64,000 nucleotides of DNA from Candidatus Parvarchaeota archaeon. GTDB lineage: Archaea > Nanobdellota > Nanobdellia > B33-G15. This document shows positions 1 through 64,000 of the stretch, one piece after another; the stretch's first letter is position 1, and each line of letters starts with the position of its first letter. The translations under genes and the position numbers were made by a program. Below the pieces are notes generated by a model. The model was not told where the DNA came from and did not search any database. It was given only the letters and a program-made list of their open reading frames with translations. The DNA lies in contig JAFCFZ010000001.1 in NCBI GenBank assembly GCA_017608385.1, positions 8,734 through 72,733 on the forward strand, in the 5' to 3' direction.

Positions 1-552
1 TCCAAATCCACTTCCTGAAGGAGATACTGTAATTGTTTCGGTTTCAAATCCTCTAGCTCTTTGAAGCCATGCTCTTGACATGTAACCATGAATAGGTTGA
101 CCAACCATATATCCTGAAACAAGAATCTTGTTTCTTATCAAATATTCCGCAGATGTAGAATTTTTCATATAAATTCTATCTCCTCCCATCAAAACTTCAT
201 AATTAATATTCTCTGCCATCAAAGGTTCAAGAAAAGATTCTGTGAGATTCCATGCATCTTGATTCATACTTTCTACCCATAAACTTCCTAATAAATCTAA
301 AACGCTTCTATCATAATCATTAATTTTTATGTAATCTCTTAAAATTAAGTCTTGAATAATTGGATTACTTATGATATCTGAAATCTCTGTTTTTTGCAGC
401 ATGGAGAGCGCATCACTCGCTGTTTTGAAATGAGTAGTATAAGTTTTAGTGGGAGTATTGGGAGTATATTGAGTTGAAATGTACATCATAGTTGAACTTA
501 TCAAAACCATCATTGCAAATAAAAGATCTATCATTGCAACTTGTGATTTCAT
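1..552 (-). CDS. Class III signal peptide (type IV pilin-like) protein, partial because the 3' end runs off the window; last gene of a 4-gene pilin operon
   Basis: Minus-strand ATG at 552..550 overlaps the stop of the upstream ORF (ATGA). The N-terminus MKSQVAMIDLLFAMMVLISS has a basic residue, then S-Q, then a hydrophobic helix with an acidic residue about +5 from Q, which is the prepilin pattern. The ORF stays open to position 1. Confidence 0.5.
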   Translation of the reverse strand, partial: MKSQVAMIDLLFAMMVLISSTMMYISTQYTPNTPTKTYTTHFKTASDALSMLQKTEISDIISNPIIQDLILRDYIKINDYDRSVLDLLGSLWVESMNQDAWNLTESFLEPLMAENINYEVLMGGDRIYMKNSTSAEYLIRNKILVSGYMVGQPIHGYMSRAWLQRARGFETETITVSPSGSGFG

Positions 553-1058
553 CTCCAAACCTCCATTTGCATTTTTGCGGGAATGTTTTCTGTTTCATTA
601 TCTAAAAGAAAAAATCTATAGATTGGAATAAGGATGTATGGATCTGAAGGAGGATTTCCTTTTGTATAATTTATTTGGGTAGTGTAATTAAAAACAGAGG
701 TAATATTTATGAAAAGATTGTATCCAGAAAGGCCAATGCTAGAGATAATGTTATTGGTACTCACATTCATCAACATATCCAACTTATTTTTTGAAACAAC
801 AAAATTTTCTTTTTCTAGACCTAGTTGGATATAATCTGAATCAGTCCAATTAGAAGGAACTCCTTCTGTTCTTAACAATAATTCAGATGAATAAACTGCC
901 CTATCATAAAGTTCATTTTTTTCTATTTTCTGATTTTTTTGATCGACAGTAGAATAAACTGATGAATTCAAAAAAATAATGAGGGTCATGAAAATAACTA
1001 CAGCAATGATTACTTCAAATGTAAATATTTGTGCTTTACGAGATGATAATAGTCCCAT
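549..1058 (-). CDS. Type IV pilin-like protein (class III signal peptide)
   Basis: The N-terminus MGLLSSRKAQIFTFEVIIAVVIFMTLIIF has K-A-Q followed by a hydrophobic helix with an E. Its start overlaps the upstream gene by 23 bp and its stop overlaps the next ATG, so the genes look translationally coupled. Several N-x-T/S sites are present. Confidence 0.5.
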   Translation of the reverse strand: MGLLSSRKAQIFTFEVIIAVVIFMTLIIFLNSSVYSTVDQKNQKIEKNELYDRAVYSSELLLRTEGVPSNWTDSDYIQLGLEKENFVVSKNKLDMLMNVSTNNIISSIGLSGYNLFINITSVFNYTTQINYTKGNPPSDPYILIPIYRFFLLDNETENIPAKMQMEVWR

Positions 1059-1431
1059 TTTGATTACTCACCCAATTTTTTCCTTTTGAAAGGATTCCTG
1101 ATATAGATTTAGCAACTATTTCTTTAGAAATGATATTTCCTCTAAAACTAATCAAAACTAAATCATTAGAAAGAGAAATATTGTATTTCTCCCCTAACAA
1201 ATATTCATCAATATAAAGAGTGGATGAAAATCCATCCCCTTCAAAAACAACTGTATTTATCCTTTCAACGGTTTTATCAAGGATTTGACTTGCTCTTAAT
1301 CCAATCACTGAATAACTATAATCTATTGTTTTTAGATATGAAGCAGTTGTTATCGCAATACTACCCAAAAATAGAACTGAAATAAGGATAATTATTTCCA
1401 TTCCTAATTGTGATTTAGTAGAGAGAGACAT
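1036..1431 (-). CDS. Type IV pilin-like protein (class III signal peptide)
   Basis: The N-terminus MSLSTKSQLGMEIIILISVLFLGSIAI has K-S-Q, then E at +5 and a hydrophobic segment. It overlaps both neighbouring genes. Confidence 0.5.
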   Translation of the reverse strand: MSLSTKSQLGMEIIILISVLFLGSIAITTASYLKTIDYSYSVIGLRASQILDKTVERINTVVFEGDGFSSTLYIDEYLLGEKYNISLSNDLVLISFRGNIISKEIVAKSISGILSKGKNWVSNQNGTIIIS

Positions 1432-1819
1432 TCACATATCCTCCTTCTGCCTTGATTTTTAGAAGATATTCTCCTTTACTTATTGGAACAGAAATAGTGA
1501 TATTAAAATTTGTATCAGAAAATATCTCAGAAACTCCTGCAGGAGTACTTACATAAACAGAAAGGGTACTTCCTGTTGAATTTATGTTCACTACATTTGA
1601 AGGAACATGAATTCTTAATGGAATTGTAGCTGGACTTCCTTGAGTATAAACAAATTCAGCAGCATCTCGGACTCCATCAACAAAATCTTGAGCATAATTA
1701 ATAGATATTTGATAGCCTAAGCCATTTGAATAATTAAATAAGTATACCCAAAGAGGAGTTAAAATCAATAAAAACCCAAAAACAATACTCATATACTCTA
1801 TAGAGACTTGTGATTTCAT
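1415..1819 (-). CDS. Type IV pilin-like protein of the euryarchaeal QxSxE[FY] type; first gene of the operon
   Basis: The N-terminus MKSQVSIEYMSIVFGFLLILTPL has the QVSIEY motif typical of EppA-processed pilins, followed by a hydrophobic helix. The remaining 134 aa are beta-rich and carry N-glycosylation sequons. Confidence 0.55.
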   Translation of the reverse strand: MKSQVSIEYMSIVFGFLLILTPLWVYLFNYSNGLGYQISINYAQDFVDGVRDAAEFVYTQGSPATIPLRIHVPSNVVNINSTGSTLSVYVSTPAGVSEIFSDTNFNITISVPISKGEYLLKIKAEGGYVNVSLY

Positions 1820-1892
1820 TCAAACGTTATTCCTCATGGCTGAGATTTAAATATGTCGAAAAGATTTAAAGAACTCATGATGTAATTACTTT

Positions 1893-3335
1893 ATGAGGTT
1901 TTTATCACTCCCTGTGATTTTACTTTTGATAATTGGGATTGCTTTTTCAAGTCCTGCTCTTTTTGGATTCACAATATTATCAGATAAACAGTCCTATGTT
2001 CCAAATGATACAGTGAATTTGCAAAATATTGTTCTTTATGGTGTTGATAATCCTGCTTATGGAGCTAATGTCACAATACATCTTTATGATCCTAACAGAC
2101 TTTCTTTTCTGAATTCCTCTTGTTCTACTGATGAAAATGGAATTTGTAATGTGAATTTTACACTAGGTAATGAATTGGGCTATTGGATTGTAAATGGAAT
2201 TACCGAATTATCTGGAAATAGCATAATGAGTGTTATTCTTCTTGATATTCATGAGGAAATTTGTGGGGATGGGTATTGTGATATTAATGAACCTGGAAAT
2301 TGTGAATTAGACTGTGGAAAAATGAATGGGGGTGTTTGTTCATTAGATCAAGAATGTTATTCTGAATCTTGTTGTCATGGAATATGTAGAGATGATTGTC
2401 CTCATTGTGGGGATGGGTATTGTGATTCAGGGGAAATTTGTGTTTCTGATTGTGGAGAAGACATAGATACTGTAATTGAAGAAATGACTTCTTCTGGTTG
2501 GGGTTTCTTTGTAAGTGTTGGAATGAAAATTCATTCTGAGACATATTTTCAAACCTCTCAAAATTCAATATTAGAATTCGAAGTAGTTGTTGAAAATTTA
2601 GTTAACTCAACTAAAGAAGGAGTTTATCTCAGATTCGAAGGTGTCTCAGATCCTAATTTCTTTCCTGAAATAACTGATATAAATCCCTTAACAAATCAAT
2701 CCTTTGTTGTTTCCATTCCAATCTTATCTGGAGAAGATTTAGGAAATAAAACAATTGAAATGATTGCTGTTTCAAATAGATCTGTAAGTAATAGAGTGGA
2801 TATCACAATAAATGTGATTGAGACAGAATTTGATTCTCTTTTTAATTGCGTATTACAAGAATGTGAAATTCTTTGTTGTGAAAATTATGTTTGTTGTGAA
2901 GGTGTTTGTAGAACCTCTTGTCCTTATTGTGGAGATGGAATTTGTTCAATTGGAGAAAATTGTTTGTGTTCTGATTGTAATTCTTGTGAAAACAGTGAAA
3001 TTACAGGAAACAAAGAAGAAGCAGAGTCCAAAATCACTCAAGCAGAACTAGCAATTCAAAATGCTTTTGTTTATGTTTTTCAATTAATGATACAAGAATC
3101 TAAAGATTTCCTAGAAATTGCTAAGAATAATTTTGTGATATTTGATTATTCTCAATCAATTGTAATGGCTAACAATTCTCTAGAAACAACAAACAAAACC
3201 CAAATTTATGAATTCCTAAGTTATGGGAGTGTTGTACTCCTTTTCAGCTTGTTTTTCATCAACAAGTTTTATAAATCTCGAAATCAATCAAGAAAATATG
3301 GCAAAAGTATCAGTAAAAGGAAATCTAGGCGTTAA
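1893..3335 (+). CDS. Secreted cysteine-rich repeat surface protein with a C-terminal TM anchor
   Basis: An N-terminal signal or TM helix (LPVILLLIIGIAF) is followed by three CGDG[YI]C...DCG cysteine-rich modules (EEICGDGYCDINEPGNCELDCG, CPHCGDGYCDSGEICVSDCG, CPYCGDGICSIGENCLCSDC). The C-terminus has a hydrophobic helix and a basic tail (VVLLFSLFFINKFYKSRNQSRKYGKSISKRKSRR). There are many N-x-S/T sites. Confidence 0.55.
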   Translation: MRFLSLPVILLLIIGIAFSSPALFGFTILSDKQSYVPNDTVNLQNIVLYGVDNPAYGANVTIHLYDPNRLSFLNSSCSTDENGICNVNFTLGNELGYWIVNGITELSGNSIMSVILLDIHEEICGDGYCDINEPGNCELDCGKMNGGVCSLDQECYSESCCHGICRDDCPHCGDGYCDSGEICVSDCGEDIDTVIEEMTSSGWGFFVSVGMKIHSETYFQTSQNSILEFEVVVENLVNSTKEGVYLRFEGVSDPNFFPEITDINPLTNQSFVVSIPILSGEDLGNKTIEMIAVSNRSVSNRVDITINVIETEFDSLFNCVLQECEILCCENYVCCEGVCRTSCPYCGDGICSIGENCLCSDCNSCENSEITGNKEEAESKITQAELAIQNAFVYVFQLMIQESKDFLEIAKNNFVIFDYSQSIVMANNSLETTNKTQIYEFLSYGSVVLLFSLFFINKFYKSRNQSRKYGKSISKRKSRR

Positions 3336-3984
3336 AAAGCCATTAGTTCTTGTCGGATTTTATAGTCCTGGTTTAATTGGAACCTTAGTTTCACAATATC
3401 TTGCTAAAAGAACCAAAGCAAACCAAATAGGTCATTTAGAAACAGAACTTCCTCCTGTTGCTATGATATCTAAAGGTAAGGTAGAACATCCTATAAGAAT
3501 TTACAGTGTGAAAAAAAAGAATATGATCATTATCTCATCAGAATTACCTATCCCTCCAAACAATGCAGATGCTATAGCAAAAAGTATTGTAGAATGGGTC
3601 AAAAAAATAAATGGAGAAATAATTTGTATTGAAGGAATGATGGCAAAAAAAGCAGATAAATTATTTATGGTAACTTCTAAAAAGAATCTTAAAACAAATA
3701 TCCAATCTTTAGGAGAGGGAATTATAATGGGTATAACTGGTGCTCTTTTATTAAATTCTTCAGAAAAGAATGTTCCAACTACATGTATTGTTGCAGAAAC
3801 AGAATCACTAATGCCTGATGGAAAAGTTTCTGCTAAGGTAATTGAAAAAATGAATGAATTATTCAAATGGAATATTGATGTTGCTCCCTTATTAAAAGAA
3901 ACTCTATTATTTGAAAAGAAAATGAAGGAAATGCCTCAAATGAGAAAACCACAGTCTTCTGAGATGGGAAGATTATATGGTTAA
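3298..3984 (+). CDS. PAC2-family proteasome assembly chaperone (PbaA-like)
   Basis: Taking the internal ATG at 3298 (MAKVSVKGN), the sequence KKPLVLVGFYSPGLIGTLVSQYL...ELPPVAMISKGKVEHPIRIY matches the conserved PAC2 N-terminal pattern. The C-terminus ends ...RLYG, which resembles the HbYX motif used for proteasome docking. Confidence 0.55.
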   Translation: MAKVSVKGNLGVKKPLVLVGFYSPGLIGTLVSQYLAKRTKANQIGHLETELPPVAMISKGKVEHPIRIYSVKKKNMIIISSELPIPPNNADAIAKSIVEWVKKINGEIICIEGMMAKKADKLFMVTSKKNLKTNIQSLGEGIIMGITGALLLNSSEKNVPTTCIVAETESLMPDGKVSAKVIEKMNELFKWNIDVAPLLKETLLFEKKMKEMPQMRKPQSSEMGRLYG

Positions 3985-4334
3985 CATATCTGTTCTATTT
4001 CTGTACCATTAACTAACATAACTTCACATGGAAAATATGCTGAACAATTATTTTTACAATAATCGAGAGTGATCAAATAATTTATGTTAAATCCTGCAAG
4101 AAAAATTTGTCTCATTTCAAAACAGTCATTTCTACATTTGTTCTCTAAATCTGAATTATATGTATTTATACATCCTGTATATTCTGAACTCATACAACAA
4201 AGATTGTAATCAAATGAGCAACAAAGCCTTTCATTTACAAATCCACAATTAAAGTAAGTTAGACTTATAAACAAGACAAGAGGAATTGAGAAGAGTAATA
4301 AAAGTATTCCAAAAAGAAATGGTTTAAGTTTCAT
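3981..4334 (-). CDS. Small secreted cysteine-rich protein
   Basis: An N-terminal signal-like helix (MKLKPFLFGILLLLFSIPLVLFISL) is followed by a 90-aa domain with about 13 Cys. I did not recognise a family. Confidence 0.35.
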   Translation of the reverse strand: MKLKPFLFGILLLLFSIPLVLFISLTYFNCGFVNERLCCSFDYNLCCMSSEYTGCINTYNSDLENKCRNDCFEMRQIFLAGFNINYLITLDYCKNNCSAYFPCEVMLVNGTEIEQIC

Positions 4335-4383
4335 AAAATTTAGAATAAGCCCATATTTAAAATGTTTTTCAATTCAGAAAGGT

Positions 4384-4391
4384 TTAAAAGA
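4384..4391 (+). promoter_or_regulatory. Putative archaeal TATA box for the 5S rRNA gene
   Basis: TTTAAAAG is centred about 24-28 nt upstream of the predicted 5S start and is preceded by a purine-rich BRE-like stretch (AAAGG). Confidence 0.4.
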
Positions 4392-4411
4392 ATAAAGGAA
4401 GGTATAATTTT

Positions 4412-4528
4412 TGCCCACGGTCATAGTTTTGGGGGAAACACCCGTTCCCATTTCGAACACGGAAGTTAAGCCCCAAAGCGTTATTGGGTGTACTGTCTAA
4501 CGACGGGAAACCAGTGAGCTGTGGGCAC
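4412..4528 (+). rRNA. rrf: 5S ribosomal RNA, stand-alone and not linked to 16S/23S
   Basis: The sequence contains the conserved 5S core ...GGTCATAG...CCCGTTCCCATTTCGAACACGGAAGTTAAGCCCC...GTACTG.... The terminal helix pairs 5' TGCCCACGG with 3' CTGTGGGCA. The region is GC-enriched relative to its flanks and is about 117 nt long. Confidence 0.85.
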
Positions 4529-4558
4529 TCTTATATATCTGATTTGATAATTTTTTTT

Positions 4559-4816
4559 ATGGCCAATCCATATGAAGAGGTTAAGAGATTGTTTGACCTA
4601 GCTAAAAAAAATCCAAACAATACTAAATATATCGAAACAGCTAGAGAGATCATGAAAAAGCAGAGAAAAGCCCTTCCAAAAGAACTCTCTGATAAATTCT
4701 GCAAAAAATGCAATATCTACTTTATTCCTGGTAAAAACTGTAAAGTTAGAATATCTAACAAATCAGTTTTCATTCATTGTGAAAAATGCAATACACTCAA
4801 AAGAATAAAAGCATAG
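4559..4816 (+). CDS. rnp4: RNase P protein component 4 (Rpp21/Rpr2 zinc-ribbon protein)
   Basis: I trimmed the ORF to the internal Met (MANPYEEVKRLFDLAKK) because the upstream part overlaps the 5S rRNA. A basic N-terminal helix and C-terminal CKKCNIYFIPGKNCKVRI...CEKCNTLKRI match the Rpp21 zinc-ribbon pattern. Confidence 0.6.
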   Translation: MANPYEEVKRLFDLAKKNPNNTKYIETAREIMKKQRKALPKELSDKFCKKCNIYFIPGKNCKVRISNKSVFIHCEKCNTLKRIKA

Positions 4817-4854
4817 CAAAAGATTTAAAACATGTTTTGATTTAAGGAGTTTAT

Positions 4855-5289
4855 ATGGTTACAGTCAATGATGTTCAAGGAAAAGAATTAGTAGACCTTC
4901 TTGGGGTAAAAATGAAGTCTATAAAGGAAATAAGTCCTCCAGAATGGTCTAAATTTGTTAGAACAGGACTTCACAAACAAAGACCACCTGTTCAAGAAGA
5001 CTGGTGGTTTACTAGATGTGGAGCTATTTTAAGAACTATTTATGTTCATGGCCCAACAGGGGTTGAAAGATTAAGAACAAAGTATGGTGGTAGAAAGGAT
5101 AGGGGTGTCAGAAAAGAACACTTCAAAAAAGGAAGTGGAAATATAATCAGAAAGTGTTTACAGCAATTAGAAACTGCTGAATTGATTGAAAAAGATAAAA
5201 AAGGGAGAAAAATAACCAAAAAAGGAATGAAACTTGTAGACAAAACTGCCATGGAGTTGATTAAAAATGCAGGAAAATCAACAAAATGA
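4855..5289 (+). CDS. rps19e: Ribosomal protein S19e
   Basis: The motifs PEWSKFVRTG, DWWFTRCGAILRTIY, GVERLRTKYGG, HFKKGSGNIIRKCLQQLE are characteristic of S19e. Confidence 0.85.
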   Translation: MVTVNDVQGKELVDLLGVKMKSIKEISPPEWSKFVRTGLHKQRPPVQEDWWFTRCGAILRTIYVHGPTGVERLRTKYGGRKDRGVRKEHFKKGSGNIIRKCLQQLETAELIEKDKKGRKITKKGMKLVDKTAMELIKNAGKSTK

Positions 5290-5503
5290 ACAGATAAAAA
5301 GAATGATTTTGTTTAAGTTTTTGACAAAAAAAGCAAGGGAAAGAATTAATATCGTTCGTTCAGCAAATCCCAAACTTGCTCAATCAGCTGAAATGGCAAT
5401 AATCGCTGCTATTCAAAAAGGAACAGAGAAAGTTGATGATGAAGAGTTAAAAAAGCTCCTCCAAATACTTTCACAAAAGAGAAAAACCAAAATAAAGATG
5501 TAA
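5267..5503 (+). CDS. PDCD5/TFAR19-like dsDNA-binding protein
   Basis: The pattern ILxxxLTxKARERINIVRSANPKLAQSAEMAIIAAIQKG...LKKLLQIL matches the PDCD5 family. It sits in the conserved S19e-PDCD5-L39e-L31e order. Confidence 0.6.
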   Translation: MQENQQNEQIKRMILFKFLTKKARERINIVRSANPKLAQSAEMAIIAAIQKGTEKVDDEELKKLLQILSQKRKTKIKM

Positions 5504-5504
5504 A

Positions 5505-5675
5505 ATGGCAAGAAACAAGAGAAAATCCGTGAAAACAAGACTTCTGAAAGCAGGGAAGATAAATAGACCCGCTACTTATTGGGCTATTGTTAGGAAATTT
5601 GGAAAAAGAGGACACAGATGGAGATTAAACCCTCAAGCTAGAAGACATTGGAGGAAAGATAAAATTAAGGTGTGA
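5505..5675 (+). CDS. rpl39e: Ribosomal protein L39e (56 aa, too short for the ORF track)
   Basis: ATG at 5505 gives MARNKRKSVKTRLLKAGKINRPATYWAIVRKFGKRGHRWRLNPQARRHWRKDKIKV with TGA at 5673-5675. It is very basic and fits the L39e pattern. Confidence 0.75.
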   Translation: MARNKRKSVKTRLLKAGKINRPATYWAIVRKFGKRGHRWRLNPQARRHWRKDKIKV

Positions 5676-5677
5676 AT

Positions 5678-6124
5678 ATGAAAGAAGGAGAAACAAGGCT
5701 ATACACTGTACCATTAAGAAGAGGGTATATGAAAAAACCCATTTGGAAAAAGACAAATGCAGCGGTTAAAACATTAAAAGCATTTCTCATAAGACATACT
5801 AAAATGGAGCCTAAGATACTAAGGGAATTAAATGAATATTTATGGTTAAGGGGAAATAAAAGGCCTCCAACAAGGGTTAAGATTAAGACTCTTATAAAAG
5901 ATGGTTTTGTTTATGCTAATTTAGAAGATAAAGAGATAATTATTGAGGAAAAGGAAGAGAAGAAAGACAAGACAAAAGAAGAAAAGAAGAAGGAAAAAGA
6001 AAAGAAGAAGGAAGAGAAAGGAGATAAGACAAAAGACGCTCCTGCACCAAAAATAAAGGAGAAAACAATTAGAGCATCCCCACAAAAAGGTATTAAAAGA
6101 AGGGTCATTCCTAAAAAAGAGTAG
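5678..6124 (+). CDS. rpl31e: Ribosomal protein L31e with a Lys/Glu-rich C-terminal extension
   Basis: MKEGETRLYTVPLRRGYMKKPIWKKTNAAVKTLKAFLIRHT...YLWLRGNKRPPTRVKIK is an L31e core. The last 60 aa are low-complexity (KEEKKDKTKEEKKKEKEKKKEEKGDKTKDAPAPK). Confidence 0.8.
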   Translation: MKEGETRLYTVPLRRGYMKKPIWKKTNAAVKTLKAFLIRHTKMEPKILRELNEYLWLRGNKRPPTRVKIKTLIKDGFVYANLEDKEIIIEEKEEKKDKTKEEKKKEKEKKKEEKGDKTKDAPAPKIKEKTIRASPQKGIKRRVIPKKE

Positions 6125-6132
6125 GTGTTATT

Positions 6133-6309
6133 ATGTTTCTAGTAAAAGGAGAATATCAAAAAGGGAAGGAGAGAATTACATTTAATATGGTTGTTAATGA
6201 AAAAGATGAGAAGAAAATTCATGAAAAGGTCCTCTCAGAAATTGGAGGAAATCATAAAGTAAGGAGAAATAAAATCAAAATTAATGGGGTTGAGAAAATT
6301 GGTAAGTGA
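6133..6309 (+). CDS. rplX: Ribosomal protein LX (L18Ae/L20A family), 58 aa, not in the ORF track
   Basis: ATG at 6133 gives MFLVKGEYQKGKERITFNMVVNEKDEKKIHEKVLSEIGGNHKVRRNKIKINGVEKIGK with TGA at 6307-6309. Both the pattern (MxxVKGxY...GxNHxVKR...I) and the position between L31e and prefoldin alpha fit LX. Confidence 0.55.
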   Translation: MFLVKGEYQKGKERITFNMVVNEKDEKKIHEKVLSEIGGNHKVRRNKIKINGVEKIGK

Positions 6310-6721
6310 GATACCTAAAGGATTATCACAGGAAGAAATTCAAAACAAAGCAGTAGAAATGGAAATGTTAAGGCAGAATATGCAGCAATTAGATCAACAA
6401 TTGATTGCATTAGAAACAAGAAAAATGCAAATTGAAGAAGTTTTGAAGGCAATTACTCAAATAAAGGGTGGAGAAGACATTTTACTCCCATTAGGTCCTG
6501 GTTTCTTTATTAAAGGTAATTTGAAGAAAACTGACAAAGTTATTGTTGCGGTTGGAGCTAATATGGCTCTTGAGAAGAGGATGTCTGAATCAAAAGATGA
6601 CATTGAAAAGAATTTGAAGGAAATTGATAAGATATCTAATAATCTTAAATCTGAATTATTAAGAGCTTCTGAACATATGGAAGAAACACAGAAAATCCTA
6701 ATAAAGTACTATGGCGGTTAA
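6284..6721 (+). CDS. pfdA: Prefoldin alpha subunit; start codon uncertain (6284 overlapping rplX, or internal Met at 6356)
   Basis: The protein has two long heptad coiled-coil arms (MLRQNMQQLDQQLIALETRKMQIEEVLKAI ... EKNLKEIDKISNNLKSELLRASEHMEE) flanking a beta hairpin (LLPLGPGFFIKGNL...VIVAVGANMALE). It lies in the conserved position upstream of ftsY. Confidence 0.65.
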   Translation: MGLRKLVSEIPKGLSQEEIQNKAVEMEMLRQNMQQLDQQLIALETRKMQIEEVLKAITQIKGGEDILLPLGPGFFIKGNLKKTDKVIVAVGANMALEKRMSESKDDIEKNLKEIDKISNNLKSELLRASEHMEETQKILIKYYGG

Positions 6722-7748
6722 AATGCTAGGATTTCTGAAAAAAAAGCTGAAGAATGCTGTTGAAGAAGTTAAAAAAAAGGTAGGGTCTGAAACTCCTGAG
6801 GAAGTTAAGCCAAAGATTTCTAAGAAAGCTCCAAAAATTTCAAAAAAGCCTGTTTCTAAAAAACAAGTCAGAAAAGAAGTTATCGAAGAAGAGACTCAAA
6901 AATTAGGCTTTCGTGAAAGGGTTAAACAAAGATTCATTAAAAAAATAAGTGCCTCTGAATTTGAAGAAATATTTTTCGAGTTTGAGATGGCTCTTTTAGA
7001 GAATAATGTTGCTCAAGAAGTTGTAGAAAAACTAAAATTAGATATGAAAAAGGAATTTGTTGGAGAAGAAACTAAAAAAAGGAGAACACTAGAAAAAGTG
7101 ATACTTGACTCATTTAATGAGATCCTTATTGAAGGTAAATTTAAGATCCCAACCAAAAAGCCCTTTGTTTGTATGTTTATTGGAGTAAATGGTGTTGGTA
7201 AAACAACAAGTATGGCTAAGTTAGCATATTATCTCCAAAAAAAGAAGAAAAAATTGGTTTTTGCTGCATCTGATACTTTTAGAGCTGCTTCTATTGAACA
7301 ACTAGAAAAACATGGAAACAAACTAAAAATAAAGGTGATAAAACATAGTTATGGGGCAGATGCTGCTGCGGTTTCATTTGATGCAATAAACTATGCTAAA
7401 AAACATAATCTTAATTTTGTTCTTATAGACACTGCTGGGAGAATGCATTCTAACAAAAATCTAATGGATGAACTAAAGAAAATTAAAAGAGTTTCCAATC
7501 CTGATTTTGTGTTTTTTGTTGCTGATTCATTAACTGGAAATGATGCAGTTAATCAAGCTAAAACATTCAATGAAGAAATAGGATTTGATGGAATCATTCT
7601 AACTAAATCTGATGTTGACCAAAAAGGTGGAGCTATTATCTCAGTAAGTTACGTCACTGGAAAACCAATATATTTCCTTGGGATGGGACAAAATTACAAA
7701 GATTTGAAACCTTTCAAGAAGCAAGAGATCTTGAATAAAATAATTTAA
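6711..7748 (+). CDS. ftsY: Signal recognition particle receptor FtsY
   Basis: A Lys-rich N-terminal region is followed by an NG domain with GVNGVGKTTSMAKLA, DTFRAAS, DTAGR, LTKSDVDQKGG. Confidence 0.85.
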   Translation: MAVKMLGFLKKKLKNAVEEVKKKVGSETPEEVKPKISKKAPKISKKPVSKKQVRKEVIEEETQKLGFRERVKQRFIKKISASEFEEIFFEFEMALLENNVAQEVVEKLKLDMKKEFVGEETKKRRTLEKVILDSFNEILIEGKFKIPTKKPFVCMFIGVNGVGKTTSMAKLAYYLQKKKKKLVFAASDTFRAASIEQLEKHGNKLKIKVIKHSYGADAAAVSFDAINYAKKHNLNFVLIDTAGRMHSNKNLMDELKKIKRVSNPDFVFFVADSLTGNDAVNQAKTFNEEIGFDGIILTKSDVDQKGGAIISVSYVTGKPIYFLGMGQNYKDLKPFKKQEILNKII

Positions 7749-7789
7749 ATTAGTACAACGCCAGGAGCAGGATTTGAACTTTAACGAAC

Positions 7790-8683
7790 TCACATTCTTC
7801 TCAAAATATCGATTCTCTTTTCAGCTGGAGGATGTGTGGCAAATAAACTATCTAAAGCTGACTTTTTTGGATCAAAAAAGAAGATATGAGATACTGCTTC
7901 ACTTACTTTGAGACGATTTTTATTATGTTTAGATATTTTTTCAAGTGCATCTGCCAATGAATCGGGATTTCTGGTTAATTGAGCAGAACCCGCATCTGCC
8001 AAATACTCTCTCTTTCTTGAGATTGCTAGTTGGACTATTCTTGTGATTATGGGAGATAATATGGCAAGAATAATTGCTACTATCAAAAGAACCACTTCAA
8101 CTCCACTCTTATCCCTACTTCTATTTCCTCCAAACCACCACATCCTGATCATCATATTGCTGATTATAGCAACTAAACCTACCAATACTGCAACCAACAT
8201 TGAAAATCTAATATCATAATTTCTTATGTGAGCTATCTCATGAGCCATTACTCCTTCTATCTCATCTCTATCTAATTTTTTGAGTGCTCCTGTTGTTATA
8301 GCTACCACTGATTTACTTGGATCTGTTCCAGAAGCAAATGCATTGATGTCTTCAGAAGGGATCACATAGACTTTGGGTTTAGGAATCCCTGCTGCAATAC
8401 TTAATCCATCCACCACATTATGTAAGTGTAAATATTTCCTCTCATCAGCTAATTTAGCTCCCGTAGCTGACAAAACTACTTTGTATCCCTGTTTGTATCC
8501 AGCATAAATGTAAATTAAAACAAGGATCACTCCCATACTGATTATTATATAAGAATATTCATTGAAAAAAAAACTAATAATAATAATTAAAGAAAAAAGG
8601 ATTACTCCCACAAAAAAAGCAAGTGCTACGGATTTTCGCTTATTCGAATTAATTTGGTCAAAAACATCTATTCTTTGCTTCAT
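7790..8683 (-). CDS. htpX: HtpX-like M48 zinc metalloprotease
   Basis: It has the HEIAHIRNYD (HExxH) motif and four TM segments, and pairs with the neighbouring LemA gene. Confidence 0.75.
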   Translation of the reverse strand: MKQRIDVFDQINSNKRKSVALAFFVGVILFSLIIIISFFFNEYSYIIISMGVILVLIYIYAGYKQGYKVVLSATGAKLADERKYLHLHNVVDGLSIAAGIPKPKVYVIPSEDINAFASGTDPSKSVVAITTGALKKLDRDEIEGVMAHEIAHIRNYDIRFSMLVAVLVGLVAIISNMMIRMWWFGGNRSRDKSGVEVVLLIVAIILAILSPIITRIVQLAISRKREYLADAGSAQLTRNPDSLADALEKISKHNKNRLKVSEAVSHIFFFDPKKSALDSLFATHPPAEKRIDILRRM

Positions 8684-9246
8684 TATTCAAACTTCACATT
8701 TACCGGTGCTCTTTCGCTTGCGGCTATTTTTATAAATTCCTTGGCCCTTCTTCCCATAATGGCTGAAAACCATCTTCCTGGAATTGTTGTCACAGAATTG
8801 TTGTAAGTCAATATTGAATCATTGTAGTATTGTCTTGAGTAAGCTATTTTGTTCTCTATTCCTTCTAATTGTTCTTGTAACAATTTGAAGTTCTCGCTTG
8901 CCTGAAGTTTTGGGTAATTTTCAGCTATAGCAAAAACAGATCTTAAAGCAGATGTTAGTTGGTTACTTGCGTCAACCCTACCCTGTAAATTTCCTGCCTT
9001 TAACATATTTTCTCTTGCTTTAGTGACATTACTGAATATCTTTTTCTCGTGTTTTGCGTATCCTTTCACTGTTTCAACCAGATTTGGTACTAAATCTGTT
9101 CTTTTCTTGAGTTGTACATCAATTTGAGACAAAGCGTTGTCGATTCTATTACCCATTATAACGATTTTGTTATAATAGTAAAGTAATCCCAGGACAAATA
9201 GGAATATTGCTCCTACAATAACTCCAAAGATTATCCATTCAATCAT
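8683..9246 (-). CDS. LemA family protein
   Basis: An N-terminal TM helix is followed by the LemA core (NALSQIDVQLKKRTDLVPNLVETVKGYAKHEK...YYNDSILTYNN). The LemA-HtpX pair is conserved. Confidence 0.7.
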   Translation of the reverse strand: MIEWIIFGVIVGAIFLFVLGLLYYYNKIVIMGNRIDNALSQIDVQLKKRTDLVPNLVETVKGYAKHEKKIFSNVTKARENMLKAGNLQGRVDASNQLTSALRSVFAIAENYPKLQASENFKLLQEQLEGIENKIAYSRQYYNDSILTYNNSVTTIPGRWFSAIMGRRAKEFIKIAASERAPVNVKFE

Positions 9247-9325
9247 AATTTAATATCCATGAAACTCAAATATAAACTTTCACATGAATCGTTAATGATA
9301 TAATAGCTGTTTTAACTTCAAAATT

Positions 9326-10150
9326 ATGGATAGAGGAGTACTAATGGAAATTAGAAGAGAGTATAGACAATATCGTGTAGAAAGAAAAGCATGGGAAGAA
9401 AGAACAGAGAAAAAAAGAGACGAACAACCTTCTCTAAATCAAATAGCAGAGAAATTAGATATAGAGGGCGTTACTGCTTCAAGAAAAGCAAAACAATACA
9501 ACTTATTTGAAGATTATTTAAAGAAATTATTAGAAATGAGGGGGGAAGAAATAATACAAGAAGGTTATCTTTTTTATCAGGCATTATCTAATGATTTTGT
9601 TAGGTTAATACATAAAAAAGTTAATGGTTCAAAAGATAAAAATTCATTTAATTTCCTTGTTTCTGAAGGTTTAGAACATCTATTAAGATCTTGGAAGAAA
9701 AAGAAGAGATTGGTGAGTGGAAAAAAACCCAAATTTTTGAAAAAGGATGGTTTAGTAGGTGTCCTTGTTGAAGATTTTATTGAGGAAGGACCTGTAGACA
9801 TAAAAGAGATGATGGATAGAAAGGATAAGGAAGACCAATTCACAGGACTTTATGACTTAGTTCTTTTGGACAAGAGTTTTTGGCAAACACCATTAGTGTT
9901 TTCTTTAACACGGCTTATTCCCCATTCTACCTTTACAAAAACAATTACACCTAAGTGTATAAGAAATGAACATCTTCAAAAATATGAAGTAAGTTTACCT
10001 TTTGGTTTTGAATACTTGATTGAATTAGGATTAGTAGAATTAACAAGTAGAACAATGAACAAAAGTAAATACGCTCTTACAGACGATGGTAAAAGATTTG
10101 CAAAAGCAATTAAACAAACTAAAAAATATCTTGGAATTTCTAGTCCTTAA
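9326..10150 (+). CDS. Hypothetical protein with HTH-like segments at both ends
   Basis: This 274-aa protein has a charged N-terminus, an HTH-like stretch (SLNQIAEKLDIEGVTASRKA) and a winged-helix-like stretch near the C-terminus (KYALTDDGKRFAKAI). I did not recognise a family. Confidence 0.35.
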   Translation: MDRGVLMEIRREYRQYRVERKAWEERTEKKRDEQPSLNQIAEKLDIEGVTASRKAKQYNLFEDYLKKLLEMRGEEIIQEGYLFYQALSNDFVRLIHKKVNGSKDKNSFNFLVSEGLEHLLRSWKKKKRLVSGKKPKFLKKDGLVGVLVEDFIEEGPVDIKEMMDRKDKEDQFTGLYDLVLLDKSFWQTPLVFSLTRLIPHSTFTKTITPKCIRNEHLQKYEVSLPFGFEYLIELGLVELTSRTMNKSKYALTDDGKRFAKAIKQTKKYLGISSP

Positions 10151-10453
10151 TGGAAACATTTAAAAGGTGTTTTCTGCTTGTTGAAAAGCAATGTTAAGAA
10201 CAATGTTTGTGCAAGAAGGAAACACCATTAGAAATATGGTAAGAGAAGGAGAAATTGTATTTGCCCCTTCATTAGGTGGTAGAATTACAAGAGAAAAAGA
10301 CAAACTCTTTCTAATTACTAGCACAAAGAAGATTGAAATTCCACGAGATTTGATCCATAAAATCAAAATCAGAAAGGAAAATAACAGAAAAATAGCTTAT
10401 TCTGAATAGATTACTTTGATAGTAACATTTAAAAACTAAAGAAAGGTCCTTTT

Positions 10454-10545
10454 AGTGAACAGGATGTATGAAGATCACGGTCTTCATGTGACAAACTAGA
10501 TTCGCAAGGATTCTGTGAGTTGGAGGAAACTCCGTCTTGTTCACT
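10454..10545 (+). ncRNA. Candidate structured RNA element (GC-enriched multi-stem) immediately upstream of SRP54
   Basis: The region is about 45% GC while its flanks are about 25%. An 11-bp outer stem pairs AGTGAACAGGA (10454-10464) with TCTTGTTCACT (10535-10545). Inside it there is a 7-bp hairpin ATGAAGA-TCACGG-TCTTCAT (10468-10487) and a GGAG-GAAA-CTCC GNRA hairpin (10522-10533). The strand is not established. Confidence 0.35.
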
Positions 10546-10628
10546 TATATTTCTATAAATAGCCAATAAAATTTCTTTTTTGGATTATCCTGAATAGATT
10601 TAAAAACCTGCTTTCTATTGAAATTTTC

Positions 10629-11921
10629 ATGTTTGATGGCGTTAAAGGGATATTTAAGAAAATATTCAGAGCAGGATATGTAGATGAAAAACTCTTAGAG
10701 GAGATTATAAGAGACTTACAAAGAGAATTGATTTCTTCGGATGTAGATGTTAAATTAGTTTCACAAATATCAAAAAATATCAGGGAAAATATACTTAAAA
10801 AAAGAAAAGAATTCAGCAAAAAAGAACAGATTGTCAAGGCTATTTACGATGAATTGGTTAATTTATTAGGAGAAGGTGGAAAAATAGACATTTCTAAGAA
10901 ACCATATAAGATTTTATTAGTTGGTTTATTTGGTTCTGGTAAAACAACCACTTCAGCAAAATTAGCAGCACTTTACAAGAAAAAAGGATACAAAGTACTC
11001 TTATTAGGTGTAGACACATTTAGACCCGCTGCTCAAGAACAATTAAAGCAATTGGGAGAAAAAATAAGTGTTCCTGTTTATGCTGAGAAAAAAATGAAGG
11101 ATACTTTCAAATTATTTGAAAAGGACACTAAAAAATATGATGTTATAATTACAGATTCAGCAGGAAGGGACGCTTTAGATAAATCATTGATAAAGGAAAT
11201 AAAGGAGATAAATAAGAAATTCAAGCCAGATAATACTCAATTAGTTTTAAGTGGAGATATCGGACAAAATGCGAGGAAACAAGCAGAAGAATTCCACAAA
11301 AACCTTGCAATTAAGGGAGTTATTGTAACAAAGTTAGATGGTACTGCTAAAGGAGGAGGAGCTTTAGTTGCTTGTTCTATTTCCGGAGTCAAAGTTAGTT
11401 ATGTAGGTGTGGGGGAAAAAATAACAGATCTAGAAGAATTTCATCCAACAAGATTTATCTCAAGAATAACAGGTATGGGAGATTTAGAAACCTTATTGGA
11501 AAAAGCCGGGGAAATAATTGATGAGGAAAAAGCAGAAAAAGATGCTAAAAAATTCATGTCTGGTGATATTAACTTGCTTGATTTGTATGAGCAATTAGGA
11601 AATTTAGAACAAATGGGTTCTTTAGATAAAGTAATGAATATGATTCCTGGACTATCTATGGCTAAACTTCCAAAAAAAATGGATGTCGAAGAGGAAAAAA
11701 TGAAGAAATTCAGAAATGTTATGGATTCCATGACCAAAGAAGAACTAGAGAATCCAAAATTACTTAATGCTTCAAGAGTCAAACGAATAGCAAAAGGCGC
11801 TGGAGCAACTGAATCAAATGTCAGAGCTTTAATAAAGCAATATAATACAATGAAAAAAGCAGTTAAAGGCTTAGGAAACAAAAAATTAATGAAAATGATG
11901 AAAAGGTTTGGGTTAGGATGA
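10629..11921 (+). CDS. srp54: Signal recognition particle protein SRP54
   Basis: The N domain and G domain carry GLFGSGKTTTSAKLA, DTFRPAA, DSAGR, TKLDGTAKGGGA, followed by a Met-rich M domain (MNMIPGLSMAKLPKKM...LMKMMKRFG). Confidence 0.9.
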   Translation: MFDGVKGIFKKIFRAGYVDEKLLEEIIRDLQRELISSDVDVKLVSQISKNIRENILKKRKEFSKKEQIVKAIYDELVNLLGEGGKIDISKKPYKILLVGLFGSGKTTTSAKLAALYKKKGYKVLLLGVDTFRPAAQEQLKQLGEKISVPVYAEKKMKDTFKLFEKDTKKYDVIITDSAGRDALDKSLIKEIKEINKKFKPDNTQLVLSGDIGQNARKQAEEFHKNLAIKGVIVTKLDGTAKGGGALVACSISGVKVSYVGVGEKITDLEEFHPTRFISRITGMGDLETLLEKAGEIIDEEKAEKDAKKFMSGDINLLDLYEQLGNLEQMGSLDKVMNMIPGLSMAKLPKKMDVEEEKMKKFRNVMDSMTKEELENPKLLNASRVKRIAKGAGATESNVRALIKQYNTMKKAVKGLGNKKLMKMMKRFGLG

Positions 11922-12076
11922 AGTGCTCAATTTGTAAAAAGAATGTAGATGAAACATTTTTAAACAAAATAAAAGGAACTTATGTAAAGGTAAAAGGTAA
12001 AAAAAAGCCTGTTTGCCAAAAATGTCAATTAAAAAATAAGGATGTTGGAGAGAAATTAAGACAAGTTTTTAAATAA
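11918..12076 (+). CDS. Small zinc-ribbon protein (52 aa), hypothetical
   Basis: Its ATG overlaps the srp54 stop (ATGA). MKCSICKKNV...PVCQKCQLKN gives two CxxC pairs. It was not in the ORF track because it is under 60 aa. Confidence 0.4.
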   Translation: MKCSICKKNVDETFLNKIKGTYVKVKGKKKPVCQKCQLKNKDVGEKLRQVFK

Positions 12077-12095
12077 AACTATAGTAGTGATTAAA

Positions 12096-12386
12096 ATGGT
12101 AACAAGATCTCATGGACCAAGAAGGGATACAAGAAAGAAATTGAGAAAAACCGCAAGGACTAAAGGTAAAATTAGCACTAAAAAGCTCATTCAAACATTG
12201 AAACAAGGTGAGAAAGTGGTAATAAAACCCGAGCCAGCTATTCAAAAGTCTCTACCTTTCAAAAGATTTATTGGTAAGGTCGGTGTGGTTTTAGGTTCAA
12301 GAGGAAAATCATATTTAGTAAAAATAAAGGATGGAAACAAAGAAAAAACAGTTATTTGTAAACCCATTCATTTAACCAAGGTGTAA
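12096..12386 (+). CDS. rpl21e: Ribosomal protein L21e
   Basis: MVTRSHGPRRDTRKKL...KKLIQTLKQGEKVVIKPEPA...GKVGVVLGSRGKSYLVKIKDG is the L21e pattern. Confidence 0.8.
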   Translation: MVTRSHGPRRDTRKKLRKTARTKGKISTKKLIQTLKQGEKVVIKPEPAIQKSLPFKRFIGKVGVVLGSRGKSYLVKIKDGNKEKTVICKPIHLTKV

Positions 12387-12388
12387 AA

Positions 12389-12733
12389 ATGTACGATTAT
12401 GAAGTTTTAGAAGAGAAACCGGTTTCAATAGCTGAAGCTAAAGAAATAATGAAAAAAAATAGTTCAAAAGAGATGACATTTGAACAAAAACAATCATATG
12501 AGCATGTAAAGAAAATGTCAAAATTAAAAGAAAAAGATGCTCTCAAATTAAAAGAAGAATTGGGGGCCTTGAGTATAAGAAAACTCAAAGAAATAAACAC
12601 AATCAGAATAATTGATTTACTTCCAACAACTCCAGAAGAATTAAGATTTATTCTCGCTGACACAAAAACAATATTTGATAAAGAGGAAGCGGATAAGATA
12701 TTAGAAGTAGTGAAAAAGTATGCAAAGAGGTAA
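12389..12733 (+). CDS. rpoF: DNA-directed RNA polymerase subunit F (Rpo4)
   Basis: The sequence (VSIAEAKEIMKK...EQKQSYEHVKKMSKL...ALKLKEELGAL...IIDLLPTTPEELRFIL...ILEVVKKY) matches RpoF, and it sits in the conserved L21e-RpoF-DUF655 order. Confidence 0.7.
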   Translation: MYDYEVLEEKPVSIAEAKEIMKKNSSKEMTFEQKQSYEHVKKMSKLKEKDALKLKEELGALSIRKLKEINTIRIIDLLPTTPEELRFILADTKTIFDKEEADKILEVVKKYAKR

Positions 12734-12738
12734 AGAAA

Positions 12739-13284
12739 ATGATTCAAAGAAAAAAGGAAGAAAAAGCGATAGTACTAGACTTCCTGCCTCATGGATATCC
12801 ATTTTCTAATCAAAGAACCCCAATTATTCAAATTCTTGGAGAAAATTATATGACTCTTTTGGAAGCAGTTCCAAAAACAGGGGTATTTCTAAAACCAAGA
12901 GATGAGGTTTACATAGGTCCTGAAAAAAGAGATCAAGTCCATCATGTTGTTGGAAAGATAGAATATGAAAAAATGACTCAAACAGCAATAATGATTTTAG
13001 AAGAAATTGTAAAAGAAGTTGTAAAAGAAAAGGAAGAGTATTATGTTAATTTCTTCAATAAAGCATGTTCATTAACTACAAGACTTCATCAATTAGAATT
13101 AATACCTGGAATAGGTAAAAAACATATGTGGAAAATACTTGAGGAAAGAGAAGAAAAACAATTTGAAAGTTTTGAAGGTATCAAAAAAAGGATTGATTTT
13201 CTTCCAGATCCAGAAAAGAGCATAATAAAGAGGATAATGGCTGAATTTGAGGGGGCAGACAAATACAAGATTTTTGTTGGTTAA
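12739..13284 (+). CDS. DUF655-family protein with a C-terminal HhH-like region (conserved archaeal RNA/DNA-binding protein)
   Basis: The sequence VLDFLPHGYP...IIQILGENYMTLLEAVPKTG...ELIPGIGKKHMWKILEER follows rpoF as in most archaea. Confidence 0.6.
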   Translation: MIQRKKEEKAIVLDFLPHGYPFSNQRTPIIQILGENYMTLLEAVPKTGVFLKPRDEVYIGPEKRDQVHHVVGKIEYEKMTQTAIMILEEIVKEVVKEKEEYYVNFFNKACSLTTRLHQLELIPGIGKKHMWKILEEREEKQFESFEGIKKRIDFLPDPEKSIIKRIMAEFEGADKYKIFVG

Positions 13285-13285
13285 C

Positions 13286-14017
13286 ATGTTAGAAAGATTC
13301 ACATTCAAAACGGAATACAAAAATACAAACCAATACAAAAATGCAGCAATCTTATCTATTATTATTTCAATTATTCTTATTCTTATGGCAGCAATTTTAT
13401 TTGATTTTTATTCATTGGCTTATACATTAGGAATTGGGGCAATGATTTACCAATTCTATGCTTTTTTCATAATATTTGAAATGTCTAAAAAGAAAATGAA
13501 AATAGGTAGTCATATTGTCACATTCTTGATGTTTTTTTTATTAATTACTGCAGTCATAATGGTCATAAAATTTGACAGAGCCAAGATAAGAGAGAACCCA
13601 ATGGGTCTTGCTTTAGGATTTTTAACAATAATTACTCCTGTGTTTTTTTGGGAAGAATTCTTTAAAAAAGCTGAGAAAATATTCAAGCCATTATTGATCC
13701 TTTTACTGTTGGTTCCTCTAATGATTCCAGGATATGCCCAAAACGAGACAAATGGAACATTACAGCAAGTAAGCAACGTCTTAGACTATGCGAAAATAGC
13801 TGTGGACTATGTCTCAGGAATTTTTGGTTTTTTTGGAGGGATACAAACAACAATACAAAACATGTTCGGTCTTGATCCAGGACAAGCCCAAATAATCAAC
13901 ATAGGGATTATCTTGGTGGTGCTCTATTTATTTTTGAGAACAATGAAATGGATTGTTAAGTGGATTATTCTAATATTGTTCGTATGGATTGCTCTTCAAG
14001 TAATAGGAATAATTTAA
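13286..14017 (+). CDS. Polytopic membrane protein, hypothetical
   Basis: It starts at the ATG just after the DUF655 stop and has about 7 hydrophobic helices. No family was recognised. Confidence 0.4.
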   Translation: MLERFTFKTEYKNTNQYKNAAILSIIISIILILMAAILFDFYSLAYTLGIGAMIYQFYAFFIIFEMSKKKMKIGSHIVTFLMFFLLITAVIMVIKFDRAKIRENPMGLALGFLTIITPVFFWEEFFKKAEKIFKPLLILLLLVPLMIPGYAQNETNGTLQQVSNVLDYAKIAVDYVSGIFGFFGGIQTTIQNMFGLDPGQAQIINIGIILVVLYLFLRTMKWIVKWIILILFVWIALQVIGII

Positions 14018-14469
14018 TAAGAGTTAGAAAATTGGATTGTGATTTTATCTGACTTATACAATTCTATATTTATTTTAGTACCGGAGATGTAATATCCAGA
14101 CAATTCAACACTCAAGGGAAGAGAAGCATCCAAACACTTTCTAATCCCAACCGATTCAAGATTCACACAAAACTTTCTCCCAATAATTGAAAGATAATAA
14201 ATAGACTCAATTAGTTTATCTGGAAAATCGATTTTATATGTTAAATTAACTGAATTTGTATCTTTTGTTAAGGAATATATTTTCAAAAAGGAAGAATCAA
14301 CATAATTCAAAAAATTGTCCATGCCTTCTTCATAAACATAATCTTCTACATTTGGTAAGAATAAACTAGATAAAAATACTGCAAGGCCAATAACTAATGT
14401 AACACCAATAGTAAAGGTGATAATTTCACTAATAACCACTGCTTGGGCTTTCATATTACTTAGCCACAC
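14014..14469 (-). CDS. Possible pilin-like or secreted protein with a class III-like signal
   Basis: The N-terminus MWLSNMKAQAVVISEIITFTIGVTLVIGLAVFL has K-A-Q followed by a hydrophobic helix with an E. Confidence 0.35.
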   Translation of the reverse strand: MWLSNMKAQAVVISEIITFTIGVTLVIGLAVFLSSLFLPNVEDYVYEEGMDNFLNYVDSSFLKIYSLTKDTNSVNLTYKIDFPDKLIESIYYLSIIGRKFCVNLESVGIRKCLDASLPLSVELSGYYISGTKINIELYKSDKITIQFSNSY

Positions 14470-15295
14470 TAAAAAGATCGAGTATTGTTTCTATTTTGTC
14501 CTTCTTTTTGTTGAGTCTTTCAAGAACTTGTCTATATGTTTCTTCAGTTATCTCTCCTTTAGATAATCTGGAATCTAAACTAGATATTTCCTCATCCACT
14601 GACTTTAATGAAACAGATATCTTTTCTTCAACTGAAACTCCTTTTTTAGGGATCAATAATGCTTTTTTCTCTGTTTTTTCCTTGTGTTTAACATATTTTG
14701 AAGCCAATTCATTATATGTTTCATTCACATCTTCTTCTAAAATTCTAAAACTATCTCTTGTTTTTTCCCTAGCATCTCCTGCGAGTATTAATTTCAAATC
14801 GCTTTTTTCAGACTCAACATCATAAATTCCAGATATCTTTAGCCAGACTTCCATAATTAATGTTCTTTTGATAAAATAAATCAATGATGCTAAAACCATT
14901 GTAATTATTGAGAATAAAAGGAGTTGTATTGTTGTATTTCCTCCAGGTAATAGGTATAAATAAAAAATTAATGAGAAGATACCAACAACTGCAAGAAGTT
15001 TCCATAAAAGACCATATTTAGGTCCCTTTCTTATCTTTTTGATTCCTTTTATTATAGACTTAACAGGTTTGAGTCTCCCTGACCTGAATATGTCTTCCAT
15101 TTCTAGATCTTCAAACTTAGTGAATTTATTGAGAATTGGAAAATAACCTAACTCTTGCATAATTTCAGAAGAAAAAACCCTAACTTCTTCAGGGTCTCCT
15201 GACCTTATACTAAGGTCTTGATAAAGATATTTGTTCTTTAATTTATTAGTTTGAAACTCATCTTCTATTTTTTCAACTCTTGGTTTGAAAAACAT
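14456..15295 (-). CDS. Membrane protein with a C-terminal SHOCT-like domain
   Basis: Two central TM helices are followed by a charged coiled-coil tail and the C-terminal SRLSKGEITEETYRQVLERL, which matches the SHOCT motif. Confidence 0.45.
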   Translation of the reverse strand: MFFKPRVEKIEDEFQTNKLKNKYLYQDLSIRSGDPEEVRVFSSEIMQELGYFPILNKFTKFEDLEMEDIFRSGRLKPVKSIIKGIKKIRKGPKYGLLWKLLAVVGIFSLIFYLYLLPGGNTTIQLLLFSIITMVLASLIYFIKRTLIMEVWLKISGIYDVESEKSDLKLILAGDAREKTRDSFRILEEDVNETYNELASKYVKHKEKTEKKALLIPKKGVSVEEKISVSLKSVDEEISSLDSRLSKGEITEETYRQVLERLNKKKDKIETILDLFSVAK

Positions 15296-15601
15296 GATTA
15301 TATTCTATAATGTGTTCTTATAAAGTTTTCATTAGTCAAATTAAGTAATCTTAAATATTTGTATGAATAGTTTCAATTGTGAAAAGAGAATACCAATTTT
15401 TGATAAAGAGTATCAATAAAAAGAATTTTAGCAAATATGTTTTCATATCTGTAATATTCTTCATAATAATGATGTCCCTTTTTCTTATTCCAACTGATTG
15501 TGAGGCTTTAACAGGAAGTTATGTTAATTATGGTGACAAGAAATTAACTTTTAAAAAATGCAAAAATGTTTATGGTCTTGAAATAGGTTTGGCTGATTTT
15601 A

Positions 15602-16153
15602 ATGAATGAAAAATTCAAAAAAGAAGACAAGAGAAAATTGTTTCATTTGATTCTTGGGATAATTATAGGTGTCTTTGTAGGTTTGGATAGATTAATTGGA
15701 TTGGTTTTATTATTGGCTTTATTTTTTTGGGGAGTACCTCACTATATCTACTCTAAAAAAAGACAAACTCCTATCACTCTAAAACGAATAATGGAAATTG
15801 TTGAGAGAGAAGGGAAGAAGGGAGAAGGTGCTTTAACTTTTGTCCTTGGTTGTTTAATTGTTGTTTTAATATTTCCAAATGATTTTTCCATTCCTGGAAT
15901 TTTTGTACTTGCTTTTTCAGATGCTATAGCATCAATGGTTGGAATATTACATGGAAAAAGAGGGAAAAACAAGACAGTAGAGGGTAGTATTGCTTTTTTT
16001 CTTGCTTCAATAGTTGTTCTTAATTTCTTTTTTAGTTTTTACATGGCAGTTGTTGTTGGATTCTTGGTTGCTGTAATTGAATATTATGTAAAGAGAGATA
16101 ATTTGATAATTCCTTTTTCAACATCTTTATTGGTTTATATCCTTCCAATTTAA
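15602..16153 (+). CDS. CTP-transferase family membrane protein (CDP-archaeol synthase or dolichol kinase-like)
   Basis: This 183-aa protein has about 5 TM segments and the motif AFSDAIASMVGILHGKRGKNKTVEGSIAFFLAS, which resembles the CdsA/CarS/DolK cytidylyltransferase signature. Confidence 0.45.
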   Translation: MNEKFKKEDKRKLFHLILGIIIGVFVGLDRLIGLVLLLALFFWGVPHYIYSKKRQTPITLKRIMEIVEREGKKGEGALTFVLGCLIVVLIFPNDFSIPGIFVLAFSDAIASMVGILHGKRGKNKTVEGSIAFFLASIVVLNFFFSFYMAVVVGFLVAVIEYYVKRDNLIIPFSTSLLVYILPI

Positions 16154-16777
16154 AACAGGCTTAGAAAATCTTTCGTAATCATCTCTTATTCTAGGACATG
16201 CAAAATTTATCCAAAAATCAATAGTATCAAAATTAACAAGTTCTTCAGGAATCAATGTCTCAAAAAGAAAAACATATGATTTTTTTCCTTTTTTTTCCAA
16301 TATTTTTTTGGTTTTCAACGCATTTTCAAGGTTAAATTGGCCTTTCTTAGTGGATACTAATAATCCAATGTTCTTTGCTATTTCAAAATCAATTAGAAAT
16401 TTTGTTTTGATCGCTTCGTGTTTCATTATTTCTCTTTCGCTTATCTCCTCAATATTTTTTGAGTCAAGAAGATAAACAGGTTTTCCAGTATTTCTCTTTA
16501 TTTCAATTGCATGAAACTTTCCAGAACCAAGCAAAAGAAAAACATCTGCCTTATTATTCTTTACATTCTCTACATTACAACCTAAAACTTGTCCAGCCAT
16601 TATTGTTTTCTTATGCTTTTTCAAAAAGGAGAATAATTGTTCTGCTTGTTTTTTATTTTGAATTATGTAAACTATTGCAAGTTTTTCATATTCTGAAACT
16701 TTTTTCAATACCTTATCTAGAAATGGCTTACTAAGCCTTTCCTCAAAATAATACGGGACAAATTTTACTTCCATCAT
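16127..16777 (-). CDS. Dph2-like protein (compact, 216 aa), putative diphthamide synthesis
   Basis: GQVLGCNVENV, LLLGSGKFHAIEI and FACPRIRDD resemble the Cys-containing motifs and the GDGxFH motif of Dph2. It is only about two thirds the usual length. Confidence 0.35.
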   Translation of the reverse strand: MMEVKFVPYYFEERLSKPFLDKVLKKVSEYEKLAIVYIIQNKKQAEQLFSFLKKHKKTIMAGQVLGCNVENVKNNKADVFLLLGSGKFHAIEIKRNTGKPVYLLDSKNIEEISEREIMKHEAIKTKFLIDFEIAKNIGLLVSTKKGQFNLENALKTKKILEKKGKKSYVFLFETLIPEELVNFDTIDFWINFACPRIRDDYERFSKPVLNWKDINQ

Positions 16778-16811
16778 TAACCTTTTATTCTTATCTTTTT
16801 AATTTGTTCTT

Positions 16812-17516
16812 ATGTGGTTAATAGATGAAAAAGGTAGAATACATTTAACAGATAAGGAAGTGTTGGAAACTGATTTAGGAAAAGTTAAACTAGCCGGTGA
16901 GGTGGGTGACACACTCAAATCTCACACAGGTAAGAAATTCTTTATAATCAAACCAGAAATCCCAGATATGTTCAAAAAAATGAAAAGAGGTCCTCAAACA
17001 ATAAGAAATAAGGATATGGGCCTTATAGCTGTTAAAACAGGATTAAGAGAAGGGTATAATGTTCTGGATGCTGGCGCTGGTTCAGGATTCTTAACTTGTT
17101 TTATGGCAAAAGTAGTTGGAGATAGTGGAAGGATTTATGCCTATGAAAGAGAAAAGAGATTTTCTAAAATAGTAAGAGAAAATGTGAAAAGACTTGGATT
17201 GAAAAATGTCGAAATTATTGAAAAAGATGTTTACAATGGGATTGATCAAAAAAAATTGGATTTGATTACACTAGATCTTCCAGAACCTTGGAAAGCATTA
17301 AAACATGTTAAAAAAGCTTTGAAAAAATCTGGATTTTTGGCTGTTTATCTTCCAAATATGACTCAGGTTCAAAAATTCCTTGAAAAAAATAATATGTTTC
17401 TTGAATCAATAAATGAGATACTTCATAGAGAATGGGAAATTGAAAATAGAATATGTAGACCTAAACATCATATGTTAGGACATACTGCTTTCATTTTAAT
17501 ATTAAGGAATTTTTAA
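16812..17516 (+). CDS. trmI: tRNA (adenine-N1)-methyltransferase TrmI (Gcd14 family)
   Basis: An N-terminal beta domain is followed by a SAM motif (VLDAGAGSGFLTCFMAKVVGDSGRIYAYE) and the downstream DLITLDLPEPWKALKHVKKALKKSGFLAVYLPN. Confidence 0.75.
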   Translation: MWLIDEKGRIHLTDKEVLETDLGKVKLAGEVGDTLKSHTGKKFFIIKPEIPDMFKKMKRGPQTIRNKDMGLIAVKTGLREGYNVLDAGAGSGFLTCFMAKVVGDSGRIYAYEREKRFSKIVRENVKRLGLKNVEIIEKDVYNGIDQKKLDLITLDLPEPWKALKHVKKALKKSGFLAVYLPNMTQVQKFLEKNNMFLESINEILHREWEIENRICRPKHHMLGHTAFILILRNF

Positions 17517-17729
17517 TTTTCCTTCAGTTATTCGTTGGATAATAATGGCTACATCCTGTCCGGATTTGGCTTTTATGCACTTTCCTTTCAGGAGATTTTC
17601 ACATTTTAAAGTTTTAAAACATCTTCTACAAAGAACTGTTTTTTGAGATTTTCTAAATCCAACCGGTTTTCCACATTTATAACAAAAACATATGTTCCAC
17701 ATAATACTGGAAACAGTACCCAAAAGCAT
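17502..17729 (-). CDS. Small zinc-ribbon protein, hypothetical
   Basis: This 75-aa basic protein has CYKCGKP...CRRC...C...C. It is weak, and could alternatively be a spurious ORF in a divergent intergenic region. Confidence 0.3.
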   Translation of the reverse strand: MLLGTVSSIMWNICFCYKCGKPVGFRKSQKTVLCRRCFKTLKCENLLKGKCIKAKSGQDVAIIIQRITEGKLKIP

Positions 17730-17756
17730 AAAAATGTTTTTTAACCATTTCTTTTT

Positions 17757-18707
17757 ATGAGTGACATGGAAGCAATAAAAGATATTTCCGGTGTAGGAGA
17801 AAAAATAGCTGAAAAATTAGAAGAGGCAGGATACACCGATTTAATGGCCATTGCAGTGAGCCCTTCTGGACAATTAGCAGATGATGCGGGTGTAGGAGAA
17901 GCTACAGCCAAAAAAATAATTCAATCAGCCAGAGCAAGCTTAAAAATGGGTTTTATGAGTGGCATGGACGTTCTTGAAAAAAGAAAGAGTGTTGAATATA
18001 TCACAACTGGAAGTCCAGAATTTGACAGATTAATTGGAGGAAAGGGTGTTGAAAGTCAAGCAATTACTGAAGCTTTTGGAGAATTTGGTTCTGGAAAAAC
18101 ACAATTAGGTGCCCAGTTGGCAGTTAATGTTCAACTACCTAAAGACATGGGTGGATGTGATGGTTATGCTGTATGGATTGATACAGAAAATACTTTTAGA
18201 CCAAAAAGGATTATGCAATTGGCTGAAAAGATGGGATTAGATCCAGAAGAAGCACTAAAAAGAGTGAAAGTGGGTCGGGCTTTCTCAAGTGACCATCAGA
18301 TGTTATTGGCTGAAAAAGTAGCAGATTTAATTGAAAATGAAGGGATTAACGTCAAAATTGTTATTATGGATTCCCTCACAGGATTATTTAGAGCAGAATA
18401 TGTAGGAAGAGGTACTTTAGCAAGCAGACAGCAAAAATTAAATTCACACTTACATACACTTCAAAGACTTGCAGATAGATTTAATCTAGCAATTTTTGTT
18501 ACTAATCAAGTCATGTCAAGACCAGATACCTTTTTTGGAGACCCTACTAAAGCAATAGGGGGCCATATATTAGGTCATGCAGCAACATACAGGCTTTATT
18601 TAAGAAAGAGTAAGGGAAATAAGAGAATTGCAAGACTTGTTGATTCTCCTTGTCTTCCGGATGGGGAAGCTGTATTTACTGTTAGTGAAGAAGGAATTAG
18701 AGATTAA
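17757..18707 (+). CDS. radA: DNA repair and recombination protein RadA
   Basis: An N-terminal HhH region ([17 protein letters not shown]) is followed by Walker A ([10 protein letters not shown]), an IDTENTFRP segment and Walker B (LIVMDS). Confidence 0.9.
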
Positions 18708-19808
18708 TTAATGTTTTTTTCTGAAAATTTTCTTTTTTAGGTAGAAAGTATAGATTAAATATATTATCACAACACCAATAAATGCAATGAAGAGACCTCT
18801 ATAAGTTGAATTACTCCATATTGTTGCAAATGCATTCAATACTGAAGAAGGTAAAACTATTCCAAAAATCCCATAATCATATTTTATTAATTGTTCTTCT
18901 CCATCATTATCAATATACATTGCATATGCTGCCAATATCTTTGAGTCTTTAGGAATATCAATATTTTGTGAAAAAGAAGTATTAGTCATTGCAGAAACAT
19001 CCTTAGCAAAAACATAGTCTTGGACTCCTTCCATTGTGAAATAAGAAACAGTGATGCTTATGTTTTGTCTAATATTTCCCATATTAGATAAATTAACATT
19101 CATTATAGTGTAATTGTTTTGAATAATTTCTGTTTCAAAAAAGACTTTTACATTAGGGATAACTACAGCAAAATCAACAACAAAATCAACTCTCTCATTT
19201 AAACCTCCAGAATTAGTGCCTATAAATGTTAAATTAAAATTTCTGTTAGAAACAGGTTTTACAAGCGAAATATTTATAGTCCTCTCTCCATTTCTTGGAA
19301 GATTGAATTGGGTAGGACTTATAGTAATGTCAACATTTCCCTTTAATTCCCAACTAACATCCAAAGGAACATTTCCAGAGTTTCTTACGAGTATATCTTC
19401 ATTTGTTATGTTTTTGAAACAAATAAGAGTAAAGGTCCTTGTAGAAGGTAGGAGCATTGGTGTAGGAGATATTGTTAATTGTTTTCTATAGTTAGTGCTT
19501 CCTTCTGAAGTTGTAAATGATAAGGTTATATTGTAGTTTCCAGCAGGAATATTGGAAGTGGATAATATTTTAGCATTGTCTATCAAATAAGTTATTGCAC
19601 TTTGACTCTCCAATGTTTCATTATATCCTTCTCCTAACAAAGTGAGAGTATAACTCACGCTTTGACTCTCATCAAACGAGATAGTATAATCAATTTGAAC
19701 ATTGTCGTAAGCAGTAGCAGTTGATTTACTAAGAATCATATCATATGAAACTGCATTTGTAATCCCTACCATAAGAAATATAGTAAGTAATCCAAATAAT
19801 TTCTTCAT
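18708..19808 (-). CDS. Secreted or surface protein with an N-terminal signal and a C-terminal TM anchor
   Basis: The start is taken at MKKLFGLLTIFLMVGITNA. It has a beta-rich body with many N-x-S/T sites and the C-terminus GLFIAFIGVVIIYLIYTFYLKKKIFRKKH (a TM helix and a basic tail). Confidence 0.5.
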   Translation of the reverse strand: MKKLFGLLTIFLMVGITNAVSYDMILSKSTATAYDNVQIDYTISFDESQSVSYTLTLLGEGYNETLESQSAITYLIDNAKILSTSNIPAGNYNITLSFTTSEGSTNYRKQLTISPTPMLLPSTRTFTLICFKNITNEDILVRNSGNVPLDVSWELKGNVDITISPTQFNLPRNGERTINISLVKPVSNRNFNLTFIGTNSGGLNERVDFVVDFAVVIPNVKVFFETEIIQNNYTIMNVNLSNMGNIRQNISITVSYFTMEGVQDYVFAKDVSAMTNTSFSQNIDIPKDSKILAAYAMYIDNDGEEQLIKYDYGIFGIVLPSSVLNAFATIWSNSTYRGLFIAFIGVVIIYLIYTFYLKKKIFRKKH

Positions 19809-19845
19809 AAAAAAGAGAATCATAAGAGGAAATATATAGGTTTTG

Positions 19846-20505
19846 TTATTTTGGTTTTAAAGATTTGAAATAATCACAATAATGTCTTACTGGACAAAGA
19901 AGACACTTTGGATTTAAAGATTTACACATTTCTCTGCCGTGCTGGATAAGCAGGACATGAAACTTGTAAGATAATTCATCAGGAACTTCATTATTCAATA
20001 TTATTTGAGTTTTAGATGCACTTGTCTTTCCCACAAAACCTATTCTTTGAGAAACTCGATGAACATGAGTATCAACAGGGATTATTTCTTTTTTAAACCC
20101 AAAATTAAGGACTACTGCGGCTGTTTTTGGACCAATCCCTTCTAATTGTTGTAACCATTCCATTGCTGTGTTAACATCCTCTTTTCCAAGAAAATCAATA
20201 TTCAATTCTCCTCTTTTTTCAAAGATCTTCAACAGGCTTTTTTTGATTCGCTTTGCTTTAATATTAGGTAATCCGCCTGATTTTATGATTTTAGCTATTT
20301 TTTTTTCTTCTGCCTCCAAAACAGTATACCAATTTTTGAAATGCTTCTTCAAATTTGAAAAAGCTCTACTGCTATTTTTGTCAGAAGTGTTTTGAGATAA
20401 TATTGTAGATACCACTAAACCAATAGGATCAATGTTTTTAGGTGCCCAATCAGGAACACCATACTTTTCTTCCAAAATTTCTAAGATCTTTTTGAGATTC
20501 TTCAC
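19846..20505 (-). CDS. nth: Endonuclease III (HhH-GPD DNA glycosylase with a 4Fe-4S cluster)
   Basis: It has the HhH-GPD core (LEGIGPKTAAVVLNFGF..IPVDTHVHRV) and a C-terminal C-x6-C-x2-C-x5-C cluster (CKSLNPKCLLCPVRHYC). Confidence 0.85.
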   Translation of the reverse strand: MKNLKKILEILEEKYGVPDWAPKNIDPIGLVVSTILSQNTSDKNSSRAFSNLKKHFKNWYTVLEAEEKKIAKIIKSGGLPNIKAKRIKKSLLKIFEKRGELNIDFLGKEDVNTAMEWLQQLEGIGPKTAAVVLNFGFKKEIIPVDTHVHRVSQRIGFVGKTSASKTQIILNNEVPDELSYKFHVLLIQHGREMCKSLNPKCLLCPVRHYCDYFKSLKPK

Positions 20506-20636
20506 AAAATAAGAGTGTTATCTTTTCTTATATCTTTTAGCATGATAAGAAAAATTTATAAGCAAAATTATGGATAAATACATCATGCAAGGTGATTATT
20601 TTTGCCTGGAGAGAAGTTCCACCTAAATTTAATTCT

Positions 20637-20722
20637 GGCGGGGTGACCGAACGGCCAGGTGGTCGGCTGCAAAGATTTATCACAGCTACCGACATAATTG
20701 GGTTCGACTCCCAACCCCGCCT
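20637..20722 (+). tRNA. tRNA-Cys(GCA) with a 15-nt intron in the anticodon loop
   Basis: The acceptor stem pairs GGCGGGG with CCCCGCC. The T arm is TTGGG-TTCGACT-CCCAA and the discriminator is U73, which is a Cys identity element. The anticodon stem pairs GTCGG with CCGAC, and the loop reads CTGCAA, so U33 and anticodon GCA. About 15 nt (AGATTTATCACAGCT) are inserted after position 37. There is no encoded CCA. It lies 16 bp upstream of cysS. Confidence 0.75.
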
Positions 20723-20737
20723 TTCGGAGGAATTCAT

Positions 20738-22117
20738 ATGAAAATATATCTATATAACACATTAACAAGAAAAAAAGAGAAATTTGTTCCAATAAAGAAA
20801 GGAGAAGCAGGAATATATTGTTGTGGGCCTACTGTTTATGATTATGCTCATATTGGGAATTTGAGAGCTTATTTGTTTGAAGATATACTTAGAAGAATGT
20901 TTCTTTACAATAATTACAAAATAGATCATGTCATGAACATAACTGATGTTGGACATCTTACTTCTGATGCTGATGAAGGGGAAGATAAAATGGAGAAAGG
21001 AGCGAAAAGAGAAGGAAAAGCTGCTTGGGATATTGCTGAAAAATACACAAAAGCGTTTTTCCATGACACTAATCTTTTAAATATAGTAAGGCCAGAAACA
21101 ACACCAAAAGCAACAGACCACATAAAGGAAATGATTAAGTGGATTAAGAAATTAGAAGAAAAAAGATTTACATACAAAACATCTGACGGAATTTATTATG
21201 ATACTTCTAAATATGAAAAGTATGCTGATTTTGCAAAACTTAATTTGGAAGGCCTAAAAAAAGGTGCAAGGATTGAGTTTTCTAAGGAAAAAAAGAATCC
21301 TTCTGATTTTGCTTTGTGGAAATTCTCTCCTTCTGACAAAAAAAGAGATATGGAGTGGGAATCTCCGTGGGGAAAGGGATTTCCAGGATGGCATATAGAG
21401 TGTTCTGTCATGTCTATAAAGTATTTGGGAAAACAATTTGACATTCATTGTGGTGGAATAGATCATATAAATGTTCATCATACTAATGAAATAGCTCAAA
21501 CAGAACCAGTTATTGGTAAAAAATGGGTTAATTATTGGCTTCATAATGATCATCTGGTTTTGAAAGAAGGAAAAATGAGCAAGTCTGAAGGAAATTTCAC
21601 AACCTTACAAACCTTGATCGATAAAGGGTTTGATCCTTTAGCTTTTAGATATCTTTGTTTTGGTGCAAATTATAGGACTAAAATAGAATTTTCCTGGGAA
21701 GGAATGAAAAAGGCACAACAATCTTATGATTCTCTAAGAAATAGGGTTTCTCTTGCTAAAAAGGAAAATGGAAAGGAAAACAAAAAGCTCTTTGAAAAGT
21801 TTGAAAAAGAGTTTCATGAAAGAATCAATGATAACCTTGACACTCCACAAGCAATGGCTATTGTTTGGAATATGATAAAATCAGATCTTTCTGGAAAAGA
21901 AAAAATAGAATTAGTCACAAAGTTTGATAAAATTCTTGGATTGGATTTATTGGAAGAAGAAGAACTCCCAGAAAATGCATTAGATATGATCAAAAAAAGA
22001 GAAGAAGCCAGAAAGAATAAGAATTGGAAAACAGCAGATAGAATAAGGGAAGATCTTGATGGAATGAATGTTTTTGTAGAGGATACTAAAGAAGGAACAA
22101 TATGGAGAATCAAATAG
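20738..22117 (+). CDS. cysS: Cysteinyl-tRNA synthetase
   Basis: It has a HIGH-type motif (CGPTVYDYAHIGNLR) and KMSKS (KMSKSEGN), plus the zinc-binding Cys at CGG. It is class I aaRS length. Confidence 0.9.
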   Translation: MKIYLYNTLTRKKEKFVPIKKGEAGIYCCGPTVYDYAHIGNLRAYLFEDILRRMFLYNNYKIDHVMNITDVGHLTSDADEGEDKMEKGAKREGKAAWDIAEKYTKAFFHDTNLLNIVRPETTPKATDHIKEMIKWIKKLEEKRFTYKTSDGIYYDTSKYEKYADFAKLNLEGLKKGARIEFSKEKKNPSDFALWKFSPSDKKRDMEWESPWGKGFPGWHIECSVMSIKYLGKQFDIHCGGIDHINVHHTNEIAQTEPVIGKKWVNYWLHNDHLVLKEGKMSKSEGNFTTLQTLIDKGFDPLAFRYLCFGANYRTKIEFSWEGMKKAQQSYDSLRNRVSLAKKENGKENKKLFEKFEKEFHERINDNLDTPQAMAIVWNMIKSDLSGKEKIELVTKFDKILGLDLLEEEELPENALDMIKKREEARKNKNWKTADRIREDLDGMNVFVEDTKEGTIWRIK

Positions 22118-23003
22118 GCTCTGCATCAAAACCTCTTTTTACTAATTCTTTAGCAAATTCTTTGTTGAATCCATGAGTTACATATATTTTTTCAGGATTA
22201 ACTTTTTCAGCTGTTTCAATCAAACCAGGAAAGTCTGCATGATCTGACAATGGAAAGGTTACATCATGACCTACTATATCTTTAGCCCAACCTGAAAAAA
22301 ATGCTCTTTTTGCCTTGAAATCTATTTTTGTTCGAGGAGGAGTTATAAAAACAAAGGGTTTTTTGTCAAAATTATGTTTTCTTGCTTCTCTAAAAGTCAT
22401 AAATCCATTTAAGTCAATCCCAAATCTAGAATAAACGCTGTTCATTTTAAGCATTGATCCATGAACAAAAACAGGATGTTCTAAATCTTCAAACAATTTC
22501 GCAAGGAGTTGGGATTTTCCCAAAGAATATGCATAAGCAACAACATTATTTCCCTTATTCAATTGTTTATTTATCCAATCTAATGAAGAAATCATTACTT
22601 CCTCTGGTTCTGGTAAAACATAATCTTCTCTTCCAAAAGTAGACTCCATAATCAAAATGTCTGCTTTTTTTGGAAAAAACTTATTCATGAATAGTCTTTT
22701 CCTATCTGAAAAATCTCCAGTATAAAGAATAGTCTGGTCTCCTTCATACAATAAAGCAGCTGATCCTAAGATGTGTCCTGCATCAAGAAGTTTAACATTT
22801 TTAGGTAAATCAATAACATTTTTTGGATCAAAATTGTATCTTGCTTTCATTAATTCAACTGTCTCAGGGGTTGCTATTATCTTTCCTTCCATTATCTTGT
22901 GATCTGCATGTGCATGAGAAACAAAAGTGATATCCGCTTTATGGTCCATTCCTATTTTTATTTTACCATCTACAATAGTTTCATTTTCCTTATCAAAATA
23001 CAT
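22110..23003 (-). CDS. Metallo-beta-lactamase fold hydrolase, possibly a beta-CASP-like nuclease
   Basis: HAHADH, AGHILGS and YTGD motifs, plus a late SDHADF motif, are consistent with an MBL fold and possibly a beta-CASP nuclease. It is compact at 297 aa. Confidence 0.5.
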   Translation of the reverse strand: MYFDKENETIVDGKIKIGMDHKADITFVSHAHADHKIMEGKIIATPETVELMKARYNFDPKNVIDLPKNVKLLDAGHILGSAALLYEGDQTILYTGDFSDRKRLFMNKFFPKKADILIMESTFGREDYVLPEPEEVMISSLDWINKQLNKGNNVVAYAYSLGKSQLLAKLFEDLEHPVFVHGSMLKMNSVYSRFGIDLNGFMTFREARKHNFDKKPFVFITPPRTKIDFKAKRAFFSGWAKDIVGHDVTFPLSDHADFPGLIETAEKVNPEKIYVTHGFNKEFAKELVKRGFDAEPI

Positions 23004-23007
23004 TTTA

Positions 23008-23904
23008 TTAGCCAGTTATCTTATCTTTGAGTCCACTTATAATCTCATTGGCTGAAACCCCTATCCCTGCTCCAGCTAGAGCTCCACCCATATTTTTTCC
23101 TATGTCTCCTAAAACATCAAAGAAACGAGTAGGGAAAAGTATCTTTGTTGAAGATCCTCTTCCTAACTCTTCTAATGCTTTTATATAGAAATACATCAAT
23201 GCTTTGTCTTCTAATTTTCCTGCTGCTTCCCCTACAACTTCCACCATTACTCTCTTTGCTTCAGCTAACAATCTTTGAGCCTGTAATTGTTGTGCTGCTA
23301 TTTCTTTTTGTTGCATTGCAACTGCTATCTCTTCTGGTGGTGTTAATGATCTAATTTGTAAGGTAGGTATGTCAATCCCCCATCTCCACAGTTCTCTTCT
23401 AACAGCATCTTTTACCAAATCATTCAAATGATTTAATTTTGAGAATAAATCTCTCATATCAAGATTAGCCATGACATTTCTAACCTGAGAAATTAATAGA
23501 TTTTGTATTGCTTTTTGATAATTTTCTATTTGAAGAACTGCTTTTTGAGGATCTACAACTCTATAATAAACCAAACTATTTACTTTTAACCTCAAATCGT
23601 CTTTTGTGAATACTAAAGGAACTATAACATCAAGCATTCTTGTTCTAACATCAATTTTTTGAAATTCTTTTTCAAAAAAAGGTATAACAACACTCCATCC
23701 TGGTCCCCCTATCCTATTAAATCTTCCAAATCTGAATATTATTGCTCTTTCATACTCATCATATTTTCTTACAAAGAATTTGTAAAACAAGGCTATGAAA
23801 AAGATCAGGCCTAACAGGTAAGTGAACCATCTAAACCATGTAAAAACATTATAGGCCCAAATAAACACGAAAATACCAAAAACTAAGAGTATTTCTCCAA
23901 GCAT
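23008..23904 (-). CDS. SPFH/band-7 (stomatin/prohibitin-like) membrane protein
   Basis: An N-terminal TM helix is followed by a band-7 core (VDVRTRMLDVIVPLVFTKDDLRLKVNSLVYYRVVDPQKAV) and a coiled-coil tail. Confidence 0.7.
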   Translation of the reverse strand: MLGEILLVFGIFVFIWAYNVFTWFRWFTYLLGLIFFIALFYKFFVRKYDEYERAIIFRFGRFNRIGGPGWSVVIPFFEKEFQKIDVRTRMLDVIVPLVFTKDDLRLKVNSLVYYRVVDPQKAVLQIENYQKAIQNLLISQVRNVMANLDMRDLFSKLNHLNDLVKDAVRRELWRWGIDIPTLQIRSLTPPEEIAVAMQQKEIAAQQLQAQRLLAEAKRVMVEVVGEAAGKLEDKALMYFYIKALEELGRGSSTKILFPTRFFDVLGDIGKNMGGALAGAGIGVSANEIISGLKDKITG

Positions 23905-23943
23905 ATAAATTCCATATAAAACAATTAATTTAATACTTTCGTA

Positions 23944-25014
23944 TTAGAAAAATTTCTCAATTAATTTAACTGTTATATTTGTATTTTTAAGATATTTTAT
24001 TGCATAATGTACAGGTTTTTTAAATATCCTGAGGATCAATAAACCATAACTAAGCTTTTTTCCAATTACTCTTTTTATCTCTTTTTCATATCCTAAGATT
24101 TCTTTTTTTCCATTTTTTAATGCTAGATCAATGAATTTAGCCCCTTTTATCGCACTAAGAATTGCACAATATATTCCTTCTCCTGAAATAGGATAAATAA
24201 ATCCTGCTGCATCTCCAATTAATATTATTCTATTTGAAGCAAGATTGGCCTTATTATTATAAACAGGCAAAACCCAATTATCTATCTTATTAAAATCAAT
24301 CTCCAAAATCAGACCAAATTCCCACTCTAATTTCTTAATAAATTCCTTAAAAGCAGCCGTTGTTTCCAAAATATTCATATCTCCTCCAACCCCAATTGAA
24401 ATATTATTTTTTCTTGGAAATACCCAACCATATCCTCTTTTAATTGAATCAGTGTAAATATTGAATTTGTTTTTAAATATCTCATTTATTTTTTTCTTAC
24501 TCATTAAAATTTCTTTTGAAGAACTTTTTGCGTATTGTCTCTTACCTTTGTTTAAATATCTATATACAATACTTGTGGGACCATCAGCACCAACCAAAAA
24601 TTTAGCAGAATATCTTTTTCCTGAGACAGTTTCACAAACAACTTCATCTTCTTTGTTTTCAATTTTAGAAACCATTTCACCTCTAATTATCTTTGTCCCT
24701 GCTTTTTTTGCTTTATTCTCAAGAAAACCATCAAAATTCTTTCTTGTTACAGTGACTCCACTATATTTTTCATGTGAAAGCTCTAAAACTTTTTCTCCAG
24801 AAAATATTCTTGTTCCTCTTATTTCACATTCTATTATATCTTCGGGAATATCTCCTACTAAATCCAATGTTTTTTTAGATATCCCTCCTCCGCATGGTTT
24901 TTCCATGATTTTGGGATCTTTTTCAATTAGTAAAACATCAATGCCTTTTTCAGATAATTCTTTGGCTATTGTTGATCCTGCAGGACCAGCACCTACAACA
25001 ATAACATCAAACAT
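23944..25014 (-). CDS. Geranylgeranyl reductase family FAD-dependent oxidoreductase (digeranylgeranylglycerophospholipid reductase-like)
   Basis: It has an N-terminal Rossmann motif (MFDVIVVGAGPAGSTIAKELSEKGIDVLLIEKD) and the downstream LVGADGPTS and IGDAAG motifs. Confidence 0.8.
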   Translation of the reverse strand: MFDVIVVGAGPAGSTIAKELSEKGIDVLLIEKDPKIMEKPCGGGISKKTLDLVGDIPEDIIECEIRGTRIFSGEKVLELSHEKYSGVTVTRKNFDGFLENKAKKAGTKIIRGEMVSKIENKEDEVVCETVSGKRYSAKFLVGADGPTSIVYRYLNKGKRQYAKSSSKEILMSKKKINEIFKNKFNIYTDSIKRGYGWVFPRKNNISIGVGGDMNILETTAAFKEFIKKLEWEFGLILEIDFNKIDNWVLPVYNNKANLASNRIILIGDAAGFIYPISGEGIYCAILSAIKGAKFIDLALKNGKKEILGYEKEIKRVIGKKLSYGLLILRIFKKPVHYAIKYLKNTNITVKLIEKFF

Positions 25015-25110
25015 AAAAAGAAGTCATATGTGTTGGATAAATATTTTTTCATTCAAAACTTTTTTAATTATCCAGATATTTAAGATTCCTACTGATTCGG
25101 GGGTGAACAG

Positions 25111-25380
25111 ATGACAGAGATTAGTGAAGTGTTTATCGGCAAAAAACCTTTTATGAACTATGTAACTGCTGTGGTTATGCAATTTAATTCTGGTTCAAAA
25201 GTAACCTTTGTTAAAGCAAGGGGACAACACATATCCAGAGCTGTTGATGTTGCTGAAGTGGTTAAAAATAGATTTGTCAAAGATATTGAAGTAAAAGAAG
25301 TAAAAATAGGTTCACAAGATTTTGAGTCTGAAGGTAGAAAAATAAGGGTAAGTACTATTGAAATTGCGCTAGGAAAGTGA
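25111..25380 (+). CDS. albA: Chromatin protein Alba
   Basis: This 89-aa protein has KKPFMNYVTAVVMQFNSG..VTFVKARGQHISRAVDVAEVVKNRF, which is the Alba pattern. Confidence 0.8.
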   Translation: MTEISEVFIGKKPFMNYVTAVVMQFNSGSKVTFVKARGQHISRAVDVAEVVKNRFVKDIEVKEVKIGSQDFESEGRKIRVSTIEIALGK

Positions 25381-25431
25381 TTTTTTCTATTTTATTTAAT
25401 GTTTTTAAAATACCAAGAATATAACTCTCTA

Positions 25432-26139
25432 ATGATAGATGTTCATTGTCACCTTAACTCAAAGGATTTTGATAAGGATTTAAAAGAAGTAGTTGGAAGA
25501 GCTAAAGACATAATCATAATTGATGCTGGCACAGACTATGAATCAAATGTAAAAAGTTTGGAAATCTCTAGAAATTTTAAAAATGTTTATTCTTGTCTTG
25601 GAATGGAACCTTGTTTAAAGGATTTTGAAAGGATTAATGAATTAATCTTCAATAACAAGCAAAATATTGTTGGAATTGGGGAAGTAGGACTTGATTATAA
25701 GATATGTAAAGAAAGAGAAGATGAAGATTTCAGAAGATTCATAAGATTGGCAAATAAATTCAATATTCCTATTGTAGTACATAGTAGATGGGCTGTAAAA
25801 CCTGTTTTAAATGTTTTAGAAGAGGAAGAAGCAAAAAAAGTCATTTTGCATGCTTTTTCTGGAAATATTAAGGAAGGATTGAGAGCAGTGGAAAATAACT
25901 GGTTTATTTCAATTCCAACTAGTATCAAATGGGCTGAACAAAAACAAGAAATTGCTAAAGCAATTCCAATCAAAAACTTGTTAACTGAAACAGATTCTCC
26001 AGTTATGTGGGAAGGTAGGAACGAACCCAAAAATGTGGAGTTTGTTGTGAAAAAAATAGCCGAAATAAAAGATTTAAGTGTTGAGAAAGCCGATAAAATA
26101 ATAACTTCAAACGGAAAAAAGGTGTTTAGAATTGGTTGA
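25432..26139 (+). CDS. tatD: TatD family metal-dependent DNase/hydrolase
   Basis: The start is taken at MIDVHCHL, the canonical TatD N-terminus. It also has GIGEVGLDY, VVHSR and a downstream LTETDSP motif. Confidence 0.7.
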   Translation: MIDVHCHLNSKDFDKDLKEVVGRAKDIIIIDAGTDYESNVKSLEISRNFKNVYSCLGMEPCLKDFERINELIFNNKQNIVGIGEVGLDYKICKEREDEDFRRFIRLANKFNIPIVVHSRWAVKPVLNVLEEEEAKKVILHAFSGNIKEGLRAVENNWFISIPTSIKWAEQKQEIAKAIPIKNLLTETDSPVMWEGRNEPKNVEFVVKKIAEIKDLSVEKADKIITSNGKKVFRIG

Positions 26140-27025
26140 AATTACATTTTTAGGAACTGGAAACATGTTTCCTACTGAAAGGAGGAACCATCCATCAGTT
26201 TTGTTAAGATATAATGGGGATCTTATTTTATTTGATTGTGGAGAAGGAACACAAAAACAACTGAGAAAAGCCAAGATTCCTCCAACTAAAATCAAGTATA
26301 TTTTCATAACCCATTGGCATGGAGATCATTCTTTAGGTCTTCCAGGAATGTTTCAAAGTTTAAGCGCTCATGGAAAAAAAGAGAAATTAATTGTAGTAGG
26401 TCCTGCAAAAACAAAAGAAAGAATTGAATACATAAAAAAAGCGTTTACTTGGTATGAAAACTTTCAAATAGAAGTTATAGAAGCAAAAAATGGAAAAGTA
26501 ATCGAAACAGATGAATGGATAATAAAAGCGATGGAAGTGAAGCATGGAACTCCTTGTTTAGCTTATTCTTTTGAAGAGAAAGAGAAAGTTAAAATCAATA
26601 TTGAATACACTAAGAAATTTGGTTTGATTCAACATCCTTTACTTGGCAAATTGCAAAAAGGCCAAACAATAGAGTGGAAAGGGAAAAAGATAACTCCAAA
26701 AAAAGGTACTTTCAAAAAAAAGGGAAAAAAGATAACTTATATTACAGATACAGTATTTTTTCCTGAATTAATTGATTTTTCAATGGATTCTGATGTAATT
26801 ATTTCTGAGTGTTCCTTTATGGATAGAGATACAGAAATGGCTCTTGATAAGAAACATATGATTACTTCTCAAGTTGGGATGTTGGCTAAAAAATCTAATG
26901 CAAAAAAACTATTATTATTTCATATTAGTCCAAGATATTCAAACGAAAAAGAGGTTGTTGAAGAAGTAAAAAAAGTTTTTGAAGAGGCTAAATTAGTTAA
27001 TGATTTAGAGAAGATTAATGTTTGA
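26132..27025 (+). CDS. rnz: Ribonuclease Z (tRNA 3' processing endonuclease)
   Basis: The sequence reads ITFLGTGNMFPTERRNHPSVLL...LFDCGEGTQKQL...FITHWHGDHSLGLPGM and ends with an MBL C-terminus (LLLFHISPRY). Confidence 0.8.
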   Translation: MVEITFLGTGNMFPTERRNHPSVLLRYNGDLILFDCGEGTQKQLRKAKIPPTKIKYIFITHWHGDHSLGLPGMFQSLSAHGKKEKLIVVGPAKTKERIEYIKKAFTWYENFQIEVIEAKNGKVIETDEWIIKAMEVKHGTPCLAYSFEEKEKVKINIEYTKKFGLIQHPLLGKLQKGQTIEWKGKKITPKKGTFKKKGKKITYITDTVFFPELIDFSMDSDVIISECSFMDRDTEMALDKKHMITSQVGMLAKKSNAKKLLLFHISPRYSNEKEVVEEVKKVFEEAKLVNDLEKINV

Positions 27026-27064
27026 GGAAAAAGATTTAATATAGTCACCACTTAATTATGAGTA

Positions 27065-27631
27065 ATGGATAAAAAACTAATAAAAGATCTTCTTCAAGTA
27101 ACACAAACTGTTGAAAAATTTGTAAAGGAAAATAATATTTCTGGAATTAAGAATTGGTCTGACCATATTATACATTCTGCTACCATTTATCAAGATAAAT
27201 ATTCAATAAAAACAGCCGTTTTAGTTTATGCTTTATCAAATATCTTAGGAGACGATAGATTCAAGATAAAATTCAAAAAAGAGTTTAATACTTTCAAAAA
27301 AAGGGTTCTTACTAATTTAAAAAAAGCAATATTTTATCTTGAACATAAAAATATTCAAGGTTTTGAAACAGAAATGACGGATATTTTAAGAGCAATTGCA
27401 AAAGCAGACGCCAAGTTTTCTGAACATCTTGGAATAATTCTTAGAAAAGCTAAGATAGTCAAAGGAAGTTGGATGCACCATCATGGGATTACTATGGGGA
27501 GAATTGCAAAATTATTAGGAATTACAAAGTGGGAATTAATGAGAAAAGTAGGAAGTATGAAAGAGGATATTCCTGAAAACATTGATAGATTAAAAATAGC
27601 TAGGGAATTTTTTGGTGTTAAAAATGTCTGA
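27065..27631 (+). CDS. Hypothetical protein with a C-terminal HTH-like motif
   Basis: This 188-aa helical protein has a likely helix-turn-helix, GITMGRIAKLLGITKWELMRKVG. It overlaps the next gene by 20 bp. Confidence 0.35.
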   Translation: MDKKLIKDLLQVTQTVEKFVKENNISGIKNWSDHIIHSATIYQDKYSIKTAVLVYALSNILGDDRFKIKFKKEFNTFKKRVLTNLKKAIFYLEHKNIQGFETEMTDILRAIAKADAKFSEHLGIILRKAKIVKGSWMHHHGITMGRIAKLLGITKWELMRKVGSMKEDIPENIDRLKIAREFFGVKNV

Positions 27632-28319
27632 AAAAATAATTGTTTTTGATTCATCTACATTGATCTCAATGTCAAATGTATGTATTTTAGATATATTCAG
27701 AAAGCTCAAGGAGAGATCAAAAATTAGATTTGTTATAGGTCCAGAAGTAAAAAAAGAGGTTGTTGATGATGCTTTGAAGGGAAATAGATTCAAATTTTCT
27801 GGGTTAAGGATTATGAGGCTTATTAAAGAAGGAATTATTGAAGTAATAGGTAATTCACAGATAAATGCAGAATCCCAAAATCTATTGAATATTGCAAACA
27901 GAGTTTATTCCAAAAAAAGATCAAACGTAAAGGTAATTCACAGGGGAGAAATGGAATCAATTGCCCTAATGAAATTTTTGAAAACAGATATGTTAGCTTG
28001 TGATGAAACAATAATGAGATTGTTTTTAGAAGACCCTGAAGAATTAAATTCACTTCTCACTAAACGGCTAAAATCTAAAATAGTTTTTGATAAAAAGATA
28101 CACAAACAGTTTATGAATGGAATTAAGATAAAGGTGATAAGATCTGTTGAAATTGCTGCGATAGCTCATCAAATTGGTCTTTTTGAACCTTTTAGAGATA
28201 TTGTCTTCAGAGGAAGTGCTCAAACTCTTAAAGGAGTTTTGTGGGCTTTGAAAGTCAGTGGTTGCGGTGTTTCTTATGAAAATATGGAAGCATATGTGAA
28301 AGAATTAGTTGGAAAATAA
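27624..28319 (+). CDS. PIN-domain-like protein, hypothetical
   Basis: The start is taken at MSEKIIVFDSSTLIS, which has the N-terminal acidic Asp strand of PIN domains. Further acidic positions lie in GPEVKKEV, HRGEMES and LACDET. There is no zinc ribbon. Confidence 0.4.
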   Translation: MSEKIIVFDSSTLISMSNVCILDIFRKLKERSKIRFVIGPEVKKEVVDDALKGNRFKFSGLRIMRLIKEGIIEVIGNSQINAESQNLLNIANRVYSKKRSNVKVIHRGEMESIALMKFLKTDMLACDETIMRLFLEDPEELNSLLTKRLKSKIVFDKKIHKQFMNGIKIKVIRSVEIAAIAHQIGLFEPFRDIVFRGSAQTLKGVLWALKVSGCGVSYENMEAYVKELVGK

Positions 28320-30908
28320 TTAAATGTCATTTAATTCTGAAAAATCAAAATATTCTAAATCATCTGATTTTTCTTTTGGTTTTTCCTCTAAAGGTTCTTC
28401 TGGACTTTCTTCTTCATCTTCTCCTTTAAAATCGGGTATTTCATCAAATGTTTCTGATTTCTCTTCAAATTTTGGTACTTCTTTTTTTGGTTCAGAAGTA
28501 TAGGCTTCTATATATTTACCCATTTTTGGGATTCCTTCTACTTCCCTCTCAATATTTCTTACTTTCTCAAGAAGCATTTTTCTTTCAAATGATGCGATTA
28601 TACTTCTTGTTTTAACAACAACATCTGGACTTACTGAGATGGAATCTATTCCTATATCAACTAAAAATTCAGTAAAATCAGGGAAAACGCTTGGTGCTTG
28701 TCCACAAATACCCACAGGTACCCCATTTTCATGAGCCTTTTTAACTAAATATTCAATAGCTCTCTTAACTGCTAAGTTTCTCTCATCAAAATAACCCATT
28801 TTTGCTAATTTAGCAGAATCCCTATCTACACCTAAAACTAATTGAGTTAAATCATTTGATCCGATGGAAAAACCATCACATAATTTTGCAAATTCATCTG
28901 CAAGGAAAATGATACTTGGAACTTCTGCCATTAACAAAACCTTAAAATTCTTACTTCTTTCTAATCCTTCTTCTTTCATAATCTGAAGAATTTTCTTAAC
29001 TTCCCAAGTATTTCTTACAAATGGAAGCATTACCCATAAATTCAAAAGATTTTTTTCAGTTCTTACTTTTCTAACTACTTCACATTCCAATCTAAATGCT
29101 TTTTCAAATTCTGAACTTATATATCTTGAACATCCTCTCCAACCAATCATGGGATTATTTTCTTTTGGTTCAAATTTATCTCCACCCTTTAAATCATGAT
29201 ATTCATTTGTTTTAAAATCTGAAAATCTAAGGATAACTGGTCTTGGATTGACTGCGGATGCTACTTTTGTGACTCCTTCAATCAACTTATCAACAAATTT
29301 GGATTCCTCTCCTTTTTCAATTAAGGCATTTGGATGTTCACCTATTTCAGAAGCAACTATAAATTCCTCTCTCATCAAACCAATTCCATCAAATGGAAGG
29401 TTCTTGTATTCATCTATTTTTTCAGGAGCCCCTAAATTCATATATACTCTTGTGGCTGTTACAGGAGCTTCATAATGGAATCCTATTTCTTGTTCTGGTT
29501 TTTTTTCTTCTATCTTAGTGAGACCCATATAAACAAAGCCACTCGTACCATCAGCTGTGATTTCGTCGTTGTCTTTTAATGTAGTGGTGGCTTTTTCTGT
29601 TCCAACAATTGCTGGGATTCCCATTTCCCTAGAAACAATAGCTGCATGACATGTCATCCCACCTTCATCAGTAACAATTGCTGCAGCCCTTTTCATTGCT
29701 GGAACCATATCTGGATCTGTCATCTTAGTTACAATAACATCTCCTTGCTTGACCCTTTCTAATTCAGATTTATCTTTGATTAATTTGACAATACCAGAAC
29801 CCATTCCAGGGCTTGCTCCTAACCCTTTTAGAACTGGATCTCCTTGAGGTTTAGCTGCGCCTTCTTTTGGTTTTGGGCCATCTTTTTTTATTGTTGTTAT
29901 TGCTCTTGATTGAACAATGTATATTCGTCCCCTTTCAATTGCCCATTCAATATCTTGTGGCTTTTGATAATGTTCATCAATTTTCTTAATCATTTTAGAG
30001 AGTTCAATTATTTCCTCATCTGTCATTATTTGTGCTTCTTTCTTTTTATCAGGAACTTCTGTGACAATTGTTTTTCCAGTTAATGGGTCCTTAATCTTCA
30101 TTTTTGTTTGTTTCTTAATTTCTTTGGTTGTAATTTCAAATGAATTTTTATCAACAAGGTATCTGTCTGGATTTATTTCACCAGCAACAACAGTATCCCC
30201 TAGTCCCCATCCTGCTTCAATCATAATTTCTGGTGCACCTGTTGAGGGATCTGAGGAAAACGCAACTCCTGCTTTTTCAGCATCAACCATTTTTTGCACA
30301 ACAACTGCTATTTTTACCTTCATGTGAGGAAAATTGTTTGTTTCTCTGTAAAAAATTGCTCTTGAAGTGAACAAAGAAGCCCAACATGCTTGAACTGCTT
30401 TTGCAACAGCTTCATCTCCCTTGATATTTAAGAAGGTGGCTTGTTGTCCTGCAAAAGAAGCTTCTGGCAAATCCTCTGCAGTTGCAGAAGATCTTACTGC
30501 TATGAACTGTTTATCTCTTGACATCTTCAATAAATCAGGTTTTTTAGAATCAGGAACATTTAATTCTGGAGCCCTTCCACTCATATCTAAATATGCCTTA
30601 ACAATTTGTCTCTTCAATTCGATAGGCATTTTTTGTTTAATAATTGATTTTTGTATTTGATTAGCAACATCTTGTAACTTAACATTATCATTAACATCTA
30701 ATCCTTCTAAGATATCTGTAATATGACTTTTTAGATCAGTACTTATAATAAAGTCCCAATATGCATCTGCTGTAACAACAAAACCAGGTGGGATTGGAAA
30801 TCCTTTGTTATACATCTCTCCTAGATTTGCTCCTTTTCCACCAGCAACATCTAATGAGTCTTTATTTAGTTCTTTAAACCATCTTATATATTTTGAATTT
30901 TGGGTCAA
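28320..30908 (-). CDS. ppsA: Phosphoenolpyruvate synthase (pyruvate, water dikinase) with an acidic C-terminal extension
   Basis: The N-terminus reads WFKELNKDSLDVAGGKGANLGEM. It has a central phosphohistidine region (GGMTCHAAIVSREMGIPAIVG) and a C-terminal PEP-utilising TIM barrel. The last ~90 aa are very acidic (EDEEESPEEPLEEKPKEKSDDLEYFDFSELNDI). Confidence 0.85.
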   Translation of the reverse strand: MTQNSKYIRWFKELNKDSLDVAGGKGANLGEMYNKGFPIPPGFVVTADAYWDFIISTDLKSHITDILEGLDVNDNVKLQDVANQIQKSIIKQKMPIELKRQIVKAYLDMSGRAPELNVPDSKKPDLLKMSRDKQFIAVRSSATAEDLPEASFAGQQATFLNIKGDEAVAKAVQACWASLFTSRAIFYRETNNFPHMKVKIAVVVQKMVDAEKAGVAFSSDPSTGAPEIMIEAGWGLGDTVVAGEINPDRYLVDKNSFEITTKEIKKQTKMKIKDPLTGKTIVTEVPDKKKEAQIMTDEEIIELSKMIKKIDEHYQKPQDIEWAIERGRIYIVQSRAITTIKKDGPKPKEGAAKPQGDPVLKGLGASPGMGSGIVKLIKDKSELERVKQGDVIVTKMTDPDMVPAMKRAAAIVTDEGGMTCHAAIVSREMGIPAIVGTEKATTTLKDNDEITADGTSGFVYMGLTKIEEKKPEQEIGFHYEAPVTATRVYMNLGAPEKIDEYKNLPFDGIGLMREEFIVASEIGEHPNALIEKGEESKFVDKLIEGVTKVASAVNPRPVILRFSDFKTNEYHDLKGGDKFEPKENNPMIGWRGCSRYISSEFEKAFRLECEVVRKVRTEKNLLNLWVMLPFVRNTWEVKKILQIMKEEGLERSKNFKVLLMAEVPSIIFLADEFAKLCDGFSIGSNDLTQLVLGVDRDSAKLAKMGYFDERNLAVKRAIEYLVKKAHENGVPVGICGQAPSVFPDFTEFLVDIGIDSISVSPDVVVKTRSIIASFERKMLLEKVRNIEREVEGIPKMGKYIEAYTSEPKKEVPKFEEKSETFDEIPDFKGEDEEESPEEPLEEKPKEKSDDLEYFDFSELNDI

Positions 30909-31429
30909 GTACTCACCTTTTTGACTTGAAGTTTAAATTTGCAAGGAAGTTTTTTTCCTGCTTTGTCTAAAGCCATTTTGGCTTTTTCAATACCGTTCTC
31001 ATCAACACCTACATACATTATTTCCTGATCTTTTTTAACTCTGGCTGCTGATCCAATAGTTTTACCAAAAGCTTGTTTCATGCCTTTTTGAAATCTATCT
31101 GCTCCAGCACCTTTAGCAATTGGGTTTTCCCTTAAGATGTGATGAGGATGAACTTTGATATGAAAATGATATGCTTTTCCTAAATTGCTACTTAAAACCC
31201 TGTTAGAAGCAACTCTAGCAGATTCTAAAGAAGCATCTCTTATCTGAATAGGGTCTTTTGAAAATAATCCAACTCTATGGGAAAATTCCCTTGTTCTATC
31301 ACCCATATGATATATTGTTATCTTTGAATGTGGAGCTCCAGGAACAAATCCCTTCTTCTTATATCTACTTTGTCTTGTATATGGTCTTTCTAATTTATTA
31401 TAGCATCTTGCTGGTCTTAATTTTGCCAT
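30905..31429 (-). CDS. rpl10e: Ribosomal protein L10e (uL16)
   Basis: MAKLRPARCYNKLERPYTRQSRYKKKGFVPGAPHSKITIYHMGD is the L10e pattern. Confidence 0.85.
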   Translation of the reverse strand: MAKLRPARCYNKLERPYTRQSRYKKKGFVPGAPHSKITIYHMGDRTREFSHRVGLFSKDPIQIRDASLESARVASNRVLSSNLGKAYHFHIKVHPHHILRENPIAKGAGADRFQKGMKQAFGKTIGSAARVKKDQEIMYVGVDENGIEKAKMALDKAGKKLPCKFKLQVKKVST

Positions 31430-31521
31430 AGCAATCTCCAATAGTAATCAAATTTAAAGCTTTTTGTTTTTGAAATGGAATAAACAACAAAAAATTGAAG
31501 TAAAAAATATTGAGATTAAGT

Positions 31522-32061
31522 TTAAGCGTGAGCTGGTTGTGGCTGAGCCGTTTCTGTTAAAATACCTTCTAACTCTGAAAAGTCAATATTTCTAACTCTT
31601 TTCCAATCCTTAGAATCTCTTTTATCTCTACCTAAAGCACTCTCATAAACTTCAATTATTTTTTTGATTGATTCTTTACAAGGTATACTCTCAAGTCTTT
31701 CTTCAAGTTCTTTTGATTTTTTTATTGCTGATTTTCCTTTTATTTTGTGGTGAATATAATGCCCTACAACAGGAATGATAATTGAAGCAATTGTAGCTGT
31801 ACCAATTGTTAACATATTTTCTGGAGTTGGTTCCATTGCGAAAGGCATGATATATTTATCAATTAATCCCATTTTAACTAAATATGCTGTTCCGCCTAAT
31901 TCTCCCAAAAAAAATCCATGCATTATTTCATAATAATCCGCTTTCGCTAATTCTCTCTTATTTTCCAAAATATCTAAAACTAAATCATAACGTTCAGAGG
32001 TTGTGAACTTTTTCACATCTTCTTTTGTTAAATTTCCTAAATCTTCTTTAGTTATTTTCAT
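31522..32061 (-). CDS. Hypothetical protein
   Basis: This 179-aa protein has a central hydrophobic helix and a charged C-terminus. No family was recognised. Confidence 0.35.
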   Translation of the reverse strand: MKITKEDLGNLTKEDVKKFTTSERYDLVLDILENKRELAKADYYEIMHGFFLGELGGTAYLVKMGLIDKYIMPFAMEPTPENMLTIGTATIASIIIPVVGHYIHHKIKGKSAIKKSKELEERLESIPCKESIKKIIEVYESALGRDKRDSKDWKRVRNIDFSELEGILTETAQPQPAHA

Positions 32062-32160
32062 TATTTTATAGTAGTTATAATCATTTAAATATATTTACAT
32101 TTAATAAAGGTTTTGAAAAACTAATTAGATTTAAATCTGTAAAAATTTAACAATATAATT

Positions 32161-32577
32161 ATGGATCCTCTTCTAGACCTAGCTAAAAAGGAGGTTAGGA
32201 TAAGTGACCATATTTTAACAGTTACAATGCCAATGTTAAAGGATAAGAAATTAATCTTGTCTGCAACAAGTCATTTGGAGAATTCTATCAATCATATAAT
32301 GAATTATTTTATAAGAAAGTCAAAAAAACCGATTCCACAAGATAAAGACCTTCTACGAAGGATGTTTATACAACATTACACGGGTCCTCAGGAAATAATA
32401 GACATTGTCAAAAAGATAGACAAGATAAAGAATATGAAGCAACGAGAACAAATAAGCTTCATAAAAGGGAACGATGTAGTCATTCTAACTAACAATTACA
32501 AAACCAATGTTATTAAAGAAGAGGAAATTAAAGAAATTTTAAGTGAGTTAAAAATGTTTTTGGCAAAGCTCGGGTGA
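32161..32577 (+). CDS. Hypothetical small helical protein
   Basis: This 138-aa protein contains LLRRMFIQHY, which matches Rx4-6H-x-Y (a HEPN-like signature, weak). It is 5 bp from the next gene. Confidence 0.35.
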   Translation: MDPLLDLAKKEVRISDHILTVTMPMLKDKKLILSATSHLENSINHIMNYFIRKSKKPIPQDKDLLRRMFIQHYTGPQEIIDIVKKIDKIKNMKQREQISFIKGNDVVILTNNYKTNVIKEEEIKEILSELKMFLAKLG

Positions 32578-32581
32578 AAAA

Positions 32582-32953
32582 GTGATAAGAAGCATTAGTG
32601 TTGAGATTGAAAAAGCAAGAAATTTGGTAAATAACTTTGAAAAACTTCCTGCAAGAGACATAAAGAATATTGTTCAATATTTAATGAGTGCGATTAATAT
32701 GAGATTAATCCATGTTAGTCAAGAATTTGAGGATTTTGATAGGGATTTTTTAGTTGCTTATGAAAATCAAATTCTTTCAAAAGACATGGGAGAGATGTAT
32801 TTTTACTTAAAAGGACTCTACTCAAAGGAGTTCAAAAAATCAGACAGAGACATGGTTATTGTGAAAGGATGGAAAAACAATTTTTATATAAAAAAAACAT
32901 ATTTCAAAAACATAATTGACTCTGTTGAACACTTAATTGAATTAATGGATTAA
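32582..32953 (+). CDS. Hypothetical small protein
   Basis: This 123-aa protein appears to be in an operon with 32161..32577. No family was recognised. Confidence 0.35.
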   Translation: MIRSISVEIEKARNLVNNFEKLPARDIKNIVQYLMSAINMRLIHVSQEFEDFDRDFLVAYENQILSKDMGEMYFYLKGLYSKEFKKSDRDMVIVKGWKNNFYIKKTYFKNIIDSVEHLIELMD

Positions 32954-34012
32954 ATTCAAAGCTATTTCTTCTGCACCATTTGTCCCAACATCTGCTTTTT
33001 CAAGCTTTTTCTTGTATTCTTCGTGATTATCAAAAAATGCGTTTAATTTCTCTTCAATTGCCTCACTAGTAAACCTATTTCTTGAATAGAAATAGTCTCC
33101 AAATCCAAGTCTTTTAACTAAATGAGCATTCATAAATTGTTCAACATGATTCTTTATTGGAAACATGAAAATAGGTTTTTTGTAACCAATTGCCTCAGAA
33201 ATGGTTGAATATCCTCCTAAGGTTATTATTCCCTTTGCTTTTCTAATATAATTTTCAGAAAGAAAGGGGTATAGATACATGTTTCTTCTTTTCATCTTAT
33301 TTTTGAAGAGATTATTGGTAGATATTACAAATTTCTTGTCTTTGAATTTAGGTAAAATTTTGAAAAGAATATCTAACATATCATTAGAAAAGTCAGAACC
33401 ACCTAATGTAACTAAATAATAATCATCTTCTTCAACAACTCCTCTCTCTTTTCTAAGAATTAATCCTGTGTATTCTATCCTTCGGATATGTGATTTAGGT
33501 CTATAAAAGCAAGGAACAAAAACTTTTTCAGAATTTCTTATTAAAAAGCCCATCATTTTTTCTATAACTACTAATTGATTCTTCATATTATTTGGTACTG
33601 AAACTCTCTTAGATTCATCCAAAGCAACAATATGGTTGGTTAAAGAGTAAATTCTTTGATTTTTACTAAGAGCAACCAAAAAAGAGGTAGGTTCTGAGTC
33701 TGAAAATATTAAATCTGGTTTGAAACTATCTATTAATCCAGCAATTTTTAGATAATTCTTTGTCATTTGGATAGGATAATCAAGATTTCTCGCAATAGAA
33801 GCAGAAAGATCAAAAGCAAATTGCTTTTTTCCAAAACTAATGCTATCTATTTTAATCGGGGAGTGTCCCTTTTGTTTTAAATAACTAAATGAATAATCTG
33901 AAGCAATAACCTTACATTCTGCTTTTCCCTTTAATTGTCTTAGAATTGCATCAACTCTTGTTGCGTGTCCTAATCCTACTCCTAAAACCGAAAAAAGTAT
34001 CTTTTTTTTCAT
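32942..34012 (-). CDS. GT-B fold glycosyltransferase (family 1/28, MurG/MGT-like)
   Basis: The N-terminus is MKKKILFSVLGVGLGHATRVDAIL (a G-rich loop with His). The C-terminal half has ITLGGYSTISEAIGYKKPIFMFP, the donor-binding region. Confidence 0.6.
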   Translation of the reverse strand: MKKKILFSVLGVGLGHATRVDAILRQLKGKAECKVIASDYSFSYLKQKGHSPIKIDSISFGKKQFAFDLSASIARNLDYPIQMTKNYLKIAGLIDSFKPDLIFSDSEPTSFLVALSKNQRIYSLTNHIVALDESKRVSVPNNMKNQLVVIEKMMGFLIRNSEKVFVPCFYRPKSHIRRIEYTGLILRKERGVVEEDDYYLVTLGGSDFSNDMLDILFKILPKFKDKKFVISTNNLFKNKMKRRNMYLYPFLSENYIRKAKGIITLGGYSTISEAIGYKKPIFMFPIKNHVEQFMNAHLVKRLGFGDYFYSRNRFTSEAIEEKLNAFFDNHEEYKKKLEKADVGTNGAEEIALNLIH

Positions 34013-34632
34013 ATCAAATAAAAACTCTCCCCATATTTACAATTAGCTTGTTTGCCATAATACACTGCTTTGGCCTCCATTAGGTATTTCAAAGGCTTGA
34101 CCCATATCCATTGGGACTTAAATGCTTCAAGAGCCCGCATCTTTTTGTCAAAGGTGTCAGATATGTCATGAATTATAAATGGTTTATATTTGAACCAATT
34201 CCACAAATTTATTTCAAATTTGAAGGATTTCCCTTGAAATTTGGTTGATTTGAGAAAACGATTCATTATTTGATTAACAGCTAAATGATCTCCATGACCA
34301 TCAAATTCTGAATGATAAAAAACTCTGTCTGGCTTATGTCTTTCAAAGATTCTTCTTAATTCTTCTCTCTTATCTTGATTAAATTCTTCTTTTATTTTAC
34401 CATCTTTTAAACCAAGAAAATATGTTCTATGTGTTCCTAATATTCTACTTGCTTTTTTTACTTCTTTCTTTCTAATTGTTATAACTTCTTCTTCAGGCAC
34501 CCAAAAAGGCCATCCTTGACCATAACTAAAGATTACTGTAACTACTTCTTCTTCCGGAGAGGTCTTTGCTATTGTGCCTCCTACACCTAAAACTTCATCA
34601 TCTGGATGTGACGCAGCCACAAGAATTGTCAT
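34009..34632 (-). CDS. PIG-L/LmbE family N-acetylglucosaminyl deacetylase
   Basis: The start is taken at MTILVAASHPDDEVLGVGGTIAK, where AHPDDE is the family zinc-binding motif. HxxH lies downstream (GHGDH). Confidence 0.7.
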   Translation of the reverse strand: MTILVAASHPDDEVLGVGGTIAKTSPEEEVVTVIFSYGQGWPFWVPEEEVITIRKKEVKKASRILGTHRTYFLGLKDGKIKEEFNQDKREELRRIFERHKPDRVFYHSEFDGHGDHLAVNQIMNRFLKSTKFQGKSFKFEINLWNWFKYKPFIIHDISDTFDKKMRALEAFKSQWIWVKPLKYLMEAKAVYYGKQANCKYGESFYLI

Positions 34633-34636
34633 GTTC

Positions 34637-35137
34637 TTAATTATTTTCAACGTAATTATATAACTTATCAAATTTGTATTTGTACTTCAAACAAAAGATT
34701 CCAAAGAAAAATCCTAAGACAGAACCAACTAATATATCATAGAGATAGTGAGTTCCATTATATACTCTTGAAAAAGCCACAAAAAAGGCTAATAAGTAGG
34801 CATAAACTCTTTTTTTAGGATAATAATAGGAAAAAATCACTGCAAGGAAAAAAGCGTTTGCAGAATGAGCTGATGGAAAGGAATAGAAAAAGTCTGAGGC
34901 TCCATACAAAGGTCTAGGTCTCATAAAAAACAATTTTAAAATAAACACTATCATATTATTGAAAAGAAACCCTACAAATGCAAAAAAACCTCTAGAATCA
35001 TCTTTTACAAACCAATAAACAAACAAAAAAGCAAGAATTAAAGCTGATGAGAGAAAAATATCAAAAATTAATGAGAAAAAATCAAAGATGGGACTCCTAA
35101 ACTGAGAGTAAATCAAAAACGATATAAATTCATCCAT
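34637..35137 (-). CDS. PAP2 superfamily phosphatase (integral membrane)
   Basis: It has the KxxxxxxRP (FFMRPRP), PSAHS (FPSAHSA) and SRxxxxxHxxxD (SRVYNGTHYLYD) motifs and about 5 TM helices. Confidence 0.7.
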   Translation of the reverse strand: MDEFISFLIYSQFRSPIFDFFSLIFDIFLSSALILAFLFVYWFVKDDSRGFFAFVGFLFNNMIVFILKLFFMRPRPLYGASDFFYSFPSAHSANAFFLAVIFSYYYPKKRVYAYLLAFFVAFSRVYNGTHYLYDILVGSVLGFFFGIFCLKYKYKFDKLYNYVENN

Positions 35138-35138
35138 A

Positions 35139-35366
35139 TCACTGCACAGCTATCATTGTAGTGGTTCTTTTGATTTCTTTGTGTTTTCTTGTACCAATAA
35201 CAAAGTCTTGCAATCCTGCCATGGAGTCTACTTCTATTTTTGTTACTAAGTCATATTCTCCATAAACTACTGCAACATCCTTAATTTCTTTTTTCTTCAT
35301 TAAACTTGAGGATATCTTTGTTTCAGATCCTGGTTCGACCACAAATAATACATAGGCAACAACCAT
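35139..35366 (-). CDS. Stand-alone Lrp/AsnC C-terminal ligand-binding (RAM) domain protein
   Basis: This 75-aa protein has VVEPGSETKISSSLMKKKEIKDVAVVYGEYDLVTKIEVDSMAGLQDFV, the AsnC-type RAM domain pattern, with no HTH. Confidence 0.55.
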   Translation of the reverse strand: MVVAYVLFVVEPGSETKISSSLMKKKEIKDVAVVYGEYDLVTKIEVDSMAGLQDFVIGTRKHKEIKRTTTMIAVQ

Positions 35367-35385
35367 TTAGCATCACCAATTGATT

Positions 35386-35904
35386 TTAATCACTCTGTCT
35401 TTTAATTATTTTCCTATTTACAATTGATGAGTTTGGAAGGATTACTAAACTCTTATCTTCTAGCTCAATTTCAGTAAAAACAAGGTTTACTTTGGTAATT
35501 TTTCCTTTAACGCCACTTATTTCCACAAAATCGCCTTCCACAAATATTTTTTGTCTCATTATCAGAAACCCAGATAATGAATTTTGAATAAATTCCTTTA
35601 TAGAATAAAGAATGATTATCAAGAATGAAATTATCATAAAAACTCCTGCTATATTCAATACAAAGTCTCCTACAGGAAATTGGTAAATAGCTAATAAAAA
35701 CGCAAAGAAATACACCACATATTTTGTCCCATTTGCTATGAAAACCCCAGTAGACTCATTCATTTCCAAAGTTCTTTTGATTTGTGGTTTAGAAAGAATG
35801 TGTTCCAACAATTCCTGCAACATTCTTCCACCTAACAATCCTAATAAAATCGAAAGAAATGCAATTACAAAAGGTAATGGTTCCATTTTTAAAGAAACAA
35901 ACAA
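35386..35904 (-). CDS. Small MscS-like mechanosensitive channel family protein
   Basis: Three TM helices are followed by a beta domain (FVEGDFVEISGVKGKITKVNLVFTEIELEDKSLVILPNSSIV) that is typical of MscS. Confidence 0.55.
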   Translation of the reverse strand: MFVSLKMEPLPFVIAFLSILLGLLGGRMLQELLEHILSKPQIKRTLEMNESTGVFIANGTKYVVYFFAFLLAIYQFPVGDFVLNIAGVFMIISFLIIILYSIKEFIQNSLSGFLIMRQKIFVEGDFVEISGVKGKITKVNLVFTEIELEDKSLVILPNSSIVNRKIIKRQSD

Positions 35905-35937
35905 GGTTTTTATAAAAATTGTCTTTTACATATTATT

Positions 35938-36732
35938 ATGTCAACAAACCTTTCTGCAGGTTCTTCTTCTGCTGAAGAAGAATATTCTGCAGCTAAAGAC
36001 AACAAGGCAAAGATTGCTGCTCTAAAAAAAATGATTAGTGAGGTGCCAAAACATAAGGGTACTGAGAAATTGATTGCTCATCTAAGAAGAAGAGTGTCTT
36101 TGTTAAAAGAAGATGGAGGGAAAAAAGGAGTCCGTAAGCATGGAATAAAAAAAGAAGGAGATGCAAGAGTGGTATTATTCGGAACTCCTAATTCTGGAAA
36201 ATCATTTTTACTGAATAAAATAACTGGGAAAGAGGTAGCATCTGGCCCAGAACCATTTGAAACTCAAAAACCAGAAATAGGAATGATTGATTATGATGGT
36301 GTTAAAATTCAATTAATTGAATTACCGAGTGTTCACAAAGGGTATGCAGATAAGAGAAAAGGATATCTTAGTTTAGCATGGACTAGTGAATTAATTATTG
36401 TGTTGGGAGATAGAAAGCTCTGTGAGGAAGAGTTGGAAGGAATTGATATTAAAAAGATATTTCTAAAAGATTTTAAGAATATTAAAAAGATTATTTGGAA
36501 AAATCTTGGTTTGATAAAAGTATTCACCAAAGCTAGAGGTAAGGGAATTGGTGGAGCAATGGCTTTAAAAAAAGGGGCTAAGATAAGAGATGCTGGAAAT
36601 AAAATTCATAAGGATTTCATAAAGGATTTTAAGTTTGCTAGATTATGGAGAGACGGTTCAATTCCAGGTAAAATAATTGGACTAAATTATAAATTAAAAG
36701 AAAAAGATATTATTGAGTTTCGCACTGATTAA
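35938..36732 (+). CDS. DRG/Obg-family GTPase (short form)
   Basis: A basic N-terminal helix leads to KEGDARVVLFGTPNSGKSFLLNKITG (G1) and IQLIELPS (G3). The C-terminal KEKDIIEFRTD is TGS-like. Confidence 0.6.
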   Translation: MSTNLSAGSSSAEEEYSAAKDNKAKIAALKKMISEVPKHKGTEKLIAHLRRRVSLLKEDGGKKGVRKHGIKKEGDARVVLFGTPNSGKSFLLNKITGKEVASGPEPFETQKPEIGMIDYDGVKIQLIELPSVHKGYADKRKGYLSLAWTSELIIVLGDRKLCEEELEGIDIKKIFLKDFKNIKKIIWKNLGLIKVFTKARGKGIGGAMALKKGAKIRDAGNKIHKDFIKDFKFARLWRDGSIPGKIIGLNYKLKEKDIIEFRTD

Positions 36733-37889
36733 AAATATTGAAACAATTTCTTTTGAGTTTGATGAAAATCCATTGCTTTTGATTTTAAAGGGCCTAACAT
36801 TGTTTTTATCTCTTCCAATGTTGTTTTTCTCTTGTTTATCATTGCCTTTTTTGCAGCTTCTCTGACAACCCATACCCCAAGTGGAACACTATAAGATGGA
36901 TCTACTTCTCTTATTGCAATGACTGTTGCTTGTTTCTTAATTTTCATTAAATAATCCAAAATAGGAAGTCTTGAAGCATAATAACCTCCTGCTGTATTCT
37001 CAGCATATTTTTTTCTGCCTTCAAAAGGTTCATAATCCGAACTAACTTTGACATAATCTCCCCTCCACCAGAAAGTATTAGGATTCCATAATTCAAACAA
37101 CTCAAATGCCCAATTATTTGGCATAAGAAATATTTTGAAAGTATTTCCATAATGGCCTCCTTCAAAAACATAATAATCGTTGATAACAGGATATCTCCTT
37201 ATTTCTTGCATCATTGATTTTCCTAGAGAATCATCGGTTGCAGTAATCCCCCATCTAGTTGGAACAAGTCTTTTCTTTATTCCCAATAATCCTGCACTAA
37301 ATATTTTTTCAAGATAATAAATGCTAAATTTCTTGCTATAAAGTTGATAAAGTCCTTCTACTGCCTTTATTTCATCATTAACAACTTTCTCAACCTTTAT
37401 TGGGACTTTAGGATTATCAACTACTCTCATGTAATCCAATTCAGATGAAGGACCAACAGGAGCCATCTCCTTAGTAAACATATTTCCTATTGGTGCTTTT
37501 TTAAGATAAATTTCAACATCAACTGGTTTGATAGACATTGCTATCTCCTGGAACTTTTCAATAACATCTTTTCTATTTGTTCTAGAATTTACTAAAGAAG
37601 TTCGATAATTGATTATGTTTTGCATTGGAATATTTTGTAAACTCCAAAAATCAGGTGCATCGTATATCCATGCATTTTCACTTTCTTCCATTGGAGACAA
37701 CAATCCAACATTCATATTAGGATAATTAGCTCTTCCAACAAAAATTCCTGGTGGTGAAGATCCTGCAAAGTCTTTCTTAAACTTAGTTGGTCTTGCATAA
37801 AATTGGAGCTTTTTTAATAAAGGGCAAGGATTCAAATTACAATAATTCTTTCCTTTACATACCATACATAATTCTGGATTAATATCCAT
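36729..37889 (-). CDS. NreA-like protein (archaeal DNA repair-associated), putative
   Basis: The N-terminal Cys cluster CMVCKGKNYCNLNPCPLLKK resembles the NreA N-terminus. The rest is a conserved-looking globular protein of 386 aa. Confidence 0.4.
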   Translation of the reverse strand: MDINPELCMVCKGKNYCNLNPCPLLKKLQFYARPTKFKKDFAGSSPPGIFVGRANYPNMNVGLLSPMEESENAWIYDAPDFWSLQNIPMQNIINYRTSLVNSRTNRKDVIEKFQEIAMSIKPVDVEIYLKKAPIGNMFTKEMAPVGPSSELDYMRVVDNPKVPIKVEKVVNDEIKAVEGLYQLYSKKFSIYYLEKIFSAGLLGIKKRLVPTRWGITATDDSLGKSMMQEIRRYPVINDYYVFEGGHYGNTFKIFLMPNNWAFELFELWNPNTFWWRGDYVKVSSDYEPFEGRKKYAENTAGGYYASRLPILDYLMKIKKQATVIAIREVDPSYSVPLGVWVVREAAKKAMINKRKTTLEEIKTMLGPLKSKAMDFHQTQKKLFQYF

Positions 37890-38008
37890 ATAGAAAGGTC
37901 AAACTCCTATTTTAAAAGAATTCATGTATTCCTTACCACTATTTATCAAAAGCTTTATAAAATAATGAAATTGGTTAACAATATCAAGCTTGAACTATGT
38001 GATGATAG

Positions 38009-38563
38009 ATGGGATTTTATAAGTATCTAAAAGAAAACAGGAAAATTATTTCTGATAAGAGTAAATTAATTTCTTGGAGAAAGCAAACAACTATGGTTAG
38101 AATTGAAAAACCAACCAAAATAGATAGAGCTAGAAGTTTGGGTTACAAGGCTAAACAAGGTTTTGTGGTTGTTAGAGTAAAAATCAGGAAAGGTATGAGA
38201 AAAAGACCTAAACCATCTATGGGAAGAAAACCAAGCAAATCTGGTAGGTATTTTCCACCAGGAAAATCATTACAAAGCATATCAGAAGAAAGAGTTCAAA
38301 AGAAATTCATTAATATGGAAGTTCTTAATTCATACAAAGCTGGAGAAGACGGAAAAAGCAAATGGTTTGAAGTTATTTTAATTGATAGAAGTCATCCTGC
38401 AATCATTAAAGACAAAGATGTTGGAAGAATTGCGAAAGAAAGAAAAAGGGTTCTTAGAGGATTAACAAGCGCAGGAAAAAGGGGTAGAGGACTTCATAAA
38501 AAGGGAAAGGGTTCCGAAAAAACCAGACCAAGCATAAGAGCTGGAGGGAGGAAAGGGAAATGA
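38009..38563 (+). CDS. rpl15e: Ribosomal protein L15e
   Basis: MGFYKYLKE...LISWRKQTTMVRIEKPTKIDRARSLGYKAKQGFVVVRVKIRKG is the L15e pattern. Confidence 0.85.
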   Translation: MGFYKYLKENRKIISDKSKLISWRKQTTMVRIEKPTKIDRARSLGYKAKQGFVVVRVKIRKGMRKRPKPSMGRKPSKSGRYFPPGKSLQSISEERVQKKFINMEVLNSYKAGEDGKSKWFEVILIDRSHPAIIKDKDVGRIAKERKRVLRGLTSAGKRGRGLHKKGKGSEKTRPSIRAGGRKGK

Positions 38564-38877
38564 TGCCAGGAATGAATCCACGTGATATTCAAAGAATTAT
38601 GAAGCAGTTAAATGCTAAAAAAATAGATGCTGAAGAAGTTATAATCAAAACAAAAGAAGGGGAATTAGTCATAAAAAATCCAGATGTAACTCAGATGGGA
38701 GTTAGTGGAAATACTGTTTTTCAGATTATGGGGGATATTGAAGAGAAATCAACTCAAGAAGATAGTAATGATGTTAAGTTAATTATGGAAAAAACCGGAA
38801 AAGATGAAGATACAGTAAAAAAAACCCTTGAAAAGAATGAAGGTGACATGGCCCAAACAATTTTAGATCTCTCTTAA
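38560..38877 (+). CDS. nac: Nascent polypeptide-associated complex protein (NAC alpha, NAC plus UBA)
   Basis: A NAC domain (EEVIIKTKEGELVIKNPDVTQMGVSGNTVFQIMG) is followed by a C-terminal UBA (VKLIMEKTGKDEDTVKKTLEKNEGDMAQTILDL). Confidence 0.8.
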   Translation: MMPGMNPRDIQRIMKQLNAKKIDAEEVIIKTKEGELVIKNPDVTQMGVSGNTVFQIMGDIEEKSTQEDSNDVKLIMEKTGKDEDTVKKTLEKNEGDMAQTILDLS

Positions 38878-40484
38878 TCTTTCATCAATAATTCAATGAT
38901 TCTTGCATAAGCTGGTCTTGTGATAAATATTCCTACACTTGTGGCAATTATTGTTGTTATTGCAAATCCTCTTAAAACTCCAGCACCAGCAACTGCCAAA
39001 GGAAGCATTGTTGCTACTGTTGCTGCGAATGCTGCGATTATTATGAAAAAGGCATGTTTTAATCTGGATTTTATACTTTCAATTCTCCTTTTGTCTCCCC
39101 TTCCATGGAGAACTTCATCAGTCATAACTATTTGATCGTCTACTCCTGTTCCAACTGCTGCAATAAGTCCAGCTATTCCTGCTAAATCAAGAGTCCATTG
39201 TAAGAGTGCAGCAACTCCTAAAGTAATGAATATTTCAGATAAAGTCACAAATAATATTGGTAAAGATATTTTCAAGCTTCTATATCTCAAGAAAACAATA
39301 ACTTCTATTCCAAAAATAGCCATCAAGAGCACAAAGAATATGTTTTGTGCAAATTCATTTCCCAATTGAGGAGAAATTATTTCTGTTCTTTCAAGTGTCA
39401 TTGGAACTGGAAGAGTTCTTGATTGCAACAATGCTTGTAATATCTTCATTTCTTTTTGTGATTCAATTTGTGATTCTCTTGCTCCACTTATGGAAGGGTT
39501 TGTAACTGTTTTTCCCTTTAAGTTTGAAGAAATTCTTAACTCAGTTCCTACTGGCTCTCCATCAATATAAAATCCAATTGATCCATCCAAATAACAACCG
39601 GAATCCGTACAATCAACAACAGACATATTAGAAGTAGCATTTGCAAATTTTGCAGCTCCTTCTTGAGAAATGAATATTTCAAAGTTAAAGCTCCAAAAAA
39701 TGCTTCCATCAGAAGACTCTTGTGGAGTTATTTGAGCATAACATCCTGTTCCACCAATACATACTGATAAAATATCATTTCCAGTAAAAATAGTCTTATT
39801 CCCTATTCTTGCCTCAAAATTACCTTCTCTTTCTAATAGTTCTTGTACCTGTTCAGGTCCTACTCCTGCAAATTCCAAACGGAAATATTGGTTTCCTGAA
39901 AAATCTTGGACATAAGATATTGGTATTTCTTTTATTCCAAAAATATTCAATCTTTGTTCAAGAACTGCAATAACATTTTCTACTTCATCTTGAGTTAAAG
40001 TTTTATTGGGTTTCAACAAAACTTTAGTCCCTCCCTCTATTTCAAGACCAAATTCAATATTGGTGTCTCCTATCTCCTCTACAAAAAATCCAATGTTTGT
40101 TTTATTTTTTAATTCTCCTGGGAAATACATTTCACTAAAGGTTGAGAATACATAAGGAAGTGTTTCTCTTTTAAATTCAACAGTAACCGCTTCTGAAGTA
40201 TTTAGTTTGGAAGTGGCTTGAACAAAATCCCCCATATTATTGATTTCATAACCATTTATGTTTGTGACAACATCACCTATACTTATTCCATAAAAAACAG
40301 CGGGCTCCTTAACTGATGTTATTTCTAAACCTACTTTATCAAAATTAGGATGTATCCAAAAGAAACTTGAAAACAAAAAAGCAAGAACTAAAATAATTCT
40401 CCATTCCTGCAATATTTTGATGATTTTTTTGTTCATTTCTTTCTCTCCATATAGATTCTTTGAAGTCCTGCACTCAATATCCAA
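38874..40484 (-). CDS. secD: Protein-export membrane protein SecD
   Basis: A large periplasmic domain is followed by a 6-TM SecD/F C-terminal bundle (ILQALLQSRTLPVPMTL..., GVDDQIVMTDE). It is downstream of secF. Confidence 0.75.
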   Translation of the reverse strand: MDIECRTSKNLYGEKEMNKKIIKILQEWRIILVLAFLFSSFFWIHPNFDKVGLEITSVKEPAVFYGISIGDVVTNINGYEINNMGDFVQATSKLNTSEAVTVEFKRETLPYVFSTFSEMYFPGELKNKTNIGFFVEEIGDTNIEFGLEIEGGTKVLLKPNKTLTQDEVENVIAVLEQRLNIFGIKEIPISYVQDFSGNQYFRLEFAGVGPEQVQELLEREGNFEARIGNKTIFTGNDILSVCIGGTGCYAQITPQESSDGSIFWSFNFEIFISQEGAAKFANATSNMSVVDCTDSGCYLDGSIGFYIDGEPVGTELRISSNLKGKTVTNPSISGARESQIESQKEMKILQALLQSRTLPVPMTLERTEIISPQLGNEFAQNIFFVLLMAIFGIEVIVFLRYRSLKISLPILFVTLSEIFITLGVAALLQWTLDLAGIAGLIAAVGTGVDDQIVMTDEVLHGRGDKRRIESIKSRLKHAFFIIIAAFAATVATMLPLAVAGAGVLRGFAITTIIATSVGIFITRPAYARIIELLMKD

Positions 40485-41317
40485 GTATTAATCACATCAA
40501 AGAAGATTGCAACAAACAAAACAAAAGCAATGTGTTGAATAATTGCTACATTTGACAAAACCAACATTATTGAATAAGTAGTGATGGCTGCAACATCCAT
40601 TGTTAATTCTGTTTTAATGGCTCTCCTTATCCTGCTCATCAAGGTCCCATCTCTTCTCTTAATAATGTTAGTTGCTAACAAAATGTCAGATTCAGTAGAA
40701 TAAGCAATAACCATCAAAATAGCACCGATTGTAGCTATGGAAAAGCTTATGTTGAATATTGCAAAAATTCCTAAGACACTGATAACATCCAACATTGTGG
40801 AACCCATGATAGATATGGCTGGAATAAAGCTTCTAAAGTAATAATAAATAACTAAAGACATCAAAAAGAAGGCAAGAATTATCACTCCGATTGAGTCAAC
40901 CAAAAAAGAAGAAGCAATCAGTGCCGATTGAGAACTTACACTTGTGTTTTCACTATCTAAAACAATACCTAATTCATTTCCTAAATCTTCCAAAACATTA
41001 GAATAATTCAATTCTTTCCCTACTTGAATATCATAACCAATTGTATTTCCAGAAATGTCTCTTAATTCTCTAACAACAACATCTTCTGTTGAAAATAAAT
41101 TGTTAGAAATCTGTTTTAAGTTATTAAGATCATATTGTTGATTTGTGTAAAAAGTTATGGCGGTTCCTCCCTTTATTGTAATATCCTGTTCAAAGAATTC
41201 TCCTGTTGTTGCAAATCTAAAAACAAGAGCGCTTATCATAAATATTGAAATTATTATTGGAATTACAATTAGCTTTTTGTAATTATCATCATATAATTTC
41301 CATATCTTCTCAATCAT
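40433..41317 (-). CDS. secF: Protein-export membrane protein SecF
   Basis: This 294-aa protein has an N-terminal TM helix, a small extracytoplasmic loop and a C-terminal 5-TM bundle. It overlaps secD by about 50 bp. Confidence 0.7.
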   Translation of the reverse strand: MIEKIWKLYDDNYKKLIVIPIIISIFMISALVFRFATTGEFFEQDITIKGGTAITFYTNQQYDLNNLKQISNNLFSTEDVVVRELRDISGNTIGYDIQVGKELNYSNVLEDLGNELGIVLDSENTSVSSQSALIASSFLVDSIGVIILAFFLMSLVIYYYFRSFIPAISIMGSTMLDVISVLGIFAIFNISFSIATIGAILMVIAYSTESDILLATNIIKRRDGTLMSRIRRAIKTELTMDVAAITTYSIMLVLSNVAIIQHIAFVLFVAIFFDVINTWILSAGLQRIYMERKK

Positions 41318-41383
41318 GAAATTTGGTTTTCTTGAGTATTAATAAATCTTACAGTTGTTGTTTATTTCAAAACATCAAGCGGT

Positions 41384-43435
41384 TTAGACTTGTTCTAACA
41401 AATTTTCGCCTATTTTTTTACCAAGAATATCTATAATTTTATCTCTATTTTTTCTTATGTCTTTTACATCTTTGATACCTGCTCTAAACAATTTTCTTCC
41501 CCTGTATCTACCAATTCCTCTAAATCTAACCAAAGCAAGTAGTTCTTCCTTGATTCCTTTAACAACCCTTACTCTTAATTTAGTCAATTCCTTTACATGT
41601 TGTTTTGAATCAACAAGATTTGCTATTTCTGAAGAAGCATAAAGAACCCAATCTAAATTTCTAACTCTATTATAAAGTTCTCCAGGAGAAACTCTATATT
41701 CTTTCAAAATAGAATCCTCTGTTCTTTCGTTAATCCATTCAAACATTACTAGAGCTGTTTTGAAAGATGAAAGAAACTTCTCATAATCATAGTCCCATGG
41801 ACTTGGTTCTTCTTGAATAAGTATGAATTCCCCTAATCTCATTTGTATTTCAGGAAATTCTTTTGGATTTACTCTCATCAATGGGTGCATTTCTGCAGTG
41901 TTACACACCATTTGTAGATATGCAAAGTCTTTCTGTGGTTCTTTTCCAATCAAACAATCTGCAATATGTCTTCCTGTTTTTGGATCAAGATATAATTCAC
42001 TTATTCTATTTCCAAGAGGAGTTGCAAAGAATCCTCCTTCTTTTTCCTCAACCATTCCCCCCTCAATAAGTAAAGAGATTATCTTATCTATTTTTGATTC
42101 TAATTCCAAAATGTTCCCATATTGTTTTGCCCAAAATGTTTTTGAAAAAAAGTTTTTTAGGTCATTAATATTCCTTGTAGACATGCTCGCAATAAGAGCA
42201 AGAATATGAGATCTTAAAACTGGTTCTGAAGATAATTTTGAAAATATTTCTTCAGTATCTGAATTGATATATTCTTCAAAAATAATGTCTTTTTGATCTT
42301 CTGAATTTGCTATACATATTGCTTCTCCTTCTTTATCATAATCTGGTCTTCCTGCTCTTCCTGCCATTTGTTTATATTCTAAAACTGGAATTCTAACTAC
42401 TCTTCCAACATATCTTGTCAAATCTCTAACAACAACCCTAAAAGCAGGGAGATTCACCCCCATTGCCAGAGTAGGAGTAGCACATATTGCCTTTATTTTT
42501 CCCTGTTTGAATCCTGCTTCAATCAATTTTCTTTGTTCAGAAACAAGACCTGCGTGATGGAAAGCAACCCCTTTTTCTACAAAAGAAGAAATTTTCCTGC
42601 ATTGCTCTGTTGGAACTCTTAATGAATGGAGTACTTTATCAGCAAGTTCCTTTTCATTACCAACATTTTTTTCAGAAAGAACTCTGGCAAGACTCTCTGC
42701 AAATCTTCTTGAAGAAACAAAAAATATGATTTGTTTTTCTTTTTTTAGAGTGTCCATTAAAATAGATATTTCTGCTCTTCCTTTGTTAATCACTTCTTCT
42801 TTTTCATTCTCAAAGAATATATTATTATCATAAAACACTCCTTCCTTTAATTGAACAGGCCTATAATCACTTTCCACTAAATCTGCATTTATCCATTCAG
42901 CAATTTCTCCTGCGTTTTTTATTGTTGCACTTAAACAAATAAATTGAGAATTTAGGTGAAGTAATTTTGTCATTAATATTTCTAGAGTAGGTCCTCTTGA
43001 AATATCATTTAACATGTGGACCTCATCAATCACAACAGTTGCAACGGAATTTACCCACAAAACTCTATGTCTTAACAAAGAATCCATTTTTTCAGAAGTA
43101 GTAATAACAATATCATACTTATCCAACCACTTATCAGACGAGTCAAAATCTCCTACAGAAAGTGCTGTTTTAAAATCAGGATATTTTTCAGTAAAATAAT
43201 CATATTTTTCATGTGCTATTGAACGAAGAGGAACTATGTAAAGCATTTTTCCCTTTTCCAACATAAGGTTATTGATTCCTGCCATCTCTGCAACAAGGGT
43301 TTTACCTGATGCAGTAGGTGAAGCTATTACAAGACTTTTCCCATCAAAAAGGCCTTTTTCCACTGCTTTTTGCTGTGGAGGTCTTAAAACTTCAAAACCA
43401 AGCCTCTCTTTTATGTTTAAAGGGACTTTTTTCAT
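41384..43435 (-). CDS. hel308: Ski2-like DNA helicase Hel308/Hjm
   Basis: It has motif I (IASPTASGKTL), DEVH (VIDEVHML), motif III (LSAT) and motif VI (QMAGRAGR), and a C-terminal winged-helix and HLH region. Confidence 0.8.
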   Translation of the reverse strand: MKKVPLNIKERLGFEVLRPPQQKAVEKGLFDGKSLVIASPTASGKTLVAEMAGINNLMLEKGKMLYIVPLRSIAHEKYDYFTEKYPDFKTALSVGDFDSSDKWLDKYDIVITTSEKMDSLLRHRVLWVNSVATVVIDEVHMLNDISRGPTLEILMTKLLHLNSQFICLSATIKNAGEIAEWINADLVESDYRPVQLKEGVFYDNNIFFENEKEEVINKGRAEISILMDTLKKEKQIIFFVSSRRFAESLARVLSEKNVGNEKELADKVLHSLRVPTEQCRKISSFVEKGVAFHHAGLVSEQRKLIEAGFKQGKIKAICATPTLAMGVNLPAFRVVVRDLTRYVGRVVRIPVLEYKQMAGRAGRPDYDKEGEAICIANSEDQKDIIFEEYINSDTEEIFSKLSSEPVLRSHILALIASMSTRNINDLKNFFSKTFWAKQYGNILELESKIDKIISLLIEGGMVEEKEGGFFATPLGNRISELYLDPKTGRHIADCLIGKEPQKDFAYLQMVCNTAEMHPLMRVNPKEFPEIQMRLGEFILIQEEPSPWDYDYEKFLSSFKTALVMFEWINERTEDSILKEYRVSPGELYNRVRNLDWVLYASSEIANLVDSKQHVKELTKLRVRVVKGIKEELLALVRFRGIGRYRGRKLFRAGIKDVKDIRKNRDKIIDILGKKIGENLLEQV

Positions 43436-43485
43436 AAAAGAAAGAAATCAAAAACATTATATATTTTAATCGATAGGTTCAAAAT

Positions 43486-44604
43486 ATGAAAAAATCTCAA
43501 AATGCTGTGCCTGCTATTCTTTTCTTATTTTTGGGGCTTTTTTTGTTTTATGTACTAATGATGACACCTAGTCAAATGGAAGGGCTTTTTGGAGATGACT
43601 CACCAACAACAAATGTTTCACAGGGAATTTCAGAAGAAGTTGGTTTGGTAGGAGGTTCAAGCGGAACAGAAATAGTTGGAACAAGGGATTTTCCAGAGTT
43701 TTTTGTTGCTTATCCTAGTGAGAGGACATTGAGGCACCACGAGAATCAGTTTACTTTATCCTCTAATATTTTTTATTCTGATTCTAAATATTATGATTTT
43801 GAAAAAGGGGACAATACTAAAGGAGTGCAAATATACATGAATATTGCTTCTTTGACAGGAGGCCCTTCATTAAGAGTTCTTCTTAATGGAGTTGAAGTGG
43901 GAACTGTACCCTCTGCAGGAGAAACAACATTAGAAATTGATGAGGCTCAACTTAACTCAAGTAATAGAATTTTGGTAGTTTGTCAATTCCAAGGATGGGC
44001 TTTCTGGGCAGGAGAAACATGTAATTTTGATGAAATGAATATTTATATTGAGAATTTTGAAACCAAAGACAGTAATTTCTCAAGAAATTTTGACATAACT
44101 GAAAAAGAAGCATATGCTTCATTTGTTGTTCTAAATTTCAGCATTGGTGAAAAAACAAATGATGGTGACATTATTGTTAGCATAAATGATGTAGAAGTTT
44201 ACAAAGACAACCCTGTTGAAGGAATATACACTGTAGAGGAAGAAATGAATATCCTTCAAACAAATAAACTACTTGTTCAAGTAGAAACAGGTGGGATTTA
44301 TGAAGTCAAAAAAATGACTTTAGGATTTAAAATGGATCAAATAGCTGAAAAAATGCCAATTATTGATTTTTACCTTGATGATACAAATTCTGACATAATT
44401 GTTAGAGTTTATGTTGAGGAATTAGTTCTTGGACCTAATATTCTAAATCTAAGAATGGAATCAGCAGGAGTGACATATCAAATAAGTCCATTAAGGGCAG
44501 GTTGGAATGAGATCACAATAAATAAAGAACATCTTAGATTAAGAAATTCAATGAGACTATCTTCAAATGGTTTAGTTGATATTGACCACATTGAGATAGA
44601 ATAA
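43486..44604 (+). CDS. Large secreted protein with a class III-like (K-S-Q) N-terminus
   Basis: MKKSQNAVPAILFLFLGLFLFYVLMM is followed by a 340-aa beta-rich domain. I did not recognise a family. Confidence 0.45.
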   Translation: MKKSQNAVPAILFLFLGLFLFYVLMMTPSQMEGLFGDDSPTTNVSQGISEEVGLVGGSSGTEIVGTRDFPEFFVAYPSERTLRHHENQFTLSSNIFYSDSKYYDFEKGDNTKGVQIYMNIASLTGGPSLRVLLNGVEVGTVPSAGETTLEIDEAQLNSSNRILVVCQFQGWAFWAGETCNFDEMNIYIENFETKDSNFSRNFDITEKEAYASFVVLNFSIGEKTNDGDIIVSINDVEVYKDNPVEGIYTVEEEMNILQTNKLLVQVETGGIYEVKKMTLGFKMDQIAEKMPIIDFYLDDTNSDIIVRVYVEELVLGPNILNLRMESAGVTYQISPLRAGWNEITINKEHLRLRNSMRLSSNGLVDIDHIEIE

Positions 44605-44613
44605 GGTGCAAAA

Positions 44614-46233
44614 ATGCCTATTGAAGAAAAATGGTTTTTTGAGGAGGAGGAGGAAGAGGATTCTGATGGAGAGTCTTCTGACTCTGATGGAGAGTCTTCT
44701 GACTCTGATGGAGGTTCATCTAAAAAACAGGGGGGCTGGGCCTACATAATAATGAGTATTGTTTTTGGATTTGTTGGATTTCTTATTTTAGGATTATTGG
44801 GTGGTTTTCTTCTCTTTATATTTCCATTAATTATCTGGTACTTTGGACCAGGAAAGGGAGTCAATTTTGTTATTTTGATTCTTGCTGCTTTTTTGGGATT
44901 GTGGTTTGGTGGAATTTTAGCAGCATTTCTTCTTCCTCTCCCAATTGCAGCTTGGTTATTTAGTGGTTCTTTCTTTGGAGAAGAAGGCGAAGGTAAATTT
45001 TTAAGAGGAATGTTAAGTATTGCTGCATTTATTCCGTTTTTCCTCGTATTTTTGTGGCCAATGATAGGAAGTTTTTTTGGATCTCAAGTTGCAATGGTTG
45101 GAACAAGCTTTGATGATTTTATTGGTATGATAAGTTCTCAAAAAGATCTTTTGATGAATGCAGATTATCAAAGATATTTAGGAGTTCAACAAAGTGTTTA
45201 TGATACTTCTTCACAAACTTATTCAAGTCCTACTACTAGTTTTGAGATAAACAGTTTTACTATCTCTCCTGAAAGTGGATGTTTTGAATTAAACACAATG
45301 AACTTTTTTGGTGTTGTAAAAAACACGGGGACTTTGAATATTGAAGGTATGAAAACGGGATTTTATTTAGATCCCACTCAAATAGGAACTAATTGTGAAC
45401 AAACAATCACCCAAATGGGGCACAAATATAAATGTCTTCTTGGACAAGAATGTATTATGGGGAAATGTGGGCTTGTTTTAGGAGAATACTTCTTAAATGC
45501 TGTTGAACCAGATTGTACATCTCATCCAAATCATGAGAGATGGGGATGTTATTGTGTGGATGAAGATGAAGTTAATACTATGAATACATTATATCCAAAT
45601 GCAATTGGAACATTTACTAAAACGATTGAGATGATTGATCCAAGTGATCCTCTTGATGTTGTAGACGCTATAACATGTAGGTTATTTGCTTATGCTCAAG
45701 CAGAATATACTGTTAGATCAAGATTAGAAGTTTCAATGATAAACTCTGAGTATTACATACTTAAGGGATTAGTATTTTCATCTGTCCCAGCAGTTCAATC
45801 AATAGGTCCTGTTCAATTGAGAATGGGTGTTGGAACACAACCAATTATTAACAACGAAGATAAAAGAGTTTTAACTGTTGCTCTTGGTAATGAAGGAAAT
45901 GGAGAATTAATTGATCTCAATAGTGTCTCATTATATGTCCCTACAGAATTTTCATCAGCAGGATGTGAAGGAGGTCAATTTGTTAGAACAGTTTGTTCAA
46001 GCGCTCCATCTAATATAGATAATTGTGAGGAAATGAGAAGTGAGGGATATAATTTATTTGTATTAGCAGTTGAAGCAACTCCCTATTCCTCCTATTCATG
46101 CTCATTAACTATTAATGAAAATATAAAGAATCTAGGTGGTGAAAACCGAAGATCATTTGTATTTTTAGCAGATGCTTCATATAATTACATGGTCAAAGCT
46201 CCTGCATTCATAACAGGAAATAGGTGTGTTTAA
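44614..46233 (+). CDS. Polytopic membrane protein with an acidic SDGESSD repeat N-terminus and a Cys-containing extracellular C-domain
   Basis: The N-terminus reads EEEEEEDSDGESSDSDGESSDSDGGSS. It is followed by about 6 TM helices in roughly 180 aa, then a roughly 350-aa soluble domain with about 12 Cys. Confidence 0.5.
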   Translation: MPIEEKWFFEEEEEEDSDGESSDSDGESSDSDGGSSKKQGGWAYIIMSIVFGFVGFLILGLLGGFLLFIFPLIIWYFGPGKGVNFVILILAAFLGLWFGGILAAFLLPLPIAAWLFSGSFFGEEGEGKFLRGMLSIAAFIPFFLVFLWPMIGSFFGSQVAMVGTSFDDFIGMISSQKDLLMNADYQRYLGVQQSVYDTSSQTYSSPTTSFEINSFTISPESGCFELNTMNFFGVVKNTGTLNIEGMKTGFYLDPTQIGTNCEQTITQMGHKYKCLLGQECIMGKCGLVLGEYFLNAVEPDCTSHPNHERWGCYCVDEDEVNTMNTLYPNAIGTFTKTIEMIDPSDPLDVVDAITCRLFAYAQAEYTVRSRLEVSMINSEYYILKGLVFSSVPAVQSIGPVQLRMGVGTQPIINNEDKRVLTVALGNEGNGELIDLNSVSLYVPTEFSSAGCEGGQFVRTVCSSAPSNIDNCEEMRSEGYNLFVLAVEATPYSSYSCSLTINENIKNLGGENRRSFVFLADASYNYMVKAPAFITGNRCV

Positions 46234-47264
46234 TGGATTTGAAAAAAATAATACCAATATTGGCAGTGGTTTTGGTACTTGGATGTATACAAGCTCCAGC
46301 AGAAGAAACCAAATTAATGGAATCTGAAGGATTAGGAATTCTATTATTCGGACTTCCATCTAATCCAGAAAATCCTGTTATAGAAATTGAAAAAGTTCCC
46401 GCTAATTCAGATGCCTTTCTTAGTCTTATCTTAAGAAACAATGCAGAAGGAGACATAGCTAAAGATATCACAGTTAGTCTAGACAATGTTGAGCCGTTTG
46501 ATATTGTAGAATGTGGAGATCAACATTCTCCTGTTGCTCAAAGAACTGAAGCATGTTATGGAAGTATATATGATGACAGACTTGAAGATGACTATAGAAC
46601 ACACAGAATAAATGAGATGAGACCTGATGAAGAATTAGAATTTTTTTGGGTGTTAAAATCTCCATCTAAACTAATAACGGGGGGTTTGTATTATCAACAC
46701 CCTATTTATGTAAGTGTGAATTATCACTATCATACAAGTATCTATACTGGTGTTGCTGCAATGACCTTTCAAGAGTATTCTTCAAGAAAATCTGGAGGAG
46801 GAAGTTTAACAGGAACTAGTACTTCAAGTGCAGGAGAGGTAATTGTTTATTCCCAAACAAGTGAGCCTATCTTATATGTTCAAGGTTCTCCTGGTTCATT
46901 TGTATTGAAATTATTAATAACTAATAGAGGAAATGGGATCCCAAAACCGAATGAAAAAGTCAACTTAACTATTGAGTTTGATAAAAATCTTGTTGAATTA
47001 AATGGAGAAACAACAGTTGATGTTGCAAATCAAAATCAGTTAAGATGGTTTAATACAGAATATGGAGCAAACAAACAAGATAGAGAATCATTATTACTCC
47101 AACAAATAGAACCAATCAATTTGATATCAAATTCTTACACAATAAATGTTCCTTTCAAATTATTGGAAAGTAATGCTAATTACCAAATTTTACCTTTTTA
47201 TGTGAGAATCAGTTATGATTATTCTTTAGAAAGTCAGACAGCATTAGGGGTGATACCAACTTGA
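46224..47264 (+). CDS. Lipobox-like secreted protein
   Basis: The N-terminus MDLKKIIPILAVVLVLGCIQAPAEE contains the lipobox-like LVLGC. It is beta-rich with N-glycan sequons and overlaps the next gene. Confidence 0.5.
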   Translation: MCLMDLKKIIPILAVVLVLGCIQAPAEETKLMESEGLGILLFGLPSNPENPVIEIEKVPANSDAFLSLILRNNAEGDIAKDITVSLDNVEPFDIVECGDQHSPVAQRTEACYGSIYDDRLEDDYRTHRINEMRPDEELEFFWVLKSPSKLITGGLYYQHPIYVSVNYHYHTSIYTGVAAMTFQEYSSRKSGGGSLTGTSTSSAGEVIVYSQTSEPILYVQGSPGSFVLKLLITNRGNGIPKPNEKVNLTIEFDKNLVELNGETTVDVANQNQLRWFNTEYGANKQDRESLLLQQIEPINLISNSYTINVPFKLLESNANYQILPFYVRISYDYSLESQTALGVIPT

Positions 47265-48136
47265 AAAAATATATACCTCTCTTTCTAGTGTTGCTTGTTC
47301 TTGGATGTATTCAACAAGAACCTGAAACAAATGACAAAATAATAACTTTTAACGGTTTGACAATTGTTTCATTCTCTGCAGACATAACCAACTTATTACC
47401 AGGAGAAACAACAGATTTGGAACTTTATATCAGAAACATTGGTGACTTCACTGCAGATAATATTGAGACTAAATTAATTGGTTTAGGTGAAATGACTGCA
47501 TTAATGAGAGGTTCCCCTCTAACAGAATTAGAACAAGCAGATTATGATTCATTTTCATGGGAATTAACAGCACCAAATATAGCTGGATTTACAACAGAGG
47601 TACCAATGACCCCTCAAGCAACAGTATATTACAAATATTTTTCACAGGCTTGGTCTGATGTAAATATTGTTCCTTCTTCATATTCTGAACAAGTAACTTC
47701 AGCAAATGGTACTTCCTCAGCTCCAATTGACATCACTATAACCCCAAGTTCAACTCCTTTGAGAACATATAGAGACAATATGCCTCTAAACATCCATATA
47801 GATTTAACAAATAGAGGGGGGGGAGGAATAGCATATTTCGAAAGTGGAGTTGAAAATTCAGCAAAAGCCAATTTTGTTGAGAATATAGTTATTAGATTCC
47901 CATCAGAATGGATAATTACAGATGATTCTTGGACCCTTTTAGGGGATAATGGTGCTGAAAAAGTATATTCATTGGGATGTTCTAGTGAATCCATTGTCCC
48001 ATATATCTGTCCTTCTGGATATAGTAAAGTGGGGAGTTCTTGTATTCAGTGTCCTTCTGGATATAGTTATAATGTAGAAGTTGGATGTGTTTTAGAAGTT
48101 GCAATAATTGATCCGGAAGTTTTCAGGATACAATAA
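47261..48136 (+). CDS. Lipobox-like secreted protein with CPSGY repeats; its C-terminal part appears to continue in ORF 48108..48626 after a +1 frameshift
   Basis: The N-terminus MKKYIPLFLVLLVLGCIQQEPE carries the same LVLGCIQ as the upstream gene. The C-terminus starts the repeats ICPSGYSKVGSSCIQCPSGYSYNVEVGC. The ORF ends 11 codons after a T4 run (48120-48123) where the reading frame switches. Confidence 0.5.
   Translation: MKKYIPLFLVLLVLGCIQQEPETNDKIITFNGLTIVSFSADITNLLPGETTDLELYIRNIGDFTADNIETKLIGLGEMTALMRGSPLTELEQADYDSFSWELTAPNIAGFTTEVPMTPQATVYYKYFSQAWSDVNIVPSSYSEQVTSANGTSSAPIDITITPSSTPLRTYRDNMPLNIHIDLTNRGGGGIAYFESGVENSAKANFVENIVIRFPSEWIITDDSWTLLGDNGAEKVYSLGCSSESIVPYICPSGYSKVGSSCIQCPSGYSYNVEVGCVLEVAIIDPEVFRIQ
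48008..48121 (+). repeat. 114-bp perfect direct repeat, copy 1 (copy 2 at 48243..48356)
   Basis: The 114-bp sequence TGTCCTTCTGGATATAGTAAAGTGGGGAG...ATTGATCCGGAAGTT is identical at both sites. A diverged 121-bp copy of the same coding unit lies between the two. Confidence 0.85.
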
Positions 48137-48626
48137 GGTTGGGGTCTTTTGTATAACATGTCCATCTGGATATACCTACGACATGGAGATTGGTTGTATA
48201 AAAGGAGAGGATATACTCTCAACAGAATCTACAGACCCTATTTGTCCTTCTGGATATAGTAAAGTGGGGAGTTCTTGTATTCAGTGTCCTTCTGGATATA
48301 GTTATAATGTAGAAGTTGGATGTGTTTTAGAAGTTGCAATAATTGATCCGGAAGTTATAATTGATCCGGAAGTTGCTGATCCTCTTTGTCCAAATGGTTC
48401 TGTGGAAGAAGAAGGAAAATGTATTTCAACAGATTCAGAAAGTTGTACAATTGATGATTTGAATTATAAATTAAGATTAACTCAAGGTAATTCAAACTTA
48501 GTTATAGTTCCATTCAATATCAGTCAAGTAGACACACCAGTAACTGAAAGATTCTATGTGAATATGACTTATGGATATAAATTGAATTCAAATCCAATAA
48601 CAATAACAATAATTCCCTTAATCTAA
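48108..48626 (+). CDS. CPSGY-repeat protein fragment, probably the C-terminal continuation of 47261..48136
   Basis: It has no signal peptide of its own. It continues the repeat motif (GYNKVGVFCITCPSGYTYDMEIGC, ICPSGYSKVGSSCIQCPSGYSYNVEVGC, IIDPEVIIDPEV, CPNGSVEEEGKC). Confidence 0.45.
   Translation: MIRKFSGYNKVGVFCITCPSGYTYDMEIGCIKGEDILSTESTDPICPSGYSKVGSSCIQCPSGYSYNVEVGCVLEVAIIDPEVIIDPEVADPLCPNGSVEEEGKCISTDSESCTIDDLNYKLRLTQGNSNLVIVPFNISQVDTPVTERFYVNMTYGYKLNSNPITITIIPLI
48243..48356 (+). repeat. 114-bp perfect direct repeat, copy 2
   Basis: It is identical to 48008..48121. Confidence 0.85.
48339..48374 (+). repeat. 18-bp tandem duplication (ATAATTGATCCGGAAGTT x2) encoding IIDPEV-IIDPEV
   Basis: It is read directly from the sequence and abuts the end of repeat copy 2. 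Confidence 0.8.
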
Positions 48627-49846
48627 AAAAAGTCAGTTATTCTTCTCTCTTTCATAACTATTGGTTCTCCATAAACACCATCATATCCTGGTTTAACTTG
48701 GAGTTTATTATTTCTCATCAAAGCAACCATATCCCCTAACTTTCTATTTATTGCAGAAATATTTTCAATTGGAACATTAAGAAGAATATTAAACTCATTA
48801 TCAAATTTTTCAATAAAAGAATTATAAATATCCCATGCTTTTTTAGTTGCTATGCCTGTCTCCTCTACTTTTGAAATTAATTCTTGAAAAGGGAGAAGTT
48901 TTTTGAAAGGAATACTATTTTCAGGAACAAAACCCAATTTCCTATCTGCTAACTCATCAACTCTGTAATCAACACCAATTGTAAGGGGTTTTCCACATTT
49001 TGGACAAATCCCTTTAACCTTTTTAGTTTCAGAGGGTTTCATAACAACATTACAAGATCTATGTCCATCATAATGATATTTCCCATAAGCTGGTTCAGTT
49101 TCAATAGTAAAGAGAAATTTTTCTTTTGTTCTTATTGCTTGTATAATATTATCATATGTTGGATCATCAATATCAAAAACATTACATTCTCTTCCTATTC
49201 TCCAGGGATATGGTGAATGACTATCACTGTTTGAAATCAATGTGTATTTATCCAATTGACTTAATCTCCAATTCATTTCTGGATCACTTGACAATCCCGT
49301 CTCCAAAGCAAAAATATGTTTTGTCATATCTTCATAACAGTCTTCCACTGTATCAAATCCACTTTTAGAACCAAAAAGTGAAAACCAAGGTGTCCAAATA
49401 TGTGCAGGAATTATTTGAATATTTTTGTCAATTGATTTGAGGATTTCTACTAATTCGGGGGACTTAATTCCTAAAATAGGTCTACCATCTGAAATTAAAT
49501 TCCCTCTTTTACCAAGAACATCTATTATTTGGTAGGCTGAATCAAAACTAGGCACGGTGATTATATGGTGAATCTTCCTAACTTTATCTCCCTTTTTGTA
49601 GATACATGATATTTCTCCAGTTAACATGAATTTCATACCTTTGTGATCAAAAAGACCATTGTTCAAATCAGATAACTGGGGTTTTATTTCATCTAACCAT
49701 CTCTTAAATGTACAATCTCCTGTTGCTAAAACATGTAAACCTTTCATCTTTCCATATTTAGTCATGATTGAAGGTATCATCTTATCAGAAGTTCCTCTAG
49801 CATAAGGTGAGTGTAGATGTAAATCTGCAAATAACATTTTAACCAA
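48623..49846 (-). CDS. PHP-domain endonuclease, EndoQ-like, with a C-terminal zinc ribbon
   Basis: The N-terminus LFADLHLHSPYARGTS...GLHVLATGDCTF...MKFMLTGEIS resembles the EndoQ/PHP N-terminus. The C-terminal part has GICPKCGKPLTIG, a zinc ribbon. Confidence 0.5.
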   Translation of the reverse strand: MVKMLFADLHLHSPYARGTSDKMIPSIMTKYGKMKGLHVLATGDCTFKRWLDEIKPQLSDLNNGLFDHKGMKFMLTGEISCIYKKGDKVRKIHHIITVPSFDSAYQIIDVLGKRGNLISDGRPILGIKSPELVEILKSIDKNIQIIPAHIWTPWFSLFGSKSGFDTVEDCYEDMTKHIFALETGLSSDPEMNWRLSQLDKYTLISNSDSHSPYPWRIGRECNVFDIDDPTYDNIIQAIRTKEKFLFTIETEPAYGKYHYDGHRSCNVVMKPSETKKVKGICPKCGKPLTIGVDYRVDELADRKLGFVPENSIPFKKLLPFQELISKVEETGIATKKAWDIYNSFIEKFDNEFNILLNVPIENISAINRKLGDMVALMRNNKLQVKPGYDGVYGEPIVMKERRITDFF

Positions 49847-50573
49847 TATAATTAATTGATTCTTTTTCTAAATTCCTTTTTGAAGACCTTCTTTTTGGTT
49901 CCTCAACAAGAGTCATTTCTTTCATCTTTTTGAGGTCTATTTTAAATCCTAAATATTCAGAAAGGAACTTAACTATTTTCCTGGCGCCTTTTACACCAAG
50001 ATAAGCTGGATGAGCATAAGTGTCAACAAGAAGAGAAAATCCTTCAAAGCCATTTTGTTGTGCTAGTCCTAATAATACTCCTGCAGCACCTATTACTACA
50101 CTAACGCAAGAAGGATCTGTACAAACCCCTCTTTTACCTATTTTTGAAAGTGTTTTTTTACTGGTTGCTACAGTATGTAATTTAACTATTTTAGGAACTT
50201 TTCTATGACCTATCCCACCTAAAGTAATAATTTCTTTGACTCCTAAATCTCTTGAAACTTTTAGAATTGCTTCTGATATCCTATAAGTCCCTGGTTCTGA
50301 TGAAGCTTGAGTATCTCCAATCAAAAGAACAATGTCTCTTTTCTTGTTTTTTATGAAGTAAACCTTTAAATTTGGAAGAGTTACCAAACTCTCTTCAGAA
50401 ACAAAAACAGAATGAGGTAAATCATCAGAATAAATAGTACAATATTCTTCTGCTTTCAATTCTTTTGCAATAAAATCCACAGATATTTTTGCTACATTTC
50501 CTATTCCTGGAAGCCCTTCAACTAGTATTGGATTTTTTAGATTTGGTTTCTTTTTCTTCTTGATTAATATCAT
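49839..50573 (-). CDS. PAC2-family proteasome assembly chaperone (second paralog)
   Basis: ILVEGLPGIGNVAKISVDFIAKEL...DLPHSVFVSEESLVTLPNLKVYF is the PAC2 N-terminal pattern. The C-terminus is charged. Confidence 0.5.
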   Translation of the reverse strand: MILIKKKKKPNLKNPILVEGLPGIGNVAKISVDFIAKELKAEEYCTIYSDDLPHSVFVSEESLVTLPNLKVYFIKNKKRDIVLLIGDTQASSEPGTYRISEAILKVSRDLGVKEIITLGGIGHRKVPKIVKLHTVATSKKTLSKIGKRGVCTDPSCVSVVIGAAGVLLGLAQQNGFEGFSLLVDTYAHPAYLGVKGARKIVKFLSEYLGFKIDLKKMKEMTLVEEPKRRSSKRNLEKESINYIG

Positions 50574-50715
50574 TTTTTGTCATTCTCCTGTATTTTCCAT
50601 ATTTGTCTTCAGGTGAAAACTTTGGGGGCTTATTTTGTATTGTCTTTTTTTCACAAATAGGACATTTCTCCTTCAAAGTGTATTCTCTGCATTTATCGCA
50701 GAAAAGTATCATCAT
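50518..50715 (-). CDS. nop10: H/ACA RNP protein Nop10
   Basis: It has the Nop10 zinc ribbon CDKCREYTLKEKCPICEKKT plus PPKFSPEDKYGKYRR, the Nop10 signature. Confidence 0.8.
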   Translation of the reverse strand: MMILFCDKCREYTLKEKCPICEKKTIQNKPPKFSPEDKYGKYRRMTKNDINQEEKETKSKKSNTS

Positions 50716-51476
50716 AATAATACCTTAAATTCCGTGTTATTTTTCTTGCTCAAAGATTCCATTTCTTCTAAAAAAGAATTCATTATCTTTTCTCCTTCTT
50801 TGTAATCATTTGTAACAAAAAAAACCTCATATTTTGGAGCAGCTCTGTATTTTAATTCTATTTGAGGAACTTTTTCAGATGCCTTTGAAAATATTTGTTT
50901 TATCATTTCTGATCCATCGGGATTAAGGTTTTTTATGAAAAGGTCCTTTTTGATTTTGATTTTCTTTCTTGCAATTATTGCTTCAACTTCTTTTATCATC
51001 TCTTTTTTCCATTCATTATTTATGCTCAATGAATCAATAACTTCTATTCCTTTTCTTTGAACAAGTTTCATAAAATCTCCAAGACTATTGTAATCCTTTA
51101 AAATCTCTTCTTCAACGTCCTCTGATGTTCCTGTTTTCAGTTTTTTTCCAATGAATTCAAGAAGTTTATCAAATCTTTTTGAAAGTCTCCATTCAGCAAA
51201 TTTTCTCTTTTTTTCTCCTTCCCTTACTCTCTTAAGAGAAACATCAACATATCTTTTATCATAATTTATTCTCAAAGCAATGCAAATAATTTGTTTTTCA
51301 TGTTGAATATAATCTTTAATGTTCTTTATTCTCCCACTTGCAACTTCTGATATATGTAGCATTGCATCTTGGTTTTCATACTCATCTAAAGAAACAAATG
51401 CTGAATGAGGAGAAATACTCTTTACAGTACATACAAGAAGTTCATTTCTTTTAGGTAAACCTCTTTTAAGTTTCAT
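50712..51476 (-). CDS. eif2a: Translation initiation factor 2 alpha subunit (aIF2alpha)
   Basis: An N-terminal S1 domain (LPKRNELLVCTVKSISPHSAFVSLDEYENQDAMLHISEVAS) is followed by a helical domain and a C-terminal alpha/beta domain. It sits in the conserved L44e-S27e-eIF2alpha-Nop10 order. Confidence 0.8.
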   Translation of the reverse strand: MKLKRGLPKRNELLVCTVKSISPHSAFVSLDEYENQDAMLHISEVASGRIKNIKDYIQHEKQIICIALRINYDKRYVDVSLKRVREGEKKRKFAEWRLSKRFDKLLEFIGKKLKTGTSEDVEEEILKDYNSLGDFMKLVQRKGIEVIDSLSINNEWKKEMIKEVEAIIARKKIKIKKDLFIKNLNPDGSEMIKQIFSKASEKVPQIELKYRAAPKYEVFFVTNDYKEGEKIMNSFLEEMESLSKKNNTEFKVLL

Positions 51477-51661
51477 TCTAGTACTTCCAAAACTTTTGCC
51501 TTTATTTTAGACTTTCCTCCAGTAGGTTCAACAAGCAATGATTTACATTTAGGACATTCAACTTTACTGGCTGCACTTCCAAAAACTACTGCTTCTGTTT
51601 TACATTTAGGACATTTTATTTTCAAAAACCTAGATTTTGGAGTTTGTATCATATCACTCAT
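51473..51661 (-). CDS. rps27e: Ribosomal protein S27e
   Basis: Taking the internal start MSDMIQTPKSRFLKIKCPKCKTEAVVFGSAASKVECPKCKSLLVEPTGGKSKI gives a 62-aa C4 zinc-finger protein. The ATG overlaps the L44e stop. Confidence 0.8.
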   Translation of the reverse strand: MSDMIQTPKSRFLKIKCPKCKTEAVVFGSAASKVECPKCKSLLVEPTGGKSKIKAKVLEVLE

Positions 51662-51951
51662 TGCATTTCCACCTTTTTTGCTCTTTTTCCTTTTTTTGGT
51701 GTTTGTGATTTTCCACAATCAGGACATTTATATCTCAAATCAATCTTTTTTGAGGATTTTGCACCATATTTTGCTCCTTTTTCAGGTTTAGGTCTTGGAT
51801 ATCCTCCATAACCAGCTATTTTTGATTTGAATCTTCTTTGTCCTTCTTTCATAGAACCTCTTCTTCTACCAGATTTAACTATTGAAGTCGTATGTTCGGT
51901 GTGTTTCTTACATTTTGGACAGTATCTTCTATTTTTCTTTGGAATTTTCAT
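51658..51951 (-). CDS. rpl44e: Ribosomal protein L44e
   Basis: The sequence MKIPKKNRRYCPKCKKHTEHT...KSKIAGYGGYPRPK...RYKCPDCGKS is the L44e pattern with its C4 zinc finger. Confidence 0.85.
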   Translation of the reverse strand: MKIPKKNRRYCPKCKKHTEHTTSIVKSGRRRGSMKEGQRRFKSKIAGYGGYPRPKPEKGAKYGAKSSKKIDLRYKCPDCGKSQTPKKGKRAKKVEMQ

Positions 51952-52525
51952 CTTTGATCTCCTCTACTTTACCTCTTTTGGTCAAGAGGTCTGATAACTC
52001 TTCAGAGAGATTTCCCATATCCTCTTTTGAGAATGGACCATAACTCTTGTTATTCCAAACAAATGGAGCTACGTCATCTAAAAATCTCACGAGTTTTGTT
52101 TTACCCACCCCTTCTCCTTTTTTAACCTTTTCCGCTGATGTAATTGCCTTTGAAACATTATTTCTGTGCTGTTTTACAGTGTCTAAGGTCTTTTCAAAAA
52201 GCTTTTTCTCGTGTTCTAACATATTTGAAGTATTATGAATACTTATTTCTTTTTTAGCTGACAAAATTGCATGATAAATTATTTTCTTTTCTCTTAATTG
52301 GAATAAAATATCAACAACCCTAATAGCATTTTCCATCTCAACCCTGGCTCTTTCTTCCATCTCCTTTGAAAAGGGGTTATTGTCTTTTTTGTTTTTTGAA
52401 ATAATATTTTTTTTATCTTGAAGATATTCTGAGATTTCTTGAAGAAAATCGTCTCCCAAATCTTGAATGCTTGAGCTTTCTTTTTCTCTTCTTTGCATAT
52501 TTCTTATCTCAGAATAAGTTATCAT
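51929..52525 (-). CDS. GINS complex subunit (Gins51/Gins23-like), putative
   Basis: The N-terminal MITYSEIRNMQRREKESSSIQDLGDDFLQEISEYL matches the archaeal GINS A-domain start (Y.E.R...REK.S..L..L..DFY..V..YL). It is adjacent to the primase and PCNA genes. Confidence 0.45.
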   Translation of the reverse strand: MITYSEIRNMQRREKESSSIQDLGDDFLQEISEYLQDKKNIISKNKKDNNPFSKEMEERARVEMENAIRVVDILFQLREKKIIYHAILSAKKEISIHNTSNMLEHEKKLFEKTLDTVKQHRNNVSKAITSAEKVKKGEGVGKTKLVRFLDDVAPFVWNNKSYGPFSKEDMGNLSEELSDLLTKRGKVEEIKDENSKEK

Positions 52526-53817
52526 TTTTTATTACCCAATTTTTTCTTGTATTTCTGGTTTTTAAAGCTATATGTGACTGGATTTTTGATTTGTTTACAT
52601 ATATTATCAGGAAAACAAACTTTCATATCTTTATAGTATCCTTTATTATCACAATTGGGTGGAAGATATCCAATATTTCTAGAATACCATTTTATCTGAC
52701 TTTTGATATAATTTGGTCTAAGGGGTTCTGGATTTTTTTTATTCCACTCTTCTAAAGTATTTTCAATCATTTTTTGATCCCATCCTACTAATCTTAAAAA
52801 AGTAGCTAAGACAAAAACACTTCTCTTTCTTCCATCTTCAATGCCTTGAAGGATCTTTTTTATACATGGAGGAAAGAATTTCTCTGGTATTGCTTTTTCA
52901 GGAATAACATATTCTTTTCCCAAATCTCTTTTTAGGCTCTCTTCCACATCTTGTCTCTGAACAAAGTCATATGCTTGTGAAAAGAGCCACTTAGCTTCAT
53001 TCTTTTTTCCTTTTTTTGTGATAAATTGCTTTTCAAAAGAGACTTTATCCTTTTCTGCCATTTTCCTATCAAATTCTAAAATTTTATCCTTATCAACAGG
53101 GATACTAACTAACCATGTTTTTTCATTTAATGAATAAGGCATTCTGATTAAATGTCTACTTGAAATAGCTACTGAATCTATTGAAATGACTTGAGAAGGA
53201 TCAAAAACACCATCTATAAAGAGTTCTTTTTCTTTTTTGCCTGATTCCTTAGCAATTTTCTCAATGCTTCCTTCATAATCAATTAGTTCATTGGAAAGCC
53301 TTCCAGATACCATTTGCATTATATACTTTGCAATGTTTTGAGCTGCCTCTGGAAACAACTCCATAGTAGGTTTTCCATTGACTGCTGGAGGAAATGTCTC
53401 AAATGGAACAGCTATATGCCATCCTGTTCCTCCTGAAAATTTAACAGAAATATTCTCTAGTTCATGATATTCTAATGCTTTTACAACTAAATGAGCGCAT
53501 ATCCTTCCATAATCAAAAACACTAGTGTCAATATCTAGTATCAAATCCCACCCCGATCTGATGTTATCCATTTCTTTTTTACTCATTTCAGAACTAAGCA
53601 TCATGGGATTAATCCATCTCTCTTCACTCATATGAAAACTAACAGCTCCATTTCTGACCCAATCTTCTAAATCAGATTGGTATCTAAGGGTTTGAGGTCT
53701 CCTCCCAAAGCCACCATCACGGAATTTAGGGGAAATTTCTCTATTCTCTGCTTCCTTGAGAATTGCTTGTTTAACTTCCTCTCTAGAATAATACTTCAGG
53801 ATATCACTAATCTTCAT
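52522..53817 (-). CDS. priSL: DNA primase, with the PriS catalytic domain fused to a PriL-like Fe-S C-terminal domain
   Basis: The PriS motifs are LILDIDT (DxD) and FSGGTGWHI (SGGRGYH-like), with a zinc knuckle nearby. The C-terminal 100 aa (FFPPCIKKILQGIEDGRKRSVFVLATFLRLVGW...YLPPNCDNKGYYKDMKVCFPDNICKQI) resembles the PriL C-terminal Fe-S region. I saw no separate priL in the window. Confidence 0.5.
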   Translation of the reverse strand: MKISDILKYYSREEVKQAILKEAENREISPKFRDGGFGRRPQTLRYQSDLEDWVRNGAVSFHMSEERWINPMMLSSEMSKKEMDNIRSGWDLILDIDTSVFDYGRICAHLVVKALEYHELENISVKFSGGTGWHIAVPFETFPPAVNGKPTMELFPEAAQNIAKYIMQMVSGRLSNELIDYEGSIEKIAKESGKKEKELFIDGVFDPSQVISIDSVAISSRHLIRMPYSLNEKTWLVSIPVDKDKILEFDRKMAEKDKVSFEKQFITKKGKKNEAKWLFSQAYDFVQRQDVEESLKRDLGKEYVIPEKAIPEKFFPPCIKKILQGIEDGRKRSVFVLATFLRLVGWDQKMIENTLEEWNKKNPEPLRPNYIKSQIKWYSRNIGYLPPNCDNKGYYKDMKVCFPDNICKQIKNPVTYSFKNQKYKKKLGNKK

Positions 53818-53870
53818 AGAAATAATTCTGGTTTTATAGTTTAAAAAATTCTTGTATAAGGTATCACTAA

Positions 53871-54611
53871 TTAATCTAATTCTGTTCTGGGTGCTAAAAC
53901 AAATTTTAGGCTTAATTTATCTTCAACTCTATATTCTAATTGAACTGGATAATCTGTGCTAAATTTTATTGTCAAATCATCTGAAAAAGAGGATGGTTTT
54001 AACATTCTTTCAAGATAATCTATTCCATATCTTGATCTCCCCACTCCTTCAAATGAAAATCCCTTGGTTTCTTTATTAAGAAGCATATGAAAACCTTGAG
54101 AATTTCCTTCAGAACTCATTTCAAAACCTTTTTCAGAAGCTTCAAAAACAGCTGCTTCAGAAATCATCGAAGCATCTGTGACAACATCTTTAAAGAGTTT
54201 TGAGGTAATATTCAATGTACATCCAAATTCTAAAGGAGGTATTGATTGTTCAGAATCAAGAGGTTCAATTAAAGGTAATAAGAAGTTTCTTACTGAATTT
54301 CCTTGGAAAAGTATTTTTAACTTATTTTCTTCATCCAATATTTCCATAACTAAAATGTCCTCTGGTCTTGCTCTTTTCAAAATTTTCAACAATAAATCTA
54401 GATTTATTGTCATCAAAGTGTCTGATGCTTCAAAAGAATCAAAAGCAGTATTATTAATATTTAGGATCACCATAGCAGCTCCAGCAGGATCCATTGCTAT
54501 TAGTTTCATTCCTGTTGGACTTAATTTGAATGTTCCCTCAGTAACTAAAGAAGATATAGAATCTAATACATTTCTTAAAAATGAAGGATCTGAGGTTCTT
54601 AATTTGAACAT
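53871..54611 (-). CDS. pcn: DNA polymerase sliding clamp PCNA
   Basis: This 246-aa protein (MFKLRTSDPSFLRNVLDSISSLVTEGTFKLSPTGMKLIAMDPAGAAMVILNINNTAFDSFEA) shows the two-domain PCNA fold pattern. Confidence 0.8.
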   Translation of the reverse strand: MFKLRTSDPSFLRNVLDSISSLVTEGTFKLSPTGMKLIAMDPAGAAMVILNINNTAFDSFEASDTLMTINLDLLLKILKRARPEDILVMEILDEENKLKILFQGNSVRNFLLPLIEPLDSEQSIPPLEFGCTLNITSKLFKDVVTDASMISEAAVFEASEKGFEMSSEGNSQGFHMLLNKETKGFSFEGVGRSRYGIDYLERMLKPSSFSDDLTIKFSTDYPVQLEYRVEDKLSLKFVLAPRTELD

Positions 54612-54664
54612 AGATTAAGGGTCTTGTTTTGATTTTATATATTTTTAGTAATGAAAGTATCTAA

Positions 54665-54883
54665 TTAAAAAGAAAACAATCTGCTAATTCCCGCCAGTAA
54701 CACTCCAATTATAATCATTAGAAGGGGTATTGTTAATCCAAAACCAAGTAAATCGAATATTGGGACTGTCATATCAAATGGTAATGGTATTAAATTCATA
54801 AAAAAGACAACGCCTAACACAGCAATAATAATTCCTAATAACAAAAATTTGGTTCTATTACCCATCATTAGAGCCTTTTTCAT
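54665..54883 (-). CDS. Small two-TM membrane protein, hypothetical
   Basis: This 72-aa protein has two hydrophobic helices. Confidence 0.3.
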   Translation of the reverse strand: MKKALMMGNRTKFLLLGIIIAVLGVVFFMNLIPLPFDMTVPIFDLLGFGLTIPLLMIIIGVLLAGISRLFSF

Positions 54884-55211
54884 TTAGAGACTTAGTTTCC
54901 TTTTCTTTAAATTTATTGTGAAAATCAATATATTTGAAGTAAATTTTTGTGTCAAGATCTTTCATATTTTGGATTACCTCTGCTTTTATTTCGGACGTTT
55001 CAATAACAATTCCTATTGTTCTTACTAAGGAACCTATTTCTAAGTCTTTCAACATTTCATCTGAAGGAACTAAAACAGTTGCTTTTCCTTCTCCATCATC
55101 TAATACAAAATAACCAGAATCATCTTTTTCTACAATAGTTCCAAGAATCGCCATCCTTTCACCAGGAATCATATCTTTGATCCTGCTTGGCTTTGTAACC
55201 TTTCTTTCCAT
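54858..55211 (-). CDS. OB-fold nucleic-acid-binding protein (RPA/SSB-like), putative
   Basis: IKDMIPGERMAILGTIVEKDDSGYFVLDDGEGKATVLVPSD fits an OB-fold ssDNA-binding pattern. It is immediately upstream of PCNA. Confidence 0.35.
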   Translation of the reverse strand: MERKVTKPSRIKDMIPGERMAILGTIVEKDDSGYFVLDDGEGKATVLVPSDEMLKDLEIGSLVRTIGIVIETSEIKAEVIQNMKDLDTKIYFKYIDFHNKFKEKETKSLNEKGSNDG

Positions 55212-55287
55212 AGAAAAAGATTGTTTTTTCTTATTAAAAAATTAGCTGATAGTTATTAATATATAACAAAAAGTATTATGTTAAATA

Positions 55288-56373
55288 ATGAAAATGGTTG
55301 TAAGTTCTTGGATTCCTAGAAGTCATTTACATTTACTAGAAGTAAAAAAATCTTTGGACAAATTAAGTTTGATAATAAGCAATATCTCTCTTGAAGAAGA
55401 ATTGAAATGTTATATAGAGGGTTTTAGAGGTTACAAAAAGATAAAGTTTAGTATGAATCAAAATGGATTATATTCTTTTGTTTTGGAGAGTAAAAAAAGT
55501 TTAGAGGAAATAAGAGATGATATGTTTTATTTGTTTTTGGAGAGAATTGTAAAAAATTCCCACAAAGTTACATATAAACAAATAAAAAGAGATATATTGA
55601 AACCAGGAATAACAGTAACAATTATTTCTCCAAAAAAAGAAATGCCAAAAGAAAGCATTAAAATTGATGAATTTATCTTAAAATACGAAAAAGATTATTC
55701 AAAGAGTGAAATTAATTATATTTCTGGTCCAGAAAAAAAGGCAATATTATTAGCAGAAGACATTAATCTGTTGACTCTACTTTCTAAATCAAATTATGAT
55801 ATGATGGATGAAATGGAATTAGAATACCATAAAGCAGATAATATCTTTAATCTCTTAGGAAGTGAAATAGATCCAAAATCCTTGAAAAAAGTGGTTTTTT
55901 CTTTAGATTTAGTAAAAAAAAGGGCAGGAGAGATTATATCTAAAATAGAACATGGGGGTCAAGTAATCCAAAGGTTAATTAATAATTTTGAAAAAAACAA
56001 GTTTTATGAAAAAATTGAATTGAACAAATGGAGTTATCAAATAAAATCTGATCACAATTATGTTTTGAATCTGTGGGGTCTATTATTGAATTTTTTAAAA
56101 AATATAGATTTTGCAGCTGAAACAAGATTGACTTATCAAGAAATGATCGAATCAAGAAGAATACAGGGACTTTTAAGTATAGACAGTGCGGCAGTGATTT
56201 CTTCTCTTTTTATAGGAATATTCTTTTCAGAATTTGTAGGGGTAGGTGGAATTGTTCTACTCTTTGTTTTCTTAATTACTTGGATGTTTCTTTATAGGTT
56301 TTTTAAGACACTAAAATCGAAAGTTAGTGGTAAAGAATTAAAAGAACTAGGTATTGTAAAAAAGAATAATTAG
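55288..56373 (+). CDS. Hypothetical protein with C-terminal TM helices
   Basis: This 361-aa protein is helical and charged, with two C-terminal hydrophobic helices. No family was recognised. Confidence 0.35.
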   Translation: MKMVVSSWIPRSHLHLLEVKKSLDKLSLIISNISLEEELKCYIEGFRGYKKIKFSMNQNGLYSFVLESKKSLEEIRDDMFYLFLERIVKNSHKVTYKQIKRDILKPGITVTIISPKKEMPKESIKIDEFILKYEKDYSKSEINYISGPEKKAILLAEDINLLTLLSKSNYDMMDEMELEYHKADNIFNLLGSEIDPKSLKKVVFSLDLVKKRAGEIISKIEHGGQVIQRLINNFEKNKFYEKIELNKWSYQIKSDHNYVLNLWGLLLNFLKNIDFAAETRLTYQEMIESRRIQGLLSIDSAAVISSLFIGIFFSEFVGVGGIVLLFVFLITWMFLYRFFKTLKSKVSGKELKELGIVKKNN

Positions 56374-56693
56374 CTGTATTCTCTCCAGACCTTTTTACAT
56401 TTAGTACATTTATAAAATATAGTTGGTGCCTCATCACCTGCCCTTGTTTGTTCTACCCAAAAATATGCTGATTTATTACCACATTTTCTACATTCTTTAT
56501 CTATTTCAGGAAGTGTAATCTTCTCATCCTCATCTTTTATCAAAACTATCTTTTGTTTTTTTTCGCCCTTTTCAATTATTTTTTTATTGGTGTTAGAATA
56601 TTTATCACACTTTTTACAATAAAAGCTTCTTTTCCCCTTGTGCTCTTTTGGTACTAAAATACACCCACACTTCTGACAAAACATACTTCTCAA
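56370..56693 (-). CDS. tfs: Transcription factor S / RNAP subunit M (TFIIS-type zinc ribbon)
   Basis: An N-terminal Zn ribbon (FCQKCGCIL...YCKKCDK) is followed by the C-terminal TFIIS ribbon CRKCGNKSAYFWVEQTRAGDEAPTIFYKCTKCKKVW with its acidic hairpin. Confidence 0.8.
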   Translation of the reverse strand: MRSMFCQKCGCILVPKEHKGKRSFYCKKCDKYSNTNKKIIEKGEKKQKIVLIKDEDEKITLPEIDKECRKCGNKSAYFWVEQTRAGDEAPTIFYKCTKCKKVWREYS

Positions 56694-56721
56694 TAAGAAA
56701 CAGCCTTTTTTTTAAACCTTT

Positions 56722-57279
56722 CTAAATTCCTAAAAAGTTATGGAGGATTGCTCTAGGGTATCCTAAGATAGGAATAGCAATACCTGCCTTTCCTAAAATT
56801 TGATCATATGTTATATTTATCTCAAAAATACCTATTCCTATATTTGCATCTCCTTTTGTAGTGTAGAAATATATTTCTCCTTGTTTTTCTCTAGCAATAA
56901 CTCTGTGAATTATGGAACTATTTGTATATTTGTAAGGAACATAAATGATTACATCTCCAACATTAATGTCCTCAGGTAAAACTCTTACAACAGTAACAGC
57001 ATCACCTGGGTTTAATCCATTTAGGAATGGAAATTCTGAATAATTTATGCTTCTGGAATCAAGCCAATCAAAATAAGTTGTATTAACATTTTCAGCATGT
57101 ATCATACTTCCACTTAATACTGAAACAACATCCTGCCACCCCATTATTAACAAAAATCCAGGATAAGCAATAAATTTTAGAAGTAAATAAGAGACAATAA
57201 TAAACGCAATATAACTTTGAGGAGACTCATCTTCCCATAAAAATTTCCATATTTTCTTCAAAGTCTTTTTGATGTCCAT
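56722..57279 (-). CDS. Archaeal-type signal peptidase I (S26B)
   Basis: An N-terminal TM helix is followed by VLSGSMIHA, which carries the catalytic Ser, and then a beta-rich catalytic domain. Confidence 0.6.
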   Translation of the reverse strand: MDIKKTLKKIWKFLWEDESPQSYIAFIIVSYLLLKFIAYPGFLLIMGWQDVVSVLSGSMIHAENVNTTYFDWLDSRSINYSEFPFLNGLNPGDAVTVVRVLPEDINVGDVIIYVPYKYTNSSIIHRVIAREKQGEIYFYTTKGDANIGIGIFEINITYDQILGKAGIAIPILGYPRAILHNFLGI

Positions 57280-57309
57280 GCAAATTAAAAAAGGAGAGAT
57301 ATTTTAAGT

Positions 57310-57564
57310 TTATTTGATTTCCAATTCTTTCCATTCTTTACCTAATGATTTGAGTGCTGAAACCACTGTTTTCTTTGGGTCTCCTTTTGACTTGACAAGA
57401 AGTGCCATTTCATCAATGAGAGGATGATCTTGTTTATAACCAGAGATTAAAACATCCTTATTTTCAGCAAGTTTATGTCTCAACATATTAATCAAAGTGG
57501 TTGTTTCTCCCTTAACACGAACCTTTATTGTTTCCTTGTCTATCTTTTCTATTGAGATTTCCAT
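57310..57564 (-). CDS. rpoL: DNA-directed RNA polymerase subunit L (Rpo11)
   Basis: This 84-aa protein has GETTTLINMLRHKLAENKDVLISGYKQDHPLIDE, which follows the RpoL pattern (E.HTLGN.LR..L..DV.FAGY...HPL). Confidence 0.65.
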   Translation of the reverse strand: MEISIEKIDKETIKVRVKGETTTLINMLRHKLAENKDVLISGYKQDHPLIDEMALLVKSKGDPKKTVVSALKSLGKEWKELEIK

Positions 57565-57595
57565 GAATCTTCCAAAAAAGAATGTATTAAAAAAC

Positions 57596-58267
57596 TTATG
57601 CTTGTCTTAAAGAAATTGAAATTCCTTTGTTAGATATCTTGTATGCAAACAAACCTTGCTTATGTTTTGTTCTTCTCATCTTAACCACTTGAAGGCTTCT
57701 GTCAAAATCTCCCCCCAATCCACCATAGTGTAATACAATAACAGAATCTGATAAAAACTCCTCTACTTGGAACCTTGAATATCCTTTCTCGGCAATAATC
57801 TCTGAAGTCATTATAGCTGTACATCCATTATTCTTCACTGTCTTTCCTAATTCATAAATATTTTTTCTTAATTCATAAATATCTTTTAGATAAAATCCAA
57901 TTCCAGAAATAGAGTCTATAACAATTCTCTTTATTTTGTTTCTTTTCAACAAAAGTGAGAACTCCTGCTTAAATTTATCATATTCAAAAGGAGAAAAATG
58001 AAGTAATTTTATTTTCCCGCTCTTTATGTGTTTTTCCAAGTCCCAACCATATGCGGAAGCATCTCTTATAAGATCCTCAGCTGTTTCTTCAAATGAAACA
58101 TAAAGACCATTTTCACCATCAAGAGCACCTTGTATTAAAAATTGTAGAGAAAATGTGGTTTTTCCAGTACCTGGTCCGCCAGAAAGAAGAATAACACTTC
58201 CTAATTCTAAACCGCCATTAGCTATTTTATCCAAACCAGGAATTCCAGATTTTATTCTTAACCCCAT
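57596..58267 (-). CDS. KaiC-like / RadB-like RecA-superfamily ATPase
   Basis: SGIPGLDKIANGGLELGSVILLSGGPGTGKTTFSLQF and an IVLH... segment are Walker A and B motifs of the KaiC-like family. Confidence 0.7.
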   Translation of the reverse strand: MGLRIKSGIPGLDKIANGGLELGSVILLSGGPGTGKTTFSLQFLIQGALDGENGLYVSFEETAEDLIRDASAYGWDLEKHIKSGKIKLLHFSPFEYDKFKQEFSLLLKRNKIKRIVIDSISGIGFYLKDIYELRKNIYELGKTVKNNGCTAIMTSEIIAEKGYSRFQVEEFLSDSVIVLHYGGLGGDFDRSLQVVKMRRTKHKQGLFAYKISNKGISISLRQA

Positions 58268-59163
58268 TGATTTTTAATATTCTTGAAACATTTAAAAACT
58301 TACTTGATATGGTTTTATTCATGATAAAAACTCCATTTAACTATGGAAAAGAAGTATTTGATAGTCCTAAGTCCGCAGTAGAACAATTTCTCAAAAAAAG
58401 TGGGGGAAGAGACAAAGATTTTATTGATTCAGGTATGAAAATTTTCAAAAATGAGGACAAATTAAGATCTTTTCTTCATGAATTTTATTTGTTAATGACA
58501 AAACAAAGAATTAGAGAATCTTACACTCCAGACATACTTGCCTCTCACTTAATTAATTCTTCAGAAGAAATAGATAAGATAATCAATACCTTTTATGAGA
58601 GAGCTAGTGAAATTTATGGACTTTATAGACCAGAGAAGTTCAAAAAACTAGATATTCAAAAATTAATAAAAAATATTGAAAAGGAAAAAGAAGGAGAAGA
58701 AGGAGATATGGGTTTTTATCTTGATAAAAAAACTCTTATTCTTTTGAAATCATATTCAAAACAGATAAAGGAATTGATAAAATTAAGAGAGGAAATAGTC
58801 AAAAATATTGAAACACTCATGAATTCATTTGCTAAGAATCTAAGTAAAGTATTGGGAGAGATGTTAGCCGCAAAAATTATCTCTATTGCGGGTTCATTAA
58901 AGAACCTAGTAAATATGCCAAGTAGCACTATTCAAGTATTGGGAGCTGAAAAAGCATTATTTAGACATTTAAGAAGTGGAACAAAACCACCAAAACATGG
59001 TGTAATAATTCAACATCCAATTGTTGCAAAAGCAAAGAAACAAGATAAAGGCAGATTTGCAAGGACTGTAGCTTCAAAAGCAGCAATTGCTGCTAAAATA
59101 GATTATTTTGATGGAGAATTCATAGGAGATAAACTTTTGAAAGAGTTGGAGGAAAGAAGATGA
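58267..59163 (+). CDS. nop5: C/D box snoRNP protein Nop5 (Nop56/58)
   Basis: A coiled-coil region is followed by NOSIC and Nop domains (LGEMLAAKIISIAGSLKNLVNMPSSTIQVLGAEKALFRHL...PKHGVIIQHPIV...KGRFARTVASKAAIAAKID). Confidence 0.85.
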   Translation: MIFNILETFKNLLDMVLFMIKTPFNYGKEVFDSPKSAVEQFLKKSGGRDKDFIDSGMKIFKNEDKLRSFLHEFYLLMTKQRIRESYTPDILASHLINSSEEIDKIINTFYERASEIYGLYRPEKFKKLDIQKLIKNIEKEKEGEEGDMGFYLDKKTLILLKSYSKQIKELIKLREEIVKNIETLMNSFAKNLSKVLGEMLAAKIISIAGSLKNLVNMPSSTIQVLGAEKALFRHLRSGTKPPKHGVIIQHPIVAKAKKQDKGRFARTVASKAAIAAKIDYFDGEFIGDKLLKELEERR

Positions 59164-59834
59164 AAAAGACAAGAGTTCAAGGTGTATTTATGCGCGGAAG
59201 AGACTTAGCTACTCTAAATCTTGACAAAGGAAATTCAGTTTACAAAGAAGTGTTAGTAAAAGATGGAAAGAATGAATATAGAATGTGGAACCCTAAAAGA
59301 AGCAAGTTAGGCGCAGCAATTATGAAAAATATAAGGGGAGTGAACATCAAAAAAGGAGATAAAGTTCTTTATTTGGGTGCTGCAAGTGGTACTACACCTA
59401 GTCATGTTTCAGATATTGTTGGTAAAGAAGGCTATGTATTCTGTTTAGAAATGTCTGCTAGGGTTTTGAGAGATCTAGTTTTTGTTGCAGAATCAAGAAA
59501 AAACATGTTTCCTATTTTAGCAGATGCAAGAAGTATTGATTCTTACAAAAATATGGTTCCAGAATGTGATGTAATCTATCAAGATATCGCTTCACCTCAA
59601 CAAACAGACATTTTAATCAGAAATTGTGATGAGTTCCTTAAAGATGGAGGTTATGTTTATTTTGCAGTTAAATCAAGGAGTATAGATGTCACTGCAAATC
59701 CTAATAAAATTTTCCAAGAAGTAGAAAAAAGACTAAAAAGTCATTTTAAGATTATAGATAAAAAAAGGCTTGAACCTTTTAAAAAAGACCATATGTTTTT
59801 TGTTCTTGAAAAGAAAAGAGTTTTAAACAAGTAG
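59160..59834 (+). CDS. flpA: Fibrillarin (rRNA 2'-O-methyltransferase)
   Basis: MWNPKRSKLGAAIM, VLYLGAASGTTPSHVSDIVG and DVIYQDIASPQQ are fibrillarin motifs. It is paired with nop5. Confidence 0.9.
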   Translation: MKKTRVQGVFMRGRDLATLNLDKGNSVYKEVLVKDGKNEYRMWNPKRSKLGAAIMKNIRGVNIKKGDKVLYLGAASGTTPSHVSDIVGKEGYVFCLEMSARVLRDLVFVAESRKNMFPILADARSIDSYKNMVPECDVIYQDIASPQQTDILIRNCDEFLKDGGYVYFAVKSRSIDVTANPNKIFQEVEKRLKSHFKIIDKKRLEPFKKDHMFFVLEKKRVLNK

Positions 59835-59850
59835 ATGTTTTTATAAAAAC

Positions 59851-60063
59851 ATGAAATACCAACAACCTAATGATGTAGAAAAGCTATACATTTTCTCCAT
59901 TGTGGTCCTTGGAATTTGTGGACTTGCACTATTCTATGCAGCAGTTAATTTACCTGTTATAGAGGGTCCATGGCAAACAATTACAGCAGTAATGAGCTGG
60001 ATAAATGTCATGGTTCTATTAGTAGTAGGTGCCCAATTAGAAGGAATCAGAGGAAAAAGATAA
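59851..60063 (+). CDS. Small two-TM membrane protein, hypothetical
   Basis: This 70-aa protein has two hydrophobic helices. Confidence 0.3.
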   Translation: MKYQQPNDVEKLYIFSIVVLGICGLALFYAAVNLPVIEGPWQTITAVMSWINVMVLLVVGAQLEGIRGKR

Positions 60064-60147
60064 ACTTTTTTTTCATTAGTAAATTTTTTAAATCAGTTGT
60101 AGGTGATTAATTTATTCTTATAATATAGGTGGGAGGTGCTATGAGAA

Positions 60148-61767
60148 ATGAATGGAAATCAAAATAAAGCAACACAGCCAATAGTCCTACTTCCAGATAA
60201 TTATTCTAGATTAATTGGAAGAGATGCTCAAAGAACAAATATTATGGCTGCAAGAATTGTTGCTGAAACAGTTAGAACAACTTTAGGCCCTAAAGGAATG
60301 GATAAGATGCTTGTTGATTCTTTAGGAGATATTACAGTTACAAACGACGGTGTGACTATTTTAGAAGAAATGGAAATACAACACCCTGCAGCCAAAATGA
60401 TGGTTGAAATTGCTAAAACTCAAGAAGAAGAAGTTGGAGATGGAACTACTACTGCAGTAGTTATTGCTGGAGAATTACTCAAACAAGCAAATGAATTGCT
60501 TGATCAAGAGATTCATCCTACAATACTTGCAAAAGGATATAGACTAGCATCTGAAAAAGCAGAAGCAACTCTAAAAAAGATGGCAATAAAGGTTGATGAT
60601 AAAAAAAGAGAGTATATGTTAAAAGTTGCAAAAACAGCAATGACAGGAAAGAGTGCAGAAGTTGCAAGAGATAAATTAGCACAGCTCTTGGTTGATGCAA
60701 TTATCCAAATAAGTGATAAAAATGAAGTTGACCTAAACAATGTAAAAATTGAAAAAAGAACTGGTGGAGGAATTGATGATACAGTGCTAATACATGGTAT
60801 TGTCATTGACAAAGAAAGAGTTCATTCAGAAATGCCTTCAAAAATGGGAAATGCTAAAATACTCCTTTTGGATGCTGCTTTAGAAGTGAAGGAAACTGAA
60901 ACAGATGCTCAAATAAGAATAACTTCTCCAGACCAATTACAGGCTTTCTTAGAACAAGAAGAAAAAACACTAAATGACATGGTCAACAAGATTGAGAAAA
61001 GTGGTGCAAATGTTGTTTTCTGTCAAAAGGGAATAGATGATTTTGTTCAACATCTTTTAGCAAAAAAAGGAATTTATGCTGTAAGAAGAGTTAAAAAATC
61101 TGATATGGAAAAGTTGGCAAAAGCAACTGGTGGAAAAATTTCCAATAGTCTCAAATCAATTGATAATGTAGATATTGGGTTTGCAGGAAAAGTTTATGAG
61201 AAAAAATTTGGGGATAATGCCTTAACCTTTGTCACTGATTGTAAAAATCCAAAAGCAGTCACACTCCTAGTAAGGGGAAGTACTGAACATATTTTGGACG
61301 AAATTGAAAGAGCTATTGAGGATGCTCTTGGAGATTTAGGTTCAGTGATAAGAAATGGGACAATTGTTCCGGGTGGAGGAGCTCCTGAAATAGAAGTAGC
61401 TAAAGAATTAGAAGAGTTTTCTCAAGGAATGGCAGGAAGAGAACAATTAGCTGTAAAAGCTTTTGCAAAGTCAATGGAGATTATTCCAAGAACATTAGCT
61501 GAAAATGCAGGTCTTGATCCAATTGATATGATTGTTGAGTTGAAAGCAAGTCATGAATCTGGAAACAAACATCATGGTGTAGATGTTTTCAAAGGAACAA
61601 TTGTTGATATGTTGAAACAAGGAGTAATCGAACCGTTGGAAGTCAAGACTCAAGCAATTAAATCTGCAAGTGAAACAGCTATTCTTATACTAAGGATAGA
61701 TGATGTGATTGCTGCTTCTGGAAAAGAAATGCAAAATCCACAGATGCCTCCTATGGGAGATTACTAA
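60148..61767 (+). CDS. ths: Thermosome subunit (group II chaperonin)
   Basis: It has [30 protein letters not shown] and the group II lid region, over a length of 539 aa. Confidence 0.9.
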
Positions 61768-61801
61768 AACTTTTTAATATATCTTCTTCTTTATTTTTAG
61801 C

Positions 61802-62263
61802 ATGCCTAAAAAGAGTTCTAAGTCTAGTCCTTCTAATAATAGGTTAAAATATTTAGAGGACAAGATTGAACAAATCGAGAAGAAAACAAAAATTCTTGAT
61901 CAGTTTGAGTCTGCCATAACCAAATTAGCAGAACAAACAGATAAAATGGTTACAGTCAGTATAAATTTGCAAGCAAAAATGACTGAATTAATGATAAAAA
62001 CAACAGATCTTACTGAAAATGTCGTTGAGATGGTTGATATTCTAAAAGAAGCAGGTGACCTAGAAATGGATTCGGATAAGGAAGGAGGAAAAATTAGTAT
62101 TGAACCTATTGTTACTGAATTGAAAAAGATGCAAGAACAAAATGCTTTAACAATGAAAGAAATGAAGGGTCTTTTAGATTATATGAAAAAGATGTATACT
62201 AAACAATTAATTGGTGAGGCTGTAAGAAGTAACACAGCTGAAAGTGGCGGTTATGTTATCTAA
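61802..62263 (+). CDS. Coiled-coil hypothetical protein upstream of the pilin array
   Basis: This 153-aa protein is heptad-rich (LEDKIEQIEKKTKILDQFESAITKLAEQTDKM...). It overlaps the first pilin gene. Confidence 0.35.
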   Translation: MPKKSSKSSPSNNRLKYLEDKIEQIEKKTKILDQFESAITKLAEQTDKMVTVSINLQAKMTELMIKTTDLTENVVEMVDILKEAGDLEMDSDKEGGKISIEPIVTELKKMQEQNALTMKEMKGLLDYMKKMYTKQLIGEAVRSNTAESGGYVI

Positions 62264-62723
62264 AAAAGGGATTACACCTGTTATAGCAACGGTTTTATTG
62301 TTGATGATGACTGTTTCTGCAGCGGCAGGAGCATATTATTGGATAACAACTGTTCAATCAAGTCTTCAACAAGATGCTCAAGGTGCTATTGCTTCTTCAG
62401 GTATTAGTGGAGGATTTAGAATAAGTATCCTTTCTGGAGGTATTTCTTGTAATGGTACTTCAGATGAAGTAACAGTTTATGTAAAAAATGCAGGCACTCA
62501 AACCATCCCTGCTGGAACTTGGTATTCTTTCTTAAAAAATACCCAAAACATTGGAGTGGGAACCTGGTCTAGTTCTGAATCTGCTTTTAATTCTGGAAAC
62601 ACTTTAACAATAACCTTTGCACTTGATTCTGGGAATGGAATGTCTTCAGGAAACACATATACAATCCAAGTGAGTCCATCAAAGGGTACATCAGCAACAA
62701 CAAGCTGTAGAGCAACAACATAA
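62253..62723 (+). CDS. Type IV pilin-like protein of the KKGITPVIA class III signal family
   Basis: MLSKKGITPVIATVLLLMMTVSAAAGAYYW is an archaeal flagellin/pilin N-terminal-type signal (K-K-G then I-T-P-V-I-A). The 130-aa Ser/Thr/Gly-rich beta domain has two Cys. The start could instead be 62244. Confidence 0.6.
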   Translation: MLSKKGITPVIATVLLLMMTVSAAAGAYYWITTVQSSLQQDAQGAIASSGISGGFRISILSGGISCNGTSDEVTVYVKNAGTQTIPAGTWYSFLKNTQNIGVGTWSSSESAFNSGNTLTITFALDSGNGMSSGNTYTIQVSPSKGTSATTSCRATT

Positions 62724-62759
62724 AAAATCAATTAAATCTATGTATCATAATAACTATTA

Positions 62760-63224
62760 ATGAATAAAAAAGGAATCACTCCTGTGATTTCTATTGTTTT
62801 AATGATTATGATCACAGTTAGTGCTGCTTCTGCTGGTTATTTTTGGATGGGATCTATTCAATCTAATCTCCAAGTAAGTGCTCAAAATGCTATATCTTCC
62901 ACAGGTTTAGGGGGGAATTATCAAATTTCTGCTTTAGCGGGAGGAGTTATTTGTGAATCAGGAGTTGATGGAACAATTCAAGTTTATGTCTCAAATACGG
63001 GATCAAATAATATTGAAATGGGGGATTGGTATATCTTTGTAAAGGATTCAATAAATGCAAATGTTGGAACTTGGACAAATACTACTTTTCTAAATTCGGG
63101 GGAAACAGTTCCCATATTGTTTGAATTTTTGTCTGGCAGTTCTTTGTCAAATAAAACTCAATATGTTATTCAAATTAACTCACCAAAAGGGGGTTCTGCA
63201 ACAACATCTTGTTTACCTAAGTGA
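62760..63224 (+). CDS. Type IV pilin-like protein, paralog 2
   Basis: MNKKGITPVISIVLMIMITVSAASAGYFW has the same architecture and the same two conserved Cys positions (...ICESG..., ...TTSC...). Confidence 0.6.
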   Translation: MNKKGITPVISIVLMIMITVSAASAGYFWMGSIQSNLQVSAQNAISSTGLGGNYQISALAGGVICESGVDGTIQVYVSNTGSNNIEMGDWYIFVKDSINANVGTWTNTTFLNSGETVPILFEFLSGSSLSNKTQYVIQINSPKGGSATTSCLPK

Positions 63225-63260
63225 TAAACTATTTAAACATTCTTGATGTATGTGTTTAAC

Positions 63261-63755
63261 ATGAATAAGAAAGGTATTACACCTGTTATAGCAATTGTTT
63301 TATTGCTCATGATGACAGTTAGTTCTGCAGCAGCTGCTTATTATTGGATGACCACAATTCAGTCCAACCTACAGCAGCAAGCGCAGGGAGCAATATCATC
63401 TGCTGGTTTAGGTGGAGGTTACGGTATCAGTGTTTTATCTGGAAGTACATCTTGTTTGTATAATGGCACAACAGGTACACAAGTAGACGCTTACCTTAGT
63501 GTTACTGGATCCAACCAAATGCCTATTGGAGATTGGTATGCTTTTGTCGTAGACTCTACTGGTGCGAGTGTTGGTACTTGGTCCAAAACAAGTCAAGCAG
63601 CACTATCATCTGGTGTTGCAACAAAAGTTGAATTTACAAATGTATCAATAGTGACTGCAAGTTACAACCTAACTAAAGCAACAGTATATACTGTAACAGT
63701 TAACTCACCAAAGGGTACATCTGCAACAACAAGCTGCACAGGTAGTACGATATAA
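63261..63755 (+). CDS. Type IV pilin-like protein, paralog 3
   Basis: The start is taken at MNKKGITPVIAIVLLLMMTVSSAAAAYYW. It has the same domain and Cys pair. Confidence 0.6.
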   Translation: MNKKGITPVIAIVLLLMMTVSSAAAAYYWMTTIQSNLQQQAQGAISSAGLGGGYGISVLSGSTSCLYNGTTGTQVDAYLSVTGSNQMPIGDWYAFVVDSTGASVGTWSKTSQAALSSGVATKVEFTNVSIVTASYNLTKATVYTVTVNSPKGTSATTSCTGSTI

Positions 63756-63785
63756 ATAAACCTTTATTTTTTGATTTGATTTAAT

Positions 63786-64000
63786 ATGAAAAAAGGACAA
63801 TCCACAGTAGTTAGTAGCGTACTTATTTCTGGTATTATTATCTCTATAATTAGTCTCACTTATGTGTGGGGCAGACCTTTAATTCAGAAGACAGCAGATA
63901 AATCAAACATTGATTCTGCTAAAAATGACCTAATCAATTTAAAGGATATGATTATTGAGGCAGCAAGTACTGGAAGTACTGGGAGATATGAATTAAATTT
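63786..64000 (+). CDS. Pilin-like protein with a KKGQ-type class III signal, partial because the 3' end runs off the window
   Basis: MKKGQSTVVSSVLISGIIISIISLTYVWG has K-K-G then Q followed by a hydrophobic helix (a FlaK/EppA-type site). The ORF is open to the window end. Confidence 0.45.
   Translation, partial: MKKGQSTVVSSVLISGIIISIISLTYVWGRPLIQKTADKSNIDSAKNDLINLKDMIIEAASTGSTGRYELN

Follow-up and report, generated by a model that had tools for sequence, protein, structure and literature searches.

Five co-directional open reading frames (ORFs; g1 to g5) lie on the + strand at positions 43486-48626 of the window, by which we mean the whole 64-kb stretch of DNA that was analysed. Their features are as follows.

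43458-43470, + strand: TATA-box-like A/T-rich element TTATATATTTTAA, approximately 20 nt 5' of the g1 ATG
43486-44604, + strand: g1 ORF, 372 amino acids; MKKS-Q class III signal, hydrophobic helix of approximately 21 amino acids, low-complexity linker, all-beta ectodomain of approximately 300 amino acids
44614-46233, + strand: g2 ORF, 539 amino acids; acidic low-complexity cytoplasmic tail, approximately 5 transmembrane helices (amino acids ~40-157), ectodomain (amino acids ~160-539)
44659-44721, + strand: three tandem 21-nt units in the g2 tail, encoding DSDGESS/DSDGESS/DSDGGSS
46224/46233-47264, + strand: g3 ORF, 343 amino acids from the ATG at 46233; putative lipobox lipoprotein with two tandem beta-sandwich domains, Cys codon of the VLGC box at 46284-46286
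47261-48136, + strand: g4 ORF; the part at 47261-48122, in frame to ...AIIDPEV, is the N-terminal part of the ancestral gene; putative lipobox VLGC, Cys codon at 47306-47308
47978-48446, + strand: Cys-rich insertion (~470 nt), delimited by alignment against insertion-free orthologues
48004-48121, + strand: direct repeat, copy 1 (118 nt, 99% identical to copy 2)
48108-48626, + strand: "g5" ORF; the part at 48123-48626 belongs to the g4 gene as its C-terminal end, with more Cys modules followed by conserved strands
48120-48123, + strand: T4 run with the frame break, located by three-frame translation
48239-48356, + strand: direct repeat, copy 2 (118 nt; start-to-start spacing 235 nt)

The preliminary description counted five genes; all five ORFs are there, but the number of genes in this lineage is four. 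It also gave the gaps or overlaps between them as 0-10 bp, which the 29-nt overlap of g4 and g5 exceeds. The g2 stop and the g3 start (ATG at 46233) overlap as TAATG, and the g3 stop and the TTG start of g4 overlap as TTGA. A Shine-Dalgarno-like AAGGTG stands 5 nt 5' of the g2 start, and a GGTG ribosome-binding motif precedes the starts of g2, g3, and g4; GGTG is absent from the sequence upstream of the nominal TTG start of g5 (48108). The A/T-rich element at 43458-43470 is a candidate archaeal promoter, from which an operon mRNA with a short leader or none could start.

Are g4 and g5 two genes? In the close relatives L001, L003, L006, and L007, a single gene of 291-294 amino acids aligns with the N-terminus of g4 followed by the C-terminus of g5, and the C-terminal strands of g5 (...RLTQGNS...ERFYVNMTYGYKL...) are also found in single-gene orthologues. 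On these alignments, g4 and g5 are the halves of one ancestral gene, and the locus was ancestrally one gene shorter. Deleting one T from the T4 run restores a continuous frame (...IIDPEV-SGYNKVG...) and yields a g4-g5 fusion of approximately 454 amino acids. The exact translations of the g4 and g5 ORFs are absent from the protein collection because gene callers picked other starts. The frame break falls inside the Cys-rich insertion, which is lineage-specific and maps to a loop in the second of the two beta-sandwich domains of g4. Its modules (CPSGY-x-KVG-x-x-C and CPSGY-x-Y-x-x-E-x-G-C) lie between Cys240 of g4 and Cys113 of g5, and the CPSGY repeats are located in g4 and g5 as first described; in a six-frame translation of the whole window, CPSGY occurs five times, always within 48008-48285. 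The insertion contains the 118-nt direct repeat, whose copies are mutually out of frame since their spacing of 235 nt is not a multiple of 3. Analogous Cys-rich insertions are found in P0008, P0016 (29 Cys), and P0039, the last of which is 1321 amino acids long with 83 Cys and includes CPSGYSLK.

The g4/g5 split may be biologically real, reflecting either a pseudogenised or truncated lipoprotein with a free fragment or a slippage on/off switch in the repeat array; we consider this a serious possibility, somewhat short of an even chance. The junction IIDPEV-(F)SGY is missing the Cys-Pro expected at a module start, which suggests a genuine deletion and not a mis-join of the de Bruijn kind, and the one-base difference between the two 118-nt copies points the same way. 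However, four T residues in a row are too few for slippage to be efficient, and all orthologues have one intact g4 gene. Moreover, L004, which was assembled independently from the same population and shows 1 mismatch in 5109 nt, ends at window position 47959, 45 nt 5' of the repeat; assembly is evidently difficult here. The case carries a caution, namely that false gene calls in MAGs arise from repeat insertions.

Besides the present lineage, at least six DPANN metagenome lineages (Woesearchaeota/Nanoarchaeota-type) have the operon, which bears out the earlier DPANN guess. BLASTP confirms the orthology of g1-g4, and a common gene order is seen in L001/L002, L003, L005-L007, L008, L009, L011, L012, and L014, all compared sequences being from metagenome assemblies. 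The usual flanks are SecDF/Hel308 on one side and PAC2-Nop10-eIF2alpha-S27e on the other; in L009 a KaiC-like ATPase replaces Hel308 upstream and the cluster is intact. Distant relatives have five genes, the extra one being another lipoprotein paralogue and not g5, and the number of lipoprotein paralogues per locus is two to three. The order g1-g2-g3-(gX)-g4 is fixed down to approximately 20-30% identity, and the three paralogues (g2, g3, and g4) are kept as distinct orthologous lines with no turnover. The flanking housekeeping genes are likewise syntenic across these genomes, so part of the conserved order may be due to synteny at large and not to a functional link between the genes. Even next to different flanks the genes remain side by side and their start and stop codons overlap, and this supports the earlier view of a dedicated gene unit.

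The g3 gene founds a family of approximately 60 clusters with a common RNNAEG motif. An exhaustive HMM search found 61 relatives, while a word-index search returned only 3-5 per protein. The motifs RNNAEG, PDEE, and Y-x-Y are conserved in the family and specific to it, and the length spans 341-1321 amino acids between lineages (approximately 4-fold). Both g3 and g4 contain LVLGCIQ, from which a lipobox had been proposed. Gly15 and Cys16 are invariant in close g3 orthologues (alignments A1/A6) and conserved at more than 90% in the 36-sequence alignment A8, and the box is invariant in g4 orthologues (alignments A3 and A11). Among the inspected representatives, almost all full-length g3 family members have [GAS]C in their first 30 residues. 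The Cys is near-invariant across the approximately 60 family representatives, in keeping with the lipobox reading, so LVLGC cannot be set aside as a motif that orthologues fail to conserve. Compared with the pattern [LVI][ASTVI][GAS]C, the V-L-G-C of g3 and g4 in the window fits at -3, -1, and +1, with Leu at -2 falling outside the strict class; fully canonical boxes (LAGC, LSGC, ISGC) are found in many family members. Like the archaeal lipobox lipoproteins of the AliA/AliB pathway with their archaeol thioether (PMC12462473), g3 and g4 have a positive N-terminus, a hydrophobic stretch, and a [GAS]-Cys that lies in the first 15-30 residues and is conserved family-wide; unlike them, g3 and g4 have Leu at -2, and their mature domains form an undescribed family. 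Archaeal lipoproteins and AliA have been reported for DPANN archaea (PMC12462473).

The g2 product begins with EEEEEEDSDGESSDSDGESSDSDGGSS and has a Cys-rich ectodomain (14 Cys). The acidic repeat highlighted in the preliminary description is present at its N-terminus but is specific to this lineage: it is missing from P0003, L005, L008, L009, and L014, and the tails of distant orthologues are basic or Gly-rich. By this comparison, the repeat is a lineage-specific low-complexity expansion and not a defining feature. Crude hydropathy gives approximately five hydrophobic helices rather than the six or so first estimated; relatives have one to three. As the count varies from one to five by lineage, it does not define the protein any more than the repeat does, and the helices are read as an anchor and not as a channel. 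The L013 orthologue carries a variable insertion. In profile comparisons (hhalign), g3 matches g4 at 99.8% (E 1.9e-28), and the g2 ectodomain matches g3 at 94.7% (E 6e-8) and g4 at 96.8% (E 2.9e-10), the g2 matches being significant only with broader alignments and not with narrow profiles. By these profiles, the g2 ectodomain, g3, and g4 are paralogues. The same kind of comparison finds g1 unrelated to g3 and g4.

As had been noted, no known family is matched by these proteins. Searches of Pfam and NCBIfam gave nothing above threshold for the five ORFs, approximately 20 orthologues, 36 g3 family members, and 9 long members, and PDB sequence profile searches with g1, g2, and g3 gave no significant match. 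The AF2 model of g3 (pLDDT 91.6, pTM 0.85) consists of two generic CARDB/MG-like beta-sandwiches, and on this model the predicted fold is of the CARDB type. Its fold matches are generic and point to no particular activity, with an overall TM-score of at most 0.26 to any PDB chain. The model of g2, built from an alignment of 3 sequences, is poor (pLDDT 52). Scores against CARDB (PF07705; gathering threshold 22.7 bits) are 15.0 bits for g2, 14.2 for g4, and 16.2 for an L012 paralogue, with no match for g3. In contrast to CARDB/MG proteins such as Pyrococcus PF1109 (3idu), Thermus TTHA1873 (7wrk), and complement C3/alpha-2-macroglobulin, the operon proteins have sub-threshold HMM scores and no CxEQ motif. 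An alpha-2-macroglobulin or thioester protein was rejected: the CxEQ motif and TED domain expected besides MG domains were not found, and the fold match is the likeness of a single Ig-like domain. The same applies to the match to class II fusogens (HAP2/archaeal Fsx1), for which the three-domain architecture with an elongated domain II bearing fusion loops was not found. A match to AbpX in the PDB profile search (E 0.39) was dropped after a literature check, and no significant sequence or fold match to donor-strand fibre proteins of the TasA/AbpX type was seen.

The g1 product is predicted to be anchored differently. Its N-terminus (MKKSQNAVPAILFLF) carries a predicted cleavage site followed directly by the hydrophobic stretch QNAVPAILFLFLGLFLFYVLMM (hydropathy peak 2.59). 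The context of this site in eight orthologues is KS-Q, RT-Q, KS-Q, KG-G, KG-Q, RG-Q, KG-Q, and KA-Y: Lys or Arg stands at -2 in all eight, Gly, Ser, or Ala at -1 in seven (Thr in the eighth, RT), and Gln at +1 in six. Placed N-terminal to the hydrophobic domain, the motif agrees with the published class III rule, i.e., Gly, Ala, or Ser at -1 and a charged residue at -2, with Gln at +1 in KGQ pilins of the EppA type (PMC4371748). TKSQ, MKSQ, RKAQ, and MKAQ are found in small canonical pilins encoded elsewhere in the window, and with the motif kept in eight orthologues the class-III-like reading of this N-terminus stands. The "giant" size once ascribed to g1 does not: 372 amino acids is large for a pilin, and orthologues range from 364 to 461. 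Tyr22 and Pro28 are invariant in the orthologue alignment, and the Ig-like matches of g1 (ChitinaseA_N) are weak and sub-threshold.

Our best reading, to which as a whole we would give about an even chance, is that this four-gene operon, passed on vertically among DPANN archaea of the Woesearchaeota/Nanoarchaeota type, encodes co-expressed, membrane-tethered extracellular beta-sandwich proteins that most likely form one heteromeric surface complex, structural and/or adhesive in its role. A single mRNA would start from the TATA-like element, and the GGTG motifs together with the overlapping stop and start codons would couple translation, giving four products in fixed proportions. All four would be Sec substrates, each held at the membrane differently. 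A prepilin peptidase would cut g1 after Lys-Ser and leave its conserved hydrophobic N-terminal helix; g2, whose cytoplasmic tail is variable, would be held by one to five transmembrane helices; a lipid attached to the lipobox Cys would anchor g3 and g4 (an archaeol thioether, via an AliA-type pathway). The g2 ectodomain, g3, and g4 would each be a two-domain beta-sandwich module of common descent, probably packed side by side as a pseudo-symmetric platform. The loops of these sandwiches would accept large disulfide-rich insertions lineage by lineage, here the CPSGY array in g4, and the insertions may be the exposed surface that contacts a ligand or host. We infer that the products of g1-g4 act as one physical complex, probably as part of the cell envelope or of an attachment structure.

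Alternatively, the operon might specify an S-layer or other regular envelope lattice, with g1/g2 as a SlaB-like stalk and the lipoproteins as the canopy; this is unlikely, although it fares best among the alternatives to our reading. Its products are all extracellular beta-sandwich proteins, as many archaeal S-layer proteins are, the locus is a core, vertically inherited one among housekeeping genes, and translational coupling would supply the stoichiometric expression that a lattice needs. By analogy, the arrangement resembles Sulfolobales SlaA/SlaB in having a membrane-anchored partner and outer beta-rich subunits that are encoded side by side and would be co-expressed. However, it shows no sequence or fold match to SlaA/SlaB, and it would comprise four differently anchored subunits instead of one anchor and one canopy. 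The proteins are much smaller (approximately 300-540 amino acids), no S-layer family is matched in Pfam or NCBIfam, and the 4-fold length variation of g3 is hard to square with a fixed lattice.

Next in probability, and likewise unlikely, is a type IV pilus-like accessory module in which g1 is a large minor or tip pilin, g2-g4 form a base or adhesin complex, and PilB/PilC are encoded elsewhere. The conserved class III motif of g1 is in its favour, as are the several small pilins and archaellin-like proteins of this genome; Arch_flagellin is matched above threshold at 62244-62723 of the window. Like the Epd pilins of Methanococcus maripaludis (KGQ, EppA substrates), g1 has a short charged N-terminus with Lys or Arg at -2, Gly, Ser, or Ala at -1, and usually Gln at +1. 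It is also all-beta and of a size within that of arCOG02911, a group of large Ig-like, all-beta, FlaFind-positive minor pilins of 250-550 amino acids (PMC4858521), and pilins encoded apart from their ATPase genes are known (PMC4371748). In contrast to class III signal proteins, however, g1 lacks the +5 Glu, and neither it nor its orthologues match Pilin_N (PF07790), DUF361, or Arch_flagellin at E <= 1. Its helix is followed by Pro and a flexible low-complexity linker, not by the amphipathic continuation of a pilin alpha-1. It is always encoded with the non-pilin genes g2-g4, and genes for a PilB/FlaI ATPase, PilC/TadC, or a prepilin peptidase adjoin the cluster in none of the approximately 10 loci examined, nor were they found among the scanned ORFs of the window. 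Among the polytopic ORFs of the window, the one at 13247-14017 was considered as a prepilin peptidase and rejected, having no GxGD-type motif. With no such genes adjoining it, g1 could be an uncleaved signal-anchor protein.

Less probable again is a set of independent neighbouring surface proteins (adhesins or bindosome-like substrate-binding proteins) with no common complex: archaea often have loci that encode several Ig-domain surface proteins (PMC8416519), Sulfolobus sugar-binding proteins also have class III signals, processed by PibD (PMC4371748), and the lipoprotein number varies, but the fixed gene order and codon overlaps, the separate maintenance of the three paralogues, and the lack of likeness to any solute-binding family in Pfam or NCBIfam all speak against it. 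Among known systems, a parallel to the operon is VARTIG of Thermococcales (PMC8416519), a module likewise restricted to an archaeal lineage and made up of several Ig-fold surface proteins whose exposed parts vary strongly. VARTIG forms hypervariable, recently acquired islands centred on a protein of more than 1000 amino acids whose C-terminal domain is shuffled, and the genes downstream of it vary (PMC8416519), whereas the present operon keeps a fixed core chromosomal position and gene order, with variability only in loop insertions.

We return to the preferred reading of one heteromeric surface complex. The operon is a new module assembled from known parts, and it unites the three known archaeal tethering modes: class III helix, transmembrane helices, and lipobox lipid. 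Literature searches covering cysteine-rich surface proteins of Woesearchaeota as well as pilins and host attachment in DPANN archaea yielded no description of it. DPANN archaea need contact with other cells, and to our knowledge almost nothing is known of their surface proteins. It is tempting to speculate that g1 and the paralogous g2/g3/g4 platform make up a DPANN-specific attachment organelle whose fast-evolving disulfide-rich loops (CPSGY arrays, up to 83 Cys) recognise hosts and set the host range of the episymbiont, diversifying by repeat rearrangements such as that at 48004-48356; of all the readings given here we rate this long shot lowest. We know of no DPANN protein for which lipidation has been demonstrated, and the operon proteins could be used as test substrates for both prepilin-peptidase processing and AliA-type lipidation in this group. 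Four co-inherited, unannotated families at one fixed core genomic position offer a possible lineage marker and a candidate apparatus of the envelope or for attachment, one that could direct cryo-ET and proteomic work on enrichment cultures. Should the variable inserts rich in Cys turn out to bind hosts, they would provide a handle on host specificity.

The five co-directional + strand ORFs (g1-g5) that a preliminary description placed at 43486-48626 are present on ORF reading, and they are packed as an operon by GGTG-type motifs and stop/start overlaps. The best-supported reading, which we hold with moderate confidence, is that they encode a co-expressed heteromeric cell-surface assembly. The features of the locus are as follows.

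43486-44604, + strand: g1, 372 aa, N-terminus MKKSQNAVPAILFLF; a TATA-like element (TTATATATTTTAA) lies ~20 nt upstream of its ATG
44614-46233, + strand: g2, 539 aa, 14 Cys, acidic EEEEEEDSDGESSDSDGESSDSDGGSS tail; a Shine-Dalgarno-type motif (AAGGTG) lies 5 nt upstream of its ATG
44659-44721, + strand: three 21-nt tandem units encoding the acidic tail of g2
Start of g3: AGGTG upstream of an ATG that overlaps the g2 stop as TAATG
Start of g4: GGTGAT upstream of a TTG that overlaps the g3 stop as TTGA
47978-48446: insertion of about 470 nt between the g4 and g5 parts, with CPSGY-x-KVG-x-x-C and CPSGY-x-Y-x-x-E-x-G-C modules
48004-48121 and 48239-48356: 118-nt direct repeat inside the insertion, copies 99 % identical, spacing 235 nt

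The acidic N-terminal tail described for g2 was found as the three tandem units, ...LVLGCIQ is indeed common to g3 and g4, and six-frame translation of the whole 64-kb window places five CPSGY occurrences, all within 48008-48285. The count of five genes had to be revised to four: g4 and g5 align to one gene of relatives. In L001/L002 (JGI), L003 (ENA) and L006/L007 (Nanoarchaeota MAGs), a single 291-294-aa gene lies downstream of g3, directly followed by a convergent MJ0043_C-domain gene, and aligns to g4 over its first ~239 residues and to g5 over its last ~60. The reading frame of the window breaks exactly at the end of repeat copy 1, in a T4 run (48120-48123), and the 235-nt spacing leaves the two copies out of frame. 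Removal of one T from this run yields ...IIDPEV-SGYNKVG... and a g4-g5 fusion of ~454 aa; no GGTG motif lies upstream of the nominal g5 start. L004 (JGI 3300033155 contig), assembled independently from the same population and with 1 mismatch in 5109 nt against window 42851-47959, stops at window 47959, 45 nt short of the 118-nt repeat. This marks the region as assembly-prone and points to breaks or mis-joins by assemblers at the CPSGY repeat array. A real truncation is possible, an artefact being the somewhat likelier source of the split.

Profile comparison (hhalign) reveals that g3 and g4 are full-length paralogues (98 %; with broader profiles 99.8 %, E 1.9e-28) and that both have a homologue in the g2 ectodomain (94.7 %, E 6e-8 against g3; 96.8 %, E 2.9e-10 against g4), a relationship undetectable with narrow profiles. 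The lipobox Gly-Cys is invariant among close orthologues of g3 and g4, and nearly all full-length family members inspected have it no further in than residue 30. Loss of the LVLGC motif in orthologues had been named beforehand as the observation that would count against the preliminary description; since the Gly-Cys is conserved, the description stands on this point. Archaeal lipoproteins and the lipidation enzyme AliA are reported to extend to DPANN (PMC12462473), and we infer that g3 and g4 are lipidated. The AlphaFold2 model of g3 (36 sequences) is confident (pLDDT 91.6, pTM 0.85) and predicts two beta-sandwich domains with a short helix between them. Foldseek matched this model to tandem-sandwich proteins (integrin alpha legs, FnBPA/SdrE, antigen I/II, factor XIII and the AglB C-terminal domain) at TM-scores of 0.26 or below, so that the modelled fold is a generic tandem Ig-like module of adhesin or scaffold type and implies no family membership. 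The operon products might instead build an S-layer-type lattice, which we consider unlikely beside a heteromeric assembly.

Other parts of these proteins are variable. The preliminary description gave g2 about six membrane helices; hydrophobic helices are present, about five in number, compared with three in its relatives P0002/P0003 and one in L008, L009 and L014. Lineages also differ in the cytoplasmic tail, which may be acidic, basic or Gly-rich. Because helix number and tail composition vary in this way, the g2 membrane region behaves as an anchor and not as a channel or enzyme. In L011, a separate 114-aa two-helix membrane protein is encoded between g1 and g2 (6833-7177); it is apparently the N-terminal membrane portion of g2, detached to form a separate gene. 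Members of the g3/g4 family accommodate large Cys-rich insertions in loops, at two positions, and long C-terminal extensions. P0008 and P0016 (29 Cys) are examples, as are the 1321-aa P0039, which has 83 Cys and contains CPSGYSLK, and P0035/36/42/45/51/55, at 800-1100 aa. The L013 orthologue of g2 likewise has CPxGY modules. The CPSGY array of the window is one instance of this general tolerance.

The N-termini of eight g1 orthologues, with a slash at the putative processing site, are MK-KS/QNAVPA, MK-RT/QQAVPA, MK-KS/QNAVPA, MADKPKG/GYATA, MK-KG/QYRVM, MN-RG/QVAVP, MK-KG/QIAVP and MR-KA/YKAAP. In all eight, the site precedes a hydrophobic stretch of about 21 residues, with one Tyr and one Pro invariant. 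The class III (type IV pilin-type) rule calls for G/A/S at -1, a charged residue at -2 and a site before the hydrophobic domain (PMC4371748); seven of the eight fit, the exception being RT, with Thr at -1. The Epd pilins, which EppA processes, have the same +1 Gln and KGQ form (PMC4371748). Class III proteins of large size have precedents in the "minor pilins" of arCOG02911, which are all-beta, FlaFind-positive and 250-550 aa long (PMC4858521), and in the PibD-processed sugar-binding proteins (PMC4371748). By analogy, g1 would be cleaved at its KS/Q site. KSQ is a plausible processing site in this organism, since small pilin-like proteins of the window carry the same motifs:

549-1058, - strand: small canonical pilin-like protein, RKAQIFTFE, 169 aa
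1036-1431, - strand: small canonical pilin-like protein, TKSQLGMEI, 131 aa
1415-1819, - strand: small canonical pilin-like protein, MKSQVSIEY, 134 aa
14014-14469, - strand: small pilin-like protein, (N)MKAQAVVISE, 151 aa, weak DUF7266 match
62244-63755, + strand: three tandem paralogues with KKGITPVI N-termini, about 155-165 aa

With such a signal on g1, the operon could serve a type IV pilus as an accessory module, which we rate about as unlikely as a lattice. Several points argue against g1 as a true filament subunit: no pilin model matched in Pfam/NCBIfam scans, a PilB/PilC or peptidase gene neither adjoins the cluster in any locus nor occurs among the window ORFs scanned, and the helix gives way to a Pro and a low-complexity linker.

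The other surface proteins of the window deserve brief mention. A 480-aa signal-peptide protein (1893-3335, +) with a C-terminal hydrophobic segment and a sub-threshold MG2 match (27.1 versus 32.8 bits) adjoins the 549-1819 (-) pilin-like ORFs divergently, and together they look like a separate pilin-plus-adhesin locus. Beside the 14014-14469 protein lies an unannotated polytopic ORF (13247-14017) in which a peptidase A24-type motif is absent. A thermosome gene (60148-61767) lies immediately upstream of the KKGITPVI paralogues; the first of these exceeds the Pfam Arch_flagellin threshold (31.5 versus 29.5 bits) and the second has a weak Pilin_N match, with no FlaI/FlaJ genes visible within the 64-kb window. 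A 371-aa ORF (18708-19823, -) with an N-terminal signal-like helix, a C-terminal hydrophobic segment and a weak Ig-like (Cep192_D3) match may be another anchored surface protein.

How widely is the operon conserved? Word-index searches gave only 3-5 relatives per protein. When 1.84 billion proteins were searched exhaustively with the g3 profile HMM, 61 cluster representatives matched, 30 with E < 1e-30. Where source genomes are named, they are MAGs of Woesearchaeota and Nanoarchaeota; the window itself is archaeal (G+C 31 %). In the divergent contigs L009, L011, L012 and L014 the gene order is g1, g2, g3, gX, g4, gX being an extra lipoprotein paralogue, and BLASTP confirmed the orthology of each operon gene. 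In L011, L012, L014, the window and close relatives, one flank is SecDF and/or a Hel308-type helicase and the other is PAC2-Nop10-eIF2alpha-S27e; in L009 a KaiC-like ATPase lies upstream, and the cluster is nonetheless intact. The SecD/SecF-operon neighbourhood is deeply conserved. SecD/SecF lie divergently beside the operon in the window (region 38874-43435, -), in L011 and in L014; the helicase gene comes between them and the operon in the window and L011, and in L014 they adjoin the operon directly. Two PAC2-family (proteasome assembly chaperone-like) genes occur in the 64-kb window, at 3223-3984 (+) and 49839-50573 (-), the second belonging to the conserved flanking block. That the operon products are independent neighbouring surface proteins is the least probable of the alternatives.

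We return to the co-expressed heteromeric assembly. Here g1 would be held in the membrane by its class III helix, g2 by its TM helices and g3/g4 through a lipid. The ectodomains of the three paralogues would form a conserved membrane-proximal platform, and the lineage-specific disulfide-rich loops an exposed face, probably ligand- or host-binding. The analysis establishes gene structure, conservation, paralogy, motifs and the fold of g3; the assembly itself, the cleavage of g1, the lipidation of g3/g4 and the function are inferences. The elements themselves are familiar: class III signals, lipobox lipoproteins and sandwiches of CARDB/MG-like type. For the four protein families, by contrast, there is no counterpart in Pfam, NCBIfam or PDB, and literature searches yielded no description of the operon. 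VARTIG (PMC8416519), the nearest archaeal multi-Ig module on record, differs in genomic behaviour and architecture. The locus is a useful entry point to DPANN envelope biology.

Follow-up and report, generated by a model that had tools for sequence, protein, structure and literature searches.

The window, by which we mean the entire 64,000-nucleotide stretch of DNA analyzed from a Candidatus Parvarchaeota archaeon, is a segment of archaeal chromosome that is 95% coding and has a GC content of 31.5%. Its genes include those for FtsY, SRP54, RadA, CysRS, PPDK, and SecDF-like proteins, a Hel308-like helicase, the thermosome, aIF2-alpha, Nop10, and PAC2. Four genes for membrane or secreted proteins form an operon in which they are tightly packed or overlapping, and the last of the four is split into two ORFs (Table 1). 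All four operon proteins carry N-terminal hydrophobic or lipobox signals, and none matched a family above threshold in a scan of Pfam and NCBIfam. Convergent PHP/MJ0043_C, PAC2, Nop10, and aIF2-alpha genes lie 3' of the operon. A search for related loci with aIF2-alpha retrieved a single locus, from Promethearchaeota, at 27% identity; low GC and gene content suggest a DPANN-like lineage.

Table 1. Positions of the operon, the split gene, and the repeat features within the window
Feature	Position	Strand	Description
Four-gene operon	43486-48626	+	Membrane/secreted proteins of 372, 539, and 343/346 aa and the split gene (ORF list)
ORF1	47261-48136	+	5' gene fragment, 291 aa (ORF list)
Cys-rich insert	47975-48455	+	Seven C-P-x-G-(Y)...C hairpins and their linkers, ~160 aa, inserted in a domain 2 loop
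Repeat unit A1	48008-48121	+	CPSGYSKVGSSCIQCPSGYSYNVEVGCVLEVAIIDPEV; exact match to 48243-48356; same in L006
ORF2	48108-48626	+	Mechanically called ORF, 172 aa, +1 frame (ORF list)
Deletion junction	48121-48122	+	17 bases GCTAGTCTTATATGTCC (A S L I C P) missing relative to sister contigs
Gene remainder	48122-48626	+	+1 frame; truncated hairpin 3, hairpins 4-7, conserved C-terminal strands
Repeat unit B	48122-48242	+	(CP)SGYNKVGVFCITCPSGYTYDMEIGCIKGEDILSTESTDPI; diverged; 5'-truncated in the window
Repeat unit A2	48243-48356	+	Identical to A1
18-mer tandem duplication	48339-48374	+	ATAATTGATCCGGAAGTT; IIDPEV twice, in frame
C-terminal beta-strand module	48456-48626	+	YKLRLTQGNSN...FYVNMTYGYKL...ITIIPLI; conserved (alignment A1, BLASTP, pLDDT)

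The split gene and its protein family

The ORF1 product begins with a signal peptide whose lipobox is LVLGC (Cys16), and it comprises beta-sandwich domain 1, the greater part of domain 2, and hairpins 1 and 2. Its product is identical to a database protein of 282 aa with a GTG start (P0001), which is encoded on a 116,755-nt JGI/NCBI contig. ORF1 ends in an out-of-frame tail, FRIQ, followed by a TAA at 48134-48136, and translation stops short of the C-terminal module. The frames of ORF1 and ORF2 overlap by 29 nt (48108-48136). The sequence-only reading had placed both ORFs and a run of four Ts (48120-48123) where we find them, and had taken the ORFs to be fragments of one surface-protein gene. 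That view is borne out by homology. The last ~55 aa of ORF2 align with the C-termini of orthologues; V433 and Y439 are invariant and F418 is nearly so in the family alignment (A1). The C-terminus of the upstream paralogue is also similar to the ORF2 tail by BLASTP. In an AlphaFold2 (AF2) model whose mean pLDDT of 64 denotes moderate overall quality, residues 411-450, modelled together with the core, have pLDDT values of 81-94. Because the orthologues are single ORFs and the C-terminal module is encoded in the tail of ORF2, ORF1 and ORF2 evidently constitute one gene that spans 47261-48626. Its product is a secreted, lipobox-anchored surface protein with two beta-sandwich domains. The truncated ORF1 product lacks strands that are invariant in the family and is thus predicted to be non-functional.

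The N-terminal 243 aa, which are free of repeats, were searched exhaustively with HMMER against 1.84 billion representatives; the result was a family of 168 representatives, most of which are 290-350 aa in length. Closest to the split gene are P0004 (294 aa) and P0005 (291 aa), single ORFs that share 44-46% identity with it (phmmer E = 1e-60 and 1e-52, respectively). Both are encoded in the same operon beside the convergent PHP/MJ0043_C-PAC2-Nop10-aIF2-alpha genes; the gene order of the operon is kept in three related contigs (L002, L003, and L004) and loosely in a further contig (L009). The lipobox Cys16 is nearly invariant across alignment A1. The split gene shares with the family the signal peptide and lipobox Cys, the similarity over the N-terminal ~240 aa, and the fourth-gene position by the convergent genes. 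The C-terminal module (..RL..G....F....E...V...Y.Y..) is absent from the ORF1 product and joins the N-terminal part in one polypeptide only once 17 nt are restored, as described below; the gene is still a member of the family. Resemblance to CARDB/MG-like Ig-fold beta-sandwiches (PF07705 and PF01835) is generic and confined to the level of the fold, with no specific structural neighbor; CARDB (PF07705) scored 13.0 bits against a gathering score of 22.7. The family consists of uncharacterized archaeal lipobox beta-sandwich proteins, and the surface operon that encodes them is conserved but unannotated.

The cysteine-hairpin cassette and its repeats

The Cys-rich insert in domain 2 is bracketed by single cysteines in the sequences LGC and SESC. 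Its order is unit A (two hairpins and a linker), unit B (two hairpins and a linker), a second unit A, and one further hairpin. The AF2 model predicts beta-hairpins over the insert with low confidence. The insert is missing from P0004 and P0005, and the same loop in more distant family members holds other, unrelated Cys-rich sequences that are 10 to 190 aa long. Within the window, the CP.GY motif occurs in the cassette only. Among 5.8 billion proteins, the cassette matched only two CPSGY-repeat proteins, P0002 and P0003, which are annotated as cEGF (PF12662). A word-index protein search with the fusion obtained by deleting one T returned only the ORF1 product and two unrelated CPSGY-repeat proteins. 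The cassette resembles EGF-like and cEGF (PF12662) proteins in its tandem, short C-P-x-G-Y...C hairpin units. However, it has the repeat motif alone in common with P0002 and P0003, the host protein being different, and it falls below every Pfam threshold (best match EGF_MSP1_1, 17.8 bits against a cutoff of 27; PF12662 not reported). The cassette is best read as a lineage-specific, disulfide-type Cys-hairpin module in a loop that is variable throughout the family.

Direct comparison of A1 with A2 revealed identity at 114 of 114 nt, and the match can be extended to 118 nt from 48004 with one mismatch. An exact repeat of 114 nt in a 64-kb sequence of 31.5% GC rules out an origin by chance. Unit B, which lies between the A units, has 70% nucleotide identity to A over an 81-nt core. 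The 18-mer ATAATTGATCCGGAAGTT forms the 3' end of both A copies (48104-48121 in A1 and 48339-48356 in A2) and recurs at 48357-48374, which places the last two copies in tandem. The perfect direct repeat, the diverged copy between its arms, and the 18-bp tandem repeat had all been described from the window, and each is confirmed here.

Sister contigs were retrieved through exact copies of two neighboring genes. L005 and L007 derive from JGI 3300033155 and L006 from JGI 3300033142; a further contig, L001 (JGI 3300033153), ends before reaching the split gene. The A-B-A order was assembled independently in two other samples (L006 and L007), which excludes a one-off mis-assembly of the repeat, a possibility that had been raised. 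The architecture is thus reproducible across assemblies. Unit B is identical in L006 and L007. Of the contigs compared, the window alone has the 18-nt tandem duplication.

Because A1 and A2 are 100% identical and A and B only 70%, the two A units were probably made identical by very recent duplication or gene conversion, in agreement with the earlier suggestion. The array thereby shows the excess of internal similarity that characterizes long-repeat surface proteins evolving in concert. A relative that also bears repeats in its insert (P0009, encoded on L009) has repeats that are only 78% identical, which indicates that perfect repeats are lineage-specific rather than a trait of the family.

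Diversity-generating retroelements (DGRs) occur in DPANN archaea, and a repeat pair of ~114 nt in a surface-protein gene could recall the template and variable repeats of such an element. The copies are identical at all 114 positions, without adenine-specific differences, and each forms an in-frame part of a single coding cassette. A scan of the operon proteins and the 20 larger ORFs, which covered ORFs of about 245 aa and above, gave no match to a reverse transcriptase (RVT). With neither adenine differences between template and variable repeats nor a reverse transcriptase among the proteins scanned, we rejected the locus as a DGR target and give this reading next to no credence.

The frameshift at the A1/B boundary

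Comparison of the window with its sister contigs located the lesion. L006 and L007 both read GATCCGGAAGTT-GCTAGTCTTATATGTCC-TTCAGGATAC, whereas the window reads GATCCGGAAGTT-TTCAGGATAC; the immediate context in both sister contigs is GAAGTT-GCTAGTCTTATATGTCC-TTCAGG. The missing block is homologous to GCTGATCCTCTTTGTCC (A-D-P-L-C-P), which directly follows A2. With it in place, hairpin 3 regains its Cys-Pro (EV-ASLICP-SGYNK) and the reading frame is recovered; in L006, which contains the 17 nt, the frame is open through to the end of the contig. A1 and A2 start 235 nt (3n+1) apart in the window, and adding back the 17 nt brings this distance to 252 nt, a whole 84 codons. Measured against the in-frame sister alleles, the window is short by 17 bp, and this deficit is the frameshift. 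The left edge of the deletion is the last base of the perfect repeat A1.

These findings dispose of the proposal that the gene is split by an inserted T or by strand slippage within the T4 run, arising as a sequencing error or as phase variation. Deletion of one T does fuse the two ORFs arithmetically, but the sister alleles differ by a 17-nt block between 48121 and 48122 and not by the number of Ts. The T run is simply GTT joined to TTC by the deletion. A one-T correction leaves hairpin 3 without its Cys-Pro and the protein with an odd number of cysteines after the lipobox (15); the restored allele has 460 aa and 16. The predicted length of the T-deleted fusion also requires correction, from 455 aa to 454 aa and a stop, as does the distance from the T run to the end of ORF1, which had been given as 11 codons: the codons TTC AGG ATA CAA TAA comprise four sense codons and a stop. 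The repeat motif had been said to continue uninterrupted in the +1 frame. That frame does continue to 48626, but the middle unit lacks TGTCC, the Cys-Pro codons that start every unit. Indeed, a MAFFT alignment of B to A opens a 5-nt gap exactly on TGTCC, which by itself made the T4 run doubtful as the cause. Tracts of four Ts are too short for switching by slippage, and the window contains 837 T runs of four or more. We therefore regard a slip in the T4 run, whether as error or as phase variation, as very improbable.

Contingency loci of Neisseria, Haemophilus, and Campylobacter undergo phase variation through homopolymers or short repeats. The split gene is like them in being a surface gene found in both in-frame and out-of-frame states in the population. 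Unlike them, it has no long homopolymer or short-repeat tract, the T4 run being a scar, and the change is a 17-nt block without microhomology whose reversal is not obvious. A candidate assignment to this class was rejected: the T4 run is neither a long homopolymer (~7 nt or more) nor a multi-copy short repeat, and the sister contigs differ by the 17-nt block, not by tract length.

The 29-nt overlap of the frames and the otherwise intact state of both gene halves also invite the idea that programmed +1 ribosomal frameshifting, or recoding, joins ORF1 to ORF2. In that case the shift should recur in relatives, but it is not conserved, the orthologues and the sister allele in L006 being in frame. 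Inspection of the junction (GAA GUU UUC AGG AUA CAA UAA) reveals neither an X XXY YYZ heptamer nor a known +1 motif, and a protein read across it would lack a structural Cys. With neither conservation in homologues nor a slippery motif, a programmed frameshift was rejected as a class for this gene, and we consider recoding highly unlikely.

A more serious alternative is that the deletion is an artefact of assembly or consensus calling, such that the organism's gene is intact with the 17 nt and the window's contig follows a wrong or minor path through a repeat region that is heterogeneous among strains. Each of the three sister contigs breaks off within the repeats or next to them (L005 at 47959 and L006 inside A2, while L007 starts at the B linker), which suggests that the region tangles assembly graphs. 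The coincidence of the deletion's left edge with the end of the perfect repeat is consistent with this explanation, as is the presence of the 17-nt deletion in one assembly only: no further contig proved to encode the truncated product when P0001 and the 172-aa ORF2 were looked up by exact match, so that the deletion is known in its source contig only. The fused protein had no match in metagenome and genome contig collections, which evidently lack the source and sister samples.

Several observations favor a genuine deletion. The two sides of the junction, GAAGTT and TTCAGG, share no sequence, so a de Bruijn mis-join through shared k-mers presumably could not have created it, and loss of 17 nt would be atypical of short-read errors. 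No broken genes were found in the rest of the window. Among the 20 other large ORFs scanned, the housekeeping genes are full-length in Pfam (Rad51, 1-243 of 244; Cpn60, 1-488 of 490), which together with the 95% coding density argues against a general pattern of error. Moreover, L007 carries a different frameshifting indel in the same linkers, which indicates that indels recur here. From the unrelated junction sides, the atypical size of the loss, and the full-length housekeeping genes, we infer that the deletion is a true genomic variant; an artefact strikes us as unlikely.

Indel variation among near-clonal genomes

The flanks of the cassette are nearly invariant. Over ~11.5 kb, comparison of the window with the sister contigs gives 6 SNPs, no indels, and 99.9-100% identity, and the cassette itself contains 0 SNPs relative to the sister contigs. 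A G8 run in the split gene is invariant in L005 and L006. Within the ~370-nt cassette, by contrast, the window and the sister contigs are set apart by three or more indels, to which the 18-nt duplication confined to the window is to be added. On the assumption of an even spread, the chance that all three indels would fall in the ~0.7-kb cassette out of the ~12 kb compared is ~2e-4. The indels cluster in the linkers of the A units.

Two of these differences are found in L007. In the A unit that precedes B, 9 nt (TTAGAAGTT) are deleted, which removes Leu-Glu-Val in frame; the deletion is flanked by GTT microhomology. The linker of the last A unit reads GGATGTGTT|TAATTGATCC, a deletion of 31 nt if the window is the reference, or of 13 nt if the reference is an allele that has the 18-mer once. 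This deletion creates a TAA and constitutes a second, independent frameshift, for which JGI called two ORFs. The in-frame alleles were recovered incomplete, as L006 ends inside A2 and L007 is frameshifted further downstream. The first A unit of L007, where the contig starts, follows the end of a B linker instead of the unique upstream sequence, which would imply at least B-A-B-A, reflecting either an extra unit or a loop in the assembly graph. The copy-number variation anticipated by the sequence-only reading thus finds a hint in L007, qualified by the possibility of such a loop.

In streptococcal alpha C/Rib proteins and mycoplasma Vlp/Vsa proteins, long repeats inside the gene recombine unequally or slip, and the protein varies as a result. 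The locus resembles these systems in having near-identical, in-frame repeats in a secreted or lipid-anchored surface protein that shows concerted evolution, and in strain-level variation of indels, and possibly of copy number, amid clonal flanks. It differs in that the protein belongs to an uncharacterized archaeal family, and in that two identical units are separated by a diverged one. Furthermore, irregular deletions in the linkers break the reading frame here, in place of the gain or loss of whole units.

This likeness raises the question of whether the variation is adaptive. In such a scheme, the cassette would be a contingency region in which indels and unequal recombination switch the protein on and off and alter its size, serving evasion of viruses or attachment to a host. 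Two independent frame-disrupting indels and one in-frame allele among near-clonal genomes fit this scheme, and the out-of-frame state of two of the three alleles could reflect selection for switching. The absence of SNPs from the cassette, the identity of neighboring genes, the possible extra A-B unit in L007, and the position of the insert at a Cys-rich loop that varies across the family point in the same direction. However, the frameshifting indels are irregular in length (17 nt; 13 or 31 nt) and are not multiples of a short repeat unit. With 0-1 nt of microhomology they would not be readily reversible, and the T4 run is the sole homopolymer at the site. Adaptive switching therefore seems to us improbable. 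It is tempting to speculate about a hypermutable cassette in which recombination between A units, combined with error-prone repair or slippage in the linkers, switches or resizes the lipoprotein, but we hold this version, too, to be a long shot. A literature search for phase variation in DPANN archaea found nothing specific.

We favor a simpler account, in which the window probably carries a non-programmed null or pseudogene allele that exists beside in-frame alleles in an indel hot spot. According to this account, the variable loop of domain 2 would have acquired the ~160-aa CPSGY...C hairpin cassette, in the order A-B-A, in this lineage, and the two A units would then have been homogenized by duplication or gene conversion. 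The linkers that follow the A units would be a hot spot for indels in the natural population. At the A1/B boundary exactly, the window's allele would have lost the 17 bp GCTAGTCTTATATGTCC; this loss would remove the Cys-Pro of hairpin 3, shift the frame, and stop translation four codons on, giving a product without the conserved C-terminal strands. Fresh pseudogenization, one of the outcomes envisaged from the sequence, accordingly stays a live reading, while the lesion assigned to it, a frameshift in the T4 run, does not.

The locus is an indel-prone variable gene that calls for no new mechanism. Correcting a single T in the annotation would yield the wrong protein, since the lesion is a 17-bp deletion allele. 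The analysis also defines a four-gene archaeal surface operon whose last gene has a Cys-rich loop that is variable throughout the family. The locus offers an example, from an uncultivated archaeon, of a surface gene in which indel variation is strongly localized. Were the hypermutable cassette real, an archaeon would have phase or antigenic variation driven by repeats, with viruses or host attachment as a possible selective pressure. If each sample holds a single allele, the window's copy would be an ordinary fresh pseudogene. If several alleles occur within each sample, the cassette would be useful for tracking strain dynamics and cell-surface selection.

Operon partners and gene neighborhood

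The three genes that precede the split gene, the last of its four-gene operon, encode proteins for which no Pfam or NCBIfam family was found. One of these, a 539-aa protein, begins with an acidic, Ser/Asp-rich N-terminus (SDGESSDSDGESSDSDGGSS) and contains multiple TM helices together with a Cys-rich ectodomain. Another, of 343 aa, is a lipobox paralogue of the split gene product. Synteny of the operon is retained in the relatives' contigs L002–L004. The PHP/MJ0043_C gene that lies 3' of the operon is a single gene of ~400 aa in the window, L002, and L004. For L003, the gene calls give two ORFs instead, 268 and 143 aa long; the gene may be split or frameshifted there. The equivalent surface-protein operon of a more distant relative (L009), which bears the family member P0009, harbors a MazE/PIN toxin-antitoxin pair. 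Elsewhere in the window, a 480-aa ORF matches the MG2 (alpha-2-macroglobulin-type) domain below threshold (27 bits vs a cutoff of 32.8); it may encode a further beta-sandwich surface protein.

Coordinates of operon genes and associated features
Feature	Sequence	Position
Upstream operon genes (span)	window	43486-47264
First gene	window	43486..44604
Second gene	window	44614..46233
Third gene	window	46233..47264
G8 run	window	47816-47823
C/T SNP	L005	5034 (window 47884)
End of L005	window	47959
PHP/MJ0043_C, two ORFs	L003	4270-5524
MazE/PIN pair	L009	4378-5057
480-aa ORF	window	1893-3332

The G8 run

The split gene contains a run of eight G residues, read as AGA GGG GGG GGA (RGGG), which is the sole G or C homopolymer of at least 7 nt in the 64-kb, 31.5% GC window. 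The Gly-rich motif that it encodes is kept in orthologues as N-x-G-G-G. Comparison with the sister-metagenome contigs L005 and L006 revealed no sign of slippage, since the run is the same in both.

Contig ends and a SNP near the repeat cassette

All three near-identical sister contigs (L005, L006, and L007) terminate inside or next to the Cys-rich repeat cassette of the split gene, with L005 ending 45 nt upstream of the repeat. L005 also carries a C/T SNP 75 nt short of its end. Together, the SNP and the contig ends suggest that each sample holds more than one allele.

Follow-up and report, generated by a model that had tools for sequence, protein, structure and literature searches.

The canonical PriS–PriL primase is composed of two polypeptides, as in P. 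abyssi (9f26), S. solfataricus (1zt2/5of3) and human (4rr2). The question raised by the present locus is whether a single gene encodes both the catalytic part and the Fe-S part of such an enzyme and, if so, whether its product is the replicative primase of the host chromosome and how the arrangement arose. The gene is situated in a 64-kb stretch of DNA, which was analysed over its whole length and is referred to here as the window. It lies on the minus strand (52522..53817) and is a complete open reading frame (ORF) that begins with ATG and encodes 431 amino acids followed by a stop codon. A first-pass annotation described its product as a PriS catalytic core fused to a PriL-type Fe-S domain and quoted the stretches LILDIDT and FSGGTGWHI, both of which are present as quoted in the ORF list and after re-translation. 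The stretches WDLILDIDTSVF, VKFSGGTGWHIAVPF, FFPPCIKKILQGIEDGRKRSVFVLATFLRLVGW, PPNCDNKGYYKDMKVCFPDNIC and CDNKGYYKDMKVCFPDNIC were also all found in the 431-residue ORF, from the same list and by re-translation. The reading of this polypeptide as a PriS catalytic core joined to a PriL-type C-terminal Fe-S domain is supported by sequence, by profiles and by predicted fold, and the central claim of that annotation is thus upheld. The present analysis itself provides the identities of the domains, the conserved residues, the predicted fold, the context of the gene and the distribution of the family.

An identical protein (P0001) is already contained in public collections, without a name; related entries that do have names are mostly called “hypothetical protein” or “DNA primase catalytic subunit”. 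There are more than 2,156 homologues, and the best 120 of these were aligned to obtain the conservation counts given below. All of the best 120 are full length (410–503 amino acids) and have in common a single chain comprising a PriS catalytic domain, a helical linker and a PriL C-terminal domain (CTD).

The N-terminal part of the protein (residues 1–270; 53008..53817, minus strand) is an AEP/PriS-type catalytic domain, as identified from the AlphaFold2 model, Foldseek and the family profile. The motifs of the AEP superfamily, i.e., hhhDhD/E, sxH and hD/E (as defined in PMC10250227), are present as LILDID, SGGTGWH and SID, respectively. Motif I (D95-I-D97 in LILDIDT; 53527..53535, minus strand; translation checked) comprises the predicted metal-binding acidic residues, both of which are aspartate in 120 of 120 homologues; motif II (S128-GGTGW-H134, the sxH motif; 53416..53436, minus strand) has a histidine found in all 120 and a serine conserved in at least 90%; and motif III (D214, R221-H222 and R225; 53143..53178, minus strand) has four predicted nucleotide-binding residues, all of them invariant. 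The motif III stretch SSRHLIRMPYS aligns with NHLLKSPFSVH of human PriS. The complete set of residues invariant in this half of the best 120 homologues is H62, D95, D97, G129, G132, H134, D214, R221, H222 and R225.

Profile searches place this half of the protein among the small subunits of primases. The NCBIfam PriS model matches residues 122–250 (E 3e-7), and the family profile, when compared with the PDB, matched in its N-terminal half only chains described as “DNA primase small subunit” (E ~3e-4). In Pfam, residues 80–242 matched the LigD primase-polymerase and PriS families, both below threshold; with the PriS model (PF01896), which has a cut-off of 26.8 bits, the window protein reached 19.2. 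Most of the best 120 homologues carry PF01896 in their precomputed annotation, and the shortfall reflects divergence, not a different fold. The matches to the NCBIfam PriS and PriL models are far below the equivalog cut-offs, as expected, because the fusion is divergent and truncated. Apart from the cysteines of the CTD, the protein has only C107, so that a cysteine-based PriS zinc motif is impossible. The window protein shares with canonical PriS–PriL the catalytic motifs and the AEP fold but differs in having a more compact catalytic domain without this motif.

The last roughly 110 residues had been said to resemble the CTD of PriL, and the domain indeed extends from about F315 to the C-terminus (residues 315–431, ending in a Lys-rich tail; 52525..52875, minus strand). 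The possibility that this region bears no similarity to PriL was tested, and similarity was found: the Pfam model of the primase large subunit (PF04104) matches residues 291–392 with 25.5 bits, above its cut-off of 22.4, and the NCBIfam PriL models match residues ~290–430 (E 2e-9 to 4e-6). Among PDB sequences, P. abyssi PriL (9f26_B) scores best; the match is split into two segments, which include FPPC and PPNC...C...C, and reaches E 2.7e-7 for the sequence alone and 4.6e-10 for a profile of the CTD. Four cysteines are the predicted ligands of a [4Fe-4S] cluster. The first, C318 of FPPC (52864..52866, minus strand), is present in 120 of 120 homologues and aligns with FPPC of P. abyssi PriL; the second to fourth, C389, C401 and C407 (PPNC-x11-C-x5-C; 52597..52653, minus strand), are present in 120, 118 and 120 of 120, respectively, and align with PPNCD...LCTPDKHC of the same protein. 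Between these lies R330-K-R332-S-V-F335 (52813..52830, minus strand), which is predicted to accommodate either the initiating NTP or the primer at its 5′-end; K331, R332 and F335 do not vary among the homologues, and position 330 is taken by R or K. The residues of the CTD that are invariant in the best 120 homologues are, therefore, C318, K331, R332, F335, C389 and C407. The fold of the PriL-CTD and its cysteine pattern are further points of likeness to canonical PriS–PriL.

What is missing is the remainder of PriL. The matches to the NCBIfam PriL models are confined to their C-terminal third (the models have ~350 residues and are matched from position ~203 onwards), and, by these matches and by the predicted structure, the 270-residue catalytic domain is followed only by a linker and the CTD, with no N-terminal docking domain of PriL. 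The linker consists of an α-helix (residues 276–299 by DSSP on the model; 52921..52992, minus strand) and a loop of lower confidence (residues 300–314; pLDDT 75–82 over residues 291–310). The window protein is, therefore, neither a canonical PriL nor part of a heterodimeric PriSL: there is one polypeptide here and there are two in the canonical enzyme, and the docking domain present in the latter is absent.

The AlphaFold2 model of the whole protein, calculated from the 120-sequence alignment, has a mean pLDDT of 93.1 and a pTM of 0.77. It consists of an α/β domain to about residue 255, the helix at 276–299, the lower-confidence loop and a helical domain at 317–430. With the whole model, Foldseek returned at least 50 AEP chains (probability 1.00, E 1.5e-7 to 3e-5) and AEP matches only, including Prim-PolC, the LigD polymerase domain and human, yeast, Pyrococcus and Sulfolobus PriS. 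By target, the TM-scores of the catalytic domain were 0.5–0.58 against Prim-PolC and LigD polymerase and 0.34–0.46 against PriS; the superposition is better on the minimal AEPs because the catalytic domain is more compact. As the whole-model search hid the C-terminal domain, residues 300–431 were modelled separately (pLDDT 87.2), and Foldseek then ranked PriX first, followed by the PriL-CTDs of yeast, human and Xenopus. The C-terminal domain is therefore predicted, from this model, to have the PriL-CTD fold.

Could this domain be a helical helper of the PriX or PriCT kind, without an Fe-S cluster and binding either zinc or no metal? PriX of S. solfataricus (4wyh, 5of3_C) is a separate subunit without Fe-S, whereas the window domain retains four cysteines. 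These are conserved in 120, 120, 118 and 120 of the best 120 homologues, they align with FPPC and PPNC...C...C of P. abyssi PriL, and the wild-type primase NEQ395 of Nanoarchaeum equitans is brown with an absorbance at 410 nm that is lost in its cysteine mutants (PMC10250227). A domain without a cluster is, thus, very unlikely, and the spectroscopy of NEQ395 suggests by analogy that the CTD of the window protein would bind [4Fe-4S].

NEQ395 (AAR39242.1) is the biochemically characterised example of the fused type. It is a monomer of 393 amino acids in which a linker helix of 30 residues connects a PriS domain to a PriL domain holding a [4Fe-4S] cluster (see Schneider, Bergsch & Lipps 2023; PMC10250227). 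Mutation of H58, of D87 plus D89, or of H125, D194, H202 or R205 abolished both polymerase and primase activities; S119A abolished polymerase activity and reduced primase activity to ~10%; and K122A, at a less conserved residue, kept about half of both. R301, R303 and F306 are required for priming and dispensable for elongation. Single mutants of C289, C364, C376 and C384 lost the cluster and kept priming. The domains are inactive when supplied in trans, and a shortened linker leads to aborted primers (all PMC10250227). The primers synthesised by NEQ395 are ~9 nucleotides long, and its preferred template triplet is ATA.

The correspondence between the two proteins was derived from the spacing of motifs, not from a direct alignment. 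The conserved histidine H58 of NEQ395 corresponds to H62 of the window protein, D87 and D89 of motif I to D95 and D97, S119 and H125 of motif II to S128 and H134, and D194, H202 and R205 of the motif III region to D214, H222 and R225. In the CTD, the first cysteine and the initiation residues (C289, R301, R303, F306) correspond to C318, R330, R332 and F335, and the second and third cysteines (C364, C376) to C389 and C401. The within-motif spacing is matched for the 16 mutated positions, at 15 of which the residue is the same; the exception is K122, which is T131 in the window protein. In particular, the spacings D-x-D, S-x5-H and D-x7-H-x2-R are identical, as are C-x11-R-x-R-x2-F (offsets +12, +14 and +17) and C-x11-C. 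Both proteins are single chains of ~390–430 residues, with an AEP/PriS domain, a long linker helix and a four-cysteine PriL-CTD, and both lack the N-terminal domain of PriL. They differ in that the window protein is 38 residues longer (431 versus 393), has a segment of 93 rather than 84 residues (9 more) leading from the last catalytic arginine to the first cysteine, and has 6 rather than 8 as the spacing of the last two cysteines.

By homology to NEQ395 and to canonical PriSL, the catalytic activity, Fe-S binding, primer length and role in the replisome of the window primase can be proposed as follows. The N-terminal PriS-type domain would be the site of polymerisation, both for formation of the dinucleotide and for its extension: D95, D97 and D214 would bind metals, H134 would be the motif II histidine, and the elongating NTP would be held by H62, S128, H222 and R225. 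A helix of ~24 residues and a flexible loop would tether the PriL-type CTD to the catalytic domain. Following the models for NEQ395 and for eukaryotes, the CTD would, via R330, R332 and F335, first hold the initiating nucleotide and subsequently the primer by its 5′-end; it would, therefore, be needed for dinucleotide formation and not for elongation. The [4Fe-4S] cluster predicted to be held by C318, C389, C401 and C407 would have a structural or regulatory role rather than a catalytic one. The covalent tether of helix plus loop may stand in for the N-terminal domain that docks PriL onto PriS in the canonical enzyme, and its length, by analogy with NEQ395, may affect the length of the primer.

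The gene lies in a core housekeeping string. Directly upstream is the gene for the PCNA sliding clamp (53871..54611, minus strand; Pfam PCNA_N and PCNA_C, and TIGR00590 with 117 bits against a cut-off of 99). Directly downstream is that for Gins51, also known as Gins15 (51929..52525, minus strand), whose ATG overlaps the stop codon of the primase gene by 4 nucleotides (ATGA). The Gins51_C domain was detected with E 5e-5 and was also found in 11 of 11 orthologues; a profile of these 11 orthologues matches T. kodakarensis Gins51 (3anw_A, E 5e-17), and no NCBIfam model matched the Gins51 candidate. The same operon-like run continues with the LSIN string of L44E, S27E, aIF2-alpha and Nop10 (50518..51951, minus strand; Pfam, all above cut-offs). 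The order on the minus strand, i.e., PCNA, primase, Gins51, L44E, S27E, aIF2-alpha, Nop10 and a PAC2 family protein, is identical to that of the PPsG-LSIN supercluster, in which the primase gene is priS (see Berthon 2008; PMC2643942). Thus, the fused gene occupies the genomic position of priS. The intact string is a further difference from N. equitans, where such strings are all disrupted.

The first-pass annotation noted that no separate priL is present in the block of PCNA, primase and GINS genes, and that priL is usually nearby. The absence holds for the entire 64-kb window: no other ORF resembling PriS or PriL was found, two of the 85 ORFs matched Pfam families but none of these was PF04104, and hidden Markov models of both halves of the family, searched against the six-frame translation of the window, found the primase ORF only (next-best E >0.7). 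The expectation itself does not stand, as the two subunits of primase are seldom encoded close together, the conserved string being PCNA-PriS-Gins15 (Berthon 2008; PMC2643942). Because of this, absence of priL from the block is not evidence for the fusion; the evidence is the fused sequence. For lineages with the fused primase, the literature reports the fused form only (Dombrowski 2020; PMC7414124).

Taken with this context, the protein is best read as the chromosomal replicative primase, of the monomeric fused NEQ395 type, of a member of DPANN Cluster 2 that has its kin among Woesearchaeota or Nanoarchaeota; we put the probability of this reading at roughly 0.9. A design in which a helical helper is linked by a tether to an AEP domain is also a feature of the primase-polymerases of mobile elements (PolpTN2 of pTN2, ORF904 of pRN1 and RepB′ of RSF1010), and in PolpTN2 and ORF904 the helper is like the PriL-CTD or PriX, so that the gene might instead belong to an integrated plasmid or virus. 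However, it is embedded in the housekeeping string PCNA-PriS-Gins51-LSIN with a 4-nucleotide overlap, and its neighbours in the window include neither an integrase nor any other mobile-element gene, nor a helicase, which usually accompanies such primase-polymerases as a domain or as a neighbouring gene. Its G+C content (0.316 over 52–54 kb) is like that of its surroundings, within the window range of 0.28–0.35. No match was found in 50,697 phage records, and plasmid matches were only marginal, to bacterial “primase C-terminal domain” proteins. Members of the family are present in no fewer than 583 species genomes, and the strongest profile matches are to cellular PriL and PriS, not to the PriCT or Prim-Pol families. 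A search for tRNAs with ARAGORN found none, and tRNAs thus provide no clue to taxonomy or to an integration site. In view of the housekeeping context and of the phage and plasmid searches, a primase-polymerase of the pRN1/pTN2 type was rejected as highly improbable. That the single ORF is an artefact of assembly or a frameshift merging adjacent priS and priL, for which one could cite the short primase reported as two adjacent genes in the nanohaloarchaeon Nanosalina J07AB43 (Raymann 2014; PMC3914693), was rejected as having a negligible chance of being correct, given that length and architecture agree among the best 120 homologues, which come from independent assemblies, that the model shows the linker as an unbroken helix with good confidence, and that the N-terminal two thirds of PriL are wholly absent rather than out of frame.

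The 583 or more species-representative genomes that contain a relative are mostly labelled Woesearchaeota, Nanoarchaeota/Nanoarchaeia, Pacearchaeota or Parvarchaeota; a few records carry labels outside these groups. Together with the window G+C of 28–35%, these labels indirectly place the host in DPANN Cluster 2 or Undinarchaeota. According to papers citing Iyer (2005), the fusion was noted there in N. equitans; it was extended to Nanohaloarchaea and Parvarchaeota by Raymann (2014; PMC3914693), and then shown to be universal in DPANN Cluster 2 and Undinarchaeota, in contrast to Cluster 1, in which the two genes are separate (Dombrowski 2020; PMC7414124). The description of a fused compact primase as a hallmark of extreme genome reduction was an overstatement: convergence has been excluded, since fused primases are related in sequence (Raymann 2014; PMC3914693). 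The fused primase is a clade-specific inherited character, and a 2026 preprint (10.64898/2026.06.17.729505) regards the monomeric primase as the defining synapomorphy of the clade.

How the fusion originated is a separate matter. The same preprint favours an origin from a mobile element, with replacement of the ancestral PriS and PriL. In the window, the fused gene sits in the exact priS slot of an intact PCNA-PriS-Gins51-L44E-S27E-aIF2alpha-Nop10-PAC2 string. Among 80 related species genomes (closest loci), the primase is near Gins51-LSIN in only ten, and a crude tree of the primases has all ten on the same side. The priS slot, the 4-nucleotide overlap with Gins51 and the adjacency in 10 of 80 genomes favour an origin in place, in which priS captured the C-terminal domain of priL, or a precise orthologous replacement, over the integration of a foreign gene at a different locus; we hold this preference tentatively, as a possibility that falls short of even odds.

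The window primase is an ordinary member of a well-described family, the fused architecture of which was already known. The intact PPsG-LSIN context around it is a small data point, with weak bearing on the debate between fusion in place and replacement from a mobile element. For the protein itself, the annotation “monomeric PriS-PriL primase” is proposed, and, for the organism, the fused primase assigns the window to the clade of DPANN Cluster 2 and Undinarchaeota.

The primase, a PriS–PriL fusion, is encoded on the minus strand within a complete string of genes in the order PCNA, primase, Gins51, L44E, S27E, aIF2alpha, Nop10 and PAC2 (49839–54611, minus strand), in which the start of the Gins51 gene overlaps the stop of the primase gene by 4 nt. 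This string corresponds to the PPsG-LSIN supercluster (PCNA-PriS-Gins51 plus L44E-S27E-aIF2alpha-Nop10; Berthon 2008, PMC2643942), with an additional COG2047/PAC2 gene. Just upstream of PCNA in the window are two further genes on the minus strand, encoding a 117-aa OB-fold protein (54858–55211; weak matches to S1_2 and Rep_fac-A_3) and transcription factor S (56370–56693; its TIGR01384 score of 76 bits exceeds the 64.75 cut-off). Their position near PCNA resembles the PCNA–TFS and OB-fold associations described in the same study (Berthon 2008, PMC2643942).

Two overlapping ORFs on the plus strand (47261–48626) encode a cysteine-rich protein that is probably secreted. Both ORFs contain a 118-nt direct repeat (48004–48121 and 48239–48356; 99% identity, 235-nt spacing), the product of which is CPSGYSKVGSSCIQCPSGYSYNVEVGCVLEVAIIDPEV, and the pair may have arisen by recent internal duplication or by a frameshift that split one gene. 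On the minus strand, a 407-aa protein (48623–49846) has an N-terminal DLHLHSPYARGTS motif and a zinc-ribbon-like CPKCGKPL motif; it has no match in Pfam, and a TIGR00375 match spans its full length but scores 207.7 bits where 326.6 is the cut-off. This protein may resemble EndoQ, the PHP-domain endonuclease.

Elsewhere in the window, Rfam identified a single 5S rRNA gene (4413–4527, plus strand), and ARAGORN found no tRNA gene in the 64 kb, although intron-containing or split archaeal tRNAs could escape this search. The minus-strand gene at 57596–58267 encodes a 223-aa ATPase with a single KaiC/RadB-like domain, and the Pfam families KaiC-type ATPase, PAC2, SRP54 GTPase, SecD/SecF and ResIII helicase are each represented twice in the window.

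In tblastn searches, the primase was weakly similar to bacterial plasmid genes labelled “primase C-terminal domain-containing protein”: one in Clostridium baratii (NZ_CP006906.1, 93609–94418; primase residues 91–412, 24% identity, E 5e-4) and three on Bacillus plasmids (residues 285–376, 31–32% identity). These matches are distant and do not demonstrate mobility of the primase gene.

Relatives of the primase occur in at least 583 species-representative genomes. Among the 80 fused-primase loci closest to that of the window, the primase lies within 6 kb of Gins51-L44E-S27E in only 10 species genomes (L001, L002, L006, L011, L024, L039, L048, L061, L066 and L077), as against the other 70 loci. 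Gins51 is directly downstream of the primase in seven of these 10 linked loci, and PCNA is directly upstream in none of them. As the linked loci are confined to one side of the primase tree (a crude midpoint-rooted neighbour-joining tree), the linkage of the primase to Gins51-L44E-S27E seems to have been lost within a large clade of Woesearchaeota.
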